64,000 nt of DNA from an uncultured Chloroflexia bacterium (GCA_963712745.1 CAVQJC010000001.1:128001-192000), one strand, 5' to 3'. Positions 1-64,000 are shown, counted from the stretch's first letter. A program made the numbers and translations. The notes: generated from the sequence alone by a model not told the origin.

Positions 1-111
1 TGAAGACGGGGTTGCCCAGAGTGGCCTGGAGTCGCCCACAGAGGGCATCCCACGAGGGGATGGTGGCTCCGGCGGTAGGCTTCGAACCCACCGCCAATCG
101 GTTGACAGCCG
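1..111 (-). repeat. att-like module A: tRNA-Asn-type 3' half (61-111) plus conserved flank (1-60), cut by the window start
   Basis: The reverse complement of 61-111 reads CGGCTGTCAACCGATTGGCGGTGGGTTCGAAGCCTACCGCCGGAGCCACCA: anticodon arm, T-arm with TTCGAA, acceptor 3' strand CGCCGGA-G-CCA. No D-arm or 5' half. Positions 1-72 are identical to 32093-32164. Confidence 0.85.
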
Positions 112-326
112 TCGTGCTGGACGGTCGTCTTGAGCACGGATCTTGCCTCGGGGGTGGCGCCGGTCAGTCAGGAGAACCAGCGTGGCCGGGCCGTTCGAGT
201 GTCCACCTTGGGGCCACACGACACGGGCGGCCGGAACCGCTGGTCTCCGACGCGTTCAAACGATGAGGCCAGGCCCTCAGTGGCCTGGCCTCATCACTCA
301 GCGTTCCGGCGATGGCCGAGGGTCGC

Positions 327-1349
327 TCATTCGGGCGGATACAGGATGGTGCGGTCGAACGAATCGAGGTTGTCGTTCGTTACCTCGAACGGCTTGAGGT
401 ATCCCTCCTGGGGCACGTCGATGCCGTTGAGCTTCTCTACGATGGTGTCCACGACGACGCGCCCAAGCAGCACGGAGCCGGCCACGTTCGTCTCCTGGAC
501 CCAGCCGTCCCGAATCATCTGCTCGAGATCTGGGTCCATGTCCACGGTCGCGACCACGACTTCTCCCGGCTGCTTGCCAGCAGATTTGAGCGCGGAGACG
601 ATCGCTTGCGCCACAACGCTGTTGAAGGCATAGAACCCGCCGACGTCCGGATGGGCCTGCAGGATGTCCTCGGCGGCCTTGGTGGAGGAGACGAGGTCGC
701 TGAGGTTGTTCAAGCCCTGAGCGATGGTGACATTCGGGTACTCTTCGAGCCCCTTCTTGACTCCAACCTCACGGAGACGGATGAGGTCGATCCCTGGTGG
801 CCCCAGGAGTAGACCGACCGACCCGCCGTCCTGGAGCGCGTTGCCGAGATACTTGCCAGCGTTGTAGCCGGCCATCTCCGAGTCCTCACCGCGCTTCAGG
901 ACCTTATCGGACTCGGGGAACACGCCGTCGCCGACCACCAGGATCCCCTGGTCGACAGCAGCCTCCAGCGCCGGCACCGTCGCTGTGCTGCTGGTGACTG
1001 CGATCGCGATGGCGTCGAACCCCTGCTGCGTCGCGTCCTCGATCTGGGCGATCTGCTTGTCGATGTTGGCATAGCCGCCTGCGTCGAAGAAGGTCAGCTC
1101 GACTCCGGTCTTCGCTGCCTCGTCCTCGTAGCCGTACCGCTTCTGCTGGAAGTAGGGATCACCGGCGTTCGGGAACAGGACAGCGACCCGATAGGGCTCA
1201 TCGGCCATGAGGTCCGGGACCGTGGTCGCACCGGGGACCTCGGTCGACTCGTCCTGTGCCATTGCTCCGCTAGAAACTACGGACAACAAGAGCGAGGCCG
1301 CCCCGAAGACTGCCACCGCTCGTGTCCATGATCTGATACCACGTCTCAT
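327..1349 (-). CDS. Sugar ABC transporter substrate-binding protein (RbsB/periplasmic binding protein type 1)
   Basis: Signal peptide, DPYF motif and PBP1-type sequence; last gene of an ABC operon. Confidence 0.9.
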   Translation of the reverse strand: MRRGIRSWTRAVAVFGAASLLLSVVSSGAMAQDESTEVPGATTVPDLMADEPYRVAVLFPNAGDPYFQQKRYGYEDEAAKTGVELTFFDAGGYANIDKQIAQIEDATQQGFDAIAIAVTSSTATVPALEAAVDQGILVVGDGVFPESDKVLKRGEDSEMAGYNAGKYLGNALQDGGSVGLLLGPPGIDLIRLREVGVKKGLEEYPNVTIAQGLNNLSDLVSSTKAAEDILQAHPDVGGFYAFNSVVAQAIVSALKSAGKQPGEVVVATVDMDPDLEQMIRDGWVQETNVAGSVLLGRVVVDTIVEKLNGIDVPQEGYLKPFEVTNDNLDSFDRTILYPPE

Positions 1350-1506
1350 GATTGCTCCTCTCCTAGTGCCTGCCGCCCTGATGCATGTCCCGAGCTCCTC
1401 CTACGGGCTGCTTCTAGCTGGCCGGGCGAAGGGCGGCGGCTGATCGCCATTCGACCGGTGACTGCAAACGGCGGACCACTGCGATGTGCGGCGCCCGCCG
1501 ACGTTC

Positions 1507-2475
1507 TCACGACCGTTCCCGCCACACGGTAAGCAGAACGGCCACGATGATGCTTGCCCCGATCACGACTTGCTGGATGAACGTCGAGATTCCGAGCAGA
1601 TTGAGTCCGTTCTGGAGGATTCCGACGAACATCACACCGAACAGCGTCCCCACCAACCTGCCCCGACCTCCGAAGAGGTACGTGCCACCGATGACGACGG
1701 TCGCGACGGACAGGAGCTCCAGGCCCTCGCCCAGAAGCGGCTGGCCGGAGTTGACCCGCCCCGTCAGGATGACTCCCCCGAGCGCAGCCGTGAATCCGGA
1801 CAGCATGTAGATCAGGATCTTCGTCCGCGGTGTCGGGATCCCAGCCAGGATGGCCGCCTGCTCGTTGCCGCCGATCGCGTAGACGGCTGGACCGAAGCGA
1901 GTTCGAGTCAGCAGCACCTGCATGACGATGAACGTGGCGGCCATGAAGAGGACGGGCACGGGGATCGGGCCCACATAGCCCTGTCCGATCCAACTGAAGC
2001 CGGTGTCGGGCAGCCCGAAGATCGGCACGCCGTCGGTGATCGTCAGTGCCAGGCCCCGGGCGATCGAGAGCATGCCCAGGGTGACGATGAAGGGCGGCAG
2101 GCGGGTCAGGCCGATGAGGCTCCCATTGATGAGGCCGAGGACGACGCCGGAGCCGAGCGCCATCACCAGTCCAAGCGGGATACTTCCCTGCTCCAGCCCC
2201 ATCGCCATCAGCACATTGGCCACGGCGAGCACCGAGCCGACCGAGAGGTCGATCCCGCCCGAGATGATGACGACCGTCTGGGCCGCGCCCACCATGCCCA
2301 GGACCGCCACTTGTCGGGCCACATTTCCCGCGTTGGAGACGGCGAAGAAGTTCTGAGCAAGCACCGCGAAGCCGATGATCAGCGCCAGAACGACGATCGG
2401 CAGTCCGAGCGTCTCCCATGACACGTGGAGGCCGCGATCACGCAGGGTGCGCGACATCGACCTGTCGTTCGTCAT
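1507..2475 (-). CDS. Sugar ABC transporter permease (RbsC family)
   Basis: GGIDLSVGS, PPFIVTLG, YAIGGNEQAA and VIGG motifs; hydrophobic. Confidence 0.93.
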   Translation of the reverse strand: MTNDRSMSRTLRDRGLHVSWETLGLPIVVLALIIGFAVLAQNFFAVSNAGNVARQVAVLGMVGAAQTVVIISGGIDLSVGSVLAVANVLMAMGLEQGSIPLGLVMALGSGVVLGLINGSLIGLTRLPPFIVTLGMLSIARGLALTITDGVPIFGLPDTGFSWIGQGYVGPIPVPVLFMAATFIVMQVLLTRTRFGPAVYAIGGNEQAAILAGIPTPRTKILIYMLSGFTAALGGVILTGRVNSGQPLLGEGLELLSVATVVIGGTYLFGGRGRLVGTLFGVMFVGILQNGLNLLGISTFIQQVVIGASIIVAVLLTVWRERS

Positions 2476-3971
2476 GCCGCGTCCTCGATCGGCAGCGCTG
2501 CCGCCATGATCGCCTCCTGCGTGGCGTGGGCGCGGTCGAACTCCCGCGACACTCGACCCTCGCGCATGACGACGACGCGGTCGGCAAGGCCGAGGATCTC
2601 GGGCAGCTCGGACGAGACCAGGACCACGGCCTTCCCATCGGTCGCAAGCTCGGCGACCAGGTCATAGATCTCAGCTTTCGCCCCGACGTCGATCCCGCGG
2701 GTGGGTTCGTCGAGCAGGACGACGTCCGAGCCCGCCGCCAGCGCGCGTGCGATGACGACCTTCTGCTGGTTCCCGCCAGACAGCGTCCCGACGGTGACTG
2801 AGGGGCCTGTGACCTTGATCCGTAGCAGCTCGATGTAACGCACTGCGATCTCACGCATCACGCCGAACAGGAGGAAGCCGCGGCGCACGCACGCCCCGAG
2901 CGATGCGAGTGTGATGTTCTGCTGGACGCTCATCGGAAGCACCAGCCCCTGACCGTGGCGGTCCTCGGGTACGAGCCCGATCCGGACCGCGAGCGCGTCA
3001 CGAGGCGTGCTGATCTTGACCGCCTGCCCCCGCACAAGGATGCGTCCGCTGGACCTCGCGTCGAGGCCGATGACCGCCCTGAGCGTCTCAGTGCGGCCCG
3101 CCCCCACGAGACCAGCGATGCCGAGCACCTCGCCGGCCCGGACGGCAAACGTGACGTCGTGCACGGTCCCTGGCACGCTGAGGCCTTCCACCCGGAGCAA
3201 CTCATCGCCCGGCCGCGCTTCGCGCGTGGGAAATGTCTCGGCGAGCTGCCGGCCGACCATCAAGCGGATGAGTTCTCTCTGGTTGGTGGCACCACGGTCG
3301 AGCGTGGCAATCACCTTGCCGTCACGCATCACGGTCACGCGATCAGCGATCCGCTCGATCTCCTCCAGCCGGTGCGAGATGTAGACCACACCGACGCCCT
3401 CAGCCGTTAGACGGGCGATCCTAGTGAACAGCTCCTCGGTCTCGTGGGCGGAGAGTGACGAGGTAGGCTCGTCCATGATGAGCGCGCGCGACTTCCATGC
3501 CAGGGCCCGGACGATCTCGATGCCCTGGCGTTTCGCGATGCTAAGCCGTCGCACAGGCTCATCGGGGTCGACGTCCAGGTCCAACAGGTGGAGGAGCTCT
3601 CGCGTCTGGGTCCGCATGGTGCCGCTGTCGAGCAACCTTGCCCGACCGTGCACCACTTCTCGTCCCAGGAAGATGTTCTGGGCGACCGTCATGTCGGGAG
3701 CGAGGGCGAGCTCCTGGTAGACGGTACTGATCCCGGCGTGTCTGGCAGCGCTCGGGCTGTGGACCCGCACCGGCTTGCCGTCGATCCTGATCTCGCCATC
3801 GTCCGGCCGGTACGCGCCGGAGAGGATCTTGACGAGCGTCGACTTGCCCGCCCCGTTCTCGCCCAGGAGAACGTGCACCTCCGACGCGCGTAGATCGAAG
3901 TCGACGTCGTCCAGGGCGAGGACGCCAGGGAATCGCTTCGAGACGTGCTCCACGACAAGGAACGGGTCCAC
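2472..3971 (-). CDS. Sugar ABC transporter ATP-binding protein (RbsA/MglA family)
   Basis: GENGAGKST, MDEPT, LSGGNQQK and LDEPTRGIDVG; GTG start inferred at 3971, just after the upstream stop. Confidence 0.93.
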   Translation of the reverse strand: MDPFLVVEHVSKRFPGVLALDDVDFDLRASEVHVLLGENGAGKSTLVKILSGAYRPDDGEIRIDGKPVRVHSPSAARHAGISTVYQELALAPDMTVAQNIFLGREVVHGRARLLDSGTMRTQTRELLHLLDLDVDPDEPVRRLSIAKRQGIEIVRALAWKSRALIMDEPTSSLSAHETEELFTRIARLTAEGVGVVYISHRLEEIERIADRVTVMRDGKVIATLDRGATNQRELIRLMVGRQLAETFPTREARPGDELLRVEGLSVPGTVHDVTFAVRAGEVLGIAGLVGAGRTETLRAVIGLDARSSGRILVRGQAVKISTPRDALAVRIGLVPEDRHGQGLVLPMSVQQNITLASLGACVRRGFLLFGVMREIAVRYIELLRIKVTGPSVTVGTLSGGNQQKVVIARALAAGSDVVLLDEPTRGIDVGAKAEIYDLVAELATDGKAVVLVSSELPEILGLADRVVVMREGRVSREFDRAHATQEAIMAAALPIEDAA

Positions 3972-3972
3972 G

Positions 3973-5208
3973 TCAGGCCGCGGCCTCGAGGATCGAGACG
4001 ACCTGAGTGGCCGACTCGATACGGATCGGACTTCCCGCCACCACGAGATCCTGCAGGACGCCTTCAGCGATCTCCTCGAACTGCCCGCTGCCGACGCCGA
4101 CCTGCGACAGTCGAGTCGGCTGGCCGAGCTCAGCCACGAGCGACTCGACGGCGCGGGCGGCAGCCTCGGCCGCAGCCGCGTCACTCATCGCAGACGTGTC
4201 GACTCCCAAGGCCTCGGCGATCAGCCGCTGGCGATCCGCGGTCGCGGTGGCCAGGAAGCGCATCACCTGGGGCAGGATGATGCACGACGTCACCCCGTGC
4301 GGGACCCCGCCTTTCGGCCCCAGCTGGTGCCCGATGGCGTGCGAAAGGCCGAGGCTGAGATTCATCTCGCCGAAGTACGACAGCCATGCCCCCATGTAGC
4401 CGGCGGCACGGGCGCGAATGTCGGACGGATCGCGCCGTGCCGCGGGGAGGGCTGACGAGAGGCGCCGGATCGCCTCGAGGCTAAGCACATCGGTGACCGG
4501 CTGGTGTCGCGGCGAATACACGGTCTCGATGGCGTGATCCAGTGACCGCATTCCCGTCGAGACCCAGAGGTCGACCGGCGTCGTAAGTCCGACCTCGGGG
4601 TCGTGGAAGACGACGTGGGGCGTGAGCTCGTTGGCGATGAGCAGATCCTTGACACGCCGAGTGAGACTCGTGACGGCGCCGGCATTGGCGAACTCGGCGG
4701 CCGCGAGCGTGGTCGGGATCGTCACATGCGGCAGGGAACGTCCGTGGGTCGCGGGAAGTGTTGTGCCTGCCACCGGGTCATACCGGGCACGGAACGCTTC
4801 GAGTGCCTCGACAGTGTCGGCGCCCTCCCCGACCGCAAGGGCCACCGCTCGCGACAGGTCGATCGCGCTGCCTCCGCCGAGGCTGACGAGGAGGTCGGCA
4901 TCGGCGGCCCGCACCGCCGCAACCGCATCCATGACGGCCGGGTATGGAACGTGGGCCTGGACGCCGTCAAACATCCCGACGAAGCGGTCACCGAGCAACT
5001 CGCGTATGCGAGTCGTGACCGCTCCCCCCGACAGCTCTGGCACCGTGATGAGGAACACTCGTGTGCCGCCGATCCGCTCGCACTCGGCGGGAAGCTGCTC
5101 GAGGCAACCTCGGCCGAACCGGACAACGTCCATCGGCAGGTACCAGAACTCACCCAGATCCGGTTCGTGGAGCCCCATCACCGCATCGTCAGCGCGCCGC
5201 CCACTCAT
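3973..5208 (-). CDS. Iron-containing alcohol dehydrogenase (maleylacetate reductase-like)
   Basis: GGGSAID, IPTT, DHAIE and HAIGH...HG metal ligands. Confidence 0.88.
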   Translation of the reverse strand: MSGRRADDAVMGLHEPDLGEFWYLPMDVVRFGRGCLEQLPAECERIGGTRVFLITVPELSGGAVTTRIRELLGDRFVGMFDGVQAHVPYPAVMDAVAAVRAADADLLVSLGGGSAIDLSRAVALAVGEGADTVEALEAFRARYDPVAGTTLPATHGRSLPHVTIPTTLAAAEFANAGAVTSLTRRVKDLLIANELTPHVVFHDPEVGLTTPVDLWVSTGMRSLDHAIETVYSPRHQPVTDVLSLEAIRRLSSALPAARRDPSDIRARAAGYMGAWLSYFGEMNLSLGLSHAIGHQLGPKGGVPHGVTSCIILPQVMRFLATATADRQRLIAEALGVDTSAMSDAAAAEAAARAVESLVAELGQPTRLSQVGVGSGQFEEIAEGVLQDLVVAGSPIRIESATQVVSILEAAA

Positions 5209-6656
5209 CCTGGCCTTCCCTTCAGCACCACGAGGTGCTCTTCGGTCATCTCCTCGATCGCGTATCGGGGTCCCTCTTTGCCGCCGGATCCCGAAGCCTT
5301 CACGCCGCCGTATGGCATCCGGTCGACCCGGTAGCGCGAGGTGTCGTTGACGATCACACCACCGAACTCGAGGCGTCGTGATGCCTCGAGGGCAACGTCG
5401 AGGCTGGCGGTGAAGATGGCCGCCTGCAACCCGTAGTCGGTGGAGTTCGCAAACTCGATCGCTTGGTCGAGATCATGGTAGGAGAAGATGCTGACGACGG
5501 GCGCGAAGACCTCCTGGCACACCACGGGCAATGAAGGCTCCGGGTCCGCGAGCACTACCGGCCAGAGGAGCGCGCCCTCACGACGAAGCTCAGTGAGCGC
5601 TCGGGACCCGGTCTCGATGGCCGCGCGGACGGCTGTCTCCGCGTCGATGGCCTTCTGCTCGTTGAGCATAGGACCGAGATCCGACGCGTCATCGAGTGGA
5701 TCGCCGACCTTCAGCGACTCGACCAGTGGGATGAACGCCTGCTCGAAGCGCTCTCGCACGGCCTCGTGGACGAGGATCCGCTGGACCGAGATGCAGACCT
5801 GACCGGCGTATCCGAATGAACCGGCGAGGGCGCCGCGGGCCGCCGCCTCGATGTCCGCGTCTTCATGCACGATGACAGGAGCATTGCCGCCCAGTTCCAG
5901 GGTCGCGTGTCGTAGACCAAGCAGCGAACGGATGCGCATGCCGACCGCAGTGCTGCCTGTGAACGAGACCATGCCGACCCGCGAATCACTGACGAGCGCA
6001 TCACCGACCTCGTCGCCGCGGCCGATGACCACCTGCAGACGATCCGGGGGTAGTCCCGCCTCCAGCAGGTCGCTCGCGAACTCCAGCGCCGACAGCGGCG
6101 TCGCGGTGGCTGGCTTGAGGACGACCACATTGCCGGCTGCGATCGCAGAACCGACCTTGTGTGCCGGCGAGAGCAACGGCCCGTTGAACGGCGTGATGGC
6201 GGCCACGACGCCGATGGGCACCCTGATGGTGAACGCGATGCGGTCCTCGGAGCCTTCAACGGCGTCGACAGGCACGAGATGGCCTGTGATGCGTCGGGCC
6301 TCTTCCGCAGCCTCCTCGAGAACGAGGGCCGACCGCGCGACCTCGCCCCGGGCTTCACGCATCGGCTTGCCCGATTCGAGCGCCACCAGGCGCGCGAGCT
6401 CGTCCGCTCTCCCGCGGATGCGCACGGCCGTAGCTCGCAGGATCGTGGATCGCTGCGTCGGCGTAAGGGCTCCGTTGCGAGATGCCTTGGCGGCGCTTTC
6501 GACGGCCTCCGCCACCTCTGTCACCGTCGCGAGCGGGACGCGTCCGAGCGGGCGTCCGTCGTACGGCGCATGGATCACTTCCTCACCACCCGCAGCGCTG
6601 GAGCGCCAGGTTCCATCGATCAGCAAGCCACGGGTATCCCGCATGTCGTCGGTCAT
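5205..6656 (-). CDS. Aldehyde dehydrogenase
   Basis: ITPFN, FTGS, ELGGN, GQVC (catalytic Cys), EVFAPV and PYGGVK. Confidence 0.93.
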   Translation of the reverse strand: MTDDMRDTRGLLIDGTWRSSAAGGEEVIHAPYDGRPLGRVPLATVTEVAEAVESAAKASRNGALTPTQRSTILRATAVRIRGRADELARLVALESGKPMREARGEVARSALVLEEAAEEARRITGHLVPVDAVEGSEDRIAFTIRVPIGVVAAITPFNGPLLSPAHKVGSAIAAGNVVVLKPATATPLSALEFASDLLEAGLPPDRLQVVIGRGDEVGDALVSDSRVGMVSFTGSTAVGMRIRSLLGLRHATLELGGNAPVIVHEDADIEAAARGALAGSFGYAGQVCISVQRILVHEAVRERFEQAFIPLVESLKVGDPLDDASDLGPMLNEQKAIDAETAVRAAIETGSRALTELRREGALLWPVVLADPEPSLPVVCQEVFAPVVSIFSYHDLDQAIEFANSTDYGLQAAIFTASLDVALEASRRLEFGGVIVNDTSRYRVDRMPYGGVKASGSGGKEGPRYAIEEMTEEHLVVLKGRPG

Positions 6657-7858
6657 GTCTGTGCCACCTCATCATCATCGGCGAGCAGGTGCTCCGCGAG
6701 AGCCACCATGGCACTCACGCCGACATCGATCGACGTCTCGTCCACGTCGAAGCGACCATCATGCAGCGAGGGCCAGTCCGTCGCGCCGGGCGATGCCACC
6801 CCAAGCTTCAGGTAGAGGCCCGGCATGCGCTCGGCGAACAGGGCGAAGTCGTCGGTCGTCATGGGCGGACCGTCCAACTCGCGCAACCCGCCGGGTTCGA
6901 GCACACCGGGCAGCAACTGGCGTGCGAGTGCAACGAGGCGCGGGTCGTTGATGACAGGCGGCATCTCGTTGGCCCACTCGACCTCGGCCGTCGCACCGAC
7001 CATCTCGGCCGCGGCAGTCGCCACCCGCTCGACCGAAGCGCGGATACGTTGGCGGATCGCGGGGTCGACGCTTCGGATGGTCCCCGTGACTTCGGCCTGC
7101 GCCGGAACGATGCTCTGGGTCGCGCCGCCATGGATCGTCCCGACATTCAGAGCGAAGCGGTCCCCCGGATCCACTTCTCGGGCGGCGAGGTGGTGGAGGC
7201 CGACGACGAGATGACTGATCGCCAGGATGGCGTCCCTACCGCTGCTCGGGGTGGCCGCGTGCGCAGCGGACCCCTCGACCCGGATCTGGAAGGCATCCTT
7301 GGCCGCCATGGCTACGTGCTCATCAAGGCCGATGGCACCCGCGGGCAGGCCGGGCCAGCAGTGCAGCCCCAGGATCGCGTCCACGTGTTCGCCCAGAGCG
7401 CCGGCTTCGATCATGACCCGAGCCCCGCTCATCTCCCCGAACGGGATCTCCTCAGCGGGCTGCAGCAGGACGGTCAGCTGGCCACGGAGCTCATCTCTGG
7501 CCGCCAAGCGCTCGGCTGCCCCGACCGCGACTGCCATGTGGACGTCGTGACCGCACGCGTGCGCCACACCGGGGACAGTCGAGGCGTAGTCGGTCGAGAG
7601 GAGATCGCTCGTGGGCACAGCGTCCATGTCGGCCCGCAGTACGACGTGTGGCCTACCCTCGACGCCCCCGATGCTCGCGGTCAGGCCCGTTCCGCCGATA
7701 CCGCTCTTGATTCGGAATCCCGAGGCGGACAGGCGCTCAGCGAGAAGCCGAGCCGTGCCGTGCTCCTGGAAGCGCAGCTCGGGCATGCGACGGAGCTCTC
7801 GTCGAAGCGCCACAGTCGACAGGGGGACGGCGCGGTCCGTAACCGTCATGATGTCCAA
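6653..7858 (-). CDS. M20D amidohydrolase (hippuricase-like)
   Basis: PEL.FQE, LRADMDA, HACGHD, QPAEE and DFA motifs. Confidence 0.9.
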   Translation of the reverse strand: MDIMTVTDRAVPLSTVALRRELRRMPELRFQEHGTARLLAERLSASGFRIKSGIGGTGLTASIGGVEGRPHVVLRADMDAVPTSDLLSTDYASTVPGVAHACGHDVHMAVAVGAAERLAARDELRGQLTVLLQPAEEIPFGEMSGARVMIEAGALGEHVDAILGLHCWPGLPAGAIGLDEHVAMAAKDAFQIRVEGSAAHAATPSSGRDAILAISHLVVGLHHLAAREVDPGDRFALNVGTIHGGATQSIVPAQAEVTGTIRSVDPAIRQRIRASVERVATAAAEMVGATAEVEWANEMPPVINDPRLVALARQLLPGVLEPGGLRELDGPPMTTDDFALFAERMPGLYLKLGVASPGATDWPSLHDGRFDVDETSIDVGVSAMVALAEHLLADDDEVAQT

Positions 7859-7908
7859 AATACGACCGAAATGGGCTCGCCGAGGCTAGACCGGCCGGCC
7901 GGCCGCTG

Positions 7909-9253
7909 TCAAGGCGTTGTGCTCGACCTGCTATCCACGGCTCGTGGCAGCAGGCGATCCAAGTCGACGCGATAGACGGACTGCGGCCGTCCCGCTCGTG
8001 GTGCGGACCGGGTACCGACAGCCATGGCGATACCCGAGCGCTCGAGTGACGCGAGCATCCGGAGCGCTGACCGGGGCGCGACGCCATAGGCGGAGGCGAG
8101 GTCCCGTGCCGTGACGGCGGACGGGTCGAGCGTGGCGAGCGCGGTGATGAGACGAGCCAGCGTGAACGGCCCCATGCCGACGGCCTTCGCATGGGCGAGT
8201 AGTCGAGGGTCCGTCTCACGCAATCGGGTTCCTGCGAGCGCGTCGCGGTCGCCGAGTCGAAGCATCGCCCCATCGTCCAGGACCACCTGCTTCCCGCCAG
8301 ACCGTCGACCGATGGCGGCGGATCGGCGCGCGTTCGCCTCCGCTCGGGCGACCGTCGCCCCCACGCCATAGCCGATCAGCAGCCCATCCCTCCCCTCGTG
8401 GACATCCTCGTCTCGGGCGTCGGACCCGGCGAGCTCCGCGGTGACCACACCCCGAGTCGTGTGGATGAGGAAGCTGCCGTCGCTCGCTCGGCTCAGCGTG
8501 CCTTGGAGCCGCTCCGCAAGGTCGACCACCTGCTGTCGGCGCCGCAACTCGTCACGCTGCGCCTGATAGGGGCCCGACCTGGCATCCTGGCGCTTCTGCT
8601 CACGAGGCTCGACCAGCGCCACGGCGATCTGGCTGGCTTCCGTACGGGCCAGGCGATCTGTCAGTGACGCGCGTCGCAGGGCCTCGCGCAGCGCCGCGTG
8701 TGTGTGCTCGATACGGGCCACCGGAACACCGAGTTGCCGAAGCTCGTTTCGAACCGATCCCATGCAGGTAAGGCACAGCTCGACCTCGCCACGCCGGTAG
8801 TGTTCCTCATGGAAGGCGGTCACATCCATCGACCGCCACTGGCCGAGCGCGAAGCTCACGGTCGTCGAAGGACAGAAGAGCGGCAGGTGGCTCCAGGTCG
8901 AGATCGTGGTAGATCTCGTCAACCGCGAATCGCTCGATCGTGTCGATGCTGATGACCGGTAGCCGACCCCGATGTTCGCGCAGGACGCCTACCAGCGCAC
9001 GGTACAGGTCTGCGCCTTCGTGAGGGATGAAATCAAGGGTCGCTCGCAATCCCAGAGTCTCCCGGGCGATCGTGTATGGCACACGACCCGTGAAAAGCAG
9101 GACCGTGCAAGCCGCGTCCAGTTCGATCGCCAGCTCAGGAGCAGCGTCCCAGGTCACGTAGGTGCGCGCGAGCACGGTTTCGGCGAGTCCGAGCTCGGCT
9201 GCCACGTTCCTGGCTCTGGCGACGGAATCCTCCGGCCCGATGATGCCGATCAC
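7909..9253 (-). CDS. Transcriptional regulator (sensor domain plus C-terminal HTH), split by an apparent frameshift near 8850
   Basis: N-terminal part IGIIGPEDSV..LLFTGRVPY lies in ORF 8807-9517; C-terminal part with HTH (TARDLASAYGVAPRSALRML..GRP) lies in ORF 7909-8922. Confidence 0.7.
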
Positions 9254-9324
9254 AGGACGATTATGACCGAAATCACATTCGTAGCCGCTGCTCATGCCCG
9301 TCGGCGTGACCAGCGAAGAGACGA

Positions 9325-9372
9325 TGGCTCCGGCCGTAGGATCCGAACCTGCGACCGATCGGCTGCAGCCGA
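9325..9372 (-). repeat. att-like module B: degenerate tRNA-Asn 3' half
   Basis: TGGCTCCGGCCGTAGGATCCGAACCTGCGACCGATCGGCTGCAGCCGA aligns with 64-111. Confidence 0.75.
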
Positions 9373-9783
9373 CGGGCTGCGCGGCGGCGGCGGCGATGAC
9401 GACGGGCTCGATGTCGTCGAGGCCGATGAGGCCAAGCCCTGCGAGCAGGCGCGGCTTCGAACGCCGCGTGAGAGAAGTCGACATGACACGTACTCCCATC
9501 CGGCCTGGGAGTCGCACCGTAAGCCCGGCGTGTCACCGAGCCCGGTTGCGGTGCCTTCGTCGGGCCAGGCCCCTCCGGCGCTCTCGATGCGTGTCGCCAA
9601 ACGGTTGGACAGCGCAAGCGTCGGATCAGTACGGTCGTGCCACCTGGGCGGCACGACCTCGGAGAGAGGACTGACTGGTGACAGGTCGCGCCGAAGTGCC
9701 GACCACGAGGTCGGCACTCCAGAGTGAGTGGCCCTTTGAACCTGGCGATGCTCCAGGGGCGAGGCTCGGCGTCCAGGCTGCTC

Positions 9784-10065
9784 CTACGCCTGGAGCGATC
9801 GCAGGCCGTCCTCTAGCGGATGCTGCTCGGTCTGAGGTGAGGTTGCCGTCGAACGAAGCTTGATCCAGACGGTAGCGGCGGTCAGGCTGGCCACCAGCAC
9901 GGCGATACCCATGGCCAGGCCGGCGCGGAGGGTCCCGCTCGCGTCGATGAGGAGGGCGGAGGCATCGATGAGCGCGATCACGGCCAACGACGTCGCGACC
10001 ATGACCACGTACCAGAGCGCCACCACGAAGTACATCTTGGCGATCTTCCTTAGGGTGTGCTTCAC
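9784..10065 (-). CDS. Small membrane protein, hypothetical
   Basis: Two hydrophobic segments; GAGGAG RBS upstream of the GTG start. Confidence 0.6.
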   Translation of the reverse strand: MKHTLRKIAKMYFVVALWYVVMVATSLAVIALIDASALLIDASGTLRAGLAMGIAVLVASLTAATVWIKLRSTATSPQTEQHPLEDGLRSLQA

Positions 10066-10222
10066 GTCGTACTCCTCGTCAGCTGTCGTCTGGTTTGGTG
10101 TCGAAGGCCCTGGGGCAGTCGTCCCCCGACCGGATGACTAACGTACCAGCCGACCAGCGCACCCAAACCCACCGCACCGACGAATCTTCGGCATCCCGCC
10201 GGCGGATCACCCGGGGTCCTCC

Positions 10223-10317
10223 GGGGTTGCCCAGAGGCGCCTGACGAGAGCACCCCCCGAGGAACAGGGTTGGTCTGGCGGACGGGCTCCGAACCGACGA
10301 CTTATGCGCTAGCAGCC
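10223..10317 (-). repeat. att-like module C: degenerate flank plus tRNA remnant
   Basis: GGGGTTGCCCAGAG is identical to module A, followed by GCACCCCCCGAGG..TGGTCTGGCGG..CCGAACC..CAGCC, collinear with A. Confidence 0.65.
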
Positions 10318-10333
10318 TGTGGGCCGGCATCAG

Positions 10334-10530
10334 CACATCGAGCTCCTGTCGGGCGGCAACCAGCACAAGGTCGTCGCGGGCCGGTCCCTGGCACGGGGTC
10401 CGAACGTGCTTCTGCTCGACGAGCCTACCGCCGGCATCGACATCCGCTCACTTCGCGACCTACTACTCGGTCACGTCCCTCGCTTCGCTGATGATGGCGG
10501 AGCTGTACTCGTGGTCTCGTTTGAGCTGGG
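10334..10530 (+). pseudogene. C-terminal fragment of a sugar ABC ATPase
   Basis: LSGGNQHKV..LLLDEPTAGIDI..VLVVS with no N-terminal part; begins right after module C. Confidence 0.75.
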
Positions 10531-10691
10531 GATCTGGGTCGCAGCGCGGGCGCGCGGTCGTTCTCGCACATGGCGCCATCGTCGGGGTGCTCGATCGGGA
10601 CGCGAGCGACGCGCTGGCGGAGGCCGACGTCTTGAGGGCGATCCATCAGGAGGCGGTCGTCGCAGCCTGAGCCGGGTGCTCGTTGCGGGAC

Positions 10692-11300
10692 TCAAGGCGC
10701 TTGGACGTGCGCCCTGATCCCACCCACAAGGACGGATGCAGCGACCTCACCGAGGCGGTCGATGCTGCTGGCATCCGATCCCGCCATGATCTCGGCTTCT
10801 CCGACCAGCGAGGTGATCCCGTGAGCGACAGCCCAGACCGTGTTCTCGAGCGCGATAGAGTCGGTGCACTCTGGGCCGACACATGCGGCGACGGTCTCTT
10901 CGAGGATGAGGCGCGTCGGCCGACCGGCGGCCGCGACATCGGGATAGGCGGCGAGTTCGATCATGTGCTCACCGAACATGAGGCGGTATCTGCCCCGGCT
11001 TTCCAGGCCGTAGCGGATATAGGCGCGGACGAGCGCGCGGAGGCGCTCCAAGGGCTCTGGCCCGACGGCGGCGATGGCTGCGGCCAGATGCTGCCCGAAC
11101 GCGCCGTATGCGTCGGCCGCGAGGACGGCGAGCAGTTCCTGTTTGCCGGTGAAGTGGTGGTAGGGAGCCGCCTCGGAGACCCCCAACTCTCGCGCGACCG
11201 CGCGGAGCGAGACCGCATCGAGCCCATCGCTGTCGATGATGTCCAGCGTGGCGGCGAGGATGGCCCGGCGCAGGTCGCCGTGGTGATAGGTGCGTTCCAT
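10692..11300 (-). CDS. TetR/AcrR family regulator
   Basis: YHHGDLR..SLRAVARELGVSEAAPYHHF; WAVAHG C-terminal motif. Confidence 0.93.
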   Translation of the reverse strand: MERTYHHGDLRRAILAATLDIIDSDGLDAVSLRAVARELGVSEAAPYHHFTGKQELLAVLAADAYGAFGQHLAAAIAAVGPEPLERLRALVRAYIRYGLESRGRYRLMFGEHMIELAAYPDVAAAGRPTRLILEETVAACVGPECTDSIALENTVWAVAHGITSLVGEAEIMAGSDASSIDRLGEVAASVLVGGIRAHVQAP

Positions 11301-11322
11301 CTGCCCTCGTGGCGTCGGGAGC

Positions 11323-11358
11323 TTGACTTGCGCTCGTAACTTAACAGTGCTTAGATAT
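11323..11358. promoter_or_regulatory. Divergent promoter with putative TetR operator
   Basis: TTGACT -35-like hexamer and AT-rich imperfect palindrome (CTTAACAGTGCTTAG) between tetR and the hydrolase. Confidence 0.45.
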
Positions 11359-11388
11359 GTCGGTCAAGTCGCCCCCACGGAGGATGTG

Positions 11389-12321
11389 ATGAGCCGGATG
11401 GATCGCACTGCGTACCGCGAGACGGAAGGCAGGCTGTACTCCGAGTACGGGGTCGAGGTCATAGAGCATCTCGTGGAGGTGGAGTCCCCGGCCACGTCGG
11501 TGCGAGTGCTCGAGGTGGGCACCGGCGCACCGGTCATCTTCATCCACGGCTCGCCGAACGGTGCCGCGACATGGATCCCACTGGCCGCCCACCTTCGGCA
11601 TCGACGCTGCTTGCTGTTGGAGCGCCCAGGAGCTGGACTGAGCTCGCCGGTCGCGAAGTGGACAGATGATCGGACCGAGTCCGTGGCCATCGTCGATGCC
11701 GTCGTCAGTCGGTTCGGGCTCGACCGGGTCGACCTGGTGGGCAGCTCCTTCGGTGGTCTCTATGCGTACAACTTCGCCAAGGCCCGTCCAGCGCATGTCA
11801 GAGCCTTGATCCAGCTGGGATCGCCCGGCGGACCCGCCGTCCTGGGGATGCCGGCCATCTTCAGGTTCCTGTCATTACCGCTGCCCCGCGTCATGGTCCA
11901 CAAGGCGCTCCGTCCCGATGTGGCCGAGGCCCGGAAGATGTTCACCCAGATCGGTCACGGAGCAGCGGTCGCCAGCGGAGCCATCCCCGACGTCGTCTTC
12001 GAGTGGTACGCCTCGCTGCTGAACCACACCGATACCGTCGAGCAGCTGAATCGCGAGGTCCGGGCCATCGCGACGCCCCTCGGCTATCGCCCCAGCGGGA
12101 AGCTCGATGACGGCGCCATCGCGACGATCGACCAGCCCGTGATGTACCTGTGGGGAGACCGCGACACCTTCGCCACACCAGCATCGGCCGATCGCCTCGC
12201 GGCGCTGACACCAGGGGCAAGGATCGAGCACTTCGCAGACTTCGGTCACGTCCTCTGGTTCGACGACCCGGCGTTGATCGCCGCGCGTATCGACGACTTC
12301 GTGACGGACCTCGCGAGCTGA
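11389..12321 (+). CDS. Alpha/beta-fold hydrolase
   Basis: FIHGS, GSSFGG nucleophile elbow, WGDRD and GH catalytic His; GGAGG RBS. Confidence 0.9.
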   Translation: MSRMDRTAYRETEGRLYSEYGVEVIEHLVEVESPATSVRVLEVGTGAPVIFIHGSPNGAATWIPLAAHLRHRRCLLLERPGAGLSSPVAKWTDDRTESVAIVDAVVSRFGLDRVDLVGSSFGGLYAYNFAKARPAHVRALIQLGSPGGPAVLGMPAIFRFLSLPLPRVMVHKALRPDVAEARKMFTQIGHGAAVASGAIPDVVFEWYASLLNHTDTVEQLNREVRAIATPLGYRPSGKLDDGAIATIDQPVMYLWGDRDTFATPASADRLAALTPGARIEHFADFGHVLWFDDPALIAARIDDFVTDLAS

Positions 12322-12466
12322 GGACGGCCCGAGAAGCACCGTTCAGGTTCGCCGGCAGACATCGACGGGGTGCACCAAGCCACGGTCCCGCAGGCCCGTG
12401 GCGCTTCCCTTCGATGGCCGAGCAGGCGACCAACGAGCCCGAGGTCGGTGCCATGAGGCTCGGGCC

Positions 12467-13718
12467 TCACCGTCCGCCGGGTCGTTCGCGCTGGACCGTC
12501 CTCATGGCTATGTCGGCCCACTCCCAGAGTCGCTGAGGTCTGTGCCGCACGGTGCTGATGTCCTTCATCGTGATCTCCAGGGGACAGCCGACCTCTGCGC
12601 ATACGTCCACCACGTGGCCGATCTGGCGCTCGATGGCGTCAGCGATCCCAACCGTCCACGGCGAAGACGTTGGGATTCGGCTTCCAGCTGAAGACGTAGT
12701 CGGGTCCGATCTTCGCGGCGCCGACATCGACGTCGGCCCACGGGCTCATGGAGATCTTGCGCACGTTGGGCAGGCGCCGTACGAGATGGATCCTGTCGTG
12801 CAGCGGCTCGCAGCAGCCGTAGTAAGCCAGGCCGAAGCGCTCGTACCAGCGCGACGCATAGGGGATCTCGAACTCCTCGAGCATGGCCGGCGACGCGGAG
12901 AGCAGGATCTGGGCCATGCCGTAGGTCCAGCTGTCGATGGCCCGGGGCCGCTCCACGTCGTAGCCCGGGGCCGGCAGCTCATCGGTCCACGCGCCGGTGC
13001 AGTGGACGAGCTGCTGTTCACGGCCGAGCAGACCCTTGGCCTCGAGCTGATCGAGCATCGCCAGGCGCGCGTCGGTGTAGCGCGAGGCGATGGCATGCAT
13101 GTGCTCAGGGCGGGCCGCAAGATCGAACAGGACCGTCTGCGCGCCTCGCCAGTAGACGATGTCATCCCACAACTCGAACGAGGGCGACCAGCCCTGCATG
13201 CGCACCTCGAGGATGCCGTCGAATGCGTTGTGCGCGCGGGCCTCGATCTCCGCGGTCGCGTCCACGTCAAGCTCGACCTCCGGGGCATGGATACGGTCCA
13301 CAGCCTGCTCGGTTGGGAGCTGGTCGTGGTACTCGTGGCTGACGATCTCGCTGTGCTGGTCCAAAGCCAGCGTCGATTCGTCGCGCTCGATCCCGAAGCC
13401 CGAGCTGCGGATGACCTTGGGCACGTCGATGGCGGCCTCGACCACCATGTCCACCGGCAGATGACGCCAGCGGTAGAGCGTCTCCCGGAGTGCCCTCTCG
13501 AAGACGCGCGCGGTCTCGTCCTCCGTACGCAGCGCAAGCTCACCGTCGATATCCATCTCATGCCACGGGATCTCGTCGATGAGCACGAGGGGGCGCACGG
13601 GCCGAAGACCGTTGAGAGCCTTCCAGCGCGCGATCGCATCCGACTGGGCCGGCAGAGCGGCGATGTCCGCGACTTCGCGCGCCAAGCCGCGAAGCACTTC
13701 GAGGTCGGCCCGGCTCAA
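12467..13718 (-). CDS. UroD/MtaA-fold (URO-D-like) protein, apparent frameshift near 12645
   Basis: SPAMLEEFEIPY, YYGCCEPLH and RKISMSPW; C-terminus (ITMKDISTV..LWEW) continues in ORF 12467-12727. Confidence 0.75.
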
Positions 13719-13800
13719 CGATGCGGCCGTCGGTCACCCTCCGTCATGCTGTCCGGGGTTCCGGGCCAGCTGACGTCCATGCGTGATCGTCCCGGAACCA

Positions 13801-14883
13801 TCAGGCCGAGTACCGTCCGTACTCGCGCACGGTCTCGTACAAGGCGACGATGTTCTCGAGTGGCGTCTCGGGTAGCACGGAATCGTGGCTGGGCGAAGCG
13901 ACATAGCCGCCGCCAGGCATCATGATCTCCAGGACCTCACGCGTCTTGCTCCTCACCAGGTCGGGCGTGCCCTGGATCAGGACGAACTGGGAGTCGATGC
14001 AGCCGTTCATCAGGATCCGGTCACCGAAGGCCGCCTTGAGCTCAGCCGGGTCCATGCCTCTGGCTGATGGCTGGAGTGCCTCCAGGCCATCAAGTCCGAT
14101 CTCGATCATGGACGGGATGAGCGGCGCGAAGCCACCGCAGCAGTGCAGCATCACCTTCAACCCGTAGTCGTGACCGAGGTCGGCCAATCGCTTCAGATGA
14201 GGCAGGCAGAACCTCCGGAACATGGCTTCGCTCATCAAGGGACCATTCATACCGCCGAAGTCATTGCCGATGAAGAACACGTCGATGAGGTCCGCTGCGG
14301 CGTCGAAGATGCGCTGATTGACCCCGACGTAGTAGTCAACGATGTGCTCGTGCAGGGCATCGACCAGGTCCGGCTCCTCGTACATCAGGATCATGAGGTT
14401 CTCCATGTCGACGAGGTCGTGTGCGTCGTGCCAGAACTGGGAGAACTCACCTCCGAGGATGGCGTACTCGCCGTGCCAACCTTCGACCTCGGCCCTGATG
14501 CCGTCCACGCCCATCCAGCCCGGGTCGGGCCAGGGGTAGTCATGGATCTCCTTGAGCGTGGCCCCGGCGAGGGGGTGCTCACGGGGCGTGCCCCAGCCGT
14601 AGCCATGTCGCTCTACGCCGAACGGCGATCGCATCGTCGAGCCAGGAGCAAGGTCGCCGTATGGACTGCGCTCGAGGGGGCCCGCATAGGTCGCGCGCAC
14701 CCGTCGGAAGTCATCACCCAGGAACACCGACAACGCTTCGTCGTCCTCCAGACCCAGGTGCTCCGCCAACAACTGCCGGGTTTCGTCGAGAGCGCCCAGC
14801 CATGCCGGTACTCGGTCGGGCTCCTCGAAGGCGAAGGCTGCCAGCACCCGATCTCGGGAGGTCATCGAACCATCCACGGACAT
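13801..14883 (-). CDS. Uroporphyrinogen decarboxylase family (UroD/MtaA-like) protein
   Basis: MTSRDRV..EPDRVP N-terminus, NDFG, HCCG, GCIDSQ and GGYVASPSH..PLEN. Confidence 0.88.
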   Translation of the reverse strand: MSVDGSMTSRDRVLAAFAFEEPDRVPAWLGALDETRQLLAEHLGLEDDEALSVFLGDDFRRVRATYAGPLERSPYGDLAPGSTMRSPFGVERHGYGWGTPREHPLAGATLKEIHDYPWPDPGWMGVDGIRAEVEGWHGEYAILGGEFSQFWHDAHDLVDMENLMILMYEEPDLVDALHEHIVDYYVGVNQRIFDAAADLIDVFFIGNDFGGMNGPLMSEAMFRRFCLPHLKRLADLGHDYGLKVMLHCCGGFAPLIPSMIEIGLDGLEALQPSARGMDPAELKAAFGDRILMNGCIDSQFVLIQGTPDLVRSKTREVLEIMMPGGGYVASPSHDSVLPETPLENIVALYETVREYGRYSA

Positions 14884-15137
14884 CCAGTTCTCCCTGTCGT
14901 TGGCGGATGCGGCCAGCGGGCACCGAGCGATCGCTTGGATGTCGAGGCACTCGAGTGCCGTTGCGCGGCATGATACGTTCTGGGGGCACGACATGACCAG
15001 CTGATCCGCAACGTTCGCGGATGGGTCCGAGAGGATACCGTCGACCTGGTCCAGGTGGTTCCGTGCCCGTGGTGCGGCGGTATCGAACAGCGCCAGCGAC
15101 CCCTCACCCGGGTGGCTCCGACGATCAGGACTTGCCG

Positions 15138-16223
15138 ATGTACTACAAGGACGACTGGCCAAGGGCCAGGGAGCGCTTCCTGGCCTTCTGGGAGGGCGAG
15201 GTGGTGGACCGCTGCTGCATCGCCGTCCAAGCCCCGCGCGACGGCAGTCGCTACGTTCGACCTGAGCCGCCCGGGTCTCCAGGCGAGCTCACCAGGTGGT
15301 GGCTGGACGCCGAAGACAACCTCGAGCGCATGCTCGCGGAGTTCGAGGGCACCTACTACGGCGGTGAGGCCTACCCGGCGACGACGATGTGCCTGGGCGC
15401 ATCGGTCATGGCCGCCTACTTCGGCAGCCGGGCAGAGCTCCGTCCTGAGACCGTCTGGTACCACCCGGTCATCGAGGACTGGGGTTCCGCGAACCTGAGC
15501 TTCGACCGGGCGGCTGATCCGCTATACCGGGCCACCATCGAGGCCACGCGCTACTACGCCCGGGAGAGCCGTGATCGATACCTCGTCAGCCTGCCGGAGC
15601 TTGGCTCTGCCAGCGATGACCTGTCGCTGCTGCGCGGCATGCAGCCACTGGTCCTGGACATGATGCAGCAGCCTTCCCCGGTCAAGGCCGCACTGAGCCT
15701 GCTGGCCGACACCTGGGTCGAGCTCAACGAGGAGCTGTACGCCATCGCTGCCGACGCCAATGACGGCGGTTGCCCCATCGCCTGGATGCAGACCTGGGCT
15801 CCGGGGCCGCACTACCAGATGTCCTGCGACTTCTCCGCGGTCCTCTCACCGGCTCTCTTCGATGAGTTCATCGTGCCCGAGCTGCGGACGTACCTGCAGG
15901 TGAACGAGTTCGCCGTGTACCACTGGGATGGGCCCGATGCGGTCAAGTACCTCGACAGCCTGCTGGCCATCGATGGTATCGACGCCATCCAGTGGACGCA
16001 GGGCGCCGGTAGCCCGCCGGCATCGGATCCGCGCTGGATCCCCCTGTACCGCAAGATCCAGGCAGCAGGCAAGAAGCTGATCCTGCCATTCGTGGAGACC
16101 AGCGAGGTCGAGGCCCTGCTGGCTCAGATCTCGTCGCGCGGCTTGCTCATCGGGACGACCGCTCAGAGCGAGGAGGAGGCTCGAGACCTGCTGCGCCGGG
16201 TGGAAGGCTGGACGCGGGACTGA
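15138..16223 (+). CDS. UroD/MtaA-fold protein (annotated in other genomes as methyltransferase/corrinoid-protein-like)
   Basis: W..ARER..AFWEGE, LRG, CDFS..SP..F.EF, YHWDG and IQWTQGAG. Confidence 0.72.
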   Translation: MYYKDDWPRARERFLAFWEGEVVDRCCIAVQAPRDGSRYVRPEPPGSPGELTRWWLDAEDNLERMLAEFEGTYYGGEAYPATTMCLGASVMAAYFGSRAELRPETVWYHPVIEDWGSANLSFDRAADPLYRATIEATRYYARESRDRYLVSLPELGSASDDLSLLRGMQPLVLDMMQQPSPVKAALSLLADTWVELNEELYAIAADANDGGCPIAWMQTWAPGPHYQMSCDFSAVLSPALFDEFIVPELRTYLQVNEFAVYHWDGPDAVKYLDSLLAIDGIDAIQWTQGAGSPPASDPRWIPLYRKIQAAGKKLILPFVETSEVEALLAQISSRGLLIGTTAQSEEEARDLLRRVEGWTRD

Positions 16224-16259
16224 CGACCGAGTCTGCCCTGAGCCTGGTTCAGACCGGCC

Positions 16260-17417
16260 TCACCGCGCACTCGCTCCAGTAGCCCACAGGAGGTCACCAA
16301 GTCTTTCCACGTCCACCTCGATCCCCAGGCCGGAACCGGCTGGCGTGGGTCCCCATCCTCCCTCGCTCCGGGGCTCGTATCCGGCAACATGCTCGAGCGT
16401 CCAGTCATTCATGAACGAGACGGCGAACAGTTGGTCGGCCGGGACCCCGGCCGCGAGGTGACTGACTGCCGCGGTGACGATGTCGCCCCCCCAGCTATCT
16501 TCGATGGTCAGGCGCAGCCCGAGGTCGACGGCCGCGTCCCTGATGACCCGCGCGCGGCCCAGCCCACCCACGCGACTGATCTTGAGGTTGACGTGCTCCA
16601 TGGCGTTCAGCTCCATGGCCCGGATCAGCGATGGGAGGTCGACGATGACCTCGTCGAGCACCATCGGCATCGCCGTCGAGCGTCGGACCGACAACGACTC
16701 CTCCAGGGTGGCGCAGGGCTGCTCCAGGCGGAGTCGATGGCTGGAGTCCAGGCGCTCCACCTGTCGCGCAACGATCACCGCGTCCTGGCGCTGCCAGCCT
16801 CCATTGGCATCGGCGATCAGCGCGTCTTCCGGCCCGGTCGCGGCCAGCACGGCAGCGATACGCTCGACGTCTTCTTGTGGTCGCCCACCGACCTTCAGCT
16901 GGAAGCGATGGATGCCCAGAGCTCGCTGGTGCTCGACGAACGCCTGCATCTCGGCGGGACGGCCCAGGGGCACCGCGACATACAAGGGCAGCCTGTCCTG
17001 GAGGCGACCGCCCAGCAGATGTGCCACGGACAGACCGGTGGCCTTGCCCATGGCATCCCAGCAGGCGGTGTCCAACGCGCTCTTTGCGTATCCGGAGCCC
17101 CGCAGCGCTGCCTCCATCCGCGCCTGCACCTCGGCAGCATTGGTGACGTCGGCACCGATGACCGCCGATGCCAGGAGGGGCAGGGCCGAACGGGCGCCTT
17201 CGGAATGGGCCGGCAGGTAGGTCGGCCCCAGAGGGCAGGTCTCCCCGAAGCCCGAGGTGCCGTCCTCGGTGACGACCCTCACGACGGTGCTGTCGAGCTG
17301 GTTGACGACTCGTCCCCCGGACATGACGTAGTCCCCGTGGGCGTAGGTCAGCCGGTAGCCATAGACCTCCACCCGGGCTATCGAGGTCGACGTCGTAGTC
17401 GCGCCATCAGGATTCAT
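16260..17417 (-). CDS. Enolase-superfamily (MLE subgroup) enzyme, cis-3-hydroxy-L-proline dehydratase / hydroxyproline-betaine epimerase-like
   Basis: GETCPLGPTYLP, FQLKVGG, DAN, EQP, LDE, NLKISRVGG and IEDSWGGDIVTAA. Confidence 0.82.
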   Translation of the reverse strand: MNPDGATTTSTSIARVEVYGYRLTYAHGDYVMSGGRVVNQLDSTVVRVVTEDGTSGFGETCPLGPTYLPAHSEGARSALPLLASAVIGADVTNAAEVQARMEAALRGSGYAKSALDTACWDAMGKATGLSVAHLLGGRLQDRLPLYVAVPLGRPAEMQAFVEHQRALGIHRFQLKVGGRPQEDVERIAAVLAATGPEDALIADANGGWQRQDAVIVARQVERLDSSHRLRLEQPCATLEESLSVRRSTAMPMVLDEVIVDLPSLIRAMELNAMEHVNLKISRVGGLGRARVIRDAAVDLGLRLTIEDSWGGDIVTAAVSHLAAGVPADQLFAVSFMNDWTLEHVAGYEPRSEGGWGPTPAGSGLGIEVDVERLGDLLWATGASAR

Positions 17418-17462
17418 GGTCGCTCCTCATCTCCACCTTCACCCTGGACGAAGCCGTCTCCA

Positions 17463-19814
17463 TCAGGCCGCCTGGTGCTCGGTACGCTCGATGATCTCGT
17501 CCTGGAGCGCGCGAGAGATGTCGCAGAAGTAGTCGCTGTAGCCGGCCACGCGGACGATGAGGTCGCGGTGTGAGTCCGGATCGGCCTGCGCCTCGCGAAG
17601 CGTCTCTGCGCTGACCACGTTGAACTGGATGTGGTGACCACCGAGACCGAAGTAGGTGCGAACCAGGTGGCGGATGGTGACGATGCCGGCGTCGCCGTCG
17701 GCTAGTCCTGGGCTGAGCTTCATGTTCAGGAGCGTGCCGCAGGTCCGGCCGTGGTCCATCTTGGCAGCCGATCGGAGCACCGCGGTCGGACCCAGTCGGT
17801 CCATGCCGTGGGACGGCGAGATGCCCTCCGAGAGAGGCGCGCCGGCGGCACGGCCATCGGGCGTGGCACCGGTGACCTGGCCGAAGTAGACGTGGCACGT
17901 GGTCGGCAGCATGTCCACGCCGTAGCGGCCTCCACGCCCGTTGGGACGTCCGTCGACCGCATCCACGAAGGCCTCGAAGGCCCGGCGCATCAGGTCATCG
18001 GCAGCATCGTCATCGTTGCCCCACTTGGGCGAACGGTTGCGCAGGGTCAGGCGTAGCCGCTCCTGGCCCGCGAAGTCGTCGCGGAGCGCGACCAGCAGAT
18101 CCGGCATCGACACGTCAGCGTCGTCGTAGACGTGGGACTTGAGCGCCGCCAGGCTGTCGGTGAGCGTCCCGATGCCCACGCCCTGCACGAACGAGGTGTT
18201 GTACCGCGCCCCGCCGGCGTTGTAATCGAGGGCCTTCTCGATGCAGTCGTCGGTGATGAGCGAGAGGAACGGCGCCGGCATCTCCGCCGCGTAGATGGCC
18301 TCGATGTGGTCGTTGCCGCGCAGCTTGATGTCAAGCGTGTGCCGGAGCTGTGCTCGCCAGGCGTCGAAGACGTCGTCGAACGACTCGAGGCTCGCACCGT
18401 TCGAGGGTCCGAGTCGCGTGCCCGTGGCCGGGTCGATCCCGTCGTTGAGGGCGACCTCCAGCATCTTGGGCAGGTTGATGTAGCCGGTCAGGATGTAGGC
18501 CTCCTTGCCGAAGGCACCGGCCTCGACGCAACCGCTGGTACCACCCTCGCGCGCGTCCTCGACGCTCTTGCCCATGCGCGTCAGCTCGGCTACGACCGCG
18601 TCGGCATTGAATACGGAGGGGTAGCCGTAGCCCTGCCGGATGACCCGCGCCGTGGCCTCGATGAAGGCGTCGGGCGTCACGCTCGAGACCTGGATGTTGG
18701 GGCTCGGCTGGACGAGATGGAGATCGTCGACGACCTCGAGGAGCAGGTAGGACACGTCGCCCACGCCATCGCTCCCGTCCGGCAGCACGCCGGCCATGTC
18801 GATGGCCGCGAAATCGGTGTAGGTGCCGCTCTCCGCGGCCGTCACCCCCACCTTGGGCGGCGCGGGATGGTCGTTGAACTTGATGAAGAAGCACTCCAGG
18901 AGCTCGCGGGCGCGCTCGCGTGTCAGGCTCCCGTCGGCGAGGCCCTGCTGGTAGAACGGCTCCAGGTGCTGGTCGAGGTGGCCCGGCGAGAAGGCATCCC
19001 AGCCGTTGAGCTCGGTGATGACCCCGAGATGACAGAACCAGTACATCTGGAGCGCCTCGTGGAAATCGCGAGGCGCGTTGCGGGGCACCCGGTCACAGAC
19101 GTCGGCGATGCGCTCGAGCTCGGCCCGGCGCACGGGATCGGCCGTGACCGCGAGGCGCCTGGCTTCTGCGGCGTGACGCTCGGCGAGGATGGTGATGGCC
19201 TCGGCGGCGATGTCCATGGCCGCCAGCTCATCGAGCCGCTCGGGAGCGGCGGGATCGTCGCTGGCCTCCCAGCGAGCACGTGAGCGGGCCACATCGGCAC
19301 CGAGATCGAGCATGCCCTTGCGGTAGAGCTTGCCGTCACCCACGGTGTGACCCGGAGCGCGCTGCTCCATGAACTCGGTGAAGAGGCCGGCGGCGTAGGC
19401 CTCGTGCCAGGCAGGCTCCAGGCCTTCGAAGATACGATCGCGCAGGCTGCGGCCCTGCCAGAAGGGGATGACCTCGGTGCGGTATGACTCGAAGACCTCG
19501 TGGTCGACCGCATAGGCGGTCAGCTCACGGCTGTCGAGGATGCGCAGGTCCTGGAGGCTGTGGCAGGTCAGTTCCGGGAAGGTCGAGACCGCGCGAGGGC
19601 GTGGGCCGCGGTCGCCCACGATGAGTTCGTCCGCACCGATGGAGATGGTCTTGCGCTCGCAGATGTAACGGAAGGCCATGGCTCGACGCAGCGGCGGCGA
19701 GAGCCCTTCGACGCCGGCCGCGTAGAAACGCGTCACCAGCTGGGCACGTTCGGCCGAGATCGATGGCGGCGTGGTCAGGCTCCGCTCGCGCAATCGCGTC
19801 GTCCGATCGTTCAT
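17463..19814 (-). CDS. hypD: Glycyl radical enzyme, trans-4-hydroxy-L-proline dehydratase
   Basis: FTEFMEQRAPGHT, ELNGWDAF, PAPPKVG..ESGTYTDF, GTSGCVE, TGY, MLPTTCH and RVAGY, matching the HypD motifs as I recall them. Confidence 0.88.
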   Translation of the reverse strand: MNDRTTRLRERSLTTPPSISAERAQLVTRFYAAGVEGLSPPLRRAMAFRYICERKTISIGADELIVGDRGPRPRAVSTFPELTCHSLQDLRILDSRELTAYAVDHEVFESYRTEVIPFWQGRSLRDRIFEGLEPAWHEAYAAGLFTEFMEQRAPGHTVGDGKLYRKGMLDLGADVARSRARWEASDDPAAPERLDELAAMDIAAEAITILAERHAAEARRLAVTADPVRRAELERIADVCDRVPRNAPRDFHEALQMYWFCHLGVITELNGWDAFSPGHLDQHLEPFYQQGLADGSLTRERARELLECFFIKFNDHPAPPKVGVTAAESGTYTDFAAIDMAGVLPDGSDGVGDVSYLLLEVVDDLHLVQPSPNIQVSSVTPDAFIEATARVIRQGYGYPSVFNADAVVAELTRMGKSVEDAREGGTSGCVEAGAFGKEAYILTGYINLPKMLEVALNDGIDPATGTRLGPSNGASLESFDDVFDAWRAQLRHTLDIKLRGNDHIEAIYAAEMPAPFLSLITDDCIEKALDYNAGGARYNTSFVQGVGIGTLTDSLAALKSHVYDDADVSMPDLLVALRDDFAGQERLRLTLRNRSPKWGNDDDAADDLMRRAFEAFVDAVDGRPNGRGGRYGVDMLPTTCHVYFGQVTGATPDGRAAGAPLSEGISPSHGMDRLGPTAVLRSAAKMDHGRTCGTLLNMKLSPGLADGDAGIVTIRHLVRTYFGLGGHHIQFNVVSAETLREAQADPDSHRDLIVRVAGYSDYFCDISRALQDEIIERTEHQAA

Positions 19815-19817
19815 CCC

Positions 19818-20822
19818 TCAGCCTCCAACGTGGATCTCAAGCCGATAGCCCCGGAGCAGTTCAGCCGCGGCGGCGATTTCCGCGGGGCCCGGTGGCTGTA
19901 CCTCTGCCATCCTGTCAGCTCCTCCAAGTCGAGCCAGCTTGGATGCCCCGAGTTGGTGGTATGGCAGCAGGTGCAGGCGCCGCGAGCGCAGCCCCGATGT
20001 CAGCGACCCGATGGCATGCAACGTCGCGGGATCGTCCGTCCAGCCCGGCACGAGCGGCAGCCGCAGCCAGATCTCGGCACCGCCGGCATCGAGCCTGCGC
20101 AGATTCTCGAGGATGGGCTCGAGCGGCACGCCCGTCGACTCTCGATGGCGCTGCTCGTCGGCGCCCTTGAGGTCGAAGAGCCAGAGGTCGGTCAGCGGGA
20201 CCACGCGATCGAGCGTGGCCGGTGTGGCGAAGCCGCTGGTATCGACGCAGGTGTGGATGCCGCGGCGCCTGGCCTCCTCGAGACAGGCGGTGAGGAAGGC
20301 CGGCTGTGCCAGCGGCTCGCCACCCGAGAAGGTCACGCCGCCGCCCGACTGCTCGAAGAACGGGCGGTCACGCTCCACCACGGCGAAGACCTCATCCACC
20401 GTCGTTCGCTGGCCCACTAGCTCGCGCGCGCCTGAGACGCACGCGTCCGCGCAAGCTCCGCACCGCAGGCACAGGAGCGGGTCGGGCCGCGTCGGGCCCT
20501 CAGCGAGGCCCACGGGGCAGACCGCGTGGCAGGCGCCGCAGTCGATGCAGCGCTCCCCGATGATGCGGATCTCCGCCTCACGCGCCCGGCTCTCGGGGTT
20601 GTGGCACCAGGGGCAATCGAGCGGGCAGCCCTTCAGGAACACCGTGGTGCGGATGCCCGGCCCGTCATGGATCGAGAAGCGCTGGATATCGAAGCTGACA
20701 CCGGTGGGAAGACTCGCCGCACGCCGGGACGCTTCGAGGTCAGGCTCCCGCGTCGCGCCCGACACGGCGACCGCCGCCACTCCCGCTGTCGCAGCCCTGG
20801 GCAGCTCGTTCCGACCCGTCAT
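19818..20822 (-). CDS. Glycyl-radical activating enzyme (radical SAM with ferredoxin insert)
   Basis: HDGPGIRTTVFLKGCPLDCPWCHNPE, two CxxCxxCxxxC motifs and GGVTFSGGEP; the ATG overlaps the GH127 stop (ATGA). Confidence 0.93.
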   Translation of the reverse strand: MTGRNELPRAATAGVAAVAVSGATREPDLEASRRAASLPTGVSFDIQRFSIHDGPGIRTTVFLKGCPLDCPWCHNPESRAREAEIRIIGERCIDCGACHAVCPVGLAEGPTRPDPLLCLRCGACADACVSGARELVGQRTTVDEVFAVVERDRPFFEQSGGGVTFSGGEPLAQPAFLTACLEEARRRGIHTCVDTSGFATPATLDRVVPLTDLWLFDLKGADEQRHRESTGVPLEPILENLRRLDAGGAEIWLRLPLVPGWTDDPATLHAIGSLTSGLRSRRLHLLPYHQLGASKLARLGGADRMAEVQPPGPAEIAAAAELLRGYRLEIHVGG

Positions 20823-22765
20823 GGCGCTTGCCGGCCGGGGACTCGCGGTTGCCATACGCGCATCGTGCCACGCTGCCTGTTCGCCCACAGGAAGTAGGGC
20901 ACGGCCACGAGCTCGACCTCCCGCTCTGCCGGCGCTGTGCCGGTACCCGCGGGCTGGTACAGCCTTCCGCCTCGCGCTCGGCGCCGGACACGGCCGGACG
21001 CCCGAAGGGTATACGTGCCACCGAGCAGGCGTGGTCGCCATGCGGCCGTCACCGGAGCATCGACATCCACGGCTGCCGCAGCCAGATCGACACCGGGATC
21101 CTGGTCACAGGCCTCGAAGCAGTACACCAGTGGGCCGCGCTCCAGGGCGACCTGGCCACGGGTGGCGTCGACGTGCGGGTGCGCCTCCATGAACCGGGCC
21201 GCCATGGGCAGTGAGAGCGTGACGCAGTCTCCGGGCCCCCAGCGACGCCGCAGACGCACATAGCTGCCGGGCCGGACCGTTCGCGCCACATCGTCGCGGA
21301 AGGCCACGGTGGCGTCGCCAGCCCAGGCGGGGATGCGCAGGGACAGTGTCCAGACTTGCGGCGGAGTCTCGAGCAGCGTGAGCGTGACGCCGCCCTCCCA
21401 GGGCAGCCCGCTTCTCAACTCGAGCCGGACAAGGCCCCCGGGCAGGTTCGTTTCGAGCACGCTATCGAGGTACTGGTGGACCTGGATGCCGGCGTCATCG
21501 GCCGTCGCGGCGTAGTGGCCGACGCTGGCCACGAGGCGCATCAGGTTGGGAGGACAGCAGGCCACGTAGTACCACTCGGCGCGACGGTGCGAACCGTTGC
21601 TCAGCAGCGGATTGCCGTAGAAGAAGGTGCGCCCGTCGCTGGAGACCGCGGGGAGCACGCCGTTGTAGAGCGTGCGCTCCATGAGCTCCGCATAGCGAGC
21701 CTTGCCCGTCGCGAGCAGCAACCGCCAATTCCATTGGATGCTGGCCACCGCTGCGCACGTCTCGCAGTATCCGCTGCCTGGGGGCAGCTCGTAGGGATCG
21801 CCCAGACCCTCCGTCTCGGGGCGCTGGCCGATGCCGCCGGTGATGTACAACTTGCCCCCGACCAGGTCGCGCCACTGTCGCTCCGAGGCCGCGAGCAGCG
21901 CCTGGTCCCCTTCTTCGAGATAGTCGTCGACGGCGCCGATCGCCAGGTACAGGGCCCGTACGGCATGACCCTCCAGGAGCGACGCCTCACGCACGGGCAC
22001 GTGGTCCTGGAAGTAGGCCGGGCCTCCGGAATACCAGCGCCCGGCGTTGCCCCCGAGCCGGCCGTGACCACGCGCGTCAAGGAAGAAGCGAGCCAGTTCC
22101 ATGTAGCGTCGCTCGGCCGTCTCGCGGTAGAGCTCGATGAGGGCCGACTCGACGAGCGGATGCCCATCGGGTTCGGGTCGTCGCCCAGGTCCGAAGACGC
22201 TGTCGATATGGTCGGCGAAGCGGATGGCGACCTCGAGCAGCCGACGATCGCCGAGGGCTCGACTCCAGGCCACCGCAGCCTGGATGAGATGTCCGGCGGC
22301 ATAGATCTCGTGGCTGTAGGCCACGTCGGTCCAGCGCAGCTCCGGGAAGCCCACCTGGTAGAACGAGTTGAGATACCCGTCGGGTGACTGGGCACGCACG
22401 ACCAGGTCTATCGTCTGCTCGGCAGCGGCAGACACACGCAAGGGCAGTCCCTGGGGCGTCGCCCAGGCGACCGCTTCAAGCCACTTGTAGACGTCGGTGT
22501 CGAGGTACGGCGGGAAGCGCACCAGGTCCAGCTCGCGATGCTCGCGGGCGGCTGCAGCCTTCAGCATCGAGAGGTTCCCGGCCCGATCGAGCATGGCGTA
22601 GCCACGCGCCAGGCTGGCCTCGCGGTTGAGCCGCTGCTGGTGGGCCCAGAAGCCACCCGCAGCCGGGACCGCCGCGCGCCACAGCGGGCGGAGCCGTGCG
22701 AAGGGGCCGGGGTCGACCGCGACCGGGCCGCCCGCGTGCTCCTCGCGCTCGATGTGCGTAGGCAT
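20819..22765 (-). CDS. GH127 beta-L-arabinofuranosidase (HypBA1-like)
   Basis: DVYKWLEA, HEIY.AGHL, GHAVRALY, YITGG, E..G..YELP, YCETCAA and ACCPPN (Zn-binding Cys). Confidence 0.9.
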   Translation of the reverse strand: MPTHIEREEHAGGPVAVDPGPFARLRPLWRAAVPAAGGFWAHQQRLNREASLARGYAMLDRAGNLSMLKAAAAREHRELDLVRFPPYLDTDVYKWLEAVAWATPQGLPLRVSAAAEQTIDLVVRAQSPDGYLNSFYQVGFPELRWTDVAYSHEIYAAGHLIQAAVAWSRALGDRRLLEVAIRFADHIDSVFGPGRRPEPDGHPLVESALIELYRETAERRYMELARFFLDARGHGRLGGNAGRWYSGGPAYFQDHVPVREASLLEGHAVRALYLAIGAVDDYLEEGDQALLAASERQWRDLVGGKLYITGGIGQRPETEGLGDPYELPPGSGYCETCAAVASIQWNWRLLLATGKARYAELMERTLYNGVLPAVSSDGRTFFYGNPLLSNGSHRRAEWYYVACCPPNLMRLVASVGHYAATADDAGIQVHQYLDSVLETNLPGGLVRLELRSGLPWEGGVTLTLLETPPQVWTLSLRIPAWAGDATVAFRDDVARTVRPGSYVRLRRRWGPGDCVTLSLPMAARFMEAHPHVDATRGQVALERGPLVYCFEACDQDPGVDLAAAAVDVDAPVTAAWRPRLLGGTYTLRASGRVRRRARGGRLYQPAGTGTAPAEREVELVAVPYFLWANRQRGTMRVWQPRVPGRQAP

Positions 22766-22859
22766 GCATCACCTCACGGCGCGTCTCGCCAGGTGAAGAC
22801 CGGGGTAGACGAAAGGGCGCAGGCCTCGGCGGCCCACGCCCTTGCTCTTCAGTGCCGGT

Positions 22860-24117
22860 CTAGGACTCGGGACTGAACGAGATCGTCTCCTCGATCACGT
22901 TGGTACCGTCGGCCTGGGTGACCCAGATGTCGTACATGTTGGCGGTGATATCGCCATTCTCGTCGAAGTCGATGGGGCTGCTGGCACCCTCGAAATCGAT
23001 GTCCTCGCCCGCGAGGACGGCGTTGATGGCGTCGGGCAGCTGCTCGAAGGTGTACTTCTCGCCCGGCGCCGCAGAGATCGACCTGGATCTCCGGGCCGAA
23101 GACCGTGGGGTCGTCCGAACCGGCCTTGAGAGCCGCCAGGAAGGCCAGGAAGACGCTGTCGAAGGCCTGGCCTGTGAAGCCGTAGAAGGGCACGCCCTCA
23201 GGTGCAGTCGACTCGAAGAGTTCCTGGTACCCGGCGAACGACGAGCCGGCACTGCTGTTGCCGATCGTCCCGCGCATGCCCTCGACCGTGGACTCTACCT
23301 CCGTGCAGGCCTGGAGCGTGTCAGAGCCCAGGGTCCTGGTGGGATCCCAGGCACCTGTGCGCGTCAACGGACCCTTGAGCTTGGCCCAGTCACCACAGAA
23401 GGTAATGAACAGCCACGCGTCCGGGTCGCCCTGGACGGCCTGCTGCGCTTCGGTATCGAGCGTGGCGCCTTCGGGATTGAAGATGACTTCCTCACCGATG
23501 GTTCCTCCGGCACCCGTCCAGGCCTCCTTGAAGACGTCGTTGAGGCCTACGCCATAGGCGTCGTTACGGGTGAGGAGGTTGACAGTAGCGTCCTGGCCGA
23601 ACTGGTCGGCCATGACCGACGCCAGCACCCTGCCCTGGAGAGCATCCGAGGAGACCGGGCGCCAGAGCAGGCCGTTCTTCTCCATCTCGGTGATGGCGGG
23701 ACTCGTGCCACCGGTGAACTGCGCGATGCCACCGGGGCCGAAGACGGATTCGAAGATGGCGATCGAGACACTGCTGTAGAAGTCGCCGACGACGACGTCC
23801 ACGTCATCGACCTCGGCCAGCTTCTTGGCCGCCTCGGTGCCGGCGGTCTGGTTGCCCTGGCTGTCCTCGGAAGCCACGAGCGAGACGTTGATGGAGTCCA
23901 GACCCATGTCCTCGACGGTCGCCGCGACATAATCGACCGCGCTGGAAGTCGCGTGGTCCCAGGCCTGGCCGGCGGGACCGGCATCGCCGGTCAGGGCCAC
24001 GAGAACCCCATACCGAAGGTCCAGCTCCGGCGCCTCCTGGGCCGCGACTGGCGCCGCCGTGGCCGCGAGCAGCAGAGCGGTGATACCTGCCGCTGACAGT
24101 CTCATTCGTTCCGACAT
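22860..24117 (-). CDS. Branched-chain amino acid-type (Liv/PBP1) ABC substrate-binding protein, apparent frameshift near 23085
   Basis: Signal peptide, LTGD, RPVSSD..QG and NDAYG; C-terminus (FEGASSPIDFDENGD) lies in ORF 22860-23252. Confidence 0.82.
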
Positions 24118-24217
24118 ATGCGGTCCTCCCTATCTCCGTATCCCAAGCCCTCAGGGGTGCCTGAGCACAAGCTGGCAGCCAGACTGTGGTACTGCTCGCG
24201 GCCGAGGATAGCACCCC

Positions 24218-24245
24218 GGCACTCGATTGCTAACACTCGTGTGCC
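24218..24245. promoter_or_regulatory. Tandem LacI-type operators upstream of the SBP-GH127-hypD operon
   Basis: GGCACTCGATTGCT and AACACTCGTGTGCC; the same motif occurs at 25453-25480. Confidence 0.6.
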
Positions 24246-24289
24246 GTCCGTTGCAGGCGCAGATTCCGAGGTGGACGCCTGGCGGCCGG

Positions 24290-25393
24290 TCAGGACCTGG
24301 TGCGCGAGCCTGGCGCCGGACCAGTCGAGCCACGGACGACCAGGGAAGGTTCGATTACCGGGTGCTGCTGATCAGCGGGAACCTCTGCCCCCTGCAGCTT
24401 CTGGAACAGGATGCCCACCGCAGTCCTGATCATCTCGTCGACCGGCTGCTTCACCGTGGTCAAGGCCGGCACGCTGATCGTCGCCAGCAAGGTGTCATCG
24501 AAGCCGACGACCGAGATGTCCTCCGGGACGCGCAGACCCCGCCGTTGGGCAGCCTGCAACACGCTGATGGCGACGGCATCGGTCGAACACACGATCGCTG
24601 TCGGCGGGTCGTCCAAGCCCAACAGCCGACCGAGCGCATCACCGGCACCGGTGGCGTCTTGCGACGTGTCCTGGATGTAATCGGGGCGCAGGCCAGTCCC
24701 GGGTCCAGCGACATAGGCTCGGTAGGCATCCTCGCGCTGTCCGGCCTCGCCGATGCGACCATCGACCACGAGCGCGATGCGTTGGTGCCGAAGCGCCGTC
24801 AGGTGATCGAGGGCCGCTGTGATACCTACGCGGTTATCGACGTTGACGGTCGGAATCGTCTCGGACCGAGTCCAATGCCAGACGGCGACGACCGGGACGT
24901 TCGTGTCCCTCAGCTCAGCAGCGAAGTCGGGCCGCTCCAGCAGGTCCCCCAGGAAGATGATGGCGTCGCAGTGGCGTGACTCGAGGATGCGCCACAGCTC
25001 GACACCCTCGTCAGCTCGCCCGTGGACGTGACCCAGCACCACGTTGTAGTCATGGTTGCCGGCCTCGACCGACGCCGCCTGGATGGCGGCCGCGTCCAGT
25101 GGGTCGATGATCTCGCGCACGATGAGGCCCAGCAACATGGTCGGCGCGCCGCGAAGTCCGCGCGCCAGCGGATTGGGTCGATAGCCCATCTGGCGCGCAG
25201 CCTTGAAGATGCGCTCGCGTGTCCGCTCGGCGACCGGAAACCCGGTAGGTACGCCCGAGAGCACGCGGGACACCGTCGACCGCGAGACGTCCGCCTCACG
25301 GGCGATGTCCCGCATCGTAGGAGCTGTTCGGCGAGGACGCTCATACGAACGCTGTGCGGGTGTGAGCGACCGTCCATCGCTAGGGTCTGACAT
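24290..25393 (-). CDS. LacI family regulator
   Basis: TMRDIAREADVSRSTVSRVL, YRPNPLARGL, VPEDISVVGFDD and LTTV.Q. Confidence 0.95.
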   Translation of the reverse strand: MSDPSDGRSLTPAQRSYERPRRTAPTMRDIAREADVSRSTVSRVLSGVPTGFPVAERTRERIFKAARQMGYRPNPLARGLRGAPTMLLGLIVREIIDPLDAAAIQAASVEAGNHDYNVVLGHVHGRADEGVELWRILESRHCDAIIFLGDLLERPDFAAELRDTNVPVVAVWHWTRSETIPTVNVDNRVGITAALDHLTALRHQRIALVVDGRIGEAGQREDAYRAYVAGPGTGLRPDYIQDTSQDATGAGDALGRLLGLDDPPTAIVCSTDAVAISVLQAAQRRGLRVPEDISVVGFDDTLLATISVPALTTVKQPVDEMIRTAVGILFQKLQGAEVPADQQHPVIEPSLVVRGSTGPAPGSRTRS

Positions 25394-25452
25394 CAGTCAC
25401 TGCGCACAATAGTAAGGCGTCGATCGCCTGTGTGGCACCCACCTTGACCGAC

Positions 25453-25480
25453 GGCAATCGCGTGCCTACACTCGATTGCC
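25453..25480. promoter_or_regulatory. Tandem LacI-type operators between lacI and livH
   Basis: GGCAATCGCGTGCC and TACACTCGATTGCC (central CG palindromes) just after TTGACC. Confidence 0.62.
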
Positions 25481-25568
25481 GTTGAGACCCGTGCGGTAGG
25501 GAGCTGGGACATGGGCGAAGTGAGGGCGCGGCGCTGCGTTCACCGTCGCCCCGTGCGCTAACCGCGCC

Positions 25569-26453
25569 ATGGATAATCTCGCCCAGCTCATCGTCAACGG
25601 CCTGGTGACCGGCGGGATCATCGCCATGGGCGCGGTCGGCGCATCACTCATCTTTGGTGTCCTGCGGGTCGGCAACTTCGCTCACGGTGACTACCTGACG
25701 CTGGGCGCCTACGCCGCGCTGTTCGCGAACGTGGCCATGGCCCAGAACCTCCTGGTCGCCGCGGTGGTGGCCGTCGTGGGCACAGCTCTCTTCGCGATCG
25801 CGATGGAGTTCATCCTCTTCCGACCGATGCGCGGGAAAGGGTCCGCAAGCCTGTTCATCATCACCATCGGGCTGGCCATGGCCATGCGCCACGTGATCTA
25901 CCTGCAATACGGCGCCGCGACCCAGCAGTACGACATCGATCAGTTCGCAGTCGTCGTGGTCGGATCGGTGCGTTTCTCGCCGGGTGCGATGGTCGCCACG
26001 GTGGCAGCCCTCATCGCCATCCCGGCCGTGGGGCTGTTCCTCTCGCGATCGCGCATCGGCAAGTCGATGCGGGCCCTCGCCAATGAGCCCGAGCTGGCCG
26101 CCGTCTCAGGCATCGACACTGATCGCATCGCCGTCTACACGTGGGCGCTGGCGGGCGGGTTGGCCGGACTCGCGGGCATCCTGCTGGGACTCCTGCAGGG
26201 CACCTTCAACCCCGAGCTGGGCTGGGCCTTCCTGTTCCTCATCTTCACGGCCGTCATCCTCGGCGGCATCGGCAGCGCCTACGGTGCCCTGATCGGCGGA
26301 CTGGCCCTGGGCCTGCTCATGGAGGTTTCGACCTGGTCCGGCCTGATGGGCGGGCTTGACCCACGCTTCAAGCCGGTCGTCGCGTTCGCGGCGCTCATCC
26401 TCCTGCTGCTGTACCGGCCGCAGGGCCTCTTCGGCAAGGCGCGACTGCTGTGA
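25569..26453 (+). CDS. livH: Branched-chain amino acid ABC permease
   Basis: QLIVNGL..NFAHGD, GKSMRA and ILGGIGS..GA. Confidence 0.9.
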   Translation: MDNLAQLIVNGLVTGGIIAMGAVGASLIFGVLRVGNFAHGDYLTLGAYAALFANVAMAQNLLVAAVVAVVGTALFAIAMEFILFRPMRGKGSASLFIITIGLAMAMRHVIYLQYGAATQQYDIDQFAVVVVGSVRFSPGAMVATVAALIAIPAVGLFLSRSRIGKSMRALANEPELAAVSGIDTDRIAVYTWALAGGLAGLAGILLGLLQGTFNPELGWAFLFLIFTAVILGGIGSAYGALIGGLALGLLMEVSTWSGLMGGLDPRFKPVVAFAALILLLLYRPQGLFGKARLL

Positions 26454-27433
26454 GCGGCATCCTCGCTCCGGACTTCTGGATCTACGTCGGCGTCATCGCC
26501 GGCATCTACACCATCTTCGCGCTGGGCCTCCAGGTGCAGTACGGCGTGGCCGGCCTGGTCAACCTGGGCCAGGTGGCGTTCATGGCCATCGGCGCCTACA
26601 CCATGGCCATCCTCGTGGCCCGCTACGAGTGGTCGATGATCCCGGCGTCCATCGCCGCCATCGGCGCGGCCATGGCCTTCGCGGTCGTGCTGGGCGTGCC
26701 CACGCTGCGCCTGCGCGCGGACTACTTGGCCATGGTCACCATCGCGGCGAGCGAGATCGTGCGCTACATGGCCTTGAACCTCAATGACATCACCGGGGGT
26801 CCGGCCGGCACGATCGCCCTCCTCGGCCCGGCCAAGCTGGCCAGCTACAACGGCGAGTGGCAAGAGTTCCAGGGCTGGGTGCAGTCGACGCTGAGCAGCA
26901 TCACCGGGGGTGGGGTAAGCCCCGACTCGGCCATGCTCATCATCGTTTGGATCGTCGCCCTGATCCTCCTGACCGCCACCTGGCTCATGGTCCGCTCTCC
27001 CTGGGGCCGCATCCTGCGTGCCATCCGCGAGGACGAGGATGCTGCCCAGGCCATGGGCAAGGACACCTTCAGCCGCAAGCTCCAGGCGCTCGTGCTGGGC
27101 GCTGCCTTCGGCGGGCTCGCGGGCCTCTTCATCGCCTGGCAGGTCTCGGTCTTCACGCCCAACGACTTCAGGCCCATCTTCACCTTCTACGCCTACATCA
27201 TCATCATCCTCGGCGGGCCCACTCGCGTCTGGGCGGTCCCGGTCGGCGCCATCCTCTTCGGCATCCTCTTCGCAGGCACGCGTTTCCTCGACTTCTACCC
27301 ACTGAACGAGCTGGCTTCTGGCGACCGCGCCTACTTGCGCCTGCTCCTCGTCGGCCTGCTGCTCGTGGTGCTGATGGCGCTCCGTCCTCAGGGCCTCTTC
27401 GGCAAGAAGGAGGAGCTGATCCTTGAGAAGTGA
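26450..27433 (+). CDS. livM: Branched-chain amino acid ABC permease
   Basis: G..NLGQVAF, LRLRADYLAMVT, SPWGR.LRAIREDE and RPQGLFG. Confidence 0.9.
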   Translation: MSGILAPDFWIYVGVIAGIYTIFALGLQVQYGVAGLVNLGQVAFMAIGAYTMAILVARYEWSMIPASIAAIGAAMAFAVVLGVPTLRLRADYLAMVTIAASEIVRYMALNLNDITGGPAGTIALLGPAKLASYNGEWQEFQGWVQSTLSSITGGGVSPDSAMLIIVWIVALILLTATWLMVRSPWGRILRAIREDEDAAQAMGKDTFSRKLQALVLGAAFGGLAGLFIAWQVSVFTPNDFRPIFTFYAYIIIILGGPTRVWAVPVGAILFGILFAGTRFLDFYPLNELASGDRAYLRLLLVGLLLVVLMALRPQGLFGKKEELILEK

Positions 27434-28220
27434 GCAGCCGCTCCTCGTCGTCGATGGGGTGAGCAAGCGTTTCGGAGGATTGCAGGCCGTGGACGCTGCG
27501 TCGTTCAGCGTGGGACCCGCGAGCATCACGGCGCTGATCGGCCCCAACGGTGCCGGCAAGACGACGGTCTTCAACCTGCTGAGCGGCTACCTCCCCTCCG
27601 ATAGTGGCACGGTCCGGTTCGATGGCGGGTCGGTCAGCGGCCTGAAGGCGCATGCCATCGCTCGGCGCGGCCTGGTGCGCACCTTCCAGATCCCGCGTGT
27701 GCTGACGCGCATGAGCGTTCTGGAGAACGTCATGCTTGCCGCCCAGCACCAGCCGGGCGAGCGGATGGGCGCGGCGCTGGTGATCCCCCGTCGCATCAGG
27801 CGTCGAGAGGACGAGGTGCGCCAGCAGGCCGACGAGATCCTGCGCCTGGTGAATCTCGAGCGGCTGGCAGGGGACTACGCAGGGACGCTGTCAGGCGGCC
27901 AGCGCAAACTCCTCGAGTTCGGGCGAGTGCTCATGACCGACCCCAAGCTGATCCTGCTCGACGAGCCCATGGCCGGCGTGAACCCGACGCTCGGCGAACA
28001 GCTCCTGGAGCACGTCGTGGAACTGCGCGCCTCGCGCGGCATCGGCTTCGTGTTCATCGAGCACGACATGGACGTGGTCATGTCGTACGCCGAGCGCGTC
28101 GTGGTCATGGACGAGGGCCGCGTCGTGGCCGATGCCTCGCCCGACGAGGTACGCGCCGACCCGCGCGTGATCGAGGCGTACCTGGGACGCCACGCCGCCG
28201 ATATCGAGGACGAAGCATGA
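27423..28220 (+). CDS. livG: Branched-chain amino acid ABC ATPase
   Basis: GPNGAGKTT, RTFQ, LLDEPMAG, IEHDM and DPRVIEAYLG. Confidence 0.92.
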   Translation: MRSEQPLLVVDGVSKRFGGLQAVDAASFSVGPASITALIGPNGAGKTTVFNLLSGYLPSDSGTVRFDGGSVSGLKAHAIARRGLVRTFQIPRVLTRMSVLENVMLAAQHQPGERMGAALVIPRRIRRREDEVRQQADEILRLVNLERLAGDYAGTLSGGQRKLLEFGRVLMTDPKLILLDEPMAGVNPTLGEQLLEHVVELRASRGIGFVFIEHDMDVVMSYAERVVVMDEGRVVADASPDEVRADPRVIEAYLGRHAADIEDEA

Positions 28221-29089
28221 GCATCGCCCCCCGGTCCGTCGAGACGCTGCCCGAGGATGCGTCCGCGAGCAAGGAGCATGCGCTCACGGTGACCGACGTC
28301 GTCAGCGGCTATGTCGACGAGCCGGTCCTTCGGGGCGTCTCCATCGACGTGCCGCGACAGACGGTCGTCACCGTCATCGGGCCCAACGGCTCGGGCAAGT
28401 CGACGCTGCTCAAGACCATCGTCGGACTGCTGCGTGGCCGTGAGGGCTCGGTCCTGATGCTCGATCGCGACGGTGCCCGACAGGAGCTCATCGGCAAGCG
28501 ACCGCACCAAGTCGTGGAGCTGGGTCTAGCCTTCGTGCCCCAGCTCTCGAACGTCTTCACCGACCTGTCCATCCGGGAGAACCTCGAGATCGGCGGCTTC
28601 CCGATCCGTGGCAATGAAGGCGAGCGCATGGACCGTGTGCTGGAGCACTTCCCGATCCTGCGAGAGCGGCTGAGCCAGCGCGCCGGAACCCTGTCCGGTG
28701 GCCAGCGGCAGATGCTCGCGCTGGGACGCGCCCTGATGAGCGATCCCCACCTGCTGGTGCTCGACGAACCCTCGGCCGGCCTGGCTCCGACCGTCGTCGA
28801 CGAGGTCTTCGAGCGCATCCAGTCCATCAACGCCAGTGGCATCACCGTGCTCATCGTCGAGCAGAAGGCGCGCCAGTGCCTGGCCATCTCGGACTACGGC
28901 TACGTCCTGGACATGGGCAAGAATCGCTACGAGGGGCCGGGCAAGCAGCTGCTGCACGACCCCGAGGTGGTGGACCTGTACCTGGGCTCACGCGGTCGGT
29001 TGGGCCGGTCTCGGCAAGCCGCGGCCAGGGCCGCGAAGTCCGTGGCAAACGAAGCCCGTGATGCCCAGCCAGGTACATCGGACGCATGA
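28217..29089 (+). CDS. livF: Branched-chain amino acid ABC ATPase
   Basis: GPNGSGKST, LSGGQRQMLA, LDEPSAGLAP and VEQ. Confidence 0.92.
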   Translation: MSIAPRSVETLPEDASASKEHALTVTDVVSGYVDEPVLRGVSIDVPRQTVVTVIGPNGSGKSTLLKTIVGLLRGREGSVLMLDRDGARQELIGKRPHQVVELGLAFVPQLSNVFTDLSIRENLEIGGFPIRGNEGERMDRVLEHFPILRERLSQRAGTLSGGQRQMLALGRALMSDPHLLVLDEPSAGLAPTVVDEVFERIQSINASGITVLIVEQKARQCLAISDYGYVLDMGKNRYEGPGKQLLHDPEVVDLYLGSRGRLGRSRQAAARAAKSVANEARDAQPGTSDA

Positions 29090-31515
29090 CGCACCTGGCC
29101 TCCAAACCGCGCCGGTTCCTGGGCTCGTCCATGCCGGTCCGGCTGGCCTGGCAGGCGCTCGGTGCGGAGTGGCTCGATGACCGCTCGATGCGAGTCGATG
29201 TCCGCGCAGAACGCTTCGAACCGTCACTCGAGGTGCTCACCGGCGTACCCAGTGAGATCGCGGCAGGCCCCGTCGGGGAGCACAAGGACGCCACGGTGCA
29301 GGTCGACGCCTGGAGCGACAACGTCATCCGCGTACGCTGGAGCCCAGGCGGGGTGCTCCCCGATGGCGCGACGCCGATGCTGGTGGGCGCACCCGAGGCG
29401 CTGGGTCAGTTCGAGCGTCTCGACGGTGACGAGGATGGAGCATTCGGCCTGCGTACAGGGGCCTGGACGGTATGGGTCGAACCCGATCCGATCCGGCTCG
29501 TCGTACGTGACCGGGATGGCGCCGTCGTCGCAGTGACCCGTGCCCCCGACCACGAGGCTATCCGGCGCTCGGATGGCATGTGGGACCGGACCGCGCAGCG
29601 ATGGCTGTACCTCAACCGCCACGCCTATCCGCTCGGCTCGACCGAAGAAGGGGTCGACCGGTGCGCCTTCGTCACCTTCGAGCTGCGGCCCGACGAGCGC
29701 GTCTATGGCCTCGGCGAGAGCTTCGGACGGGTCGAGAAGACCGGCCTCGAGCAGCGACTGTGGGTGGCGGAGGCCTTCACCAACAACTCGCCGGTGGTGT
29801 ACAAGCCCGTGCCCTTCTGCCTGTCCACACGCGGCTACGGCATCTACGTCAACAGCTCACACGCGATGCAGACACACATCGGCGACCTGGACCCTACGGC
29901 GCTATCGTGGATCGTCGAAGACACCGACGTGCTCGACTTCTTCATCGTCCTGGGGCCCGGGCTGCCCGACGTCCTGCGTCGCTACACCGACCTCACCGGC
30001 ACGCCCGCGGTGCCTCCACGCTGGTCGTTCGGGCTGTGGCTCAGCCGCTGCACGTACACCTCCCAGGACGAGGTGCTGGAGGTGGCGCGGGAGGCGCGGG
30101 AGCGCGACATCCCCGCAGACGTGATGCACATCGACACCGGCTGGTTCGAGAACGACTGGGTCTGTGACTGGCGCTTCGGTTCACGCTTCCCGGACCCCGC
30201 CGCGATGGTCGCGGAGCTGCGCGACATGGGTTTCGCGGTGACTCTCTGGCAGTGGCCCTACGTCGGCGTCGACTCGCCGGCCTTCGCCGAGGCGCGTGAC
30301 GCTGGTGTGCTGGTCCGCCGTCGCGGCGGTGGGGTGCTCGTGCTGCCCGGCCGCAACGGACCCGACGTGGGGGTCATCGACTACTCCGACCCGGCCGCAG
30401 CGCGCTGGCTCCAGGATCGCCTGCGGCCGCTACTTGAGATGGGTGTCGCCGCGATCAAGGCGGATTTCGGCGAAGCTGCTCCGGCCGATGGTGTCTACGC
30501 CGGCATCGCCTCGGAGGCAGCCCACAACGCCTATCCCCTCCTCTACAACCGAGCCGTCTGGGAGGCATCCGAGGGTGTACGGGGATCGGAGGACACGGTC
30601 ATCTGGGCGCGCTCCGCATGGGCCGGCTCGCAGCGCTATCCGCTGCACTGGTCCGGCGATGGCCTCGCTCGCCATGAGGATCTTGCGTGCGTGCTGCGCG
30701 CGGCGCTCTCGATGGGGCTCTCAGGCTTCCCCTTCTACAGCCATGACATCGGCGGTTTCCTGGGGGAACCCAGCCCGGAGCTCTACGTCCGCTGGGCGCA
30801 GTTGGGGCTGTTCTCGTCGCACGCCCGCACGCACGGCCTGGGTCCACGCGAACCGTGGGCCTTCGGCGCAGAGGCCGAAACCATCGTGCGCCGCTATGCC
30901 CAGCTCAGATACGAACTGATGCCGTACTTGTGGAGCGAGGCGCTCGAGTGCGGACATACCAGTCTGCCCATGCTGCGGCACCTGGTTCTCGCCTACCCTG
31001 ACGACCCGACGGTCAGGGCTATCGAGGACGAATTCCTCCTCGGAGGTTCCCTGCTGGTGGCGCCCGTCCTTGACGAACGGGATGCCAGGGACGTGTACCT
31101 GCCACACGGCGAGTGGGTCGAGTGGCACACCGGTGAGGTGCTCCAGGGCGGATGCTGGAGACACGTGTCAGCACCTCTCGAGGTCCTGCCCATCTACCTG
31201 CGCGGAGGCTCCATCATCCCGCTCGGGCCGCGCGCGAGGTATTCGGGCGAGCAGCGGCTCGATCCGTTGCGGCTGCTCATCCCAGAGCCTGGACGGGCTG
31301 GTGGATACACCGTGCGTGACCCGGAAGGCGACATCCATGTGGCCTACGTCAAAGACGGCGACCGGCTCGAGGTCGACGTGACCGGAGCACGTGGCGAAGT
31401 CTCAGTGGAGGTCCCAGGCCGCTCGGCGTGGGAGGAGGAGAGGTCCTCGTCGAACGGGCACGACGGCGGGCGGCGGCGCCTCCTGGTACGGGTGCAGCCG
31501 GAGCGTTCGTCTTGA
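29086..31515 (+). CDS. GH31 glycosidase (alpha-xylosidase YicI-like)
   Basis: YGLGE, YKPVPF, HIDTGW, KADFGE (nucleophile), WSGD, SHDIGGF and H.RTHG. Confidence 0.9.
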   Translation: MTHLASKPRRFLGSSMPVRLAWQALGAEWLDDRSMRVDVRAERFEPSLEVLTGVPSEIAAGPVGEHKDATVQVDAWSDNVIRVRWSPGGVLPDGATPMLVGAPEALGQFERLDGDEDGAFGLRTGAWTVWVEPDPIRLVVRDRDGAVVAVTRAPDHEAIRRSDGMWDRTAQRWLYLNRHAYPLGSTEEGVDRCAFVTFELRPDERVYGLGESFGRVEKTGLEQRLWVAEAFTNNSPVVYKPVPFCLSTRGYGIYVNSSHAMQTHIGDLDPTALSWIVEDTDVLDFFIVLGPGLPDVLRRYTDLTGTPAVPPRWSFGLWLSRCTYTSQDEVLEVAREARERDIPADVMHIDTGWFENDWVCDWRFGSRFPDPAAMVAELRDMGFAVTLWQWPYVGVDSPAFAEARDAGVLVRRRGGGVLVLPGRNGPDVGVIDYSDPAAARWLQDRLRPLLEMGVAAIKADFGEAAPADGVYAGIASEAAHNAYPLLYNRAVWEASEGVRGSEDTVIWARSAWAGSQRYPLHWSGDGLARHEDLACVLRAALSMGLSGFPFYSHDIGGFLGEPSPELYVRWAQLGLFSSHARTHGLGPREPWAFGAEAETIVRRYAQLRYELMPYLWSEALECGHTSLPMLRHLVLAYPDDPTVRAIEDEFLLGGSLLVAPVLDERDARDVYLPHGEWVEWHTGEVLQGGCWRHVSAPLEVLPIYLRGGSIIPLGPRARYSGEQRLDPLRLLIPEPGRAGGYTVRDPEGDIHVAYVKDGDRLEVDVTGARGEVSVEVPGRSAWEEERSSSNGHDGGRRRLLVRVQPERSS

Positions 31516-31555
31516 CCATCCAGGCCCGCTCGAGGACAGTGCTGAGAGGGTCCGC

Positions 31556-31960
31556 ATGACCGATAGGCTCCAGGCCCACATCGACGAGTTCCGGACGCAC
31601 GACGGGAAGTTGGGCGGTGATTTCGAGGGTTCCTCGACGCTGCTGCTGCACCACCTGGGCGCGAAGACCGGCATCGAGCGCGTGTGCCCCCTGGGGTACC
31701 AGCTTGTCGATGGTGACTACGCCGTCTTCGGTACCAACTGGGGCAGGCCCGAGCATCCGGCCTGGTACTACAACGTCCAGGCCCACCCGGAGACGACGAT
31801 CGAAGTCGGCAGCGAGGCGTTCCCCGTCAGGGCTCGCGTGGTGCAAGGTGAGGAACGGGACCGGATCTGGGCTCGCCAGGCCCAGCTCGTGCCTGCCATG
31901 GGCGAATACGGGCGACGAGCCGGTCGCAAGATCCCCGTGGTGATCCTGGAGCCGATCTGA
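31556..31960 (+). CDS. Deazaflavin (F420)-dependent nitroreductase family oxidoreductase
   Basis: IDEFR..GK.GG.F, GAKTG..R..PL, HPAWYYN..AHP and R.IPVVIL. Confidence 0.85.
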   Translation: MTDRLQAHIDEFRTHDGKLGGDFEGSSTLLLHHLGAKTGIERVCPLGYQLVDGDYAVFGTNWGRPEHPAWYYNVQAHPETTIEVGSEAFPVRARVVQGEERDRIWARQAQLVPAMGEYGRRAGRKIPVVILEPI

Positions 31961-32015
31961 CCGAGAAGGGCGATAGGCGTGGTCGTCGACTGCAGCGGGT
32001 CCTCCTCGTCGGCAG

Positions 32016-32210
32016 ACGGCGGCTCAACAACGCGAGGCGGCGGATCTACTGGAGCTGGCCCCGACCGACCGCATCCAGTCGGTCACGGATGCTGAAGACG
32101 GGGTTGCCCAGAGTGGCCTGGAGTCGCCCACAGAGGGCATCCCACGAGGGGATGGTGGCTCCGGGCGCGCCCGGAGGGATTTCGAACCCCGACCAATCGG
32201 CCCACAGCCC
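32016..32210. mobile_element. att-like module D: integrase C-terminal stump, arm-like repeat, flank and chimeric tRNA remnant
   Basis: 32016-32060 encodes TAAQQREAADLLELA; CAGTCGGTCACG at 32076; 72 bp identical to 1-72; then a tRNA-like GGCGCGCCCGGAGGGATTTCGAACCCCGACC. Confidence 0.8.
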
Positions 32211-32366
32211 GATTTCGCGAGACGGTGGCGGCGCGAGACCTGTGGCAGAGGACGAGACGGGGCGGCTCTGGCGGGGCGGCCCCAAGGTCCGCGGAGTAGG
32301 CGAGGAGGACGTCAGGATGGTGGGGGCGCGGAACTCGACGCTCGAACCAGATAGCAGCCACCGCGT

Positions 32367-33473
32367 CTACCCCCTGCGCGTGCCGAACCCTACGCGTTGC
32401 GCGTGCGGTCCGGTGGAGCCCCGGAGGACTAACGTGGTGCGCAGTACCACTGTCTGCGCCGGCTCGTCTACCTTCCGGATGCGCCGAAGCAACTGCCGTG
32501 TGGCTGTCACGCCGATGTCGTGGACAGGCTGCGCGATGACCGTCAACGGTGGCTCGATGAAGGTCGCCCAAGGCAGATCATCGAAGCTCACGACGGAAAT
32601 GTCCCCCGGAATCTTGAGCCCCAGTTCCCGCACGGCGTCGAGCGCTCCCAAGGTCATGGTTTCGTCCGTGGCCACGATCGCGGTCGGCGCCGACGGCGAG
32701 GCCAACGCCTTCAACGTCGCTCGACGGGCGTCCGCACGCTCGTACCTCGCCTGGAGGATGAGCGCGTCGGCCACGGGCAGACCTGCCTCCCGCATCGCGG
32801 AAGCCCAACCAAGGAGGCGCAGCCGGCTCGGTATCCCGCTATTGGGAGCAAGGCGCAAAGTAGAGAGTTCGACCGCCGGCATGGCGGAACTCGCTTCCAC
32901 CACGATGGCCACGCGCGAATGGCCGAGACGAACAAGATGTCGGACCGCGTTGCGCGCCGCCGCCGCGTTGTCGACCACGACCATGTCGCAATCCAGCGCG
33001 GGTGCGCCACGATCGAACAAGACGAGGGGAATCCCACGCTCCCCGACCTCCTGCAGGTGCGCGGTCTCCATTGGGTCGGCGGGCGCGACCAGCATCCCAT
33101 CCACCCGCTTGTCGAGGAGCACACCGACGGCTGCGCGCTCGGCCGCGAGATCCTCGTCCGTATTCGTGAGGATGACCTCGAACCCCGCGCCATGTGCCGT
33201 GTCCGCGATCCCCCGGACGGCCTGCGAGAAAAAGGCGAGCTGGATGTCCGACACCACCACCCCGAGCGTGCGGGTGCTCCCCGAGCGGATTCCGCGCGCG
33301 AGAGTGTTAGGCCGGTACCGCAGGCGGCTCGCGGCGGTGAGCACTCGTTCGTGCGCGCCCGCGCTCGCGGGCCCATAGCCGCCAAGGACGCGTGCCGCGG
33401 TCGCCCGGGACACGCCGGCCTCATGGGCTACGTCATCAAGGGTGGGATGTCCGGTTCGGGACCGTGGGCTCAT
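32367..33473 (-). CDS. LacI family regulator
   Basis: TLDDVAHEAGVSRAT, YRPNTLAR, IPGDISVVSFDD and PPLTVIAQP. Confidence 0.94.
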   Translation of the reverse strand: MSPRSRTGHPTLDDVAHEAGVSRATAARVLGGYGPASAGAHERVLTAASRLRYRPNTLARGIRSGSTRTLGVVVSDIQLAFFSQAVRGIADTAHGAGFEVILTNTDEDLAAERAAVGVLLDKRVDGMLVAPADPMETAHLQEVGERGIPLVLFDRGAPALDCDMVVVDNAAAARNAVRHLVRLGHSRVAIVVEASSAMPAVELSTLRLAPNSGIPSRLRLLGWASAMREAGLPVADALILQARYERADARRATLKALASPSAPTAIVATDETMTLGALDAVRELGLKIPGDISVVSFDDLPWATFIEPPLTVIAQPVHDIGVTATRQLLRRIRKVDEPAQTVVLRTTLVLRGSTGPHAQRVGFGTRRG

Positions 33474-33535
33474 TGGTCACTCGATTACAGCGTAGCGGGG
33501 TCACCGCCATCGCGACACAGGCACGGGTGCTCCCG

Positions 33536-34426
33536 CTACTTGCCAAAGCCCTCGGATAGACCCCGGATGAACTGTCGCTGGCTGATCAGGAACAGGATGA
33601 TGATGGGGATCGAGGCGAGGACGAGGGCCGCGAACAGGACCGGCCAATCGGAGAGGACCCGTCCCTTCATCAGGAGCAGGCCCACCGGCAGCGTCTTGAG
33701 GTCGGTATCGTTGATGAAGACGAGCGCGAACGCGAACTCGTTCCACGCGAACAGCGCCTGAAGCAGTGCCGCGGACACGATGATGGGGCGCGACAGCGGC
33801 ATGATGATGAACCAGAACGCCTGCCAGTTGCTCGCGCCATCCACGATGGCTGCATCCTCCATCTCGCGCGATATGGTGATCATGTAGGCGCGGATGAGGA
33901 ACACCGTGAACGGGATGCGAAACGCCGTGTACAGGATGATGAGCGCCCAGTAGGTGTTGAAGATGCCGAGTGTCTGGAGGAGCCTGAACAGCGGGATGAG
34001 CGCCACCGCGGGGGCCAGCATCATGCCCCCCAAGATGAACACGGTGATGGCTCTGGCGAAGGGGATCTGGTGGCGCGCAAGGGCGTACGCGGCCATCGAG
34101 CTGAACAGGACTACGGTGACCACCGAGGCGCTCGTGACGATGACGCTGTTGAACAGGTACCGCACGACACCCAGGTCCCATGCCTGACGATAGTTCTCCC
34201 AGCGCAGCTCGGATGGCAGGCCCCACGGGTTGCCGAACAGCTCCAGGTTCGATTTGAACCCGTTGAGGATCGCCCATGCCATGGGGTAGACGATGGCAAC
34301 GACGAGTACGATCAGCACGACCCAGGCGACGGTGCGGGTGATGGCAGGCCCGACGCCGATACCGGTCCGCGATACACGTGCGACGCCGGACCTGCTCGAA
34401 GGATCGCGAGTGATGCCCCCAGCCAT
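33536..34426 (-). CDS. Carbohydrate ABC permease (MalG-like)
   Basis: EDAAIVDGAS (EAA loop), WNEF and TLPVGL. Confidence 0.92.
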   Translation of the reverse strand: MAGGITRDPSSRSGVARVSRTGIGVGPAITRTVAWVVLIVLVVAIVYPMAWAILNGFKSNLELFGNPWGLPSELRWENYRQAWDLGVVRYLFNSVIVTSASVVTVVLFSSMAAYALARHQIPFARAITVFILGGMMLAPAVALIPLFRLLQTLGIFNTYWALIILYTAFRIPFTVFLIRAYMITISREMEDAAIVDGASNWQAFWFIIMPLSRPIIVSAALLQALFAWNEFAFALVFINDTDLKTLPVGLLLMKGRVLSDWPVLFAALVLASIPIIILFLISQRQFIRGLSEGFGK

Positions 34427-35316
34427 CAGAACTGCACCATCCTGCCGCGGGCGATGAAGAGCTGGACGATCGCCGCCCCCATGGTGATGACGAAGATGAC
34501 CACCGCGATCGCGGATGCGTAGCCGAACTGGTCGTTGAAGAAGGCGGACTTGTAGAGCCAGGACGCCAGGGTGTGGCTGGAATTGTTGGGCCCGCCAGCC
34601 GTCATCACCCATACCTCGTTGAAGACGAGGAACGCGCCCGAGATCGTGATGATCGTCGCGAGCAGGGTCATCTGGCGGACGAGCGGCACCGTGATGTGAC
34701 GGAATGCGGCGACCCGGGACGCCCCATCGAGATAGGCAGACTCATACAGGTCTCGAGGGATCCGCTGCATGGCCACGATGAACAGCACCATCATGTAGCC
34801 CACGTTCTGCCACTGGCTCATGGCGATGATCGACCAGATCGCTGTAGCGGATTCGCCGAGCCACGAGTGCTTCAGTCCCTCGAGGCCCACCAAGTCCAGG
34901 AACCCGTTGACGAGTCCGATCTGCGGGTTGTAGATGAACGTGAACAGGAGGCCAACGACGGTGAGCGACAGCACGGCCGGAACGAAGTAGACCGTGCGCA
35001 GGAAACCCTTGAGCGGGCCGTGCACGAGCTCTTCGAGGACCGCCGCGAGCACGAGTCCGCCGGCGACCTGGCACACGACCGAGACGACCGCATAGGCGGT
35101 GTTGTTGAAGAGCGCTCCCCAGGCGACCGAATCCGCCGCCAACTCACGATAATTGTCGAGCCCCACGAACGCTTCCTGCGTGAACGGGCTCCACCGGTAG
35201 AGGCTCAGGCGGAGGTTCTCGAGGATCGGGTAGTAGGCGAAGACCGCGAGCAGCACGACTGCAGGAGCGACCCATAGGAGCATGGACCATCGGCCGATTC
35301 GGGTCGTTCCGGGCAT
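34426..35316 (-). CDS. Carbohydrate ABC permease (MalF-like)
   Basis: FVGLDNY, YESAYLDGAS and T.GGP. Confidence 0.92.
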   Translation of the reverse strand: MPGTTRIGRWSMLLWVAPAVVLLAVFAYYPILENLRLSLYRWSPFTQEAFVGLDNYRELAADSVAWGALFNNTAYAVVSVVCQVAGGLVLAAVLEELVHGPLKGFLRTVYFVPAVLSLTVVGLLFTFIYNPQIGLVNGFLDLVGLEGLKHSWLGESATAIWSIIAMSQWQNVGYMMVLFIVAMQRIPRDLYESAYLDGASRVAAFRHITVPLVRQMTLLATIITISGAFLVFNEVWVMTAGGPNNSSHTLASWLYKSAFFNDQFGYASAIAVVIFVITMGAAIVQLFIARGRMVQF

Positions 35317-35383
35317 TGCCTGGTCGTTACTGCTGCAGCGATCGTGCGGGAGGCAGGGTCACCGCCTCCCGCGCTCTGGTGGG

Positions 35384-36716
35384 CTATTCGGCGGTGGAGG
35401 CCTTGGCGCTGACCGCCGCCGCCTGGACATCCGCGACCACGTCGGCGGGCGTCTTCGTCCCGTCGAGCATCGCCTGGACGCCGTCGAGGTACGCATTGGC
35501 GACATCGATGTGGGTCACGGTGTCGAGCCAGATGGCCATGCTCGACGCCTCGTTGATGTCCTCCACCACGCGCACGTTCTGCGGGAACGTGTTCTCGGCG
35601 GTCGCGGAGCCGATCGATCGGGCTCAGCCAGCCTAGCTGCGAGGTGAGCTGCTGGGCGTTGTCAAGGCTCGTAAGGAACTTGAGGAAGTCGATCGCGATA
35701 TCGGTGTGCTCGGAGCTCGGGTTGACGAGGAAACCGTCGGGGGCCCCTTCGAGCGTCCCCGTGTCGCCAGCGGCATCCGCCGGCGGAGGGAGCTTGATGA
35801 AGTCCCAGTTCGCAGCGATCTCGGGGGGCGCCCCACCGGACTCGGTGAGGACCTGGTACTCGACCGCCTCGATGTAGTGCATGGGGGAGTTGCCGGTCAG
35901 GAAGTTCGCCTGGGCGAGCTCGTGTGAGACCCCGTTCGCACCCTGTGTCAGGCAGCGGCTGTTGATGTCAGCGAAAGCCTGAAGTGCCGCCAGGTAGCCA
36001 GGGTCGGTGAAGTCGCCGGTGGCGGGATCGTAGTCGGTGGCGAGGATGTCCGCTGGGACGTAGTAGGGGTTGAGCTGGGTCATGAAGTGGATCGCCGGCC
36101 AGCCGAACTGGTTGCCGAAGGCGATCGGGTCCGTGATGCCGTTCGCCTTGAAGGCGTCACAGGCGGAGAGGAGCTCTTCCAGCGTCGTCGGGACCGCGAC
36201 CCCGTTGTCCTCGAACATCTGGTTGTTGAAGACGAGGTACTTCGCGTCGAGCGTGATGGGCACGCCGTAGAGCTGGCCGTCATAGGTGTACGCGTCGAGC
36301 GCGGCGGGGATGAAGCTCGCCTGCCAGTCTCCGGTCATATCCTCGGTGAGGTCCTGCGCGAGTCCACCGCGGACGAACTTCTTGGTGAAATCGCCGGCCC
36401 ACGAGAAGTAGACGTCCGGCAGGGTGTTCGAGGCGGCCAGGACCCGTAGCTTGTCCTTGACGCCCTGGTCGGTCTCGGCTGTGACGTCGATGGTGACTCC
36501 GGGGTTCGCCTCCTCGTAGGCGGCGACCACCGAGTCGAAGTAGGGCGTGTAGCGGGGGTCGCCATACTTGTGCAGGAAGCTGATGGTGCCCTCGAGATCG
36601 TCCTGGGCGACGGCGGCGGGCACGACCGAGACGGCCGCGACGATGCCAAGGGTCGTTGCTGCTATCAGAGCGCGGAGAACTCGCCACCGCGGGCTGCCGT
36701 TGGCTTGTGATCTCAT
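35384..36716 (-). CDS. Carbohydrate ABC substrate-binding protein, apparent frameshift near 35615
   Basis: Signal peptide, PDVY and YDGQLYGVP; C-terminus (DGTKTPADV) lies in ORF 35384-35575. Confidence 0.82.
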
Positions 36717-36741
36717 GAGATACCTCCTCTACCTGCTGCTC

Positions 36742-37598
36742 CTAGGTGCTGGCCGGAGCCCCGACGGGTGGCCCATCGGTGGTCCTCGGCGCAGGCTGAA
36801 CGTCCTCGATCTGGTGGCCAAAGGCCCCGTACGAGGTACATATGGTGGCCGCGAGCTCCGCGGCAGATGCGAGCGAGACGTCGAACGGCTCGTCGCGAAT
36901 GATCCCCACCAGGACGCGGGCGATGAACGCGTCGCCTGCTCCGAGCGTGTCGAGGACCCGGGCGGGGAAGGCTGGCTGTCTCAAGATTCGTCGGCCGTCG
37001 GAAAGCAGTGCTTCCGAGGCACCGCGGGTAGCGAGGACCAGCCGGGGCCCGGCCGCATGGATCAGCTCGATCCAGGCCTTCGCGTCGTCATCGCCGAGGT
37101 CAGCCAGGCTGAACTCGGCGATGGTCACGTGCGGCAGGATCGGATCCAGGTACGCACGGTCACGGCGGACCGAGAAGTCGAACGAGAGCGGCGCCACTTC
37201 AGCGAGCAGGTCGAGCTGGTCCTCGAGGTAGCTGGACTCGCTGCTGTGGATGATGCTGGCCTGGCTCAGGAAAGCGAGGTCGTCTTCGGAGAGCTGAAAG
37301 CACGACACCCCCGTGTATCCCCACCAAGGAACTCGCGGTTTCCGTGGACGAGCCCCACATCCGCGTATGCGTTGGGCCCCGACACGACGCGGACATGCGA
37401 AGCGTCGACTTGCTCGGCGTGGATGACTTCGAGGACATGGCGTCCGGCACGGTCGTCGCCCACAACACCGACGTAGGCGGCCTTTATACCTGCTCGCTGG
37501 GCGTGAACCGCCACATTGAGGGCTTGTCCACCAGGAAACATCACGCCCAGATCGCGGTAGCGGTCGACGACGTTGTCGCCTACGCCAGCCAGCTGCAT
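36742..37598 (-). CDS. frlD: PfkB-family fructoselysine 6-kinase-like protein, apparent frameshift near 37310
   Basis: GDNVVDRY...PGG.ALNVAV N-terminus and DTLGAGDAFIA C-terminus in different frames. Confidence 0.78.
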
Positions 37599-37600
37599 GG

Positions 37601-38650
37601 CTAGTACGGCACCTTGAACATGTAGCGGCGATTCTGAAGGTCGTGGCCGGTGGCCGCCTCGAAGTGCTGGGCGAGCCGGCTCATGACCGCGTCGAGCGCG
37701 AAGTGGGAAGCGAACGGCCGCATCTCCGCGTCGACGCCGGGCAGGCTCAGGTCGCGCGAATCGACGTAGAACGCGCGGCGCGTGAAGCGCTCGAGGAACG
37801 CCTTTGCGCGCTCGTCGATGGGACGGGTCGACTCCTCGCCCAGGTACTGGATGACCGCCGTGTCCTCGGTCACCACCTCCATCGCTCCATGCAGGAACTC
37901 CGCCGAGTCGAAGCTCGCGGCGTCCTTCCACTGCATCTCCTGCAAGTAGCACATGGCAAGGCAGTACGCGGTCCCCTGGTTTGGGCCCGCACCGATGATG
38001 TAGATGACCGGCGCATCCCGGAGCTCGCGCGCGATCGTCGCGTTGAGGTCCTCGGTCTCCTGGCACGCGGTGAGCAGCGCGGTTGGAAGTGCCGCCAGTG
38101 TCCCGATATGGTGGTCATATTCCGCGGCGTCCATATCACCCGACTCCCTCAGCAATGCGAGGCCGAGTTGCTCGAGCTGGATGCCCTTGGGGTCGCCGAC
38201 CCCGGAGTCGTCCTCGTAGCTCCACGCGATGTCAGCGGCCGAGGCCAGCGGGCTGTCCGCCTTCCTCGTTACCGCGGCGACCGTGGCGCCACGCTCCCGC
38301 GCGAAGCGGGCGGCCTCGACCACCTCGGGAGTGGTCCCGGTGTTCGAGGCGAGGACCGCGAGCGACGCGTCCCCTAGACCGGCCGGATCGCGGTATATGA
38401 ACTCGTTCGCGGAGAGAGCGAAGGCGGAAAGGCGGGTGGCCCTGCGCTCGAGCAGGTACTGGAGGCCGGCGTGGGCCAGGAGGCCCCCACCGCTGCCCAA
38501 CAGGTACAGGTTGCGAAGGCCGCGCCTGAACGACTCGGTGGCGAACTCCTCGATCTCCGCGCGCTGGCCGAGCGCACGGAGCATGCCGGGTCGGGGCTCG
38601 GTCGGGAGCGGCTTGAGCTGGGTGACAGGCGGCAGGACATCTGTGGTCAT
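37601..38650 (-). CDS. frlB: SIS-domain fructosamine-6-phosphate deglycase
   Basis: GSGGG, SNTGTTPE, CYLQEMQW, EFLHGAME and RRYM. Confidence 0.85.
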   Translation of the reverse strand: MTTDVLPPVTQLKPLPTEPRPGMLRALGQRAEIEEFATESFRRGLRNLYLLGSGGGLLAHAGLQYLLERRATRLSAFALSANEFIYRDPAGLGDASLAVLASNTGTTPEVVEAARFARERGATVAAVTRKADSPLASAADIAWSYEDDSGVGDPKGIQLEQLGLALLRESGDMDAAEYDHHIGTLAALPTALLTACQETEDLNATIARELRDAPVIYIIGAGPNQGTAYCLAMCYLQEMQWKDAASFDSAEFLHGAMEVVTEDTAVIQYLGEESTRPIDERAKAFLERFTRRAFYVDSRDLSLPGVDAEMRPFASHFALDAVMSRLAQHFEAATGHDLQNRRYMFKVPY

Positions 38651-38687
38651 CGGCAGGTGGCTCCTCGGGTGCGGCGAAGGTGATGTA

Positions 38688-39758
38688 TCACGGCCAAGTC
38701 GCGTCAGGGCCAGCCGCCAGGATGCGGTGACCCATGTAGACCCGCTCGTCGAGGTCGGTGATGCCACGCAGAAGCGCGGAATAGACCGTGAACCATTGGA
38801 GGGGCACGAGCAGCACGAACGGCGCGAACTGGGGGTGAAGATCGCCGTAGTCGGCGGCATCGAACACGAGCACGCGGGACCCGCCGGCCTCCGCGGACGC
38901 GATCGAGCGTTCCGTCATCGAGCGCGAGGCATCGGTGCCGAGTAGAGCGACGATATCCAGCCGCGAGCGCTCGAGGGCCTCGACCGGGCCGTGGCGGAAC
39001 TCGGCGGACTCGATGATGGAGCCCGCCACGCGGATGTTCTCCATGAACACCGTCAGTGCGAACTTGTAGCCGAGACCGTACAGCGGTCCACTCGCGAGCA
39101 CGGTAATCGCCGTGGCGCTCAGGAACGAGCGCGCCCGCTCGAGGCCAGCAACGTCGCCGTCGCGATATGCGCGGCCGAGCAGAGCCGGCAGCTCCGGAAG
39201 TTGAGCGAGGGCACGTTCAGCATCCTCGCGGTTGGCACTTTCGGTCTGACGGGCGAGTTCCAGTGCAAACATCGTGACCGCCGCGAGAGGCAGGATGTAC
39301 AGGCCCGTGGAGTCGTAGTCGATCAGCTCGGTGGCCTCGGCGGCCATGGGACTTTGGCCACGGTGGGCGATAGCCACGGTGTGCGCTCCGGCGTCATTCG
39401 CGTGCCGGAGCGCTGCCAGGGTGTCCTCTGTGGCGCCAGAGTAGGAAGCCAGGAACACGAGTGACCGACTACCCAGCCGCAGCGGGCTACGCCAGATCAG
39501 CTCATAGCTCGTGAGGACGTCGGACGGGACCGGGGTGTAGCGGTCGGTCAGGTACTTGCCGGAAAACATGTTCGACCAAGAGCCGCCACTGCCCACGAAG
39601 TAGACATGGTCGAACTCGCCCGCGGCGGTTCGGCGAGCCAATTGCCGAATCCGCTCACCCTGCTCCGAGAGGAACGTCGCGAGGTCGGTCTCCAGGCGGG
39701 GTGCCGTGAACAGATCACTGTGCTTCGCGGCCTCCACCAGTGTGGACAACTCAGGCAT
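38688..39758 (-). CDS. Second SIS-domain deglycase (FrlB/Gfr-like)
   Basis: VGSGGS, SYSGATEDT, MEN, EFRHGP and RVYM; GGAGGT RBS. Confidence 0.82.
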   Translation of the reverse strand: MPELSTLVEAAKHSDLFTAPRLETDLATFLSEQGERIRQLARRTAAGEFDHVYFVGSGGSWSNMFSGKYLTDRYTPVPSDVLTSYELIWRSPLRLGSRSLVFLASYSGATEDTLAALRHANDAGAHTVAIAHRGQSPMAAEATELIDYDSTGLYILPLAAVTMFALELARQTESANREDAERALAQLPELPALLGRAYRDGDVAGLERARSFLSATAITVLASGPLYGLGYKFALTVFMENIRVAGSIIESAEFRHGPVEALERSRLDIVALLGTDASRSMTERSIASAEAGGSRVLVFDAADYGDLHPQFAPFVLLVPLQWFTVYSALLRGITDLDERVYMGHRILAAGPDATWP

Positions 39759-39845
39759 CGACCTACCTCCGGTAGTACGCGAGGACCGCTGCATAGGCGT
39801 GAGTCGAGTCATCGCACGCCGTTCGAACTTGCGGGCCATGCCATT

Positions 39846-39863
39846 AGTGAGAACGTTCTCACT
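39846..39863. promoter_or_regulatory. LacI-type operator of the fructosamine operon
   Basis: Perfect 18-bp palindrome AGTGAGAACGTTCTCACT about 90 bp upstream of the first gene. Confidence 0.72.
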
Positions 39864-40252
39864 TGGTGGATGAGAACTGTCGCACCCCAATCGTCCGCAT
39901 GTCAAGCCCACCGCGTGAGTTCAGGCATTCGGTCGCAAACCAACTGCGTGGGCGCCGTGTCGAAGCCGACACTGATAGAGAGATTCTCGTGACTGATCTT
40001 CTCATTCGCGCAGGTCGCCTCGGGGATTCTCCCGGTGCTGATGGGGACACCATCAAGCAGACGGCTACCGGGGAATGGGAACCCCCGCAACGGCAAAGCG
40101 CATCGTTGACACCGTGCGGAATTGGCTCTGCGAGGAGCGGCGGGCCAGAGGGCTAGCTCGGCCAAGGCTTCGGCGAATGGTCGATTCGCCGGAGCGGGAG
40201 TGGGCAACCCTGAGCGATGCCCCCAACGACCACCCCGAGTTTGCGAGTCCAG

Positions 40253-40478
40253 ACGATGGCTCGCTACACCCACATGACCGCCGCACAGCAGCGCGACGTC
40301 GCCGACCTCCGCGACCAGGCGCTGACTGGCGAAATCAAGCCAATCACGAAGTCAGTCAGGGGACGCGGAAACGCGGTCGCCGAACGCGGCATGGAAACGC
40401 CCACACAGGGCGTCCCACGAGGGGATGGTGGCTCCGGCGGAAGGCTTCGAACCAGCGACCGACCGGTTGACATGGCCG
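40253..40478. mobile_element. att-like module E: tyrosine-integrase C-terminal stump, arm-like repeats, flank and tRNA-Asn remnant
   Basis: 40253-40330 encodes TMARYTHMTAAQQRDVADLRDQALTG (catalytic-Tyr region); 12-mers at 40337 and 40349; TGGTGGCTCCGGCGGAAGGCTTCGAACC..CGGTTGACA from 40426. Confidence 0.82.
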
Positions 40479-40633
40479 CCACGAGACGGATCCCTGAAGA
40501 GACCGCGCCGGACAGCACGCTCTTGGGCCGCGCTTTGCCGCAGGTGAGAGTGGTCGACGCTGCCTTGGAAGCTGCGAGGCAGCCAGGCCAGCTCGGGCTG
40601 TGGTGTCACCCCGGTTCGCTACGGGAGCGAGGC

Positions 40634-41364
40634 TCAGGCGCGCTGGCGGAAGACGTTGAACGTGAAGCGGTCGTAGCGGTGGTAGTCATGGGAGAAGATG
40701 ACCACATGTCCGTCCACGTCGAGATTGCGATGCACCAGCAGGATCCACGGTTCGCTGGTCCGCTTGCCGATGGCCTGCTGGCCGGCCTCAGGCAGGAGTC
40801 TCGACGCGCAGCTGCGCGATCGCCGAGGTCACACGCGTGCCCCCGGCCTCCAGGAGCTCCAGCAGCGAGCCTGACCAGTCGACGTCATCGACCGGCCCGG
40901 GTATGAGGTCGCGAGGGATGACATCCATCGAGTAGATGAGCGGCTCATCGCCATGACGGCGAACCCGCTCCAGTCGCACGACCGAGTCCGCCTCCGACAG
41001 TCCGAGCGAGGCAGCTTCTTCCGCTCGCGGTCGTCCGACGCCTGACGGACACGACCTGGTTCACGACCGAGTAGCCGAGGGCGTGCATCATCTCGGTCAC
41101 GCTCTCGAGCCGCGTGATGGGTCGATCGAGTGTCGCGACCTGGGAGACGTATCGTCCGGATCCGTGCCGGACGTGCACCGTGCCGTCCTGCTCGAGGAGC
41201 TTGAGAGCCTCGCGGGCTGTGGTCCGGCCCACGCCGAAACGGTCGGCGATGGCCACCTCGCTGGGCAGACGATCGCCGGGCCGCAGTCCGTCCTGTTCGA
41301 TGATGGCGAGGATCTCCTCGCGGAGCTGGATCGGTAGCGGACGACGATCTCGACGCATGCTCAT
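40634..41364 (-). CDS. GntR (HutC/UTRA) regulator, apparent frameshifts near 41035 and 40795
   Basis: PGDRLPSE..FGVGRTTAREAL..G.G; UTRA pieces (RLERVR..DEP, FTFNVFR) lie in other frames. Confidence 0.75.
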
Positions 41365-42332
41365 CCCTGGGTGGCATCCCACGCGCGTACACCCAGCACC
41401 GCCGCCCCGGCGAGCACGCTCGAATCGCCGAGCTCCGGCCGCCGCAGCCGGACGCCCTCGCCCGCGGTGCGATGCACCAGGCGCGTGGCCTCGCGGAAGG
41501 CCGAACGCACGAAGGCAGGCTCCGAGGTTCCGACGGTGCCCCCGACGGTCACGACTTCGGGGTCGACGGTCGCCAGGATGGCAGCGATGCCGGTGGCCAG
41601 CGCATGTCGGGCCCGGGCTACGAGGGCCACTGCGTCGGCGTCGCCGGCGCGAGCAAGCGCGAAGACCGATGCGGCGTCCCGAGGGGCAGGCGAGCCGGTC
41701 GGCAGTCGCCCCTCGGGCCAGGTCTCCCGGGCTCGCCTCGCGAGACCGGCTCCAGCGCACCAGGCCTCGACGCAGTTGCGCCGCCTGCACGCGCAGCGTG
41801 GCCCGGAACGGTGGTCGACCGCCATGTGACCGATCTCGCCGGCGGCCCCGTGAGCACCATGAAGGACTCGCCCGCCCACGATGATCCCCGAACCCAGCCC
41901 GGTCCCGAGTGGCAGGTACGCGTATGGGTCGGCACCTCGTCCGGCGCCCACGATGGCCTCACCCAGGGCACCGGTGTTGGAGTCATCGTCGATGGCCACC
42001 GGCACCCTTCCGAAGCACTCGGATACCAGCGCGGAGATGGGGAAGTCGCGCCATCCGATGTTGGGAGACGTCCCCACGACGACGCCGCGCTCCAGGTCGA
42101 GCGGTCCGGGCACCCCGACGCCCACGGCGGCCGGTCGACCGCCCTCGGGCAGCACTCGATGCGCGGCATCGACGAGTGCCTGCAGGAAGGTATCGGGGTC
42201 GCTCGTCGTCGAGAATCGGACCGGGGGCCGCAGCGGGCTGAAGCCGTCACGTGGCGCACCACGAACCGCGGCCACGCTCGTCTTCGTGCCACCGACGTCG
42301 ACCGCCAGCACCAGCGGATCAGGGCCGTTCAC
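41361..42332 (-). CDS. ROK-family sugar kinase
   Basis: VDVGGTK, GVPGP, GTGLGSG and GEIGH..CAC..NCVE; own GTG start inferred at 42332. Confidence 0.85.
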   Translation of the reverse strand: MNGPDPLVLAVDVGGTKTSVAAVRGAPRDGFSPLRPPVRFSTTSDPDTFLQALVDAAHRVLPEGGRPAAVGVGVPGPLDLERGVVVGTSPNIGWRDFPISALVSECFGRVPVAIDDDSNTGALGEAIVGAGRGADPYAYLPLGTGLGSGIIVGGRVLHGAHGAAGEIGHMAVDHRSGPRCACRRRNCVEAWCAGAGLARRARETWPEGRLPTGSPAPRDAASVFALARAGDADAVALVARARHALATGIAAILATVDPEVVTVGGTVGTSEPAFVRSAFREATRLVHRTAGEGVRLRRPELGDSSVLAGAAVLGVRAWDATQG

Positions 42333-42352
42333 GGGATGCCCGGCACCAGGGC

Positions 42353-43607
42353 TCAGGTGGGCGACGCGTCGAGGATCTCGTCCACGAGGCGCTCCGCGAG
42401 GCTCGATGAAGGCACCATCGGGTTGGTCGCCAACGCCTCGACGAGCCGGTCGCGCCGCGCACGGACGTCGTCGCGCTGACCGACAGCCGGCCAGGGCCCG
42501 CGCCGTCGACGTCTCGAATGTCGCGTGCCTCTCGAGCAGGGTGGTGGCCGCCTGTGGCAGGGCCACCGCCGGATGTCTGCGCAGCTCCCCACCCGCCAGC
42601 ACGTCGGTCGGCAACTCCACGAACGCGTCCCGTGGTGCCCAATCGACCGCGCCCTCGTTGGGCAGGCCGAGCACCATGGGCTCGCTGGACCCGTACGTGA
42701 GCGCGTCGATAAGCGGCACGATGGAGACGGCATACCAGAGCGCCCCGCGGCGTTTGTGCTCGCTGGCCTTGATGCCGCTCGAGTACTGGTCCAACAGCTC
42801 CCCTTCGAGTCGTTTCAGCACCTGGGCGCGACTCTCGTTCGAGGCGAGCTGGGCAGCGAGCTCCTTGTCGGGGTGCAGATAGAAGCGCAGGTACGGCGAG
42901 GGCAGCGCACCGATGGCCCGCACGTCGTCGGGCTCGATGCCACGTGTGGCCGGCATCGCGGCCAGCAGCGCCTCGGTGTCGGGGTCGCCCCAGAATCCGG
43001 CGTGGTTCATGCCCGCATATGCGAGCCGGACCGACCGGACGTCGCGCTCGGCGGCCTTGGCGACGCCTTCCACGAACGTGACCGGCCCATCGCAGACCGA
43101 CACGATGGTCAGGCCGGTGTGTGCGGTGGCAGCCTGCGCGACGATGCCCGACGGGTTGGTCAGGTTGATGATGAAGGCCTCCGGTGCCCAGGCCGACAGG
43201 GCGTCCCACAGGCCGGCCAGTGCCGGGACCGTGCGCATGGCATTGGCGAACCCGCCGGGGCCCATGGTCTCCTCGCCCGGGATGCCGCTGGCGCGTGGGA
43301 ACGTCTCGTCGAAGATGCGCGCATCCAGCCCTCCGATGCGCACCTGGATGAGCACGGCAGTGGCACCTTCGAGGGCTCGCTGCAGCGACGTCTCGGCACT
43401 GACCGTGACGTTGTCGATCGATACCGGTAGCCGGCTTCGGCAGGCCTCGGCGACGAGCGCGAGCTTCTCCGCGTTGCGGCCCTGCAGGACGATCTCCAAT
43501 GCAGGTCGCCGGTCCGCGCCTCCCGGCCAGTCGGCGACCGCATCGATCAGCTCGGGCGTGGAGGTGCCGCTCCCTCCGATGACCGCGAGGCGCACGACGT
43601 CACTCAT
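42353..43607 (-). CDS. GH4 NAD-dependent (6-phospho)glycosidase, apparent frameshift near 42485
   Basis: IGGSGT, QVRIGG, GEETMGPGG, NLTNP, VCD and GMNH; C-terminus (ALATNPMV) lies in ORF 42353-42733. Confidence 0.82.
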
Positions 43608-44752
43608 CGGACGCCGTAGAACTCGCGGATGGCCAGACCTACCCGGTCGACTTCTTGGTCGGTCAGCTCGGCGAACATGGGCAGACACAGGATGCGAGGA
43701 ACGAGCGACCGGGCCACGGCCATGTCGTCCGAGGCCCGCCATGGGTTGTCGACATAGGCTCCCTGGTCGGGCACCAGCTTGGGATAGACGACCTGTGTCC
43801 CAACGCCGCGCGCATCGAGGAAGACGCGTAGCTCCTCTCGTCTGGGGAGATGGACGGTGTACATGTAGTAGGCGTGCCGACCCGAATCCTCGACCGGGGG
43901 CAGCTCCGCGGGTGTCCCGGCCAGCAGCTCGTCGTATCGGGCCGCGACTCGTGCACGGCCGGCCAGCTGGTCCTCCAGGTGGCGCAGCTTGATGCGCAGG
44001 AAGGCGCCCTGGATCTCGTCGAGGCGCTCCTGGTAGCCGAGGATCAGGTGCTCATGCTTGACGGACTTCTGGCCCATGTAGCGCAGCTGGCGCAGCCTGG
44101 CATCGAGTTCCGGGTCCGAGGTGGTGACGATGCCGCCGTCGCCCAGCGCGCCCATCACCTTCGCGGGATAGAAGCTGAATGCCGCGATGTCACCGAGGCT
44201 ACCGGCCTTGCGCCCGTCGCGAGTGGCGCCGTGTGCGTGCGCCGCATCCTCGAGCACCGGGATGCCCGGCGCCGCGGCCCGGATGGCATCGACGTCCACG
44301 CAGCGCCCGTACATGTGCACGGGCAGGATCGCCTTGGTGGCCGGAGTGATGGCAGCCGCGACCCGCGCCGGGTCCATGTTGACCGTCTCCGGGTCGACGT
44401 CCACGAACACGGGGGTGGCGCCCACGTAGCTGATGGCGAAGACGGTCGCGACGTAGGTGTTGGGAACGGTGACCACCTCGTCGCCGTGGCCCACCCCAAG
44501 GGCTCGCAGCGCCAGGGTGAGCGCGGCCGTCCCACTGGAGACGCCGACCGCGAAGTCAGCGTCGCAATAGGTGGCGAACTCCTCCTCGAAGGCGGCTAGG
44601 TTGGGTCCCAGCGTGAAACGGTGCTTGGGTAGGCACGACTGAAAGGCCTCGACCAGTTCATCGGCGATGGCTGCATGCCAGCGCGTGACATCCTCGACCG
44701 GGACCGGCGCGGCCTCGGGCGAGGCCGCTTCTGCTTGTGTTCTGATGGCCAC
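43604..44752 (-). CDS. DegT/DnrJ/EryC1/StrS PLP-dependent sugar aminotransferase
   Basis: SSGTAAL, PVHMYG, EDAAHAHGA, SFYPAKVMGALGDGG and LCLP. Confidence 0.92.
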   Translation of the reverse strand: MAIRTQAEAASPEAAPVPVEDVTRWHAAIADELVEAFQSCLPKHRFTLGPNLAAFEEEFATYCDADFAVGVSSGTAALTLALRALGVGHGDEVVTVPNTYVATVFAISYVGATPVFVDVDPETVNMDPARVAAAITPATKAILPVHMYGRCVDVDAIRAAAPGIPVLEDAAHAHGATRDGRKAGSLGDIAAFSFYPAKVMGALGDGGIVTTSDPELDARLRQLRYMGQKSVKHEHLILGYQERLDEIQGAFLRIKLRHLEDQLAGRARVAARYDELLAGTPAELPPVEDSGRHAYYMYTVHLPRREELRVFLDARGVGTQVVYPKLVPDQGAYVDNPWRASDDMAVARSLVPRILCLPMFAELTDQEVDRVGLAIREFYGVR

Positions 44753-44911
44753 GCGTCGCGCTCCCTCCTTGTGGATTCTTCAGACGTCAGACGACTTTAC
44801 TTCAGCCGGGCCGGGCCGGAGGCGTCCTCTTCGGACGGTGTCGCCGGCGCCCGCTGATCGGCCCGCCGGTACCAGTAGCGGACGCTGCCGGCGCAGCCTA
44901 GACTCGAGGCG

Positions 44912-46108
44912 ATGGTGCGCTCACGGGCGATGCTCGCTCCTCCGCGGATAACCGGCACGGTCCTGCTGCCTGGCGGTGTGCTGGACCGAGCCGTGGTTCA
45001 CGTCGCGGATGGCCGTCTCGAGGGCATCGAGCAGGGCATCTCGCGGTCGACCGAGCGGGCGCTGCGTCGAGACGGCAAGGGCGACTTCCTGACCGACCGC
45101 CAGGTGCTGGCGCCAGCCTATGTCGATGTCCACTGCCACGGTGCGGGTGGTGGGAGCGCGTCCGGCAGCGAGGCCTCGCTGCGGTCGATGGCCGCGACGC
45201 TGCTGGCCCATGGCGTGGCCGGGTTCGTCGCCGCCCTCATGACGGCCCCGCTCACGGAGATGCTGGCGGCCGCAGGCCGGGCCGGGCACCCGGCGGACCC
45301 GCAGGCCGACAGGGGGCAGGTGCCCTACGTGGCCACCCTGCTGGGACTGCACTTCGAAGGCCCCGCGCTCTCCCCGGACTGGTCCGCCGGGCACGATGCC
45401 GCAGCGCTGACGCCGCCGCTTGGACTGTCGCGCTCCCTGGCGGCCGCGCCGGAGGCCTGGCGCTCCGTGCGCATCGTGACCCTGGCGCCAGAGCTGGAAG
45501 GTGGCTTGCAGCTGGTCGATGACCTGGTGCGCGCCGGCATCGTCGCATCGGTCGGCCACACCGGCGCCAGCATCGACGTGGCCGCGAGTGCCTACGCATC
45601 CGGCGCCCGGTCCACTACGCACCTCTTCAACGGCATGCCGCAGCTGCACCACCGCGCCCCCGGTCCCGTCGGTGCCGCGCTCGCGCTGGCGCCCTTCATC
45701 GAGCTCATCTGTGACGGGCTGCACGTCGATAGGCGCATCATGCCGGCTCTCGCGAGGGCCATCGGCGACGACCGGCTCGTGCTCGTCTCGGACGCGGTCC
45801 CGCTGGCAGGCAGCCGGCTGCGACGAGTCCGCGTGCCCGGCTCGAGCGCTCACATCGAGGCAGGGCGGGCGGTCCACCCTGATGGCACGCTCGCGGGCAG
45901 TCGCCTGCTGCTCGATGGCATGGTTGCCAGCGCGGTTCGCAGTGGCGTGCCGCTCACCTCGGCGCTACGCGCCGCGACCGAGAACCCTGCGCGACTGCTT
46001 GTCCTGCGGGACCGGGGCACCCTGACAGAAGGCTCGATCGCCGATCTCGTGGTGGTCTCGCGAGCTGGTCGGCTCCAGCGTGTCCTGACGAGCGGCCTGG
46101 CAGCGTAG
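44912..46108 (+). CDS. nagA: N-acetylglucosamine-6-phosphate deacetylase family protein
   Basis: DVHCHG, GLHFEGP, TLAPE, GHT, THLFNGM, DGLH, GTLAGS and NPA. Confidence 0.85.
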   Translation: MVRSRAMLAPPRITGTVLLPGGVLDRAVVHVADGRLEGIEQGISRSTERALRRDGKGDFLTDRQVLAPAYVDVHCHGAGGGSASGSEASLRSMAATLLAHGVAGFVAALMTAPLTEMLAAAGRAGHPADPQADRGQVPYVATLLGLHFEGPALSPDWSAGHDAAALTPPLGLSRSLAAAPEAWRSVRIVTLAPELEGGLQLVDDLVRAGIVASVGHTGASIDVAASAYASGARSTTHLFNGMPQLHHRAPGPVGAALALAPFIELICDGLHVDRRIMPALARAIGDDRLVLVSDAVPLAGSRLRRVRVPGSSAHIEAGRAVHPDGTLAGSRLLLDGMVASAVRSGVPLTSALRAATENPARLLVLRDRGTLTEGSIADLVVVSRAGRLQRVLTSGLAA

Positions 46109-46137
46109 CCCCGGGGACCCACGGAGCGGAGGCGGCA

Positions 46138-46965
46138 TCACCTGCCCGAGCCACTGACCAGGCCGCGGACGAGGTGCCGGTGCGCCACGATGCCGAATGC
46201 CAGCACCGGGATCAGCACAACGCTGCCTGCCGCGGCCATGCGACCCCAGTAGATCTCCTTGTTGGTCATGAAGCCCACGATGGCCACCGGGGCGGTCTTG
46301 GCGTCGTTGCCCCCGGCGGTCAGGATGAGCGCGTAGAGGAACTCGTTCCAGGTGTAGAGCAGGCACAGGACCGCGGCCGCCGCCAGTCCCGGACGCACCA
46401 GTGGCAGGACCACCTTCAGCAGGATCTGGAGTCGGCTCGCGCCGTCGACAAGCGCCGCCTCGTCGAGCTCCACCGGCAGGTCTCTCACGAAGTTCCAGAG
46501 GATCCAGACGGAGATGGGGACCGTCAAGGCGAGGTACGTGAACGACAGCGCGAAGATGTTGTCGAGCAGGCCCGTGCTGCGGAAGATCATGTAGATGGGG
46601 ATGACGACGACGATCACCGGCAGCATCTGCGGAACGAGGGCCGCGGCGACGAGGGCGCCACGTCCGCGCACGCGCATGCGGGCCAGGGCGTAGGCCGCCG
46701 GCAGCGCGACGGTCAGCGCGACGATGGTGGCGAGGGTCCCGACGATGACGCTGTTGAGCAGGAAGCGCGGGAACTCCGACTGGCCGAAGACTTGGGTGTA
46801 GCTGTCAAGCGTGGGCTCGAAGACGAACGTGGGCGGGTAGGCGAACGTCTCCGCCGCCGGCTTGATGCTGGTCAGGAAGAGCCAGGCGATGGGAAACATG
46901 AAGAAGACGAGCGCCAGCACCGTGAGCCCGTACACCAGTACCGTGGACCTGCGCGAGCGCCTCAT
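46138..46965 (-). CDS. Carbohydrate ABC permease (MalG-like)
   Basis: LDEAALVDGAS and WNEF. Confidence 0.92.
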   Translation of the reverse strand: MRRSRRSTVLVYGLTVLALVFFMFPIAWLFLTSIKPAAETFAYPPTFVFEPTLDSYTQVFGQSEFPRFLLNSVIVGTLATIVALTVALPAAYALARMRVRGRGALVAAALVPQMLPVIVVVIPIYMIFRSTGLLDNIFALSFTYLALTVPISVWILWNFVRDLPVELDEAALVDGASRLQILLKVVLPLVRPGLAAAAVLCLLYTWNEFLYALILTAGGNDAKTAPVAIVGFMTNKEIYWGRMAAAGSVVLIPVLAFGIVAHRHLVRGLVSGSGR

Positions 46966-46975
46966 CTCGCGCTCC

Positions 46976-47902
46976 TCACCACGATCTCCGGCCGAGCAGC
47001 CGGTACTCGATGGCCAGGATGACCACCAGGCCCAGGATGATGAGGTAGGAGACTGCCGATGCGAACCCCAGGTTGAACGAGGCGAAGCCCTCGCGGTAGG
47101 CGTAGATGCTGATCGTCGTCGTGGTGTTGTACGGCCCGCCGCTGGTCAGCACCCAGACGACGTCGAAGATGCGGAAGAGGTCGACGGTGCGCCAGACGAC
47201 CGCGACGAAGATGACTGGCCTGAGCAGCGGCAGGGTGATGAAGCGGAAGACCTGCCAAGAGGATGCACCGTCTGCGCGTGCTGCCTGCCTGGGCTCGTCG
47301 GGGACCGCAGCCAGGCCGGCCAGGACGAGCAGCGCCACGAAGGCGGTCGTGTTCCAGATGTCCACGATGACCAGCGACCACAGGGCCATGCCTGGATCGC
47401 CCAGCCAGGCCACCCTCGAGATGCCCAGCAGCGACAGGAACCAGTTGACGACCCCGAAGTCGAAGCTCAGCAAGATGCGCCAGACGAGGCCGATGACCAC
47501 GTTGGTGACGAACATCGGCAGCAGCAACAGGACGAGGGCAGTCCGGCGGCCACGGAAGGACTGGTCGAGCAGGACGGCCAGCCCGATGCCCAGTACCACC
47601 TCGATGGACAGGGCGACGACCAGCAGGGTCACCGTCACCTGCATCGAATGCCAGAACGCGGGGTCGGCGACCGCTTCGGCGTAGTTGTCGAGGCCCACGA
47701 AGGGCACGCCCTGCTTGAAGGTCGCCATCTTCCACTGGTGGAAGCTCAGATACAGGCTGTAGACGACCGGGATACCGACGACGGCCAGGATGGCGCCATA
47801 GGCAGGCAGCAGGAACACCCACGTCCGGTCCTTGGGACCGCGAGCGCGGGTGTTCCTGCGGTTCTTCGTCGCCGCTGAGCCCACGTCGTCGGCAACGGTC
47901 AT
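46976..47902 (-). CDS. Carbohydrate ABC permease (MalF-like)
   Basis: FVGLDNY, QAARADGAS and FD.V..LTSGGP. Confidence 0.92.
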   Translation of the reverse strand: MTVADDVGSAATKNRRNTRARGPKDRTWVFLLPAYGAILAVVGIPVVYSLYLSFHQWKMATFKQGVPFVGLDNYAEAVADPAFWHSMQVTVTLLVVALSIEVVLGIGLAVLLDQSFRGRRTALVLLLLPMFVTNVVIGLVWRILLSFDFGVVNWFLSLLGISRVAWLGDPGMALWSLVIVDIWNTTAFVALLVLAGLAAVPDEPRQAARADGASSWQVFRFITLPLLRPVIFVAVVWRTVDLFRIFDVVWVLTSGGPYNTTTTISIYAYREGFASFNLGFASAVSYLIILGLVVILAIEYRLLGRRSW

Positions 47903-47951
47903 ATCACTGGAGCTACCGCCGTCGGGGTCGCCGATCGGCCCCGATCAGCGA

Positions 47952-49229
47952 CTACTTGAGCCCGGCCTCGACGAGGGCGTTCTCAACGGCCACGGCGGCA
48001 TCGTCCATGGCCTGCTGCGGTGTCTTTGCGCCGGCGACGGCTGCTGCCGCAGCCTCCGCCATGCCCTGCACGATCTGGTCGGACGTCGTCAGCAGGGGCG
48101 TGATGTGGCGATACTGCATCGCTTCGGCAAGCAGCTCGAACTGCGGGACCTGCGCCACCACCTCGGGATCCCCGAGCGCGGCGCTGTTCGACGGGATCCC
48201 ACCATTGAGAGCCCAGAGCTTGGCGCCGGGACCGCCTACAAGCCACTCGATGAACTTGTAGCCGGCCTCCTTCTCGCCGGCAGCCGACGGGATGGCCCAA
48301 CCCCAGGAGCTACCTCCGAAGCCGTACTCACCGGCCACGGAGGGCGGGATGAGCTGGTAGGCCAGCTTGTCACACACGTCGGGTGAGACATCGCAGGAAG
48401 TCAGGTCCTGGGTCGCCGCCATCCACTCCACGCCCATGGCTGCGTTGTCGTTCTGCAGGGCGGTGAGGATCTCGTTGTAGCCGTAGGTGGTGACGTCCGG
48501 CGAAACGACGCCGTGCTTCTGCAGCAGGTCGGAGTAGAACTGGAGAGCCGCGACACCCTGTTCGTTGTTGACGGTGACCTCATAGGTCTCCGGGTCGTAG
48601 ATCTGGCCACCGAAGGCCCAGAAGTAGTGCATGAAGTCCCACCAGGCCTCGTCGGTCCGCGACCCGATGACCATGCCGAAGCGATCGGGCGGCTGGTTCA
48701 GAGCCAGCGCCGCTGCGAGCATCTCGTCCATCGTCTGGGGAGGCGCAAGACCGGCCTCCTCGAGCAGGTCGGTGCGATAGAAGAGCCAGGCGGTGTCACC
48801 CTCGGACGGGAAGCCGTAGATGCTGCCATCGAAGGTCAGGTCGGAGACACTCGGCTGCAGGTCTTCGATGTTCAGGAAATCGGCGGGCATCGAGGCGATG
48901 TACTCGTCGAACGGCTCCAGCCCGTCCGCCGCGATGAAGGCCGGCATCCAGTCGGACGACATGTACAGGACATCGAACTCGCCACCACCACCGATGACCG
49001 ACGTCCGGAGGCTGTCAGCGTAGCCGTCCCGGGCGATCTCCTCGATCGCGACCGGGTTCCCCGTGGCCGCGGTGTATTCCGCGGCGACCAGGCGCAGATT
49101 GTCGGCTTCGGGCCCGCTCCACACGGCGACTCGGATCTCGGGCAGTGGCTCCTGGGCCAGGGCGGCGGGTGCGGCGGTCGCCGTCAGGGCCAGCGACGCG
49201 GTGAGTGCTACCAGGACTCGTGATCTCAT
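47952..49229 (-). CDS. Carbohydrate ABC substrate-binding protein
   Basis: Signal peptide, DGSIYGFP, YRTDL and P.T.DE. Confidence 0.9.
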   Translation of the reverse strand: MRSRVLVALTASLALTATAAPAALAQEPLPEIRVAVWSGPEADNLRLVAAEYTAATGNPVAIEEIARDGYADSLRTSVIGGGGEFDVLYMSSDWMPAFIAADGLEPFDEYIASMPADFLNIEDLQPSVSDLTFDGSIYGFPSEGDTAWLFYRTDLLEEAGLAPPQTMDEMLAAALALNQPPDRFGMVIGSRTDEAWWDFMHYFWAFGGQIYDPETYEVTVNNEQGVAALQFYSDLLQKHGVVSPDVTTYGYNEILTALQNDNAAMGVEWMAATQDLTSCDVSPDVCDKLAYQLIPPSVAGEYGFGGSSWGWAIPSAAGEKEAGYKFIEWLVGGPGAKLWALNGGIPSNSAALGDPEVVAQVPQFELLAEAMQYRHITPLLTTSDQIVQGMAEAAAAAVAGAKTPQQAMDDAAVAVENALVEAGLK

Positions 49230-49435
49230 GTTCCTCTCCTCATGAGTCGCCGGGCTTCGTGTCATGAAAGATGTCAGACAAGCCGGCTCGGTCGAGTATA
49301 TGCCCGCCCTGTGGGCACGAACGTCAGAGCCGACGGGGCCGAGACCGACGGGCCGAGGGTCGCGTACGCCGAGGGCCCTCGGCCAGCGGGTCGGGACTGC
49401 CGGCCTCGCGGGACTGTCGGCCTCGCGGGCCTCGC

Positions 49436-50281
49436 TCAGGGAGCGGCGTCGAGCAACTCGGCCACTCGCGCCCAGACCCGTGGGGACGCCAGTGGGAACC
49501 GGGCTGGATCGGAGAGCCAGGCGAACTCGACCGGGTCATCACGGAACGACTCGTACAACGATCCGCGCCCCGGGCCCGACCAGTCGACGGCCTGGACCTC
49601 CTCGAGGGCGGGCGGGCTCGCGTAGCGATCATTGGCGCGCAACGAGCCGTCGGCCCCTATGTACCATCCGAATCCCTGGGCCGCGACGACGTCCGTGTAG
49701 ACGCCCGCGGCCCGCCGGTCGATGACATCGCTGAAGACGAGCGGCCCGGCGCCGAGGTCGATGGTCACATGTGCCAGCAGCGGCGGGAAGACCACCCAGT
49801 CACCTGGGTGCGCCCGCACCAGCCAGGCACGCGAACTCACAGGGCCTTCCGGCCTCACAGCGAGGTCCTGTATGAGGAACCCGGCCTCGCCATGCAGAAC
49901 CTCGACGATCTCCGGGTATCCCAGGCTCGCGCCGGGCGGGCGAACATGGACGTGGCCCGCGGTCTTGGCGGCCTCCCAGCCGATGGCGCGGCCGGTCATC
50001 GCGGTGAGCTCGTAGCGCAGTATGTGGTCCGTCAGGTGCGAGTCCTGTGACAGGCGCACGCCGTTGAGCATGCGGTACTCGACGCGCTCCCCATCTTGCT
50101 CGATCGGCTCGGCCGCGACGCCGGCCAGCTCTGAGAGCTGCCGCACGAAGTCTTCCTCGACGCTCACGTGGGGACCGATGCTGAGCTGCCCGTCGCGGAG
50201 CGCGACCGGGAGGCCACACTGAGGAGCAAGGTCGGCAGTAGGCTCGATGGGAGCGGCGATGTCGATCCGTCCGGCATCCAC
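49436..50281 (-). CDS. Cupin-type (archaeal-like) glucose-6-phosphate isomerase family protein
   Basis: LRYELT, KTAGHVH, YPEIVEV.HG and PP..AHVTI. Confidence 0.8.
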   Translation of the reverse strand: MDAGRIDIAAPIEPTADLAPQCGLPVALRDGQLSIGPHVSVEEDFVRQLSELAGVAAEPIEQDGERVEYRMLNGVRLSQDSHLTDHILRYELTAMTGRAIGWEAAKTAGHVHVRPPGASLGYPEIVEVLHGEAGFLIQDLAVRPEGPVSSRAWLVRAHPGDWVVFPPLLAHVTIDLGAGPLVFSDVIDRRAAGVYTDVVAAQGFGWYIGADGSLRANDRYASPPALEEVQAVDWSGPGRGSLYESFRDDPVEFAWLSDPARFPLASPRVWARVAELLDAAP

Positions 50282-50559
50282 GCAGCGAGGGTATCAGGAA
50301 CTCTGCGACTGCTCGAGTCGTCCCCGAGGCCCTCGATGTCACGCGGACCGGTCCCCGATCGGCCGCTGGGACGGCGCGGGCGCATCGGAGGGTCACGCGG
50401 GAGCTCGTGAGGCCGCGCCAAGGCCGCACGACCGAGGCTGGCCTGCGGGAGCTGACAGAAGTCAACCCCAGGCGCATCCGTTTGCGACAGCGTCGCACCA
50501 TAGGCGAGGTCAGGCACTCCCTGATTCGGATTCACGACCGCTCGGTTGGCAGCCGCCGG

Positions 50560-50860
50560 GCTCGCCGGTCATCCTGAGCGCGAATCTGGCGTTGTCAACC
50601 GCGTGGTCACGGTCCCCGAGCCGCGCCAGCCATTTGGGCCTTCTGTGTGCTGACGGTCTCGCCCGGCGCTCGCGCCTACTACGACGACAATGACCCGGGG
50701 CCGCATACCTCGAAGGTCGCCCGTCGCAAGCTCGCCAACAGGCTCGTCGGCGTCCTCCACGGTCGCCTGGCACACCGGACGCTCTATGACGAGGAACGGG
50801 CCTGGCATCGGGCAGCGGCGGAGCTTGCCGCTTGACGAGTTACGGACCTGGGGTGTCTAG
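50560..50860 (+). mobile_element. IS110-family remnant (transposase C-terminus and right end)
   Basis: SPGARAYYD..LANRLVGVLHG.L..RTLYDE..AW, followed by GCTTGAC..GGGGTGTCT; no DEDD domain. Confidence 0.72.
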
Positions 50861-51981
50861 AGCGTGCCGGCCTTGAAGGCCTGGAGCGCCTCAACCATGC
50901 GGCCATCGCCCCGGAGCTCGTTCTCGAGGAAGTCGACCCAGTGATAGACCATCACGCCATCGGCCGGGGACGCGGTGACCGCCCGCAGCGACTCGAGGTA
51001 CTCCTCGAAGGGGATGGTCGGGTTCCGCCGACCCGGTGCGTAGATCTGGTCCATGTAGTCGGGCTTGCCCTGGATGCAGGCCAGGAGCGTCATGTCGGTC
51101 CGCGGCCGCATCTCGGCGGTCAGGCTCTCGATCCAAGCCGCCGCATCGCGACGTGAGATCTGGTGGTAGTACATCAGCTCGATGGCATCCGCGACCTCGC
51201 CGATGGCCTCCGGAGACTGCCCCAGCACCTCGCTGACGGCGTTGTCGTAGTCGGTGCGGCCAAAGGCCACGCCATTGATGAGGACCTCGACGTCGGAGCG
51301 CTGGCGCTTGGCGGCGTCCCCCAGCGTCTTGATGACACCGGCGATGACGTCGCACTTCCAGGCCGTCCATTCATCGCGGAGCTCGTTGAGGATGATCGCG
51401 CTGCGGTCGGCCGTAGAGCCCGCAGGCAGCTGGTTGCCGGTCTCGTCACCAAAGCGCCGCAGGCAACGTTCGCAGAAGCAGTACTCCACGATGTCCGAGC
51501 GTGACGTCTCGGGCATCCAAAGCTCCCAGAAGCCCGCGAACCGGATGAACGAGATGAAGACGCCGTCTGGCTGCAGGTCAGCCACGACCTCCTCCATGAC
51601 CGCGGCTCGCTCGGCCAGATAGCTGGGGCTGGTGGGGCAGAGGCCCACGTACCAGCCGAATTTCTCCATGGTGCGACCCTCCGAATCGACCGGCCGCAGG
51701 TCCGGATGGGCATCGTAGGCATCGGGGCGGAAGAACACGGCCGTGGCCTCGAAGACCTTGAGGCCTTGCTGTTTGAGGGCGTCTCGGAACCGTCGGTCTT
51801 CATAGGGCGGGCCGGGCATCTCTTGGATGACCGCGGACGTGGGCAGCGGATCGCGCAGGTTCTGCACCGCGACCCAGTCTATGCCATGACGGTCCATGGC
51901 CTCGGCAGCCTGGACCTCGGTCAGTCCGTACTGCAGGTACCACTCGAACCCGTAGTTCTTGACGGCGACGATGTCGTTCAT
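50857..51981 (-). CDS. Hypothetical TIM-barrel protein, possible glycoside hydrolase
   Basis: LCPTSP.Y, DGVF..FIRF, YCFCERC..F, W..WK and MYYH; last gene of a sugar ABC operon. Confidence 0.6.
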   Translation of the reverse strand: MNDIVAVKNYGFEWYLQYGLTEVQAAEAMDRHGIDWVAVQNLRDPLPTSAVIQEMPGPPYEDRRFRDALKQQGLKVFEATAVFFRPDAYDAHPDLRPVDSEGRTMEKFGWYVGLCPTSPSYLAERAAVMEEVVADLQPDGVFISFIRFAGFWELWMPETSRSDIVEYCFCERCLRRFGDETGNQLPAGSTADRSAIILNELRDEWTAWKCDVIAGVIKTLGDAAKRQRSDVEVLINGVAFGRTDYDNAVSEVLGQSPEAIGEVADAIELMYYHQISRRDAAAWIESLTAEMRPRTDMTLLACIQGKPDYMDQIYAPGRRNPTIPFEEYLESLRAVTASPADGVMVYHWVDFLENELRGDGRMVEALQAFKAGTL

Positions 51982-53510
51982 GCGGCCTCCCCGAGCGTGC
52001 CAGTGGTAGTCACCGCGAGCAGGGTCTCACGGTCGATCGATGTAGCGGGCAGGACGGCGACCGGGCCACCGCCATGCATGATGAGGACTCGATCGGACAG
52101 CAACAGCAGTTCGTCGAGGTCGTCGGAGATGACGACCACGGCGACGCCTTCGCGCGTCACCGTGCGGATGTGCTCGTACTGCTCGGCCTTGGCGCCGACA
52201 TCGACACCAGCGGTGGGCTGGTCAAGGATGAGTACACGCGCCCCGGCCCCGAAGGCACGCGCCATCAGCACCTTCTGCTGGTTGCCGCCAGATAGGGTCT
52301 GCACCGTACGATCGGGGTCGCTGGGCGTGATCCGCAGCCGGTCGATGAGGCCGCGAACCAGCTGTGAGCGCGCCGCGCGGCGCACGAATCCGTAGCGAGT
52401 CAGGCTAAGGCCCAGCGCGGTGAGCGAGACGTTGCGGCCGATAGACGAAGGCAGCACCAAGCCGTCCCGTCGCCGGTCCTCCGGCAGCATGACGACACCG
52501 GCCCTGGCCGCCTCACCCGGTGAGCGGGCGGCCATCTCCTGGCCCGCGACCTTGATGTGCCCGGTCCAGGGCGCGGCGCCGACGATGGCACGCGCCAGCC
52601 GGCTGCGGCCCGAACCCACGAGGCCGGCCACACCGACAACCTCGCCCGGGGCCAGGTCCAGTGAGATCGGGGGTCGCCCCACGACCGAGACGTCCTGCAG
52701 CTCCAGGGCGGGCACCTCCGAGGTCGCCACCTCCGTCGTGCTGCGCTTGGTCACCGCGACCTCGGAGCCGACGAGCAGCGAAGCGAGACTGGCCAGGTCG
52801 AGCAAATCCGTGGGCTGCGAGGCCACCACATCACCGTCGCGGAGCACGGTCACCACGTCGGCGACGGCGAAGACCTCCTCGAGGAAGTGGCTGATGTAGA
52901 CGAGACCGACACCACGTTCACGCAGCTGACGCATGGCATCGAAGAGGCGATCGCGCTCGGCCGGTGAGAGGCGGGCGGTGGGCTCATCCATGACCAGGAT
53001 GCGCGCGTCGCGCGACAGCGCCTTGACGATCTCCGTGAGCTGCTGATCAGCCACGCCCAGCCTGCGGACGGGCTCATCCATGGGCAGCGCGATGCCCTGG
53101 GCCGCTGCCTCTGCTTCCGAGCGACGGCGCAGCGAGCGACGGTCGATGAGGCCGCGCGCGCCCAGCTCGGGTTCTCGCCCCAGGCCGATGTTCTCGGCCA
53201 CGGAGAGCTCCGGAACGAGAGAGAAGTCCTGGTAGATGACGGCCACACCGGCAGCGAGCGCGGCATGCGGCGACGACAGGTCCACCTCGGTGCCGTCGAT
53301 GGCGACTGATCCCGTGTAGTCCGGGTAGACGCCACCGAGCACCTTCATCAGCGTCGACTTGCCGGCGCCGTTCTGCCCGACAAGGGCGTGGATCTGCCCC
53401 CGCTCGAGCGTGAAATCGACCCCGTGGAGGACCTCGCCGGCAGCGAACCGCTTGCGCACCTGACGCATGGCGAGGAGCGGTGCAGCGGCTTCAGTCACAG
53501 GGTTCCCCAC
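51978..53510 (-). CDS. Sugar ABC ATPase (RbsA family)
   Basis: GQNGAGKST, MDEPT, LSGGNQQK and LDQPTAGVDVG. Confidence 0.92.
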   Translation of the reverse strand: MGNPVTEAAAPLLAMRQVRKRFAAGEVLHGVDFTLERGQIHALVGQNGAGKSTLMKVLGGVYPDYTGSVAIDGTEVDLSSPHAALAAGVAVIYQDFSLVPELSVAENIGLGREPELGARGLIDRRSLRRRSEAEAAAQGIALPMDEPVRRLGVADQQLTEIVKALSRDARILVMDEPTARLSPAERDRLFDAMRQLRERGVGLVYISHFLEEVFAVADVVTVLRDGDVVASQPTDLLDLASLASLLVGSEVAVTKRSTTEVATSEVPALELQDVSVVGRPPISLDLAPGEVVGVAGLVGSGRSRLARAIVGAAPWTGHIKVAGQEMAARSPGEAARAGVVMLPEDRRRDGLVLPSSIGRNVSLTALGLSLTRYGFVRRAARSQLVRGLIDRLRITPSDPDRTVQTLSGGNQQKVLMARAFGAGARVLILDQPTAGVDVGAKAEQYEHIRTVTREGVAVVVISDDLDELLLLSDRVLIMHGGGPVAVLPATSIDRETLLAVTTTGTLGEAA

Positions 53511-53545
53511 GGGGTCGGGTCGCTAGGCTCTGCTACTCGAGCTGA

Positions 53546-54529
53546 TCAGCCACCCCACGCGGGCGGGAAGTCAGCCACGTTCTCCGCGGTGACGATGGGA
53601 AGCGGCAGGAACACGGTCGGGGTCGGGACCTCGTCCGCGCGTCCGGTCAGCACCAGGCAAGCCATATCGACGGCAGTGGTGCCCTGCGGATAGGGGTCCT
53701 GGTCCACGGTGCCGTAGATGTAGCCGGCTTCGATGCCGGTCTTCACGTCTGCCGGGTAGTCACCCATCATGAACAGGATCTCGTCGCGGCCGTTCTCATG
53801 CGCGAACTGCGCAGCGGTCGCACCCTCGGGACCCTGGTCGATGATGGCGTCGATCTCGCCGGCGCCGTACTTGTTGAGCCAGTCCTGGGTGATGGCGAGG
53901 GCGGCAGCGTTGTCCCAGTCGGCCGACTGCGTCTCGATGATCTCGATGTTGTCGACGTCCTGGAGGGCATCCATGAGTCCGTCCTCGCGCAGGATCTGTG
54001 CGGACACACCAAGGTGACCCATGATGTAGCCGACCTTGCCGCCGTCGGGCAGCGCGGCCTTCAGCATCTCGCCCTGCATCTGGCCGAACTCGAAGTCGTT
54101 GGCTCCGACGTAGGTGACGGTCTCGGCGCCATCGCCGACGGTGCTGTTGACCTCGATGACCGGGATGCCGGCCTCGTTGGCCTGCAGGATGACCGGGACG
54201 ATGCCCTCGGCGTCGCTGGGTGACACCAGGATGGCGTCCACGCCCTCGGAGATGAACTGCTGGATGACCGCGACCTCGGTGCCGATGTCGCCGTTGCCGT
54301 TGCGAACCTCGACGGTGATGCCGTGTTTCGCGCCCTGCTCCTGCTCACCGGCGATGAGGTTGGAGTAGAACGGGACCGAGGTGTTCCAAATCATCGATCC
54401 GATGGTGTACTCGGCGTCACCGACGTCGCACATCACCTCGGTGGAATCCTGCGCGGCGGCGGGCAGGCCGACCAGCATCAAACCGGCGGCCACTACAGCG
54501 GCGCCCTTCAGGTGGCTGGACCTTCTCAT
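53546..54529 (-). CDS. Sugar ABC substrate-binding protein (RbsB-like)
   Basis: Signal peptide, VPFY, GVDAILVSP, AGIPVI and TVDQDP. Confidence 0.9.
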   Translation of the reverse strand: MRRSSHLKGAAVVAAGLMLVGLPAAAQDSTEVMCDVGDAEYTIGSMIWNTSVPFYSNLIAGEQEQGAKHGITVEVRNGNGDIGTEVAVIQQFISEGVDAILVSPSDAEGIVPVILQANEAGIPVIEVNSTVGDGAETVTYVGANDFEFGQMQGEMLKAALPDGGKVGYIMGHLGVSAQILREDGLMDALQDVDNIEIIETQSADWDNAAALAITQDWLNKYGAGEIDAIIDQGPEGATAAQFAHENGRDEILFMMGDYPADVKTGIEAGYIYGTVDQDPYPQGTTAVDMACLVLTGRADEVPTPTVFLPLPIVTAENVADFPPAWGG

Positions 54530-54588
54530 CTTGTCGATCCTCCTATGTGCCCCGCGCCCGGTTGCTCCGGGCCGAATCGGTGCCTTGG

Positions 54589-55584
54589 TCAGGTGCTGCC
54601 GGCGCGCTTGCGCTGGTAGCTGTCGAGGCCGACCGCGATGATGATCACCAGACCCGTGATCGCGGGCTGCCAGAACGGGGAAACGCTGAAGAGGTTGAGT
54701 CCGTTGGCCACGACACCGAGCAGCAACGTGCCTAGCACCGCGGCGCTGACGCCACCGACCCCACCGGTCAATGGCACGCCACCGACGACCACCGCAGCGA
54801 TCGCGGCCAGGGGCCAGGCCTCCGCGGTGGCCGGCTGGCCGATGTTGGTCTGGCCCAGAAGGACCAGGCCGGCGATGGCAGCGAACAGACTGCCGATGCC
54901 GTAGGTGGCGATGGTGACGCGGTCGACGTTGACGCCGGCCAACCAGCTGGCATCGCGGCTGCCACCGACCGAGTAGATGTGCTGGCCGAAGGTGGTACGT
55001 CGCAGGATCAGCCAGGTGACCGCGATGACCACGCCGTAGATGACCACCGCGACCGGCACCGGGCCGATCTTGCCAAGACCCACCCAGGTGAACCCGGGGG
55101 GCAATCCGTACACGGGTCGAGCATCGGTGGCCACGAACAGCAGGCCATAGATCAGCACCTGCGTGCCCAGCGTGGCCACGAACGGGTTGATGCCTATCTT
55201 GGCGATGAGCGAGCCGTTGAGGATGCCCACGCCGAGGCCACAGGCGACGGCGGCGACGAGGCCGGGCACCAGGCCGAAGTTGATGATGGTGGCAGCAGCC
55301 ACCACACCGGACATGGCGCCGACCGCGCCGACCGAGAGGTCGAATCCGCCGACTACGATCATCAGCAACATGCCGCAGGCGACGATGCCGATGATGGAGT
55401 TCTGCTGCAGGATGTTGATGAGGTTCTGCGGCGAGCGGAAGTCCTCGTTGGTGATGAGCAGGACGCCCACGAGGATGGCGAAGATGGCCGCCATGCCATA
55501 GCGCGAGAGGAACTCGGCGCGTGTCATGCGCCGCACCTGGGGAATGAGCGGCGAGGCCGCCGGCACCGGTGTCTCAGCTGACAT
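54589..55584 (-). CDS. Sugar ABC permease (RbsC-like)
   Basis: GGFDLSVG, PFVATLG, YSVGG and IAAVVVGG. Confidence 0.92.
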   Translation of the reverse strand: MSAETPVPAASPLIPQVRRMTRAEFLSRYGMAAIFAILVGVLLITNEDFRSPQNLINILQQNSIIGIVACGMLLMIVVGGFDLSVGAVGAMSGVVAAATIINFGLVPGLVAAVACGLGVGILNGSLIAKIGINPFVATLGTQVLIYGLLFVATDARPVYGLPPGFTWVGLGKIGPVPVAVVIYGVVIAVTWLILRRTTFGQHIYSVGGSRDASWLAGVNVDRVTIATYGIGSLFAAIAGLVLLGQTNIGQPATAEAWPLAAIAAVVVGGVPLTGGVGGVSAAVLGTLLLGVVANGLNLFSVSPFWQPAITGLVIIIAVGLDSYQRKRAGST

Positions 55585-56789
55585 GGGCGGTCACCGGGGG
55601 CGGCATGGGTCGGCGGGACTGGATCTGGGGTGTGGCCTGCTGACGATCCAGCCACAGCGCTGTGGCGATGGCGCCGAGCACGGTCGGCACGGGACCCAGC
55701 TGCGAGACCGCCAATCGCGGCCGCCAGGGGATGTGGCGCGCCATGGAGGCGCTGAGGCGATCGAGATAAGGCTCCAGCGAACGACCCACACCGCCGTCGA
55801 TGATGATCAGCTCCGGGTCCGCGGTCGCGGTCATGGCGATCAGGGCCATGGCCAAGCCGTCGAGGACTTCCTCCACCACCAGCACTGCCACGCGGTCTCC
55901 GGTCAGCGCGGCGGTGAGCACGTCGCGGCTGGAGACGGAGTCGATATCCAGGTCACTGCCCGATGCGTCAGCCGCCAGCAGCTCGCGGGCGCGTGCGGCG
56001 ATGCCGGGGCCAGAGATGATCCGCTCCACGCCACCCAGCTGGTCGGCATGTGGCTCGCTCAACTGGGAGGGGCTGGTGATGAGGTAGCCCAGCTCGCCGG
56101 CCCCGTTGTTGCGACCGCGCACGAGCTCTCCGTTGGCGACGACCGCGCCGCCGACTCCGGTTCCCAGCGACAGAGTGGCGAAATCGGACAGGCCGCGTCC
56201 CAGCCCACGCCATGCCTGGGCCATGGCCGCGAGCTTGACGTCGTTGTCCACCCGGAAGGGCACGTCCAGCGTGCGCTTGAGCTCATCGACGATGGCGAAG
56301 TCGTGCCAGTGGACGTTGGGGCCACCCAGCACCACGCCGGTGGGATCGATGATGGCGGGCACGCCGATGGCGGCCGCGACGAGGGGCGTGGTGGCGGCCT
56401 CGGTCAGGTGCTCGATGGAGGCGATGAGGGTCTCGTACGGGGTACCGTCCTGCGCCGTCGGCCGCACGTCCTCGATGAGCATCGCACCGGAGAGGTCAGC
56501 CAGAGCCCCGTGGCACTTGGTGCCGCCGAGGTCGATGGCGAGCACGCAGCCGGCACGCTCGTTGAGGTGCAGGCGGCCAGCCGGGCGCCCCCTGCCCGCT
56601 GCGGCACTACTCGAATTCGGTGACCAGGCCTGAGCGGAGCAGGCGCGCGGTGATGCGACTGACACTGGCTGCGGAGAGACCCAGCTCACGCGAGATCGCC
56701 GACCGCGACGCGCCGTCGTGGTCACGGACGTAGTCGAGCACGAGGGACTCGTTCAGCGCGCCCGTCGTTGCCTGTCGCAGCGCTGTCAT
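55574..56789 (-). CDS. ROK-family transcriptional regulator, apparent frameshift near 56610
   Basis: HTH (SRSAISRELGLSAASVSRI) in ORF 56607-56789; GRP, IDLGGT, DNDV, GTGVGG and GELG in ORF 55574-56725. Confidence 0.8.
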
Positions 56790-56900
56790 CCATTTCCTTT
56801 CGAGGTGGACAGAAAAATCATACGGGACGCGTCAAGCGGGCTTGCTGCCGCGTGTTGACAGAACAACTGGAACAGGACCGGGCCCTCGAAACCATCGGAC

Positions 56901-57049
56901 GCGACCATCGTCGTGACCAGCGGGGACTCCTTATCGCATGAAGGAGGCGCGAGCCCGAGGAGGTGGGCTACTGCCGACGGCCTGAAACCTCCTCTGGGAG
57001 TAGGGACTTCTCGTGGCCACAGGTGGGGACTTCTACTTGGCCATTGACA
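56901..57049 (+). mobile_element. istB: IS21-family remnant: istB 3' end and right inverted repeat
   Basis: ATIVVTSGDS / YRMKEAR (with a +1 shift), then repeated GGGACTTCT..TGGCCA motifs ending in TTGACA (reverse complement TGTCAATGGCC). Confidence 0.72.
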
Positions 57050-57373
57050 GGTGTTGGAGGTCGGCCTGTTTGTGCGGTCCGTTTCACGCATCCGCAAGTT
57101 GCACCCGAGGTATCGTTTCGAGCCCTGGCCTGGCAGTCACGCTCGCGGTCGCACTCCTCCTGGTTGGGCATCTGGATGAGGCGGGGCTGCTGCACGGTAT
57201 AGGCACCGCGTTGCCCGAAGACCTCGAAGAGGCTGGTTCGGCCGGTATCGACGACGTGCTCGATACCGCAGTCGCCGGATAGAGCGCCTACCGGATCGCC
57301 TCGGGCGAAGCCGGGTCGTTCCCCACGACCGGAGTGCGGCAGGCGTGCAGGAGCCTCGGCGAGCGGATATGCG

Positions 57374-58618
57374 CTACGTTGCCACGACCCCCTTCCACTC
57401 ATCGATGAGGGCGTCGACGTTCGCCTGAGCCTTCGGCTCATCACTGCGGACGTTATCGACAGGAGACAAGATGAATCCGGTCGGCCCGAGCGCCGCGACG
57501 GCTTCTCTGACTTCGGCTCGCACATCCTCCGGTACTCCCTGCTCAACGGTGAGGTGTCCGTTCACGCCGCCCCACAGCGCGACGTGACCGCCAAGCTGCA
57601 GTTTGGCCTCCTCTAGGTCCCACTCGCGTGGGTCAACACCGATCAAGACGTCCACGCCCACGTCCTTGAGTAGCGGCAGGATGGGCATGCAGTTGGACGT
57701 GATGATGTAGCCGAACATGGCCCCTCGGCTGTGTGCAAGTTCGACATCGGAGCGGGTGTTCGGCAGGACGAACTCTTCCCACGTGGTGGGAGTCCAGAAG
57801 TCGAGGTTCTCGTACCAGGCGCGCTTGATGTACAGGTCGATCCCGGCGTCGAGCACCACCTTCATCCTCTCGGAGTTCCATCGGCCGACGAGATCAACGA
57901 GCTCCCGAACGAGTCCGGGTCGCTCATAGACCGCGTACACAAGGTTCTCGAGCCCGAACACCCAGCAGAGTAGGTCGACGCCGACCCCCCAGCCGCCGGC
58001 GACAAGGAGGTCGCGCGCACGGGCTAGGTCGAGGACGGGCTCGCTAGCTCGCCGGAACTCCGTCACCTCGTCGGGCGTCGGCGGGACGAGTAGGTACCGC
58101 AGCGCATCAAGGTCCTCGTGCCGCTCGATCAGGAACTTGCGTGACCGCGGTTCGATGTGGTCGTCGAGGAACGGAACGTGGTCGCCCCACCGCCAGTCGG
58201 GCGTACGCCACACCTCAGCACGAAGGGACCCAGCAGGGGTGACGTATTCCTTGACCAAGAGTGGATATCGCTGCTTCGGGTCCCGCTCGACGTACTCGCG
58301 AACGCGAACACGCGGGTCGTATGTGACGGGTAGCCCATGAAGGTTGTGGTAGTCGGTCTCTACCCTGGGGGGTCGGGGTGGCAGCTGGACGAACGAGTCG
58401 AGTCCCATGTCGAGTTGCAGCTCGATGAACTCCTCGTAGCTTGCGCAACGCTCCTTGAGCCCGCCATGGATCATGAATGCGCAAGGGATGTGATCGACAT
58501 CGCCATGAGACATCGCCGCGATCATCCGCTGCCGGGAGGACATGTGTTGGTGGGGCATGAGGAACGCTCCTTGGGGTGCACGGGCGAGTCGGTGAGTGAC
58601 TCCGGATAGGGTGTTCAT
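57374..58618 (-). CDS. UroD/MtaA-fold protein
   Basis: MSSRQRM..DHIP, YVTPAGSL, DVLIGVDP, LWGGVN and GFILSPVDN. Confidence 0.78.
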   Translation of the reverse strand: MNTLSGVTHRLARAPQGAFLMPHQHMSSRQRMIAAMSHGDVDHIPCAFMIHGGLKERCASYEEFIELQLDMGLDSFVQLPPRPPRVETDYHNLHGLPVTYDPRVRVREYVERDPKQRYPLLVKEYVTPAGSLRAEVWRTPDWRWGDHVPFLDDHIEPRSRKFLIERHEDLDALRYLLVPPTPDEVTEFRRASEPVLDLARARDLLVAGGWGVGVDLLCWVFGLENLVYAVYERPGLVRELVDLVGRWNSERMKVVLDAGIDLYIKRAWYENLDFWTPTTWEEFVLPNTRSDVELAHSRGAMFGYIITSNCMPILPLLKDVGVDVLIGVDPREWDLEEAKLQLGGHVALWGGVNGHLTVEQGVPEDVRAEVREAVAALGPTGFILSPVDNVRSDEPKAQANVDALIDEWKGVVAT

Positions 58619-58785
58619 CGGTCGTTGCCTCCGACATCGATGACGCTGTGCCAGGCGGCTGCACCCGCCAATGCGACGTCATCGGCCAAGGCCGCGACCC
58701 GGACATCGATGGGCAGGCCGTCGCCGCGTCGCCGCGCCTCGACGAAGTCGCGCTCGATCTCTTCCAGCGATCGCCTACCAGCCAT
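58615..58785 (-). pseudogene. Probable truncated AbiEii-type toxin N-terminus
   Basis: Short ORF translationally coupled behind the AbiEi-like gene; identity is inferred from position only. Confidence 0.35.
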
Positions 58786-58795
58786 AGACCCGCCA

Positions 58796-59515
58796 TCAGG
58801 TGGAGTACGGTCCACGTCGACCAGGCGTCAGCTCCGTCCGGGCAACAGGAGCGAAGGTCTCGAGCGCTCGGGGCATAGGGAGTCGCGCCTCCTCGATGAG
58901 ATAGCCCAGCCGCGCCGCCGCCGCCTTGCTGCGCAGCAGCGCCGCTTCAGCGGCTGTCTCGACATCCCGGGGTGCCGGCTGCACCAGCACCTCGGGGAGC
59001 AGCGTACGGTGGGTCATCCACTCGGGTTGTGCGAGCCCATCGACCAGGGCCTGCGCGGGGGTCGCCAGTGAGACCTTGTAGCCGTCGCGCAACGTCGTGT
59101 TGAACCCGGCCCTCGCGAGCCTGCTCGTTGCCATCCAGACCGCTCGAATCGTGGCGCGCCCGACCGTGACCGACTTGGTCTTCTTCCGGACGACGACCGT
59201 GATGACCGGCACTGGCTGGTCGATCAGTCCCTCCGCCTCCAAGGCAGCGTCCGTCGTGATGTAGTGCACCGCGTCTCTGAAGATGGCATCGGCGACCACG
59301 AGTGACGGTGGTTCTCGGGACGGATCGACCACCTGCCACAGACCACGGGCGAGCTGCCTGACCCTACCGGCCTCAGCTAGCCGCCGCAGGCACGTGGTGT
59401 TCTCGTAGCCCGGTGGCAGCAGCTGCGAGCGAACCTCGAGCCAAGTCGCGGAACTCGTGTCGATCACAGGGATTCGCTGACGCAGATACCAATCCGGAAC
59501 GTCGGCGCAGCTCAC
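58796..59515 (-). CDS. Type IV TA antitoxin, AbiEi-like
   Basis: L.RL...G.V..LARGLW, AL...GL.DQ.., ATP.QALVD, RLGYL.E and GPY C-terminus. Confidence 0.72.
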   Translation of the reverse strand: MSCADVPDWYLRQRIPVIDTSSATWLEVRSQLLPPGYENTTCLRRLAEAGRVRQLARGLWQVVDPSREPPSLVVADAIFRDAVHYITTDAALEAEGLIDQPVPVITVVVRKKTKSVTVGRATIRAVWMATSRLARAGFNTTLRDGYKVSLATPAQALVDGLAQPEWMTHRTLLPEVLVQPAPRDVETAAEAALLRSKAAAARLGYLIEEARLPMPRALETFAPVARTELTPGRRGPYST

Positions 59516-59547
59516 GACAAGGCCTATCTAGGGTGTCCTATTCCTCT

Positions 59548-59571
59548 TAACCGTACAGATTCGTACGGTTA
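59548..59571. promoter_or_regulatory. Inverted repeat upstream of abiEi (putative autoregulatory operator)
   Basis: TAACCGTAC-N6-GTACGGTTA, a perfect 9-bp inverted repeat. Confidence 0.6.
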
Positions 59572-59815
59572 CTGACGACAGACTACCCTGGACAGCGTCT
59601 GCACCGACAGCCACTCGGCTAGCAGCCGGCTTGTTTGACGATCTTCCTGCGCACCAACACCCGACGGCCTGTCAAGCGGCCGGGACAGGCGTGTGCACCA
59701 AGGACGGTTGGCAAGTCCGCCTTCGGGGCGGGACTCCGCGGCGGACAGGCGAGGCGGCTCCTGCGTCCGGGCGGGCCACGGAAGTACGCCGGCGCGTCTC
59801 GCCGACCGAAGCTCG

Positions 59816-59864
59816 TGTCTCATAACATTGACATAACGCGATGTTGTGTCTAATCTATGAGACA
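59816..59864 (+). promoter_or_regulatory. hipBA promoter with two operators
   Basis: TTGACA(59828)-17 bp-TAATCT(59851); TGTCT-N8-TGACA at 59816 and TGTCT-N8-AGACA at 59847. Confidence 0.72.
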
Positions 59865-60169
59865 TGAAGAAGTCGAAGCCACTCTACCCACGGCAACAGC
59901 GCGCGGCTTCAGAACTGGGCGCGCGGCTTCGACTTGCCCGAGAGCGCCGACGTATGCCCGCAGCGGAGCTCGCGGAGCGCGCCGACACCTCTCGGATGAC
60001 GATCTACCGCCTCGAGCACGGCGACACGAGTGTCAGCCTCGGCGTGCTCGTGCGGGTGCTTGGCGTTCTCGGGCTGGTCGACGACCTCGGTGCAGTCGCC
60101 CGGGACGACGTCCTCGGCCGCCAGCTTCAGGACGCCGCCCTGCCGCGTCCCTCGCGGTCGTTGCGCTGA
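59864..60169 (+). CDS. hipB: XRE-family HTH antitoxin (HipB-like)
   Basis: LRLARERR..ELAERA..SR.TI.RLE.G; TGATG coupling to hipA. Confidence 0.85.
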   Translation: MKKSKPLYPRQQRAASELGARLRLARERRRMPAAELAERADTSRMTIYRLEHGDTSVSLGVLVRVLGVLGLVDDLGAVARDDVLGRQLQDAALPRPSRSLR

Positions 60170-61425
60170 TGTCGAGGCTGGAGGCTGCCACCGTCTTCCT
60201 CGACGCACACGACCTCGGTCCGTGCCGCGTGGTCGGCACACTCCGGCCCGCCGGCCGTGCGCCCGACAGCCCGATCGGCTTCGTCTACGCCGCGGAATGG
60301 TGGTCCGAGCCCGCCGCGTTCCGGCTCGACCCGAGCCACTACGAACAGACCGTACAGCCGCAGTATCCGGAGCCGGGTCACGGACTCGCGCCCGTGTTCT
60401 CCGACGCCTCGCCTGACCGATGGGGGCGACTCCTGCTCGACTACCGGGAGCAGGACCGGGCAAGGGCAGAGGGTCGACGGCCCCGGCCGCTCGGCGAGTG
60501 GGACTATCTGCTCGGCGTCAACGATGAGCTTCGCATGGGCGCGCTGCGCTTTGCCGCGCCAGCAGCAGGTTCTCCGTTCCTCGACGACGGCCCGGGCTCC
60601 GTCCCGCCGCTCGCGGACCTTCGGGAGCTGGAACAGGCAGCTCGGATCGTCGACGACCCGGGTCATGATGATCCGTCCGCCATCCGCGACGCACTGCGGC
60701 CTCTTCTCGCCCCCGGCAGCCCGATGGGTGGTGCCCGTCCCAAGGCGAACTTCCTTGATCCTGCAGGCGCGCTGTGGTTCGCGAAGTTCCCATCGCACAA
60801 CGACCGCAGAGACATGGGCGGATGGGAATACGTCCTTAATCGCCTCGCTGCAGATGCGGGAATCGACGTCCCGGAGGTCGACCTTCGGATGTTGTCCGGG
60901 CCGTACAACACGTTCCTCGCGCGTCGCTTCGACCGAGAGGGGAACGGCCGACGTCTGTTCGCGTCGGCCATGACGATGCTCGGCAAGCGGGACCGTGAGC
61001 CATCTTCCTACGCCGAGATCGCCGAGGCCATCGACCTGAACGGGGCAACCGGTCACATCGAAGAGGATCTCGCCCAGCTGTTCCGCCGGCTCGTGTTCAA
61101 CATCGTGACCGGTCATCGCGATGACCATCTGCGCAATCACGGATTCTTGCGGGCCCCTGCCGGATGGCGTCTGGCTCCCGCCTATGACCTCAACCCGATG
61201 CCCGAGATGTCGCAACACGAAGTGGCTGTCGGGCTTGCGACCAAGGGCCCCGATGTCGAGGTTGCCGTCAGCGAGACCGCGCCGTTCTGCCGGCTGACCC
61301 CGGCCGCGGCTCGCGACATCGTGAGCGAGGTCCGTTCCGCGGTTGCAGAGTGGCGATCGGTCGCGCGCGAGGTGGGCCTGTCCCGCATGGACATCGAGGC
61401 GGTGTCGCCGGCATTCGACGAGTGA
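60169..61425 (+). CDS. hipA: HipA-family Ser/Thr kinase toxin
   Basis: DASPDRWGR, GSPMGGARPK, AKFP, RRFDR, DDHLRNHGF and LAPAYDLNP. Confidence 0.92.
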   Translation: MSRLEAATVFLDAHDLGPCRVVGTLRPAGRAPDSPIGFVYAAEWWSEPAAFRLDPSHYEQTVQPQYPEPGHGLAPVFSDASPDRWGRLLLDYREQDRARAEGRRPRPLGEWDYLLGVNDELRMGALRFAAPAAGSPFLDDGPGSVPPLADLRELEQAARIVDDPGHDDPSAIRDALRPLLAPGSPMGGARPKANFLDPAGALWFAKFPSHNDRRDMGGWEYVLNRLAADAGIDVPEVDLRMLSGPYNTFLARRFDREGNGRRLFASAMTMLGKRDREPSSYAEIAEAIDLNGATGHIEEDLAQLFRRLVFNIVTGHRDDHLRNHGFLRAPAGWRLAPAYDLNPMPEMSQHEVAVGLATKGPDVEVAVSETAPFCRLTPAAARDIVSEVRSAVAEWRSVAREVGLSRMDIEAVSPAFDE

Positions 61426-61578
61426 GAGGCCCAAGGCGTCGTGCCGCAACCGCGACGACCGTCCTTGTCGCACATGGGGACAGGTCGAGCACGAACCCGG
61501 GTCAAGTCCAGCAGGTTGTGTAACGGCGACGTGGCATGTCCTGGGACTTGACCTCGACGTCCTCGACCAGTGGGCGAC

Positions 61579-61718
61579 CAGTCAGGCACGCAGTCAGTCA
61601 CGGAACCCGAAAACGCGGTCGTTCGGAGTCGGACGGAGTCGCCCACAGAGGGCATCCCACGAGGGAAAGGTGGCTCCGGCGGTAAGATCCGAACGTACGA
61701 CCGATCGGTTGACAGCCG
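61579..61718. mobile_element. att-like module G: arm-like direct repeats, flank and tRNA-Asn remnant
   Basis: CAGTCAGGCACG/CAGTCAGTCACG; GGAGTCGCCCACAGAGGGCATCCCACGAGGG identical to modules A and D; GGTGGCTCCGGCGGTAAGATCCGAACGTACGACCGATCGGTTGACAGCCG. Confidence 0.82.
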
Positions 61719-62147
61719 CTTGGCTCCGACAGTCCGACCAGGAGACACTTCCTTTCCTGAGGTGCACTCACGCCACGCATGAACGGCCAATGCGTGGCGT
61801 GTGAGCCCAGACCCATCAGCGCCTACTCGACCGCCTGAGCGCCGGACGGCCAGCGCTACTGGCTGACCAGGATGATGATCAACCGCTGTTGGCTTGACAG
61901 CGTGGAACCCCTGCGCCTCGTCAGCGACGGAGCGCAGCCGGCTCCGGACTGGGACGGTCCGCCGCGGGCACCGGGTGGCATCGGCACCTACGAGCCGGAC
62001 GGGAACGGCAAGTGGTGGCCGACCAGGCTGTCCTCGCGAGTGGCTTCGAGCCATGCAAGGCCTGTCGCCGACCGCGGTCTCACAGAAGCTGACGGGACTG
62101 TTCAGCGAGGTCGCAGGCGCCTACCGTCTGGGCGATGCCCGGTCCGT

Positions 62148-62543
62148 TTACCAGGGTCGCGACCGCTTGACGCATTCACGGAAGAAGGCCAGCAGCGGAG
62201 CTGCTGGCTCGCCAACCTGCTCCGTCAGTGTGGCATCCAGGGTCTTGATGGTGACGATGACGATGCGGGCACTCGCGGGCGTCGTCTCGATCCTCAGGGA
62301 ACACCCCGAGATCTCTTGCCAAGGCGTCAGTTGGGCACCGTACCGCTGCGTCTCGTCGATCGACACGACGAACACGCCGAACGCGGTCGTGACGTACACC
62401 ACCATGTTCGGCTCGTCGAAGTAGACGAACTTGTCCTTGAGCTCTGCCTCTTGCAGGTAGACTCGAGTGCGCTCGATGAGCTTTCCGGCAGGGCCCGCGT
62501 CAGGTCCCTCACCGAACTGCCTGGAGTAGCCGGACAGGTTCAT
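62148..62543 (-). CDS. Hypothetical protein
   Basis: ATG with GGGAG RBS and protein-like composition; no recognised motif. Confidence 0.55.
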   Translation of the reverse strand: MNLSGYSRQFGEGPDAGPAGKLIERTRVYLQEAELKDKFVYFDEPNMVVYVTTAFGVFVVSIDETQRYGAQLTPWQEISGCSLRIETTPASARIVIVTIKTLDATLTEQVGEPAAPLLAFFRECVKRSRPW

Positions 62544-62741
62544 CGTCTACTCCCATACGCTCAGGCTTGATCGCCAGAGGCTGAGCTGAAGATACCAGAC
62601 GGGGCGGGCACCTCCGGCAGGCTCGCGACCCAGCCTCGACGTGCCGCTGGCCCGAGCCAGCCACAGCCGACTCTGCGATTTCAGTGCAGCATTGACACGT
62701 ACGCGTCCGACCCGAGTGGCGCGTCGAAAGGGACCACACCT

Positions 62742-63725
62742 GTGCTATTGATCCTCTTCATCGTCATCGGCCTCGTGCTCATCGTGGCCGCCGGCGTCAT
62801 CATCGCTCAGTCGGTGTCGGACTACGGCGATGACTTCACGGTCGGCAAGGGCGCCGCGGCCGGTGCGCTCATCCTCGGCGGTCTGGCGCTCATCGTCGTC
62901 GGCTTCGGCTGGCGTGAGATCGGCGCGGGCCAGGTCGGCGTGAAGACACGCTTCGGCGCTGTCCAGGAGGGCACGCTCCTGCCCGGCCTGCATTGGATCA
63001 TCCCCGCAGTCGATGGCATCACCGTCTTCGACGGCCGTGTCCAGGCCTACAACTTCGAGGAGATCGAGAGCGTCACCCGCGACCTCCAGTCGGTCCAGCT
63101 CTCCGGTCTCATCAACTTCCGTATCGACAGCGCGAAGGCGGACCGCATCCTCCAGGAGGTCGGCCAGCCGGATGACTACGCGGAGAAGGTCTTCCTGCGG
63201 CCCTCGAACACGGCGCTCAAGGAGATCACGCCCGAGTACGACGCCTTCAACGTCATCAGCAAGCGAGACGAGATCGGCCAGCGGACGCTGGCGAACCTGC
63301 GCGAGCGGATGGAGGACTTCAACATCATCGTCGAGCGCGTGTCGGTCGAGAACATCCGCCTCAACGAACAGTTCCTGACGTCGGTGGAGGCCAAGCAGAT
63401 CGCCGAACAGGATCTGGCCAGGGCCTTCTTCGAGGCCGACCGCGACGTGCGCCTGGCCGAGGGCTCACGAGATGCGCGCATCACACGTGCCGAGGGTGAG
63501 GCGCAGGCGAACGACCTCATCAACTCCTCGCTGAGCGAGCAGCTACTGCAGTGGACTTACATCCAGCGGCTGGCAGACAACGTACAGCTGATGCTCGTGC
63601 CGTCCGACCAGGGGCTGATCTTCGACCTTGGCGCGATCACCGAGACCGGGGGGTCGAGCGAGGCACCGCAAGCGCTGCCGGAGGCGCTGCCCGAGGCGGT
63701 CGAGCCGAGCGACGAAACGCAGTGA
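62742..63725 (+). CDS. SPFH/prohibitin (band 7) membrane protein
   Basis: N-terminal TM segments, GQVGVKTRFG, PGLHWIIP, T.DLQ.V, VEAKQIAEQ and AEGEAQAN. Confidence 0.9.
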   Translation: MLLILFIVIGLVLIVAAGVIIAQSVSDYGDDFTVGKGAAAGALILGGLALIVVGFGWREIGAGQVGVKTRFGAVQEGTLLPGLHWIIPAVDGITVFDGRVQAYNFEEIESVTRDLQSVQLSGLINFRIDSAKADRILQEVGQPDDYAEKVFLRPSNTALKEITPEYDAFNVISKRDEIGQRTLANLRERMEDFNIIVERVSVENIRLNEQFLTSVEAKQIAEQDLARAFFEADRDVRLAEGSRDARITRAEGEAQANDLINSSLSEQLLQWTYIQRLADNVQLMLVPSDQGLIFDLGAITETGGSSEAPQALPEALPEAVEPSDETQ

Positions 63726-64000
63726 CCTCCTGACCACGCAGCCACCCTGGCGACGCGCGGCGTGGTCGCCCTACGCAGCGCCGCCTTCCTTGGGCGCGAC
63801 GTTACCGGGTCGGCCGGGTCCGACTCCTGGTCCGTGCCGGGTTCACTGCCGGTCTCCTCGGTGTCGCTGCCCTCCGAGGAACCACCTGACCCTCCCGCGA
63901 GCGGGTCGTTCAGGTCGCCGGTCGGAGACTGCTCGGGCTCGCCACCACCCTCATCCAGCCCCAGGCCCGCCAAGGCGTCCATGCCGATGCCCGATCCTTC
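63723..64000 (-). CDS. Partial gene: acidic Gly/Ser-rich C-terminal region running in from the window end
   Basis: The frame of ORF 63557-63982 is open to the window edge; low complexity, true stop uncertain. Confidence 0.35.

Follow-up and report, generated by a model that had tools for sequence, protein, structure and literature searches.

Genes for GH127, HypD and an amino-acid-type importer beside one LacI gene suggest an undescribed anaerobic use of glycosylated hydroxyproline

The hypBA cluster of B. longum comprises GH127 HypBA1, GH121 HypBA2, GH43 HypAA, a sugar ABC importer and a LacI-type regulator. As outlined in PMC6085000 and 10.1101/2020.03.26.009860, a cytoplasmic GH127 there ends the breakdown of beta-L-arabinofuranosides linked to hydroxyproline (Hyp), following ABC import and under LacI-family control. 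In the account given in PMC6085000, free Ara-Hyp is hydrolysed by GH127 enzymes and is preferred by XeHypBA1 of Xanthomonas euvesicatoria, so that a GH127 can specialise on the last sugar of Hyp, which is the step proposed here; XeHypBA1 is extracellular and unlinked to Hyp catabolism, whereas the GH127 studied here is cytoplasmic. Free Hyp is used by C. difficile in Stickland-type metabolism through HypD and its activase HypD-AE (with ProC). A further group, the Lhp clusters, includes the cis-3-Hyp dehydratase LhpJ of Labrenzia aggregata; the mechanism of enolase-type dehydratases is described in PMC5144071, which also notes ABC-type Hyp transporters in bacterial L-Hyp clusters.

The locus described here is an island of about 15 kb from an uncultured sediment bacterium, at positions 16260-31515 of the window (the whole 64-kb stretch of DNA that was analysed). 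Like hypBA it combines a GH127 with an ABC importer and a LacI-family regulator. Unlike hypBA it has a Liv-type importer instead of a CUT1 system, and HypD, its activase and an enolase are encoded in the GH127 operon. The presence of Hyp catabolism in that operon therefore suggests that not only the sugar but also the amino acid is consumed. The B. longum-type combination of GH121, GH43 HypAA and CUT1 beside GH127 is absent: no GH121 was found among the genes of the locus and no GH43, protease or secreted hydrolase that would yield Hyp-arabinosides within it. The classical B. longum-type layout does occur in relatives of this genome. The enzyme-activase pair is that of C. difficile, with catalytic and substrate-binding residues conserved, but here it is coupled to a glycosidase and a sugar-type repressor, and neither proC nor pruA is adjacent. 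As in Lhp clusters the enolase is LhpJ-like, and a paralogue of the importer lies in such a cluster (genome G013); unlike them, the island has no Hyp epimerase, D-Hyp dehydrogenase, deaminase or KGSA dehydrogenase. In place of the enzymes of the aerobic Lhp clusters there is the oxygen-sensitive HypD, with LacI instead of GntR and with two glycosidases. The first-pass annotation knew of no described locus linking deglycosylation of hydroxyproline-rich glycoproteins to HypD; likewise, literature searches turned up no account of such a locus.

Composition of the locus

All 11 genes named in the first-pass annotation were recovered by ORF calls, Pfam and NCBIfam, with coordinates and order unchanged, as co-directional coupled operons on either side of the LacI gene. 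On the minus strand the order is binding protein, GH127, activase, HypD and enolase, where 83 bp separate the binding-protein gene from GH127, 3 bp the activase from HypD and 45 bp HypD from the enolase. The GH127 and activase genes share an ATGA overlap, the activase ATG being at 20822 and the GH127 stop at 20819-20821; the two are translationally coupled, and this ATG, not the long-ORF start at 21041, is most likely the activase start. On the plus strand livH, livM, livG, livF and GH31 follow in that order and neighbours overlap by 4-11 bp; GH31 overlaps livF by 4 bp and is translationally coupled to it. No CUT1 gene and no glycosidase other than GH127 and GH31 was detected by Pfam in 16260-31515. 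Several other sugar ABC systems are also present in the window.

The GH127 protein (20819-22765, minus strand) contains the catalytic, middle and C-terminal domains of the family (PF07944, 284.6 bits; PF20736, 64.1; PF20737, 82.6). Among solved structures it is nearest to 4QJY, a Geobacillus beta-L-arabinofuranosidase (413.1 bits), followed by 6EX6 (351.7) and HypBA1 itself (3WKW, 316.6). The catalytic Glu and Cys and the zinc ligands were all found to be retained (E319, E335, C337, C403, C404), and the family assignment made earlier holds. This is the pattern described for GH127, with a Cys nucleophile, a Glu acid/base and a zinc site made up of Glu-x-Cys plus Cys-Cys (PMC10850190). The aceric acid hydrolase model NF049879 scored 374.5 against a cut-off of 950. 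The protein is probably a cysteine glycosidase of the beta-L-arabinofuranosidase type and may act on Hyp-Araf. It has no predicted signal peptide and its substrate must therefore be imported. It is the only GH127 encoded in the genome (4.2 Mb, 84.6% complete).

HypD (17463-19814, minus strand) exceeded the cut-off of the NCBIfam equivalog NF043068 (1143.5 bits against 1100; 1143.2 in the genome search). Its best PDB match was 6VXC (913.7 bits), ahead of 1R8W (480.7), 8ID1 (407.7) and HplG 7VUA (363.1), so it is nearer to 6VXC than to the HplG/8ID1-type glycyl radical enzymes for proline derivatives or to other eliminases. All 14 key catalytic and binding residues are kept: F148, R152, H156, W272, D273, K321, S329, D334, F335, C429, E431, Y445, T638 and G758, each agreeing with a C. 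difficile residue given in PMC7077986. G758, the glycyl radical site (RVxG), lies within RVAGYSD, and C429 and E431, the C-x-E motif of the Cys loop, within GCVE. The HypD-specific residues, in C. difficile numbering Asp278, Asp339, His160, Ser334, Phe340, Tyr450 and Thr645 (PMC7077986), are matched here by D273, D334, H156, S329, F335, Y445 and T638. Judged by its sequence, the glycyl radical enzyme is a genuine HypD, a trans-4-hydroxy-L-proline dehydratase, as had been proposed. The adjoining radical-SAM enzyme (19818-20822, minus strand), the putative HypD activase, carries the motif CPLDCPWC; it passed TIGR02494 (322.7 against 174) and stayed below the cut-off of NF043069 (292.9 against 425).

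The enolase (16260-17417, minus strand; Pfam MR_MLE_N and MR_MLE_C) had been read as a Hyp enzyme, which was borne out in part. The cis-3-Hyp dehydratase family NF043002 is by far its best, with the next family at 119.6 bits, although its score of 368.6 is below the cut-off of 500. The best PDB match was 4MGG (299.5 bits), with 2PMQ/4H2H/4E8G types at about 210-219. Alignment to 4MGG placed two Lys acid/base residues (K175, K279) and an Asp/Glu/Asp magnesium site (D203, E232, D255) in the expected motifs. Homologues that are 67% identical adjoin HypD in G062 and L013, there without GH127; the enolase is tied to HypD, not to GH127. A role on a Hyp isomer is suggested by the family match; cis-3-Hyp is not known from plant glycoproteins.

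The GH31 protein (29086-31515, plus strand), a putative cytoplasmic alpha-glycosidase with three GH31 Pfam domains and no predicted signal peptide, retains the Asp motifs KADFGE and HWSGD. It scored 506.6 with the alpha-xylosidase YicI model NF007940 (cut-off 606) and matched 5F7C (449.9 bits) better than YicI (394.7). Like 5F7C it has T-G at the positions of YicI Cys307-Phe308, presumably the +1/C6 pocket that sets xylose specificity. GH31 enzymes have no known role on hydroxyproline glycosides and no known substrate in extensin-type glycans, and any part played by this one in the pathway is putative.

The importer has the complete HAAT architecture. The binding protein (22849-24117, minus strand), first in its operon, contains a Peripla_BP_6 domain (60.3 bits) and a Sec-type signal peptide; its PDB matches were weak only (3IP5, 35.2 bits). 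Two BPD_transp_2 permeases, of LivH/UrtB type (25569-26453, plus strand; UrtB 132.4 bits, LivH 112.6) and LivM type (26450-27433, plus strand; LivM 161.4 bits), are accompanied by two separate ATPases, of LivG type (27423-28220, plus strand; ABC_tran and BCA_ABC_TP_C; LivG 245.9 bits) and LivF/UrtE type (28217-29089, plus strand; ABC_tran; UrtE 196.2 bits, LivF 188.8). None of the importer genes reached a Liv or Urt equivalog cut-off in NCBIfam, and these models therefore do not set the substrate class of the importer. The importer as a whole has its nearest paralogue in G013 (binding protein and LivHMGF 45-55% identical; binding protein 45-47%), among genes for GntR, DHDPS, DAO, aldehyde dehydrogenase and AcnX that make up a classical L-Hyp cluster (PMC5144071).

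Regulation and distribution

The LacI-family repressor (24290-25393, minus strand; Pfam LacI and Peripla_BP_3) is presumed to regulate both operons. Repeat analysis revealed an operator-like palindrome of 28-32 bp in both promoter regions flanking its gene. Site A, which is imperfect (24217-24247; repeat families D1 and I1), lies between the LacI and binding-protein genes and site B (25452-25482; D1 and I7) lies upstream of livH, where it is overlapped by a promoter-like match, TTGACC-17-TACACT (25444-25472; consensus match only). As the palindrome is common to both operons, they are probably co-regulated, as the proposal of a single pathway had supposed. A degenerate pattern from sites A and B matched those two alone in the 4.2-Mb genome, a uniqueness that is no independent test because the pattern was derived from them. 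Both palindromes are kept in another species of the genus (G006), even though its LacI gene is only 79% identical in DNA; site B is a perfect palindrome there.

GH127 homologues (40-46% identical) were found in all eight relatives fetched from the family, each with a LacI homologue within 2.5 kb that is 44-54% identical to the LacI here. This LacI is also 53% identical to one adjoining araA on contig C11. In 8/8 of the relatives an intergenic 12-mer operator of the same type as here (GCA-NN-CG-NN-TGC) lies beside GH127, its CUT1 binding-protein gene or LacI. The effector of LacI may be of the arabinose type. A CUT1 sugar importer is present at 6/6 annotated GH127 loci of the relatives, some of which also have araA, a sugar kinase or GH51. 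For the CUT1 binding proteins of these loci, a search of the present genome (84.6% complete) gave no orthologue, the best match being 23-30% identical. The Liv-type importer stands where the relatives have a sugar-type CUT1 importer, an exchange that would fit the import of Araf-Hyp.

The gene order is repeated in G006 (contigs C54 and C56, about 79-90% nucleotide identity) and is therefore more than chance. The island is present in two species of the genus: among further genomes of the genus, HypD was found in one of 24 and a binding-protein orthologue in one of 48 (G006 only), and the two co-occur, both being in G000 and in G006. In the class, HypD was found in two of 400 other genomes sampled, one of them over the cut-off. 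A 1.9-kb metagenome contig encodes GH127 (79%) and then the activase (92%); the activase adjoins GH127 in 1/7 metagenome relatives of GH127. A GH127-like ORF lies within 10 kb of HypD at 3 of 80 HypD loci; of the 80, 57 had 5 kb or more of flanking DNA on one side. In these three, L077 (Planctomycetota) and L056 and L008 (Gemmatimonadaceae), a GH127-like gene independently adjoins activase-HypD, and L077 also has a second GH127, an M24 Xaa-Pro peptidase and a sulfatase. In the terms of the first-pass annotation the linkage is not unique, but it is rare.

Proposed pathway and alternatives

We propose, with a probability of roughly 0.55, that this is one LacI-controlled island through which hydroxyproline O-arabinosides are salvaged in the absence of oxygen, their source being extensin-type hydroxyproline-rich glycoproteins of plants or algae. 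The secreted binding protein and LivHMGF, of a subfamily otherwise seen in hydroxyproline clusters, would import Hyp bearing beta-L-arabinofuranose (Hyp-Araf, perhaps Hyp-Araf2-3). GH127 would free L-arabinose in the cytoplasm for the araA pathway, whose genes lie outside the island; the genome has araA twice, plus proC and Pro_dh. After activation by the radical-SAM enzyme, HypD would dehydrate the trans-4-Hyp to P5C, which would enter proline/glutamate metabolism, and the LhpJ-like enolase could act on a 3-hydroxyproline isomer or epimer. LacI would bind the shared palindrome at both promoters and be released by an arabinose-type effector. HypD, GH127, the shared operator, the recurrence of the linkage and the importer exchange speak for the Hyp-glycoside pathway as it had been put forward; the free-Hyp importer paralogue, the rarity of the linkage, the tie of the enolase to HypD, the absence of a known role for GH31 and the lack, within the locus, of an enzyme releasing Hyp-arabinosides speak against it.

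The main rival to the import of an intact glyco-amino acid is the import of free Hyp. The regulon would be the same, but the Liv-type system would take up free Hyp isomers, as is presumed for its paralogues, and GH127 would cleave beta-L-arabino-oligosaccharides entering via another transporter; the sole reason for co-regulation would be that the same extracellular glycoproteins yield both Hyp and beta-arabinosides. As the nearest importer paralogue, that of G013, is in a free-Hyp catabolic cluster, this is the simpler reading. In G062, where no GH127 accompanies them, HypD and the enolase are also joined to a different Liv-type importer, to Pro_dh and to an OCD/mu-crystallin gene; B. longum HypBA1 is described in PMC6085000 as acting intracellularly on imported beta-Ara2; and the window contains several further sugar ABC systems. 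Nevertheless we consider it rather unlikely. The Liv-type importer is the sole importer of the regulon, and for the CUT1 binding proteins linked to GH127 in relatives no orthologue was detected in this genome. The last gene of the permease/ATPase operon also encodes a cytoplasmic glycosidase, the coupled GH31, whose presence would be hard to explain if the carrier handled a plain amino acid, and the Hyp genes of relatives are governed by GntR, not LacI.

It is improbable that the island is a mosaic with no common substrate, in which a HypD-activase-enolase cassette was inserted behind LacI-GH127 and the two glycosidases act on unrelated glycosides. Its sporadic association (3/80 HypD loci), its accessory status within the genus and the lack of an obvious extensin link for GH31 and the enolase would suit such an origin, but translational coupling joins GH127 to the activase, an operator is common to both promoters, arrangement and operators are kept in the second species at 79-90% DNA identity, and GH127-like genes independently adjoin HypD in two other phyla. 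A locus for collagen breakdown, in which GH31 would be the alpha-glucosidase and the substrates would be 4-Hyp, 3-Hyp and alpha-glucosylated glycosides of hydroxylysine, is very improbable. In its favour, collagen bears Glc-Gal-hydroxylysine, GH31 is closer to the alpha-glucosidase entry 5F7C than to YicI at the two presumed xylose-specificity positions, and the amino acids of collagen would match HypD and an enolase of the 3-Hyp type. Against it, the clade to which GH127 and its LacI belong is associated with araA, GH51 and importers of arabinosides (LacI pairing in 8/8 relatives, CUT1 in 6/6 annotated), collagen contains trans-3-Hyp and is not known to contain the cis-3-Hyp used by LhpJ, and no collagenase or beta-galactosidase is present.

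Returning to the salvage of hydroxyproline O-arabinosides, uptake of the glyco-amino acid in one piece is a plausible but putative step. We suggest tentatively that a HAAT importer has been retooled for glycosylated amino acids, such that Hyp O-arabinosides are taken up intact and cleaved in the cytoplasm, where sugar and amino acid are both consumed, Hyp by oxygen-sensitive radical chemistry; a second, alpha-linked glyco-amino acid may perhaps be the substrate of GH31. That a sugar-removing enzyme for plant cell-wall glycoproteins, HypD and an importer of the amino-acid type share one presumed repressor of the sugar type suggests an undescribed anaerobic use of sugar-coated Hyp. If true, no earlier route has been defined for anaerobes to gain Hyp from plant or algal cell-wall glycoproteins, and this would also be the first glyco-amino-acid substrate for the HAAT transporter family.

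Gene layout and enzyme identities

Eleven genes were located between 16260 and 31515 by ORF calling with Pfam and NCBIfam searches. The gene arrangement proposed in the first-pass annotation was thereby borne out with small corrections, such as the start of the activase (20822). Five of the genes, all on the reverse strand, encode a Liv-type binding protein with a Sec-type signal peptide (22849-24117), a GH127 glycosidase without a signal peptide (20819-22765), a radical-SAM activase (19818-20822), a glycyl radical enzyme (17463-19814) and an MR/MLE enolase (16260-17417). The same strand carries a LacI gene (24290-25393), 172 bp upstream of the five. Divergent from it, on the forward strand, are livH, livM, livG, livF and a GH31 gene, with overlaps of 4-11 bp between successive genes; the GH31 protein also has no signal peptide. 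The long ORF for the activase starts at 21041, with homology only from about residue 113; the more likely start is an in-frame ATG (20822) that shares the sequence ATGA with the stop codon of GH127, so that GH127 and the activase are predicted to be translationally coupled. A terminator scan was uninformative (2 sites, 3.6 expected). The G+C content across the window is 0.64-0.71, its composition profile carries no foreign-DNA signature, and sugar-uptake loci are abundant in it.

The first-pass assignment of the glycyl radical enzyme as HypD was upheld. The protein scored 1143.5 against the NCBIfam equivalog (cut-off 1100) and 913.7 bits against C. difficile HypD (6VXC), the next enzyme class giving 480.7. 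It retains F148, R152, H156, W272, D273, K321, S329, D334, F335, C429, E431, Y445, T638 and G758; these comprise every residue that HypD is demonstrated or proposed to need according to Backman et al. (PMC7077986). Judged by sequence, the radical enzyme of the island is HypD. Two other identities were considered and rejected, namely HplG (363 bits, compared with 914 for HypD) and a proline-derivative enzyme of the 8ID1 type (408 bits against the same 914). No Pyr2C reductase was found in the locus, the nearest candidate being a 33%-identical OCD/mu-crystallin homologue on contig C6. Elsewhere in the genome, contig C11 (300000-320000) encodes another glycyl radical enzyme, a member of the PFL2 family with no equivalog assignment (TIGR01774 310 bits, below cut-off). 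Adjacent to it are a canonical L-arabinose locus (araA, CUT2 ABC, LacI) and a gene for a RamA/AcsV-like corrinoid activase.

GH127 contains the three domains of its family and retains the acid/base Glu, the Zn ligands and the Cys nucleophile (E319, E335, C337, C403, C404), following the residue pattern in PMC10850190. Among solved structures, a Geobacillus beta-L-arabinofuranosidase is its nearest relative. The identity of an aceric acid hydrolase was ruled out by NCBIfam profile scores. The enolase is LhpJ-like. It scored 368.6 with NF043002, under the cut-off of 500, its best PDB match was 4MGG, the Labrenzia enzyme, and it retains both Lys residues and the Asp/Glu/Asp metal site. LhpJ is described in PMC5144071. 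GH31 keeps both catalytic Asp motifs and missed the alpha-xylosidase cut-off. At the positions of YicI C307-F308, which set xylose specificity, it has T-G, as does the alpha-glucosidase entry 5F7C. The substrates of the enolase and GH31 are left unexplained by every reading of the island.

Probable combination of modules, and regulation

GH127 homologues (36-51% identity) were found in 19 of 200 other genomes of the family; eight of these loci were retrieved and six annotated. A LacI homologue lies within 2.5 kb of GH127 in all eight and a CUT1 sugar importer is present in all six, in some cases with araA, a sugar kinase or GH51. These loci share with Bifidobacterium the classical layout for beta-L-arabino-oligosaccharides. 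The island differs in that the CUT1 importer is missing and has been replaced by a Liv-type system; an orthologue of the relatives' CUT1 binding protein was not found in the assembly (84.6% complete), where the best match was 23-30% identical.

The closest paralogue of the importer (binding protein 45-47%, LivHMGF 49-55%) is in another genome, G013, flanked by GntR, DHDPS, DAO, aldehyde dehydrogenase and both AcnX subunits, which by gene content is a textbook L-hydroxyproline cluster. Such clusters are said to include putative ABC hydroxyproline transporters (PMC5144071). In a further genome, G062, the partners of HypD (71%), the activase and the enolase (67%) are a different Liv-type importer, Pro_dh, a GntR regulator and an OCD/mu-crystallin gene, and GH127 is absent from the locus. 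Together, the LacI-GH127 loci of the family, the G013 importer and the G062 HypD-enolase locus point to the combination of three modules in the island: a LacI-GH127 arabinoside module, a hydroxyproline-type importer and HypD-activase-enolase.

A 31-nt element, each copy of which is an inverted repeat, occurs once in each promoter region (24217-24247 and 25452-25482). A degenerate pattern from the two copies matched only those two sites in the 4.2-Mb assembly; as the pattern was derived from the sites this is not an independent test, and it indicates that the element is not a dispersed repeat. A promoter-like TTGACC-17-TACACT overlaps the second site (a consensus match only). Both sites are retained in G006, a second species of the genus carrying the island, where the second is a perfect palindrome and the LacI gene between them has 79% DNA identity to that of the window. 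In all eight family loci a 12-mer of the type GCA-NN-CG-NN-TGC is intergenic beside GH127, a sugar-importer gene or LacI, with arms identical to the window's in two of the eight. Overall, the pattern is about as frequent as expected by chance (shuffled sequence gives about 2.4 per 64 kb), and the weight lies in its positions. The window LacI is 53% identical to the LacI adjoining the L-arabinose isomerase on contig C11 (742.5 bits, cut-off 622), and is probably a member of a clade that senses arabinose or arabinosides. These data point to a sugar-type repressor in charge of the three combined modules.

Beyond the enolase, at 13801-16223, lie two divergent genes, one URO-D/MtaA-like (probably 13801-14883, reverse strand) and one for a 361-residue protein (15138-16223, forward strand). 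The latter had no Pfam match; its AlphaFold model (pLDDT 95.9) predicts a URO-D/MtaA methyltransferase fold (4AY7, TM about 0.6). The DNA between the two genes contains a perfect 14-mer palindrome, GGCACTCGAGTGCC (14946-14959), that matches the arms of the LacI operator in type; a similar site is retained in G006 (L086:7793). This gene pair may belong to the same regulon as the island. A third gene of the URO-D family (57374-58618) adjoins ROK and sugar ABC genes, and URO-D-like proteins seem to be recurrent in the carbohydrate loci of this genome. On its other side, the island adjoins a possible locus for fructosamines (Amadori glyco-amino acids) at 32367-38860. A CUT1 sugar ABC system is encoded there together with a LacI gene, a fragment of a PfkB-type kinase and a SIS protein; the SIS protein resembles fructoselysine-6-phosphate deglycase but, at 95.8 bits, scores far under the cut-off.

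Distribution of the island and of the GH127-HypD linkage

HypD is rare within this lineage: among the other genomes, it was found in 1 of 24 from the genus, none of 16 from the neighbouring family and 2 of 400 sampled from the class, only one of the two being over the cut-off. Its relatives in species-representative genomes, at most 69% identical, are scattered among Acidobacteriota, Verrucomicrobiota, Planctomycetota, Gemmatimonadota and Chloroflexi MAGs, the last of these providing the nearest named homologues of several genes of the locus, which points to an affiliation of the host with Chloroflexota. The one match in the genus is G006, in which the whole island lies on two small contigs, C54 with GH127-activase-HypD-enolase and two downstream genes, and C56 with binding protein-LacI-livHMGF-GH31. 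An orthologue of the binding protein was likewise found only in G006 among 48 other genus genomes, and none, only one paralogue, among 400 sampled family genomes. Relatives of the binding protein with 62-85% identity (P0002-P0018) also exist. This co-distribution suggests that the island was acquired or lost as one unit. The G006 enolase orthologue (L086, contig C54, 5447-6531) is split between two frames, one matching residues 7-180 and the other residues 194-382, owing either to a frameshift or to an error in the assembly of that MAG.

Contigs from three metatranscriptome libraries (X18, X19 and X20; three studies, two libraries labelled estuary and one sediment) matched ten of the eleven island genes with 0-1 mismatches over 151-257 nt, one of them (17303-17515) crossing the HypD-enolase junction. 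This is a weak hint that the island is expressed, as such libraries can contain DNA and carry-over is possible.

Uniqueness of the GH127-HypD linkage, together with a lack of co-regulation, had been raised in the first-pass annotation as a point that would count against its proposal. The linkage is not unique, being present in the G006 island and at three other loci. Among the best 80 HypD loci, 57 of which had 5 kb or more of flanking sequence on one side (978 kb of flank in total for the 80), a GH127-like ORF lay within 10 kb of HypD in three, with no enrichment over background claimed. This figure came from Pfam and a small custom HMM; tblastn with the window proteins (E ≤ 1e-10) gave 2 of 80, divergent copies being missed. 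The flanks of activase-HypD in the Planctomycetota locus (L077, 2903-18142) contain two GH127 genes, both ending in DUF6805 and one of them divergent from and abutting activase-HypD, along with genes for a sulfatase, an MFS carrier and an M24 Xaa-Pro aminopeptidase. This locus may constitute a distinct system for hydroxyproline glycoproteins that are sulfated or arabinosylated. Two Gemmatimonadaceae loci (L056 and L008) have the order weak GH127-like gene, GntR, activase, HypD. A metagenome scan with GH127 gave seven loci, of which one repeated the linkage; the remaining relatives were in unrelated contexts (GH2, peptidases, TPR proteins).

Proposed salvage of hydroxyproline arabinosides

As GH127 is cytoplasmic, its substrate must be imported. 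The regulon contains a single importer, which is hydroxyproline-type, and the operon of the importer's membrane components ends in a second cytoplasmic glycosidase, GH31. Free Ara-Hyp is hydrolysed by GH127 enzymes, the Xanthomonas enzyme preferring it (PMC6085000). Hydroxyproline still bearing beta-L-Araf would be imported, GH127 would remove the arabinose, and HypD would convert the freed hydroxyproline to P5C. The genome encodes araA twice, proC and Pro_dh. The simplest explanation that gives every component a place is anaerobic salvage of hydroxyproline O-arabinosides by this route.

In the main rival reading the two operons likewise form one regulon, and the transported ligand is free hydroxyproline instead. 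This reading is favoured by the importer paralogue in the L-hydroxyproline cluster. A source in collagen would fit GH31 but not GH127 or the LacI regulator. A pure mosaic with no common substrate is unlikely because of the GH127-activase coupling, the operator common to both promoters and the conserved arrangement.

The enzyme families here are all known, HypD being among the most widespread glycyl radical enzymes; what is new in the arabinoside salvage reading is the wiring and the implied import of a glyco-amino acid. Plant glycoproteins were raised as a hydroxyproline source by Huang et al. 2018 (PMC6219649), where the releasing enzymes are named as an open challenge. In a paper on Latescibacteria, GH127 is mentioned in connection with extensin sugars only. 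Searches of openly accessible full-text articles found none that connects HypD with GH127 or arabinofuranosidases. The island couples the last deglycosylation step, the importer and HypD both physically and via a shared regulator. The question of the hydroxyproline source can thereby be reduced to bench assays of binding-protein ligands, of GH127 on Ara-Hyp and of the LacI effector. If hydroxyproline O-arabinosides are indeed salvaged in this way, the known substrate range of Liv-type importers would broaden, and extensin-type glycoproteins would be indicated as a source of carbon and nitrogen in anoxic sediments.
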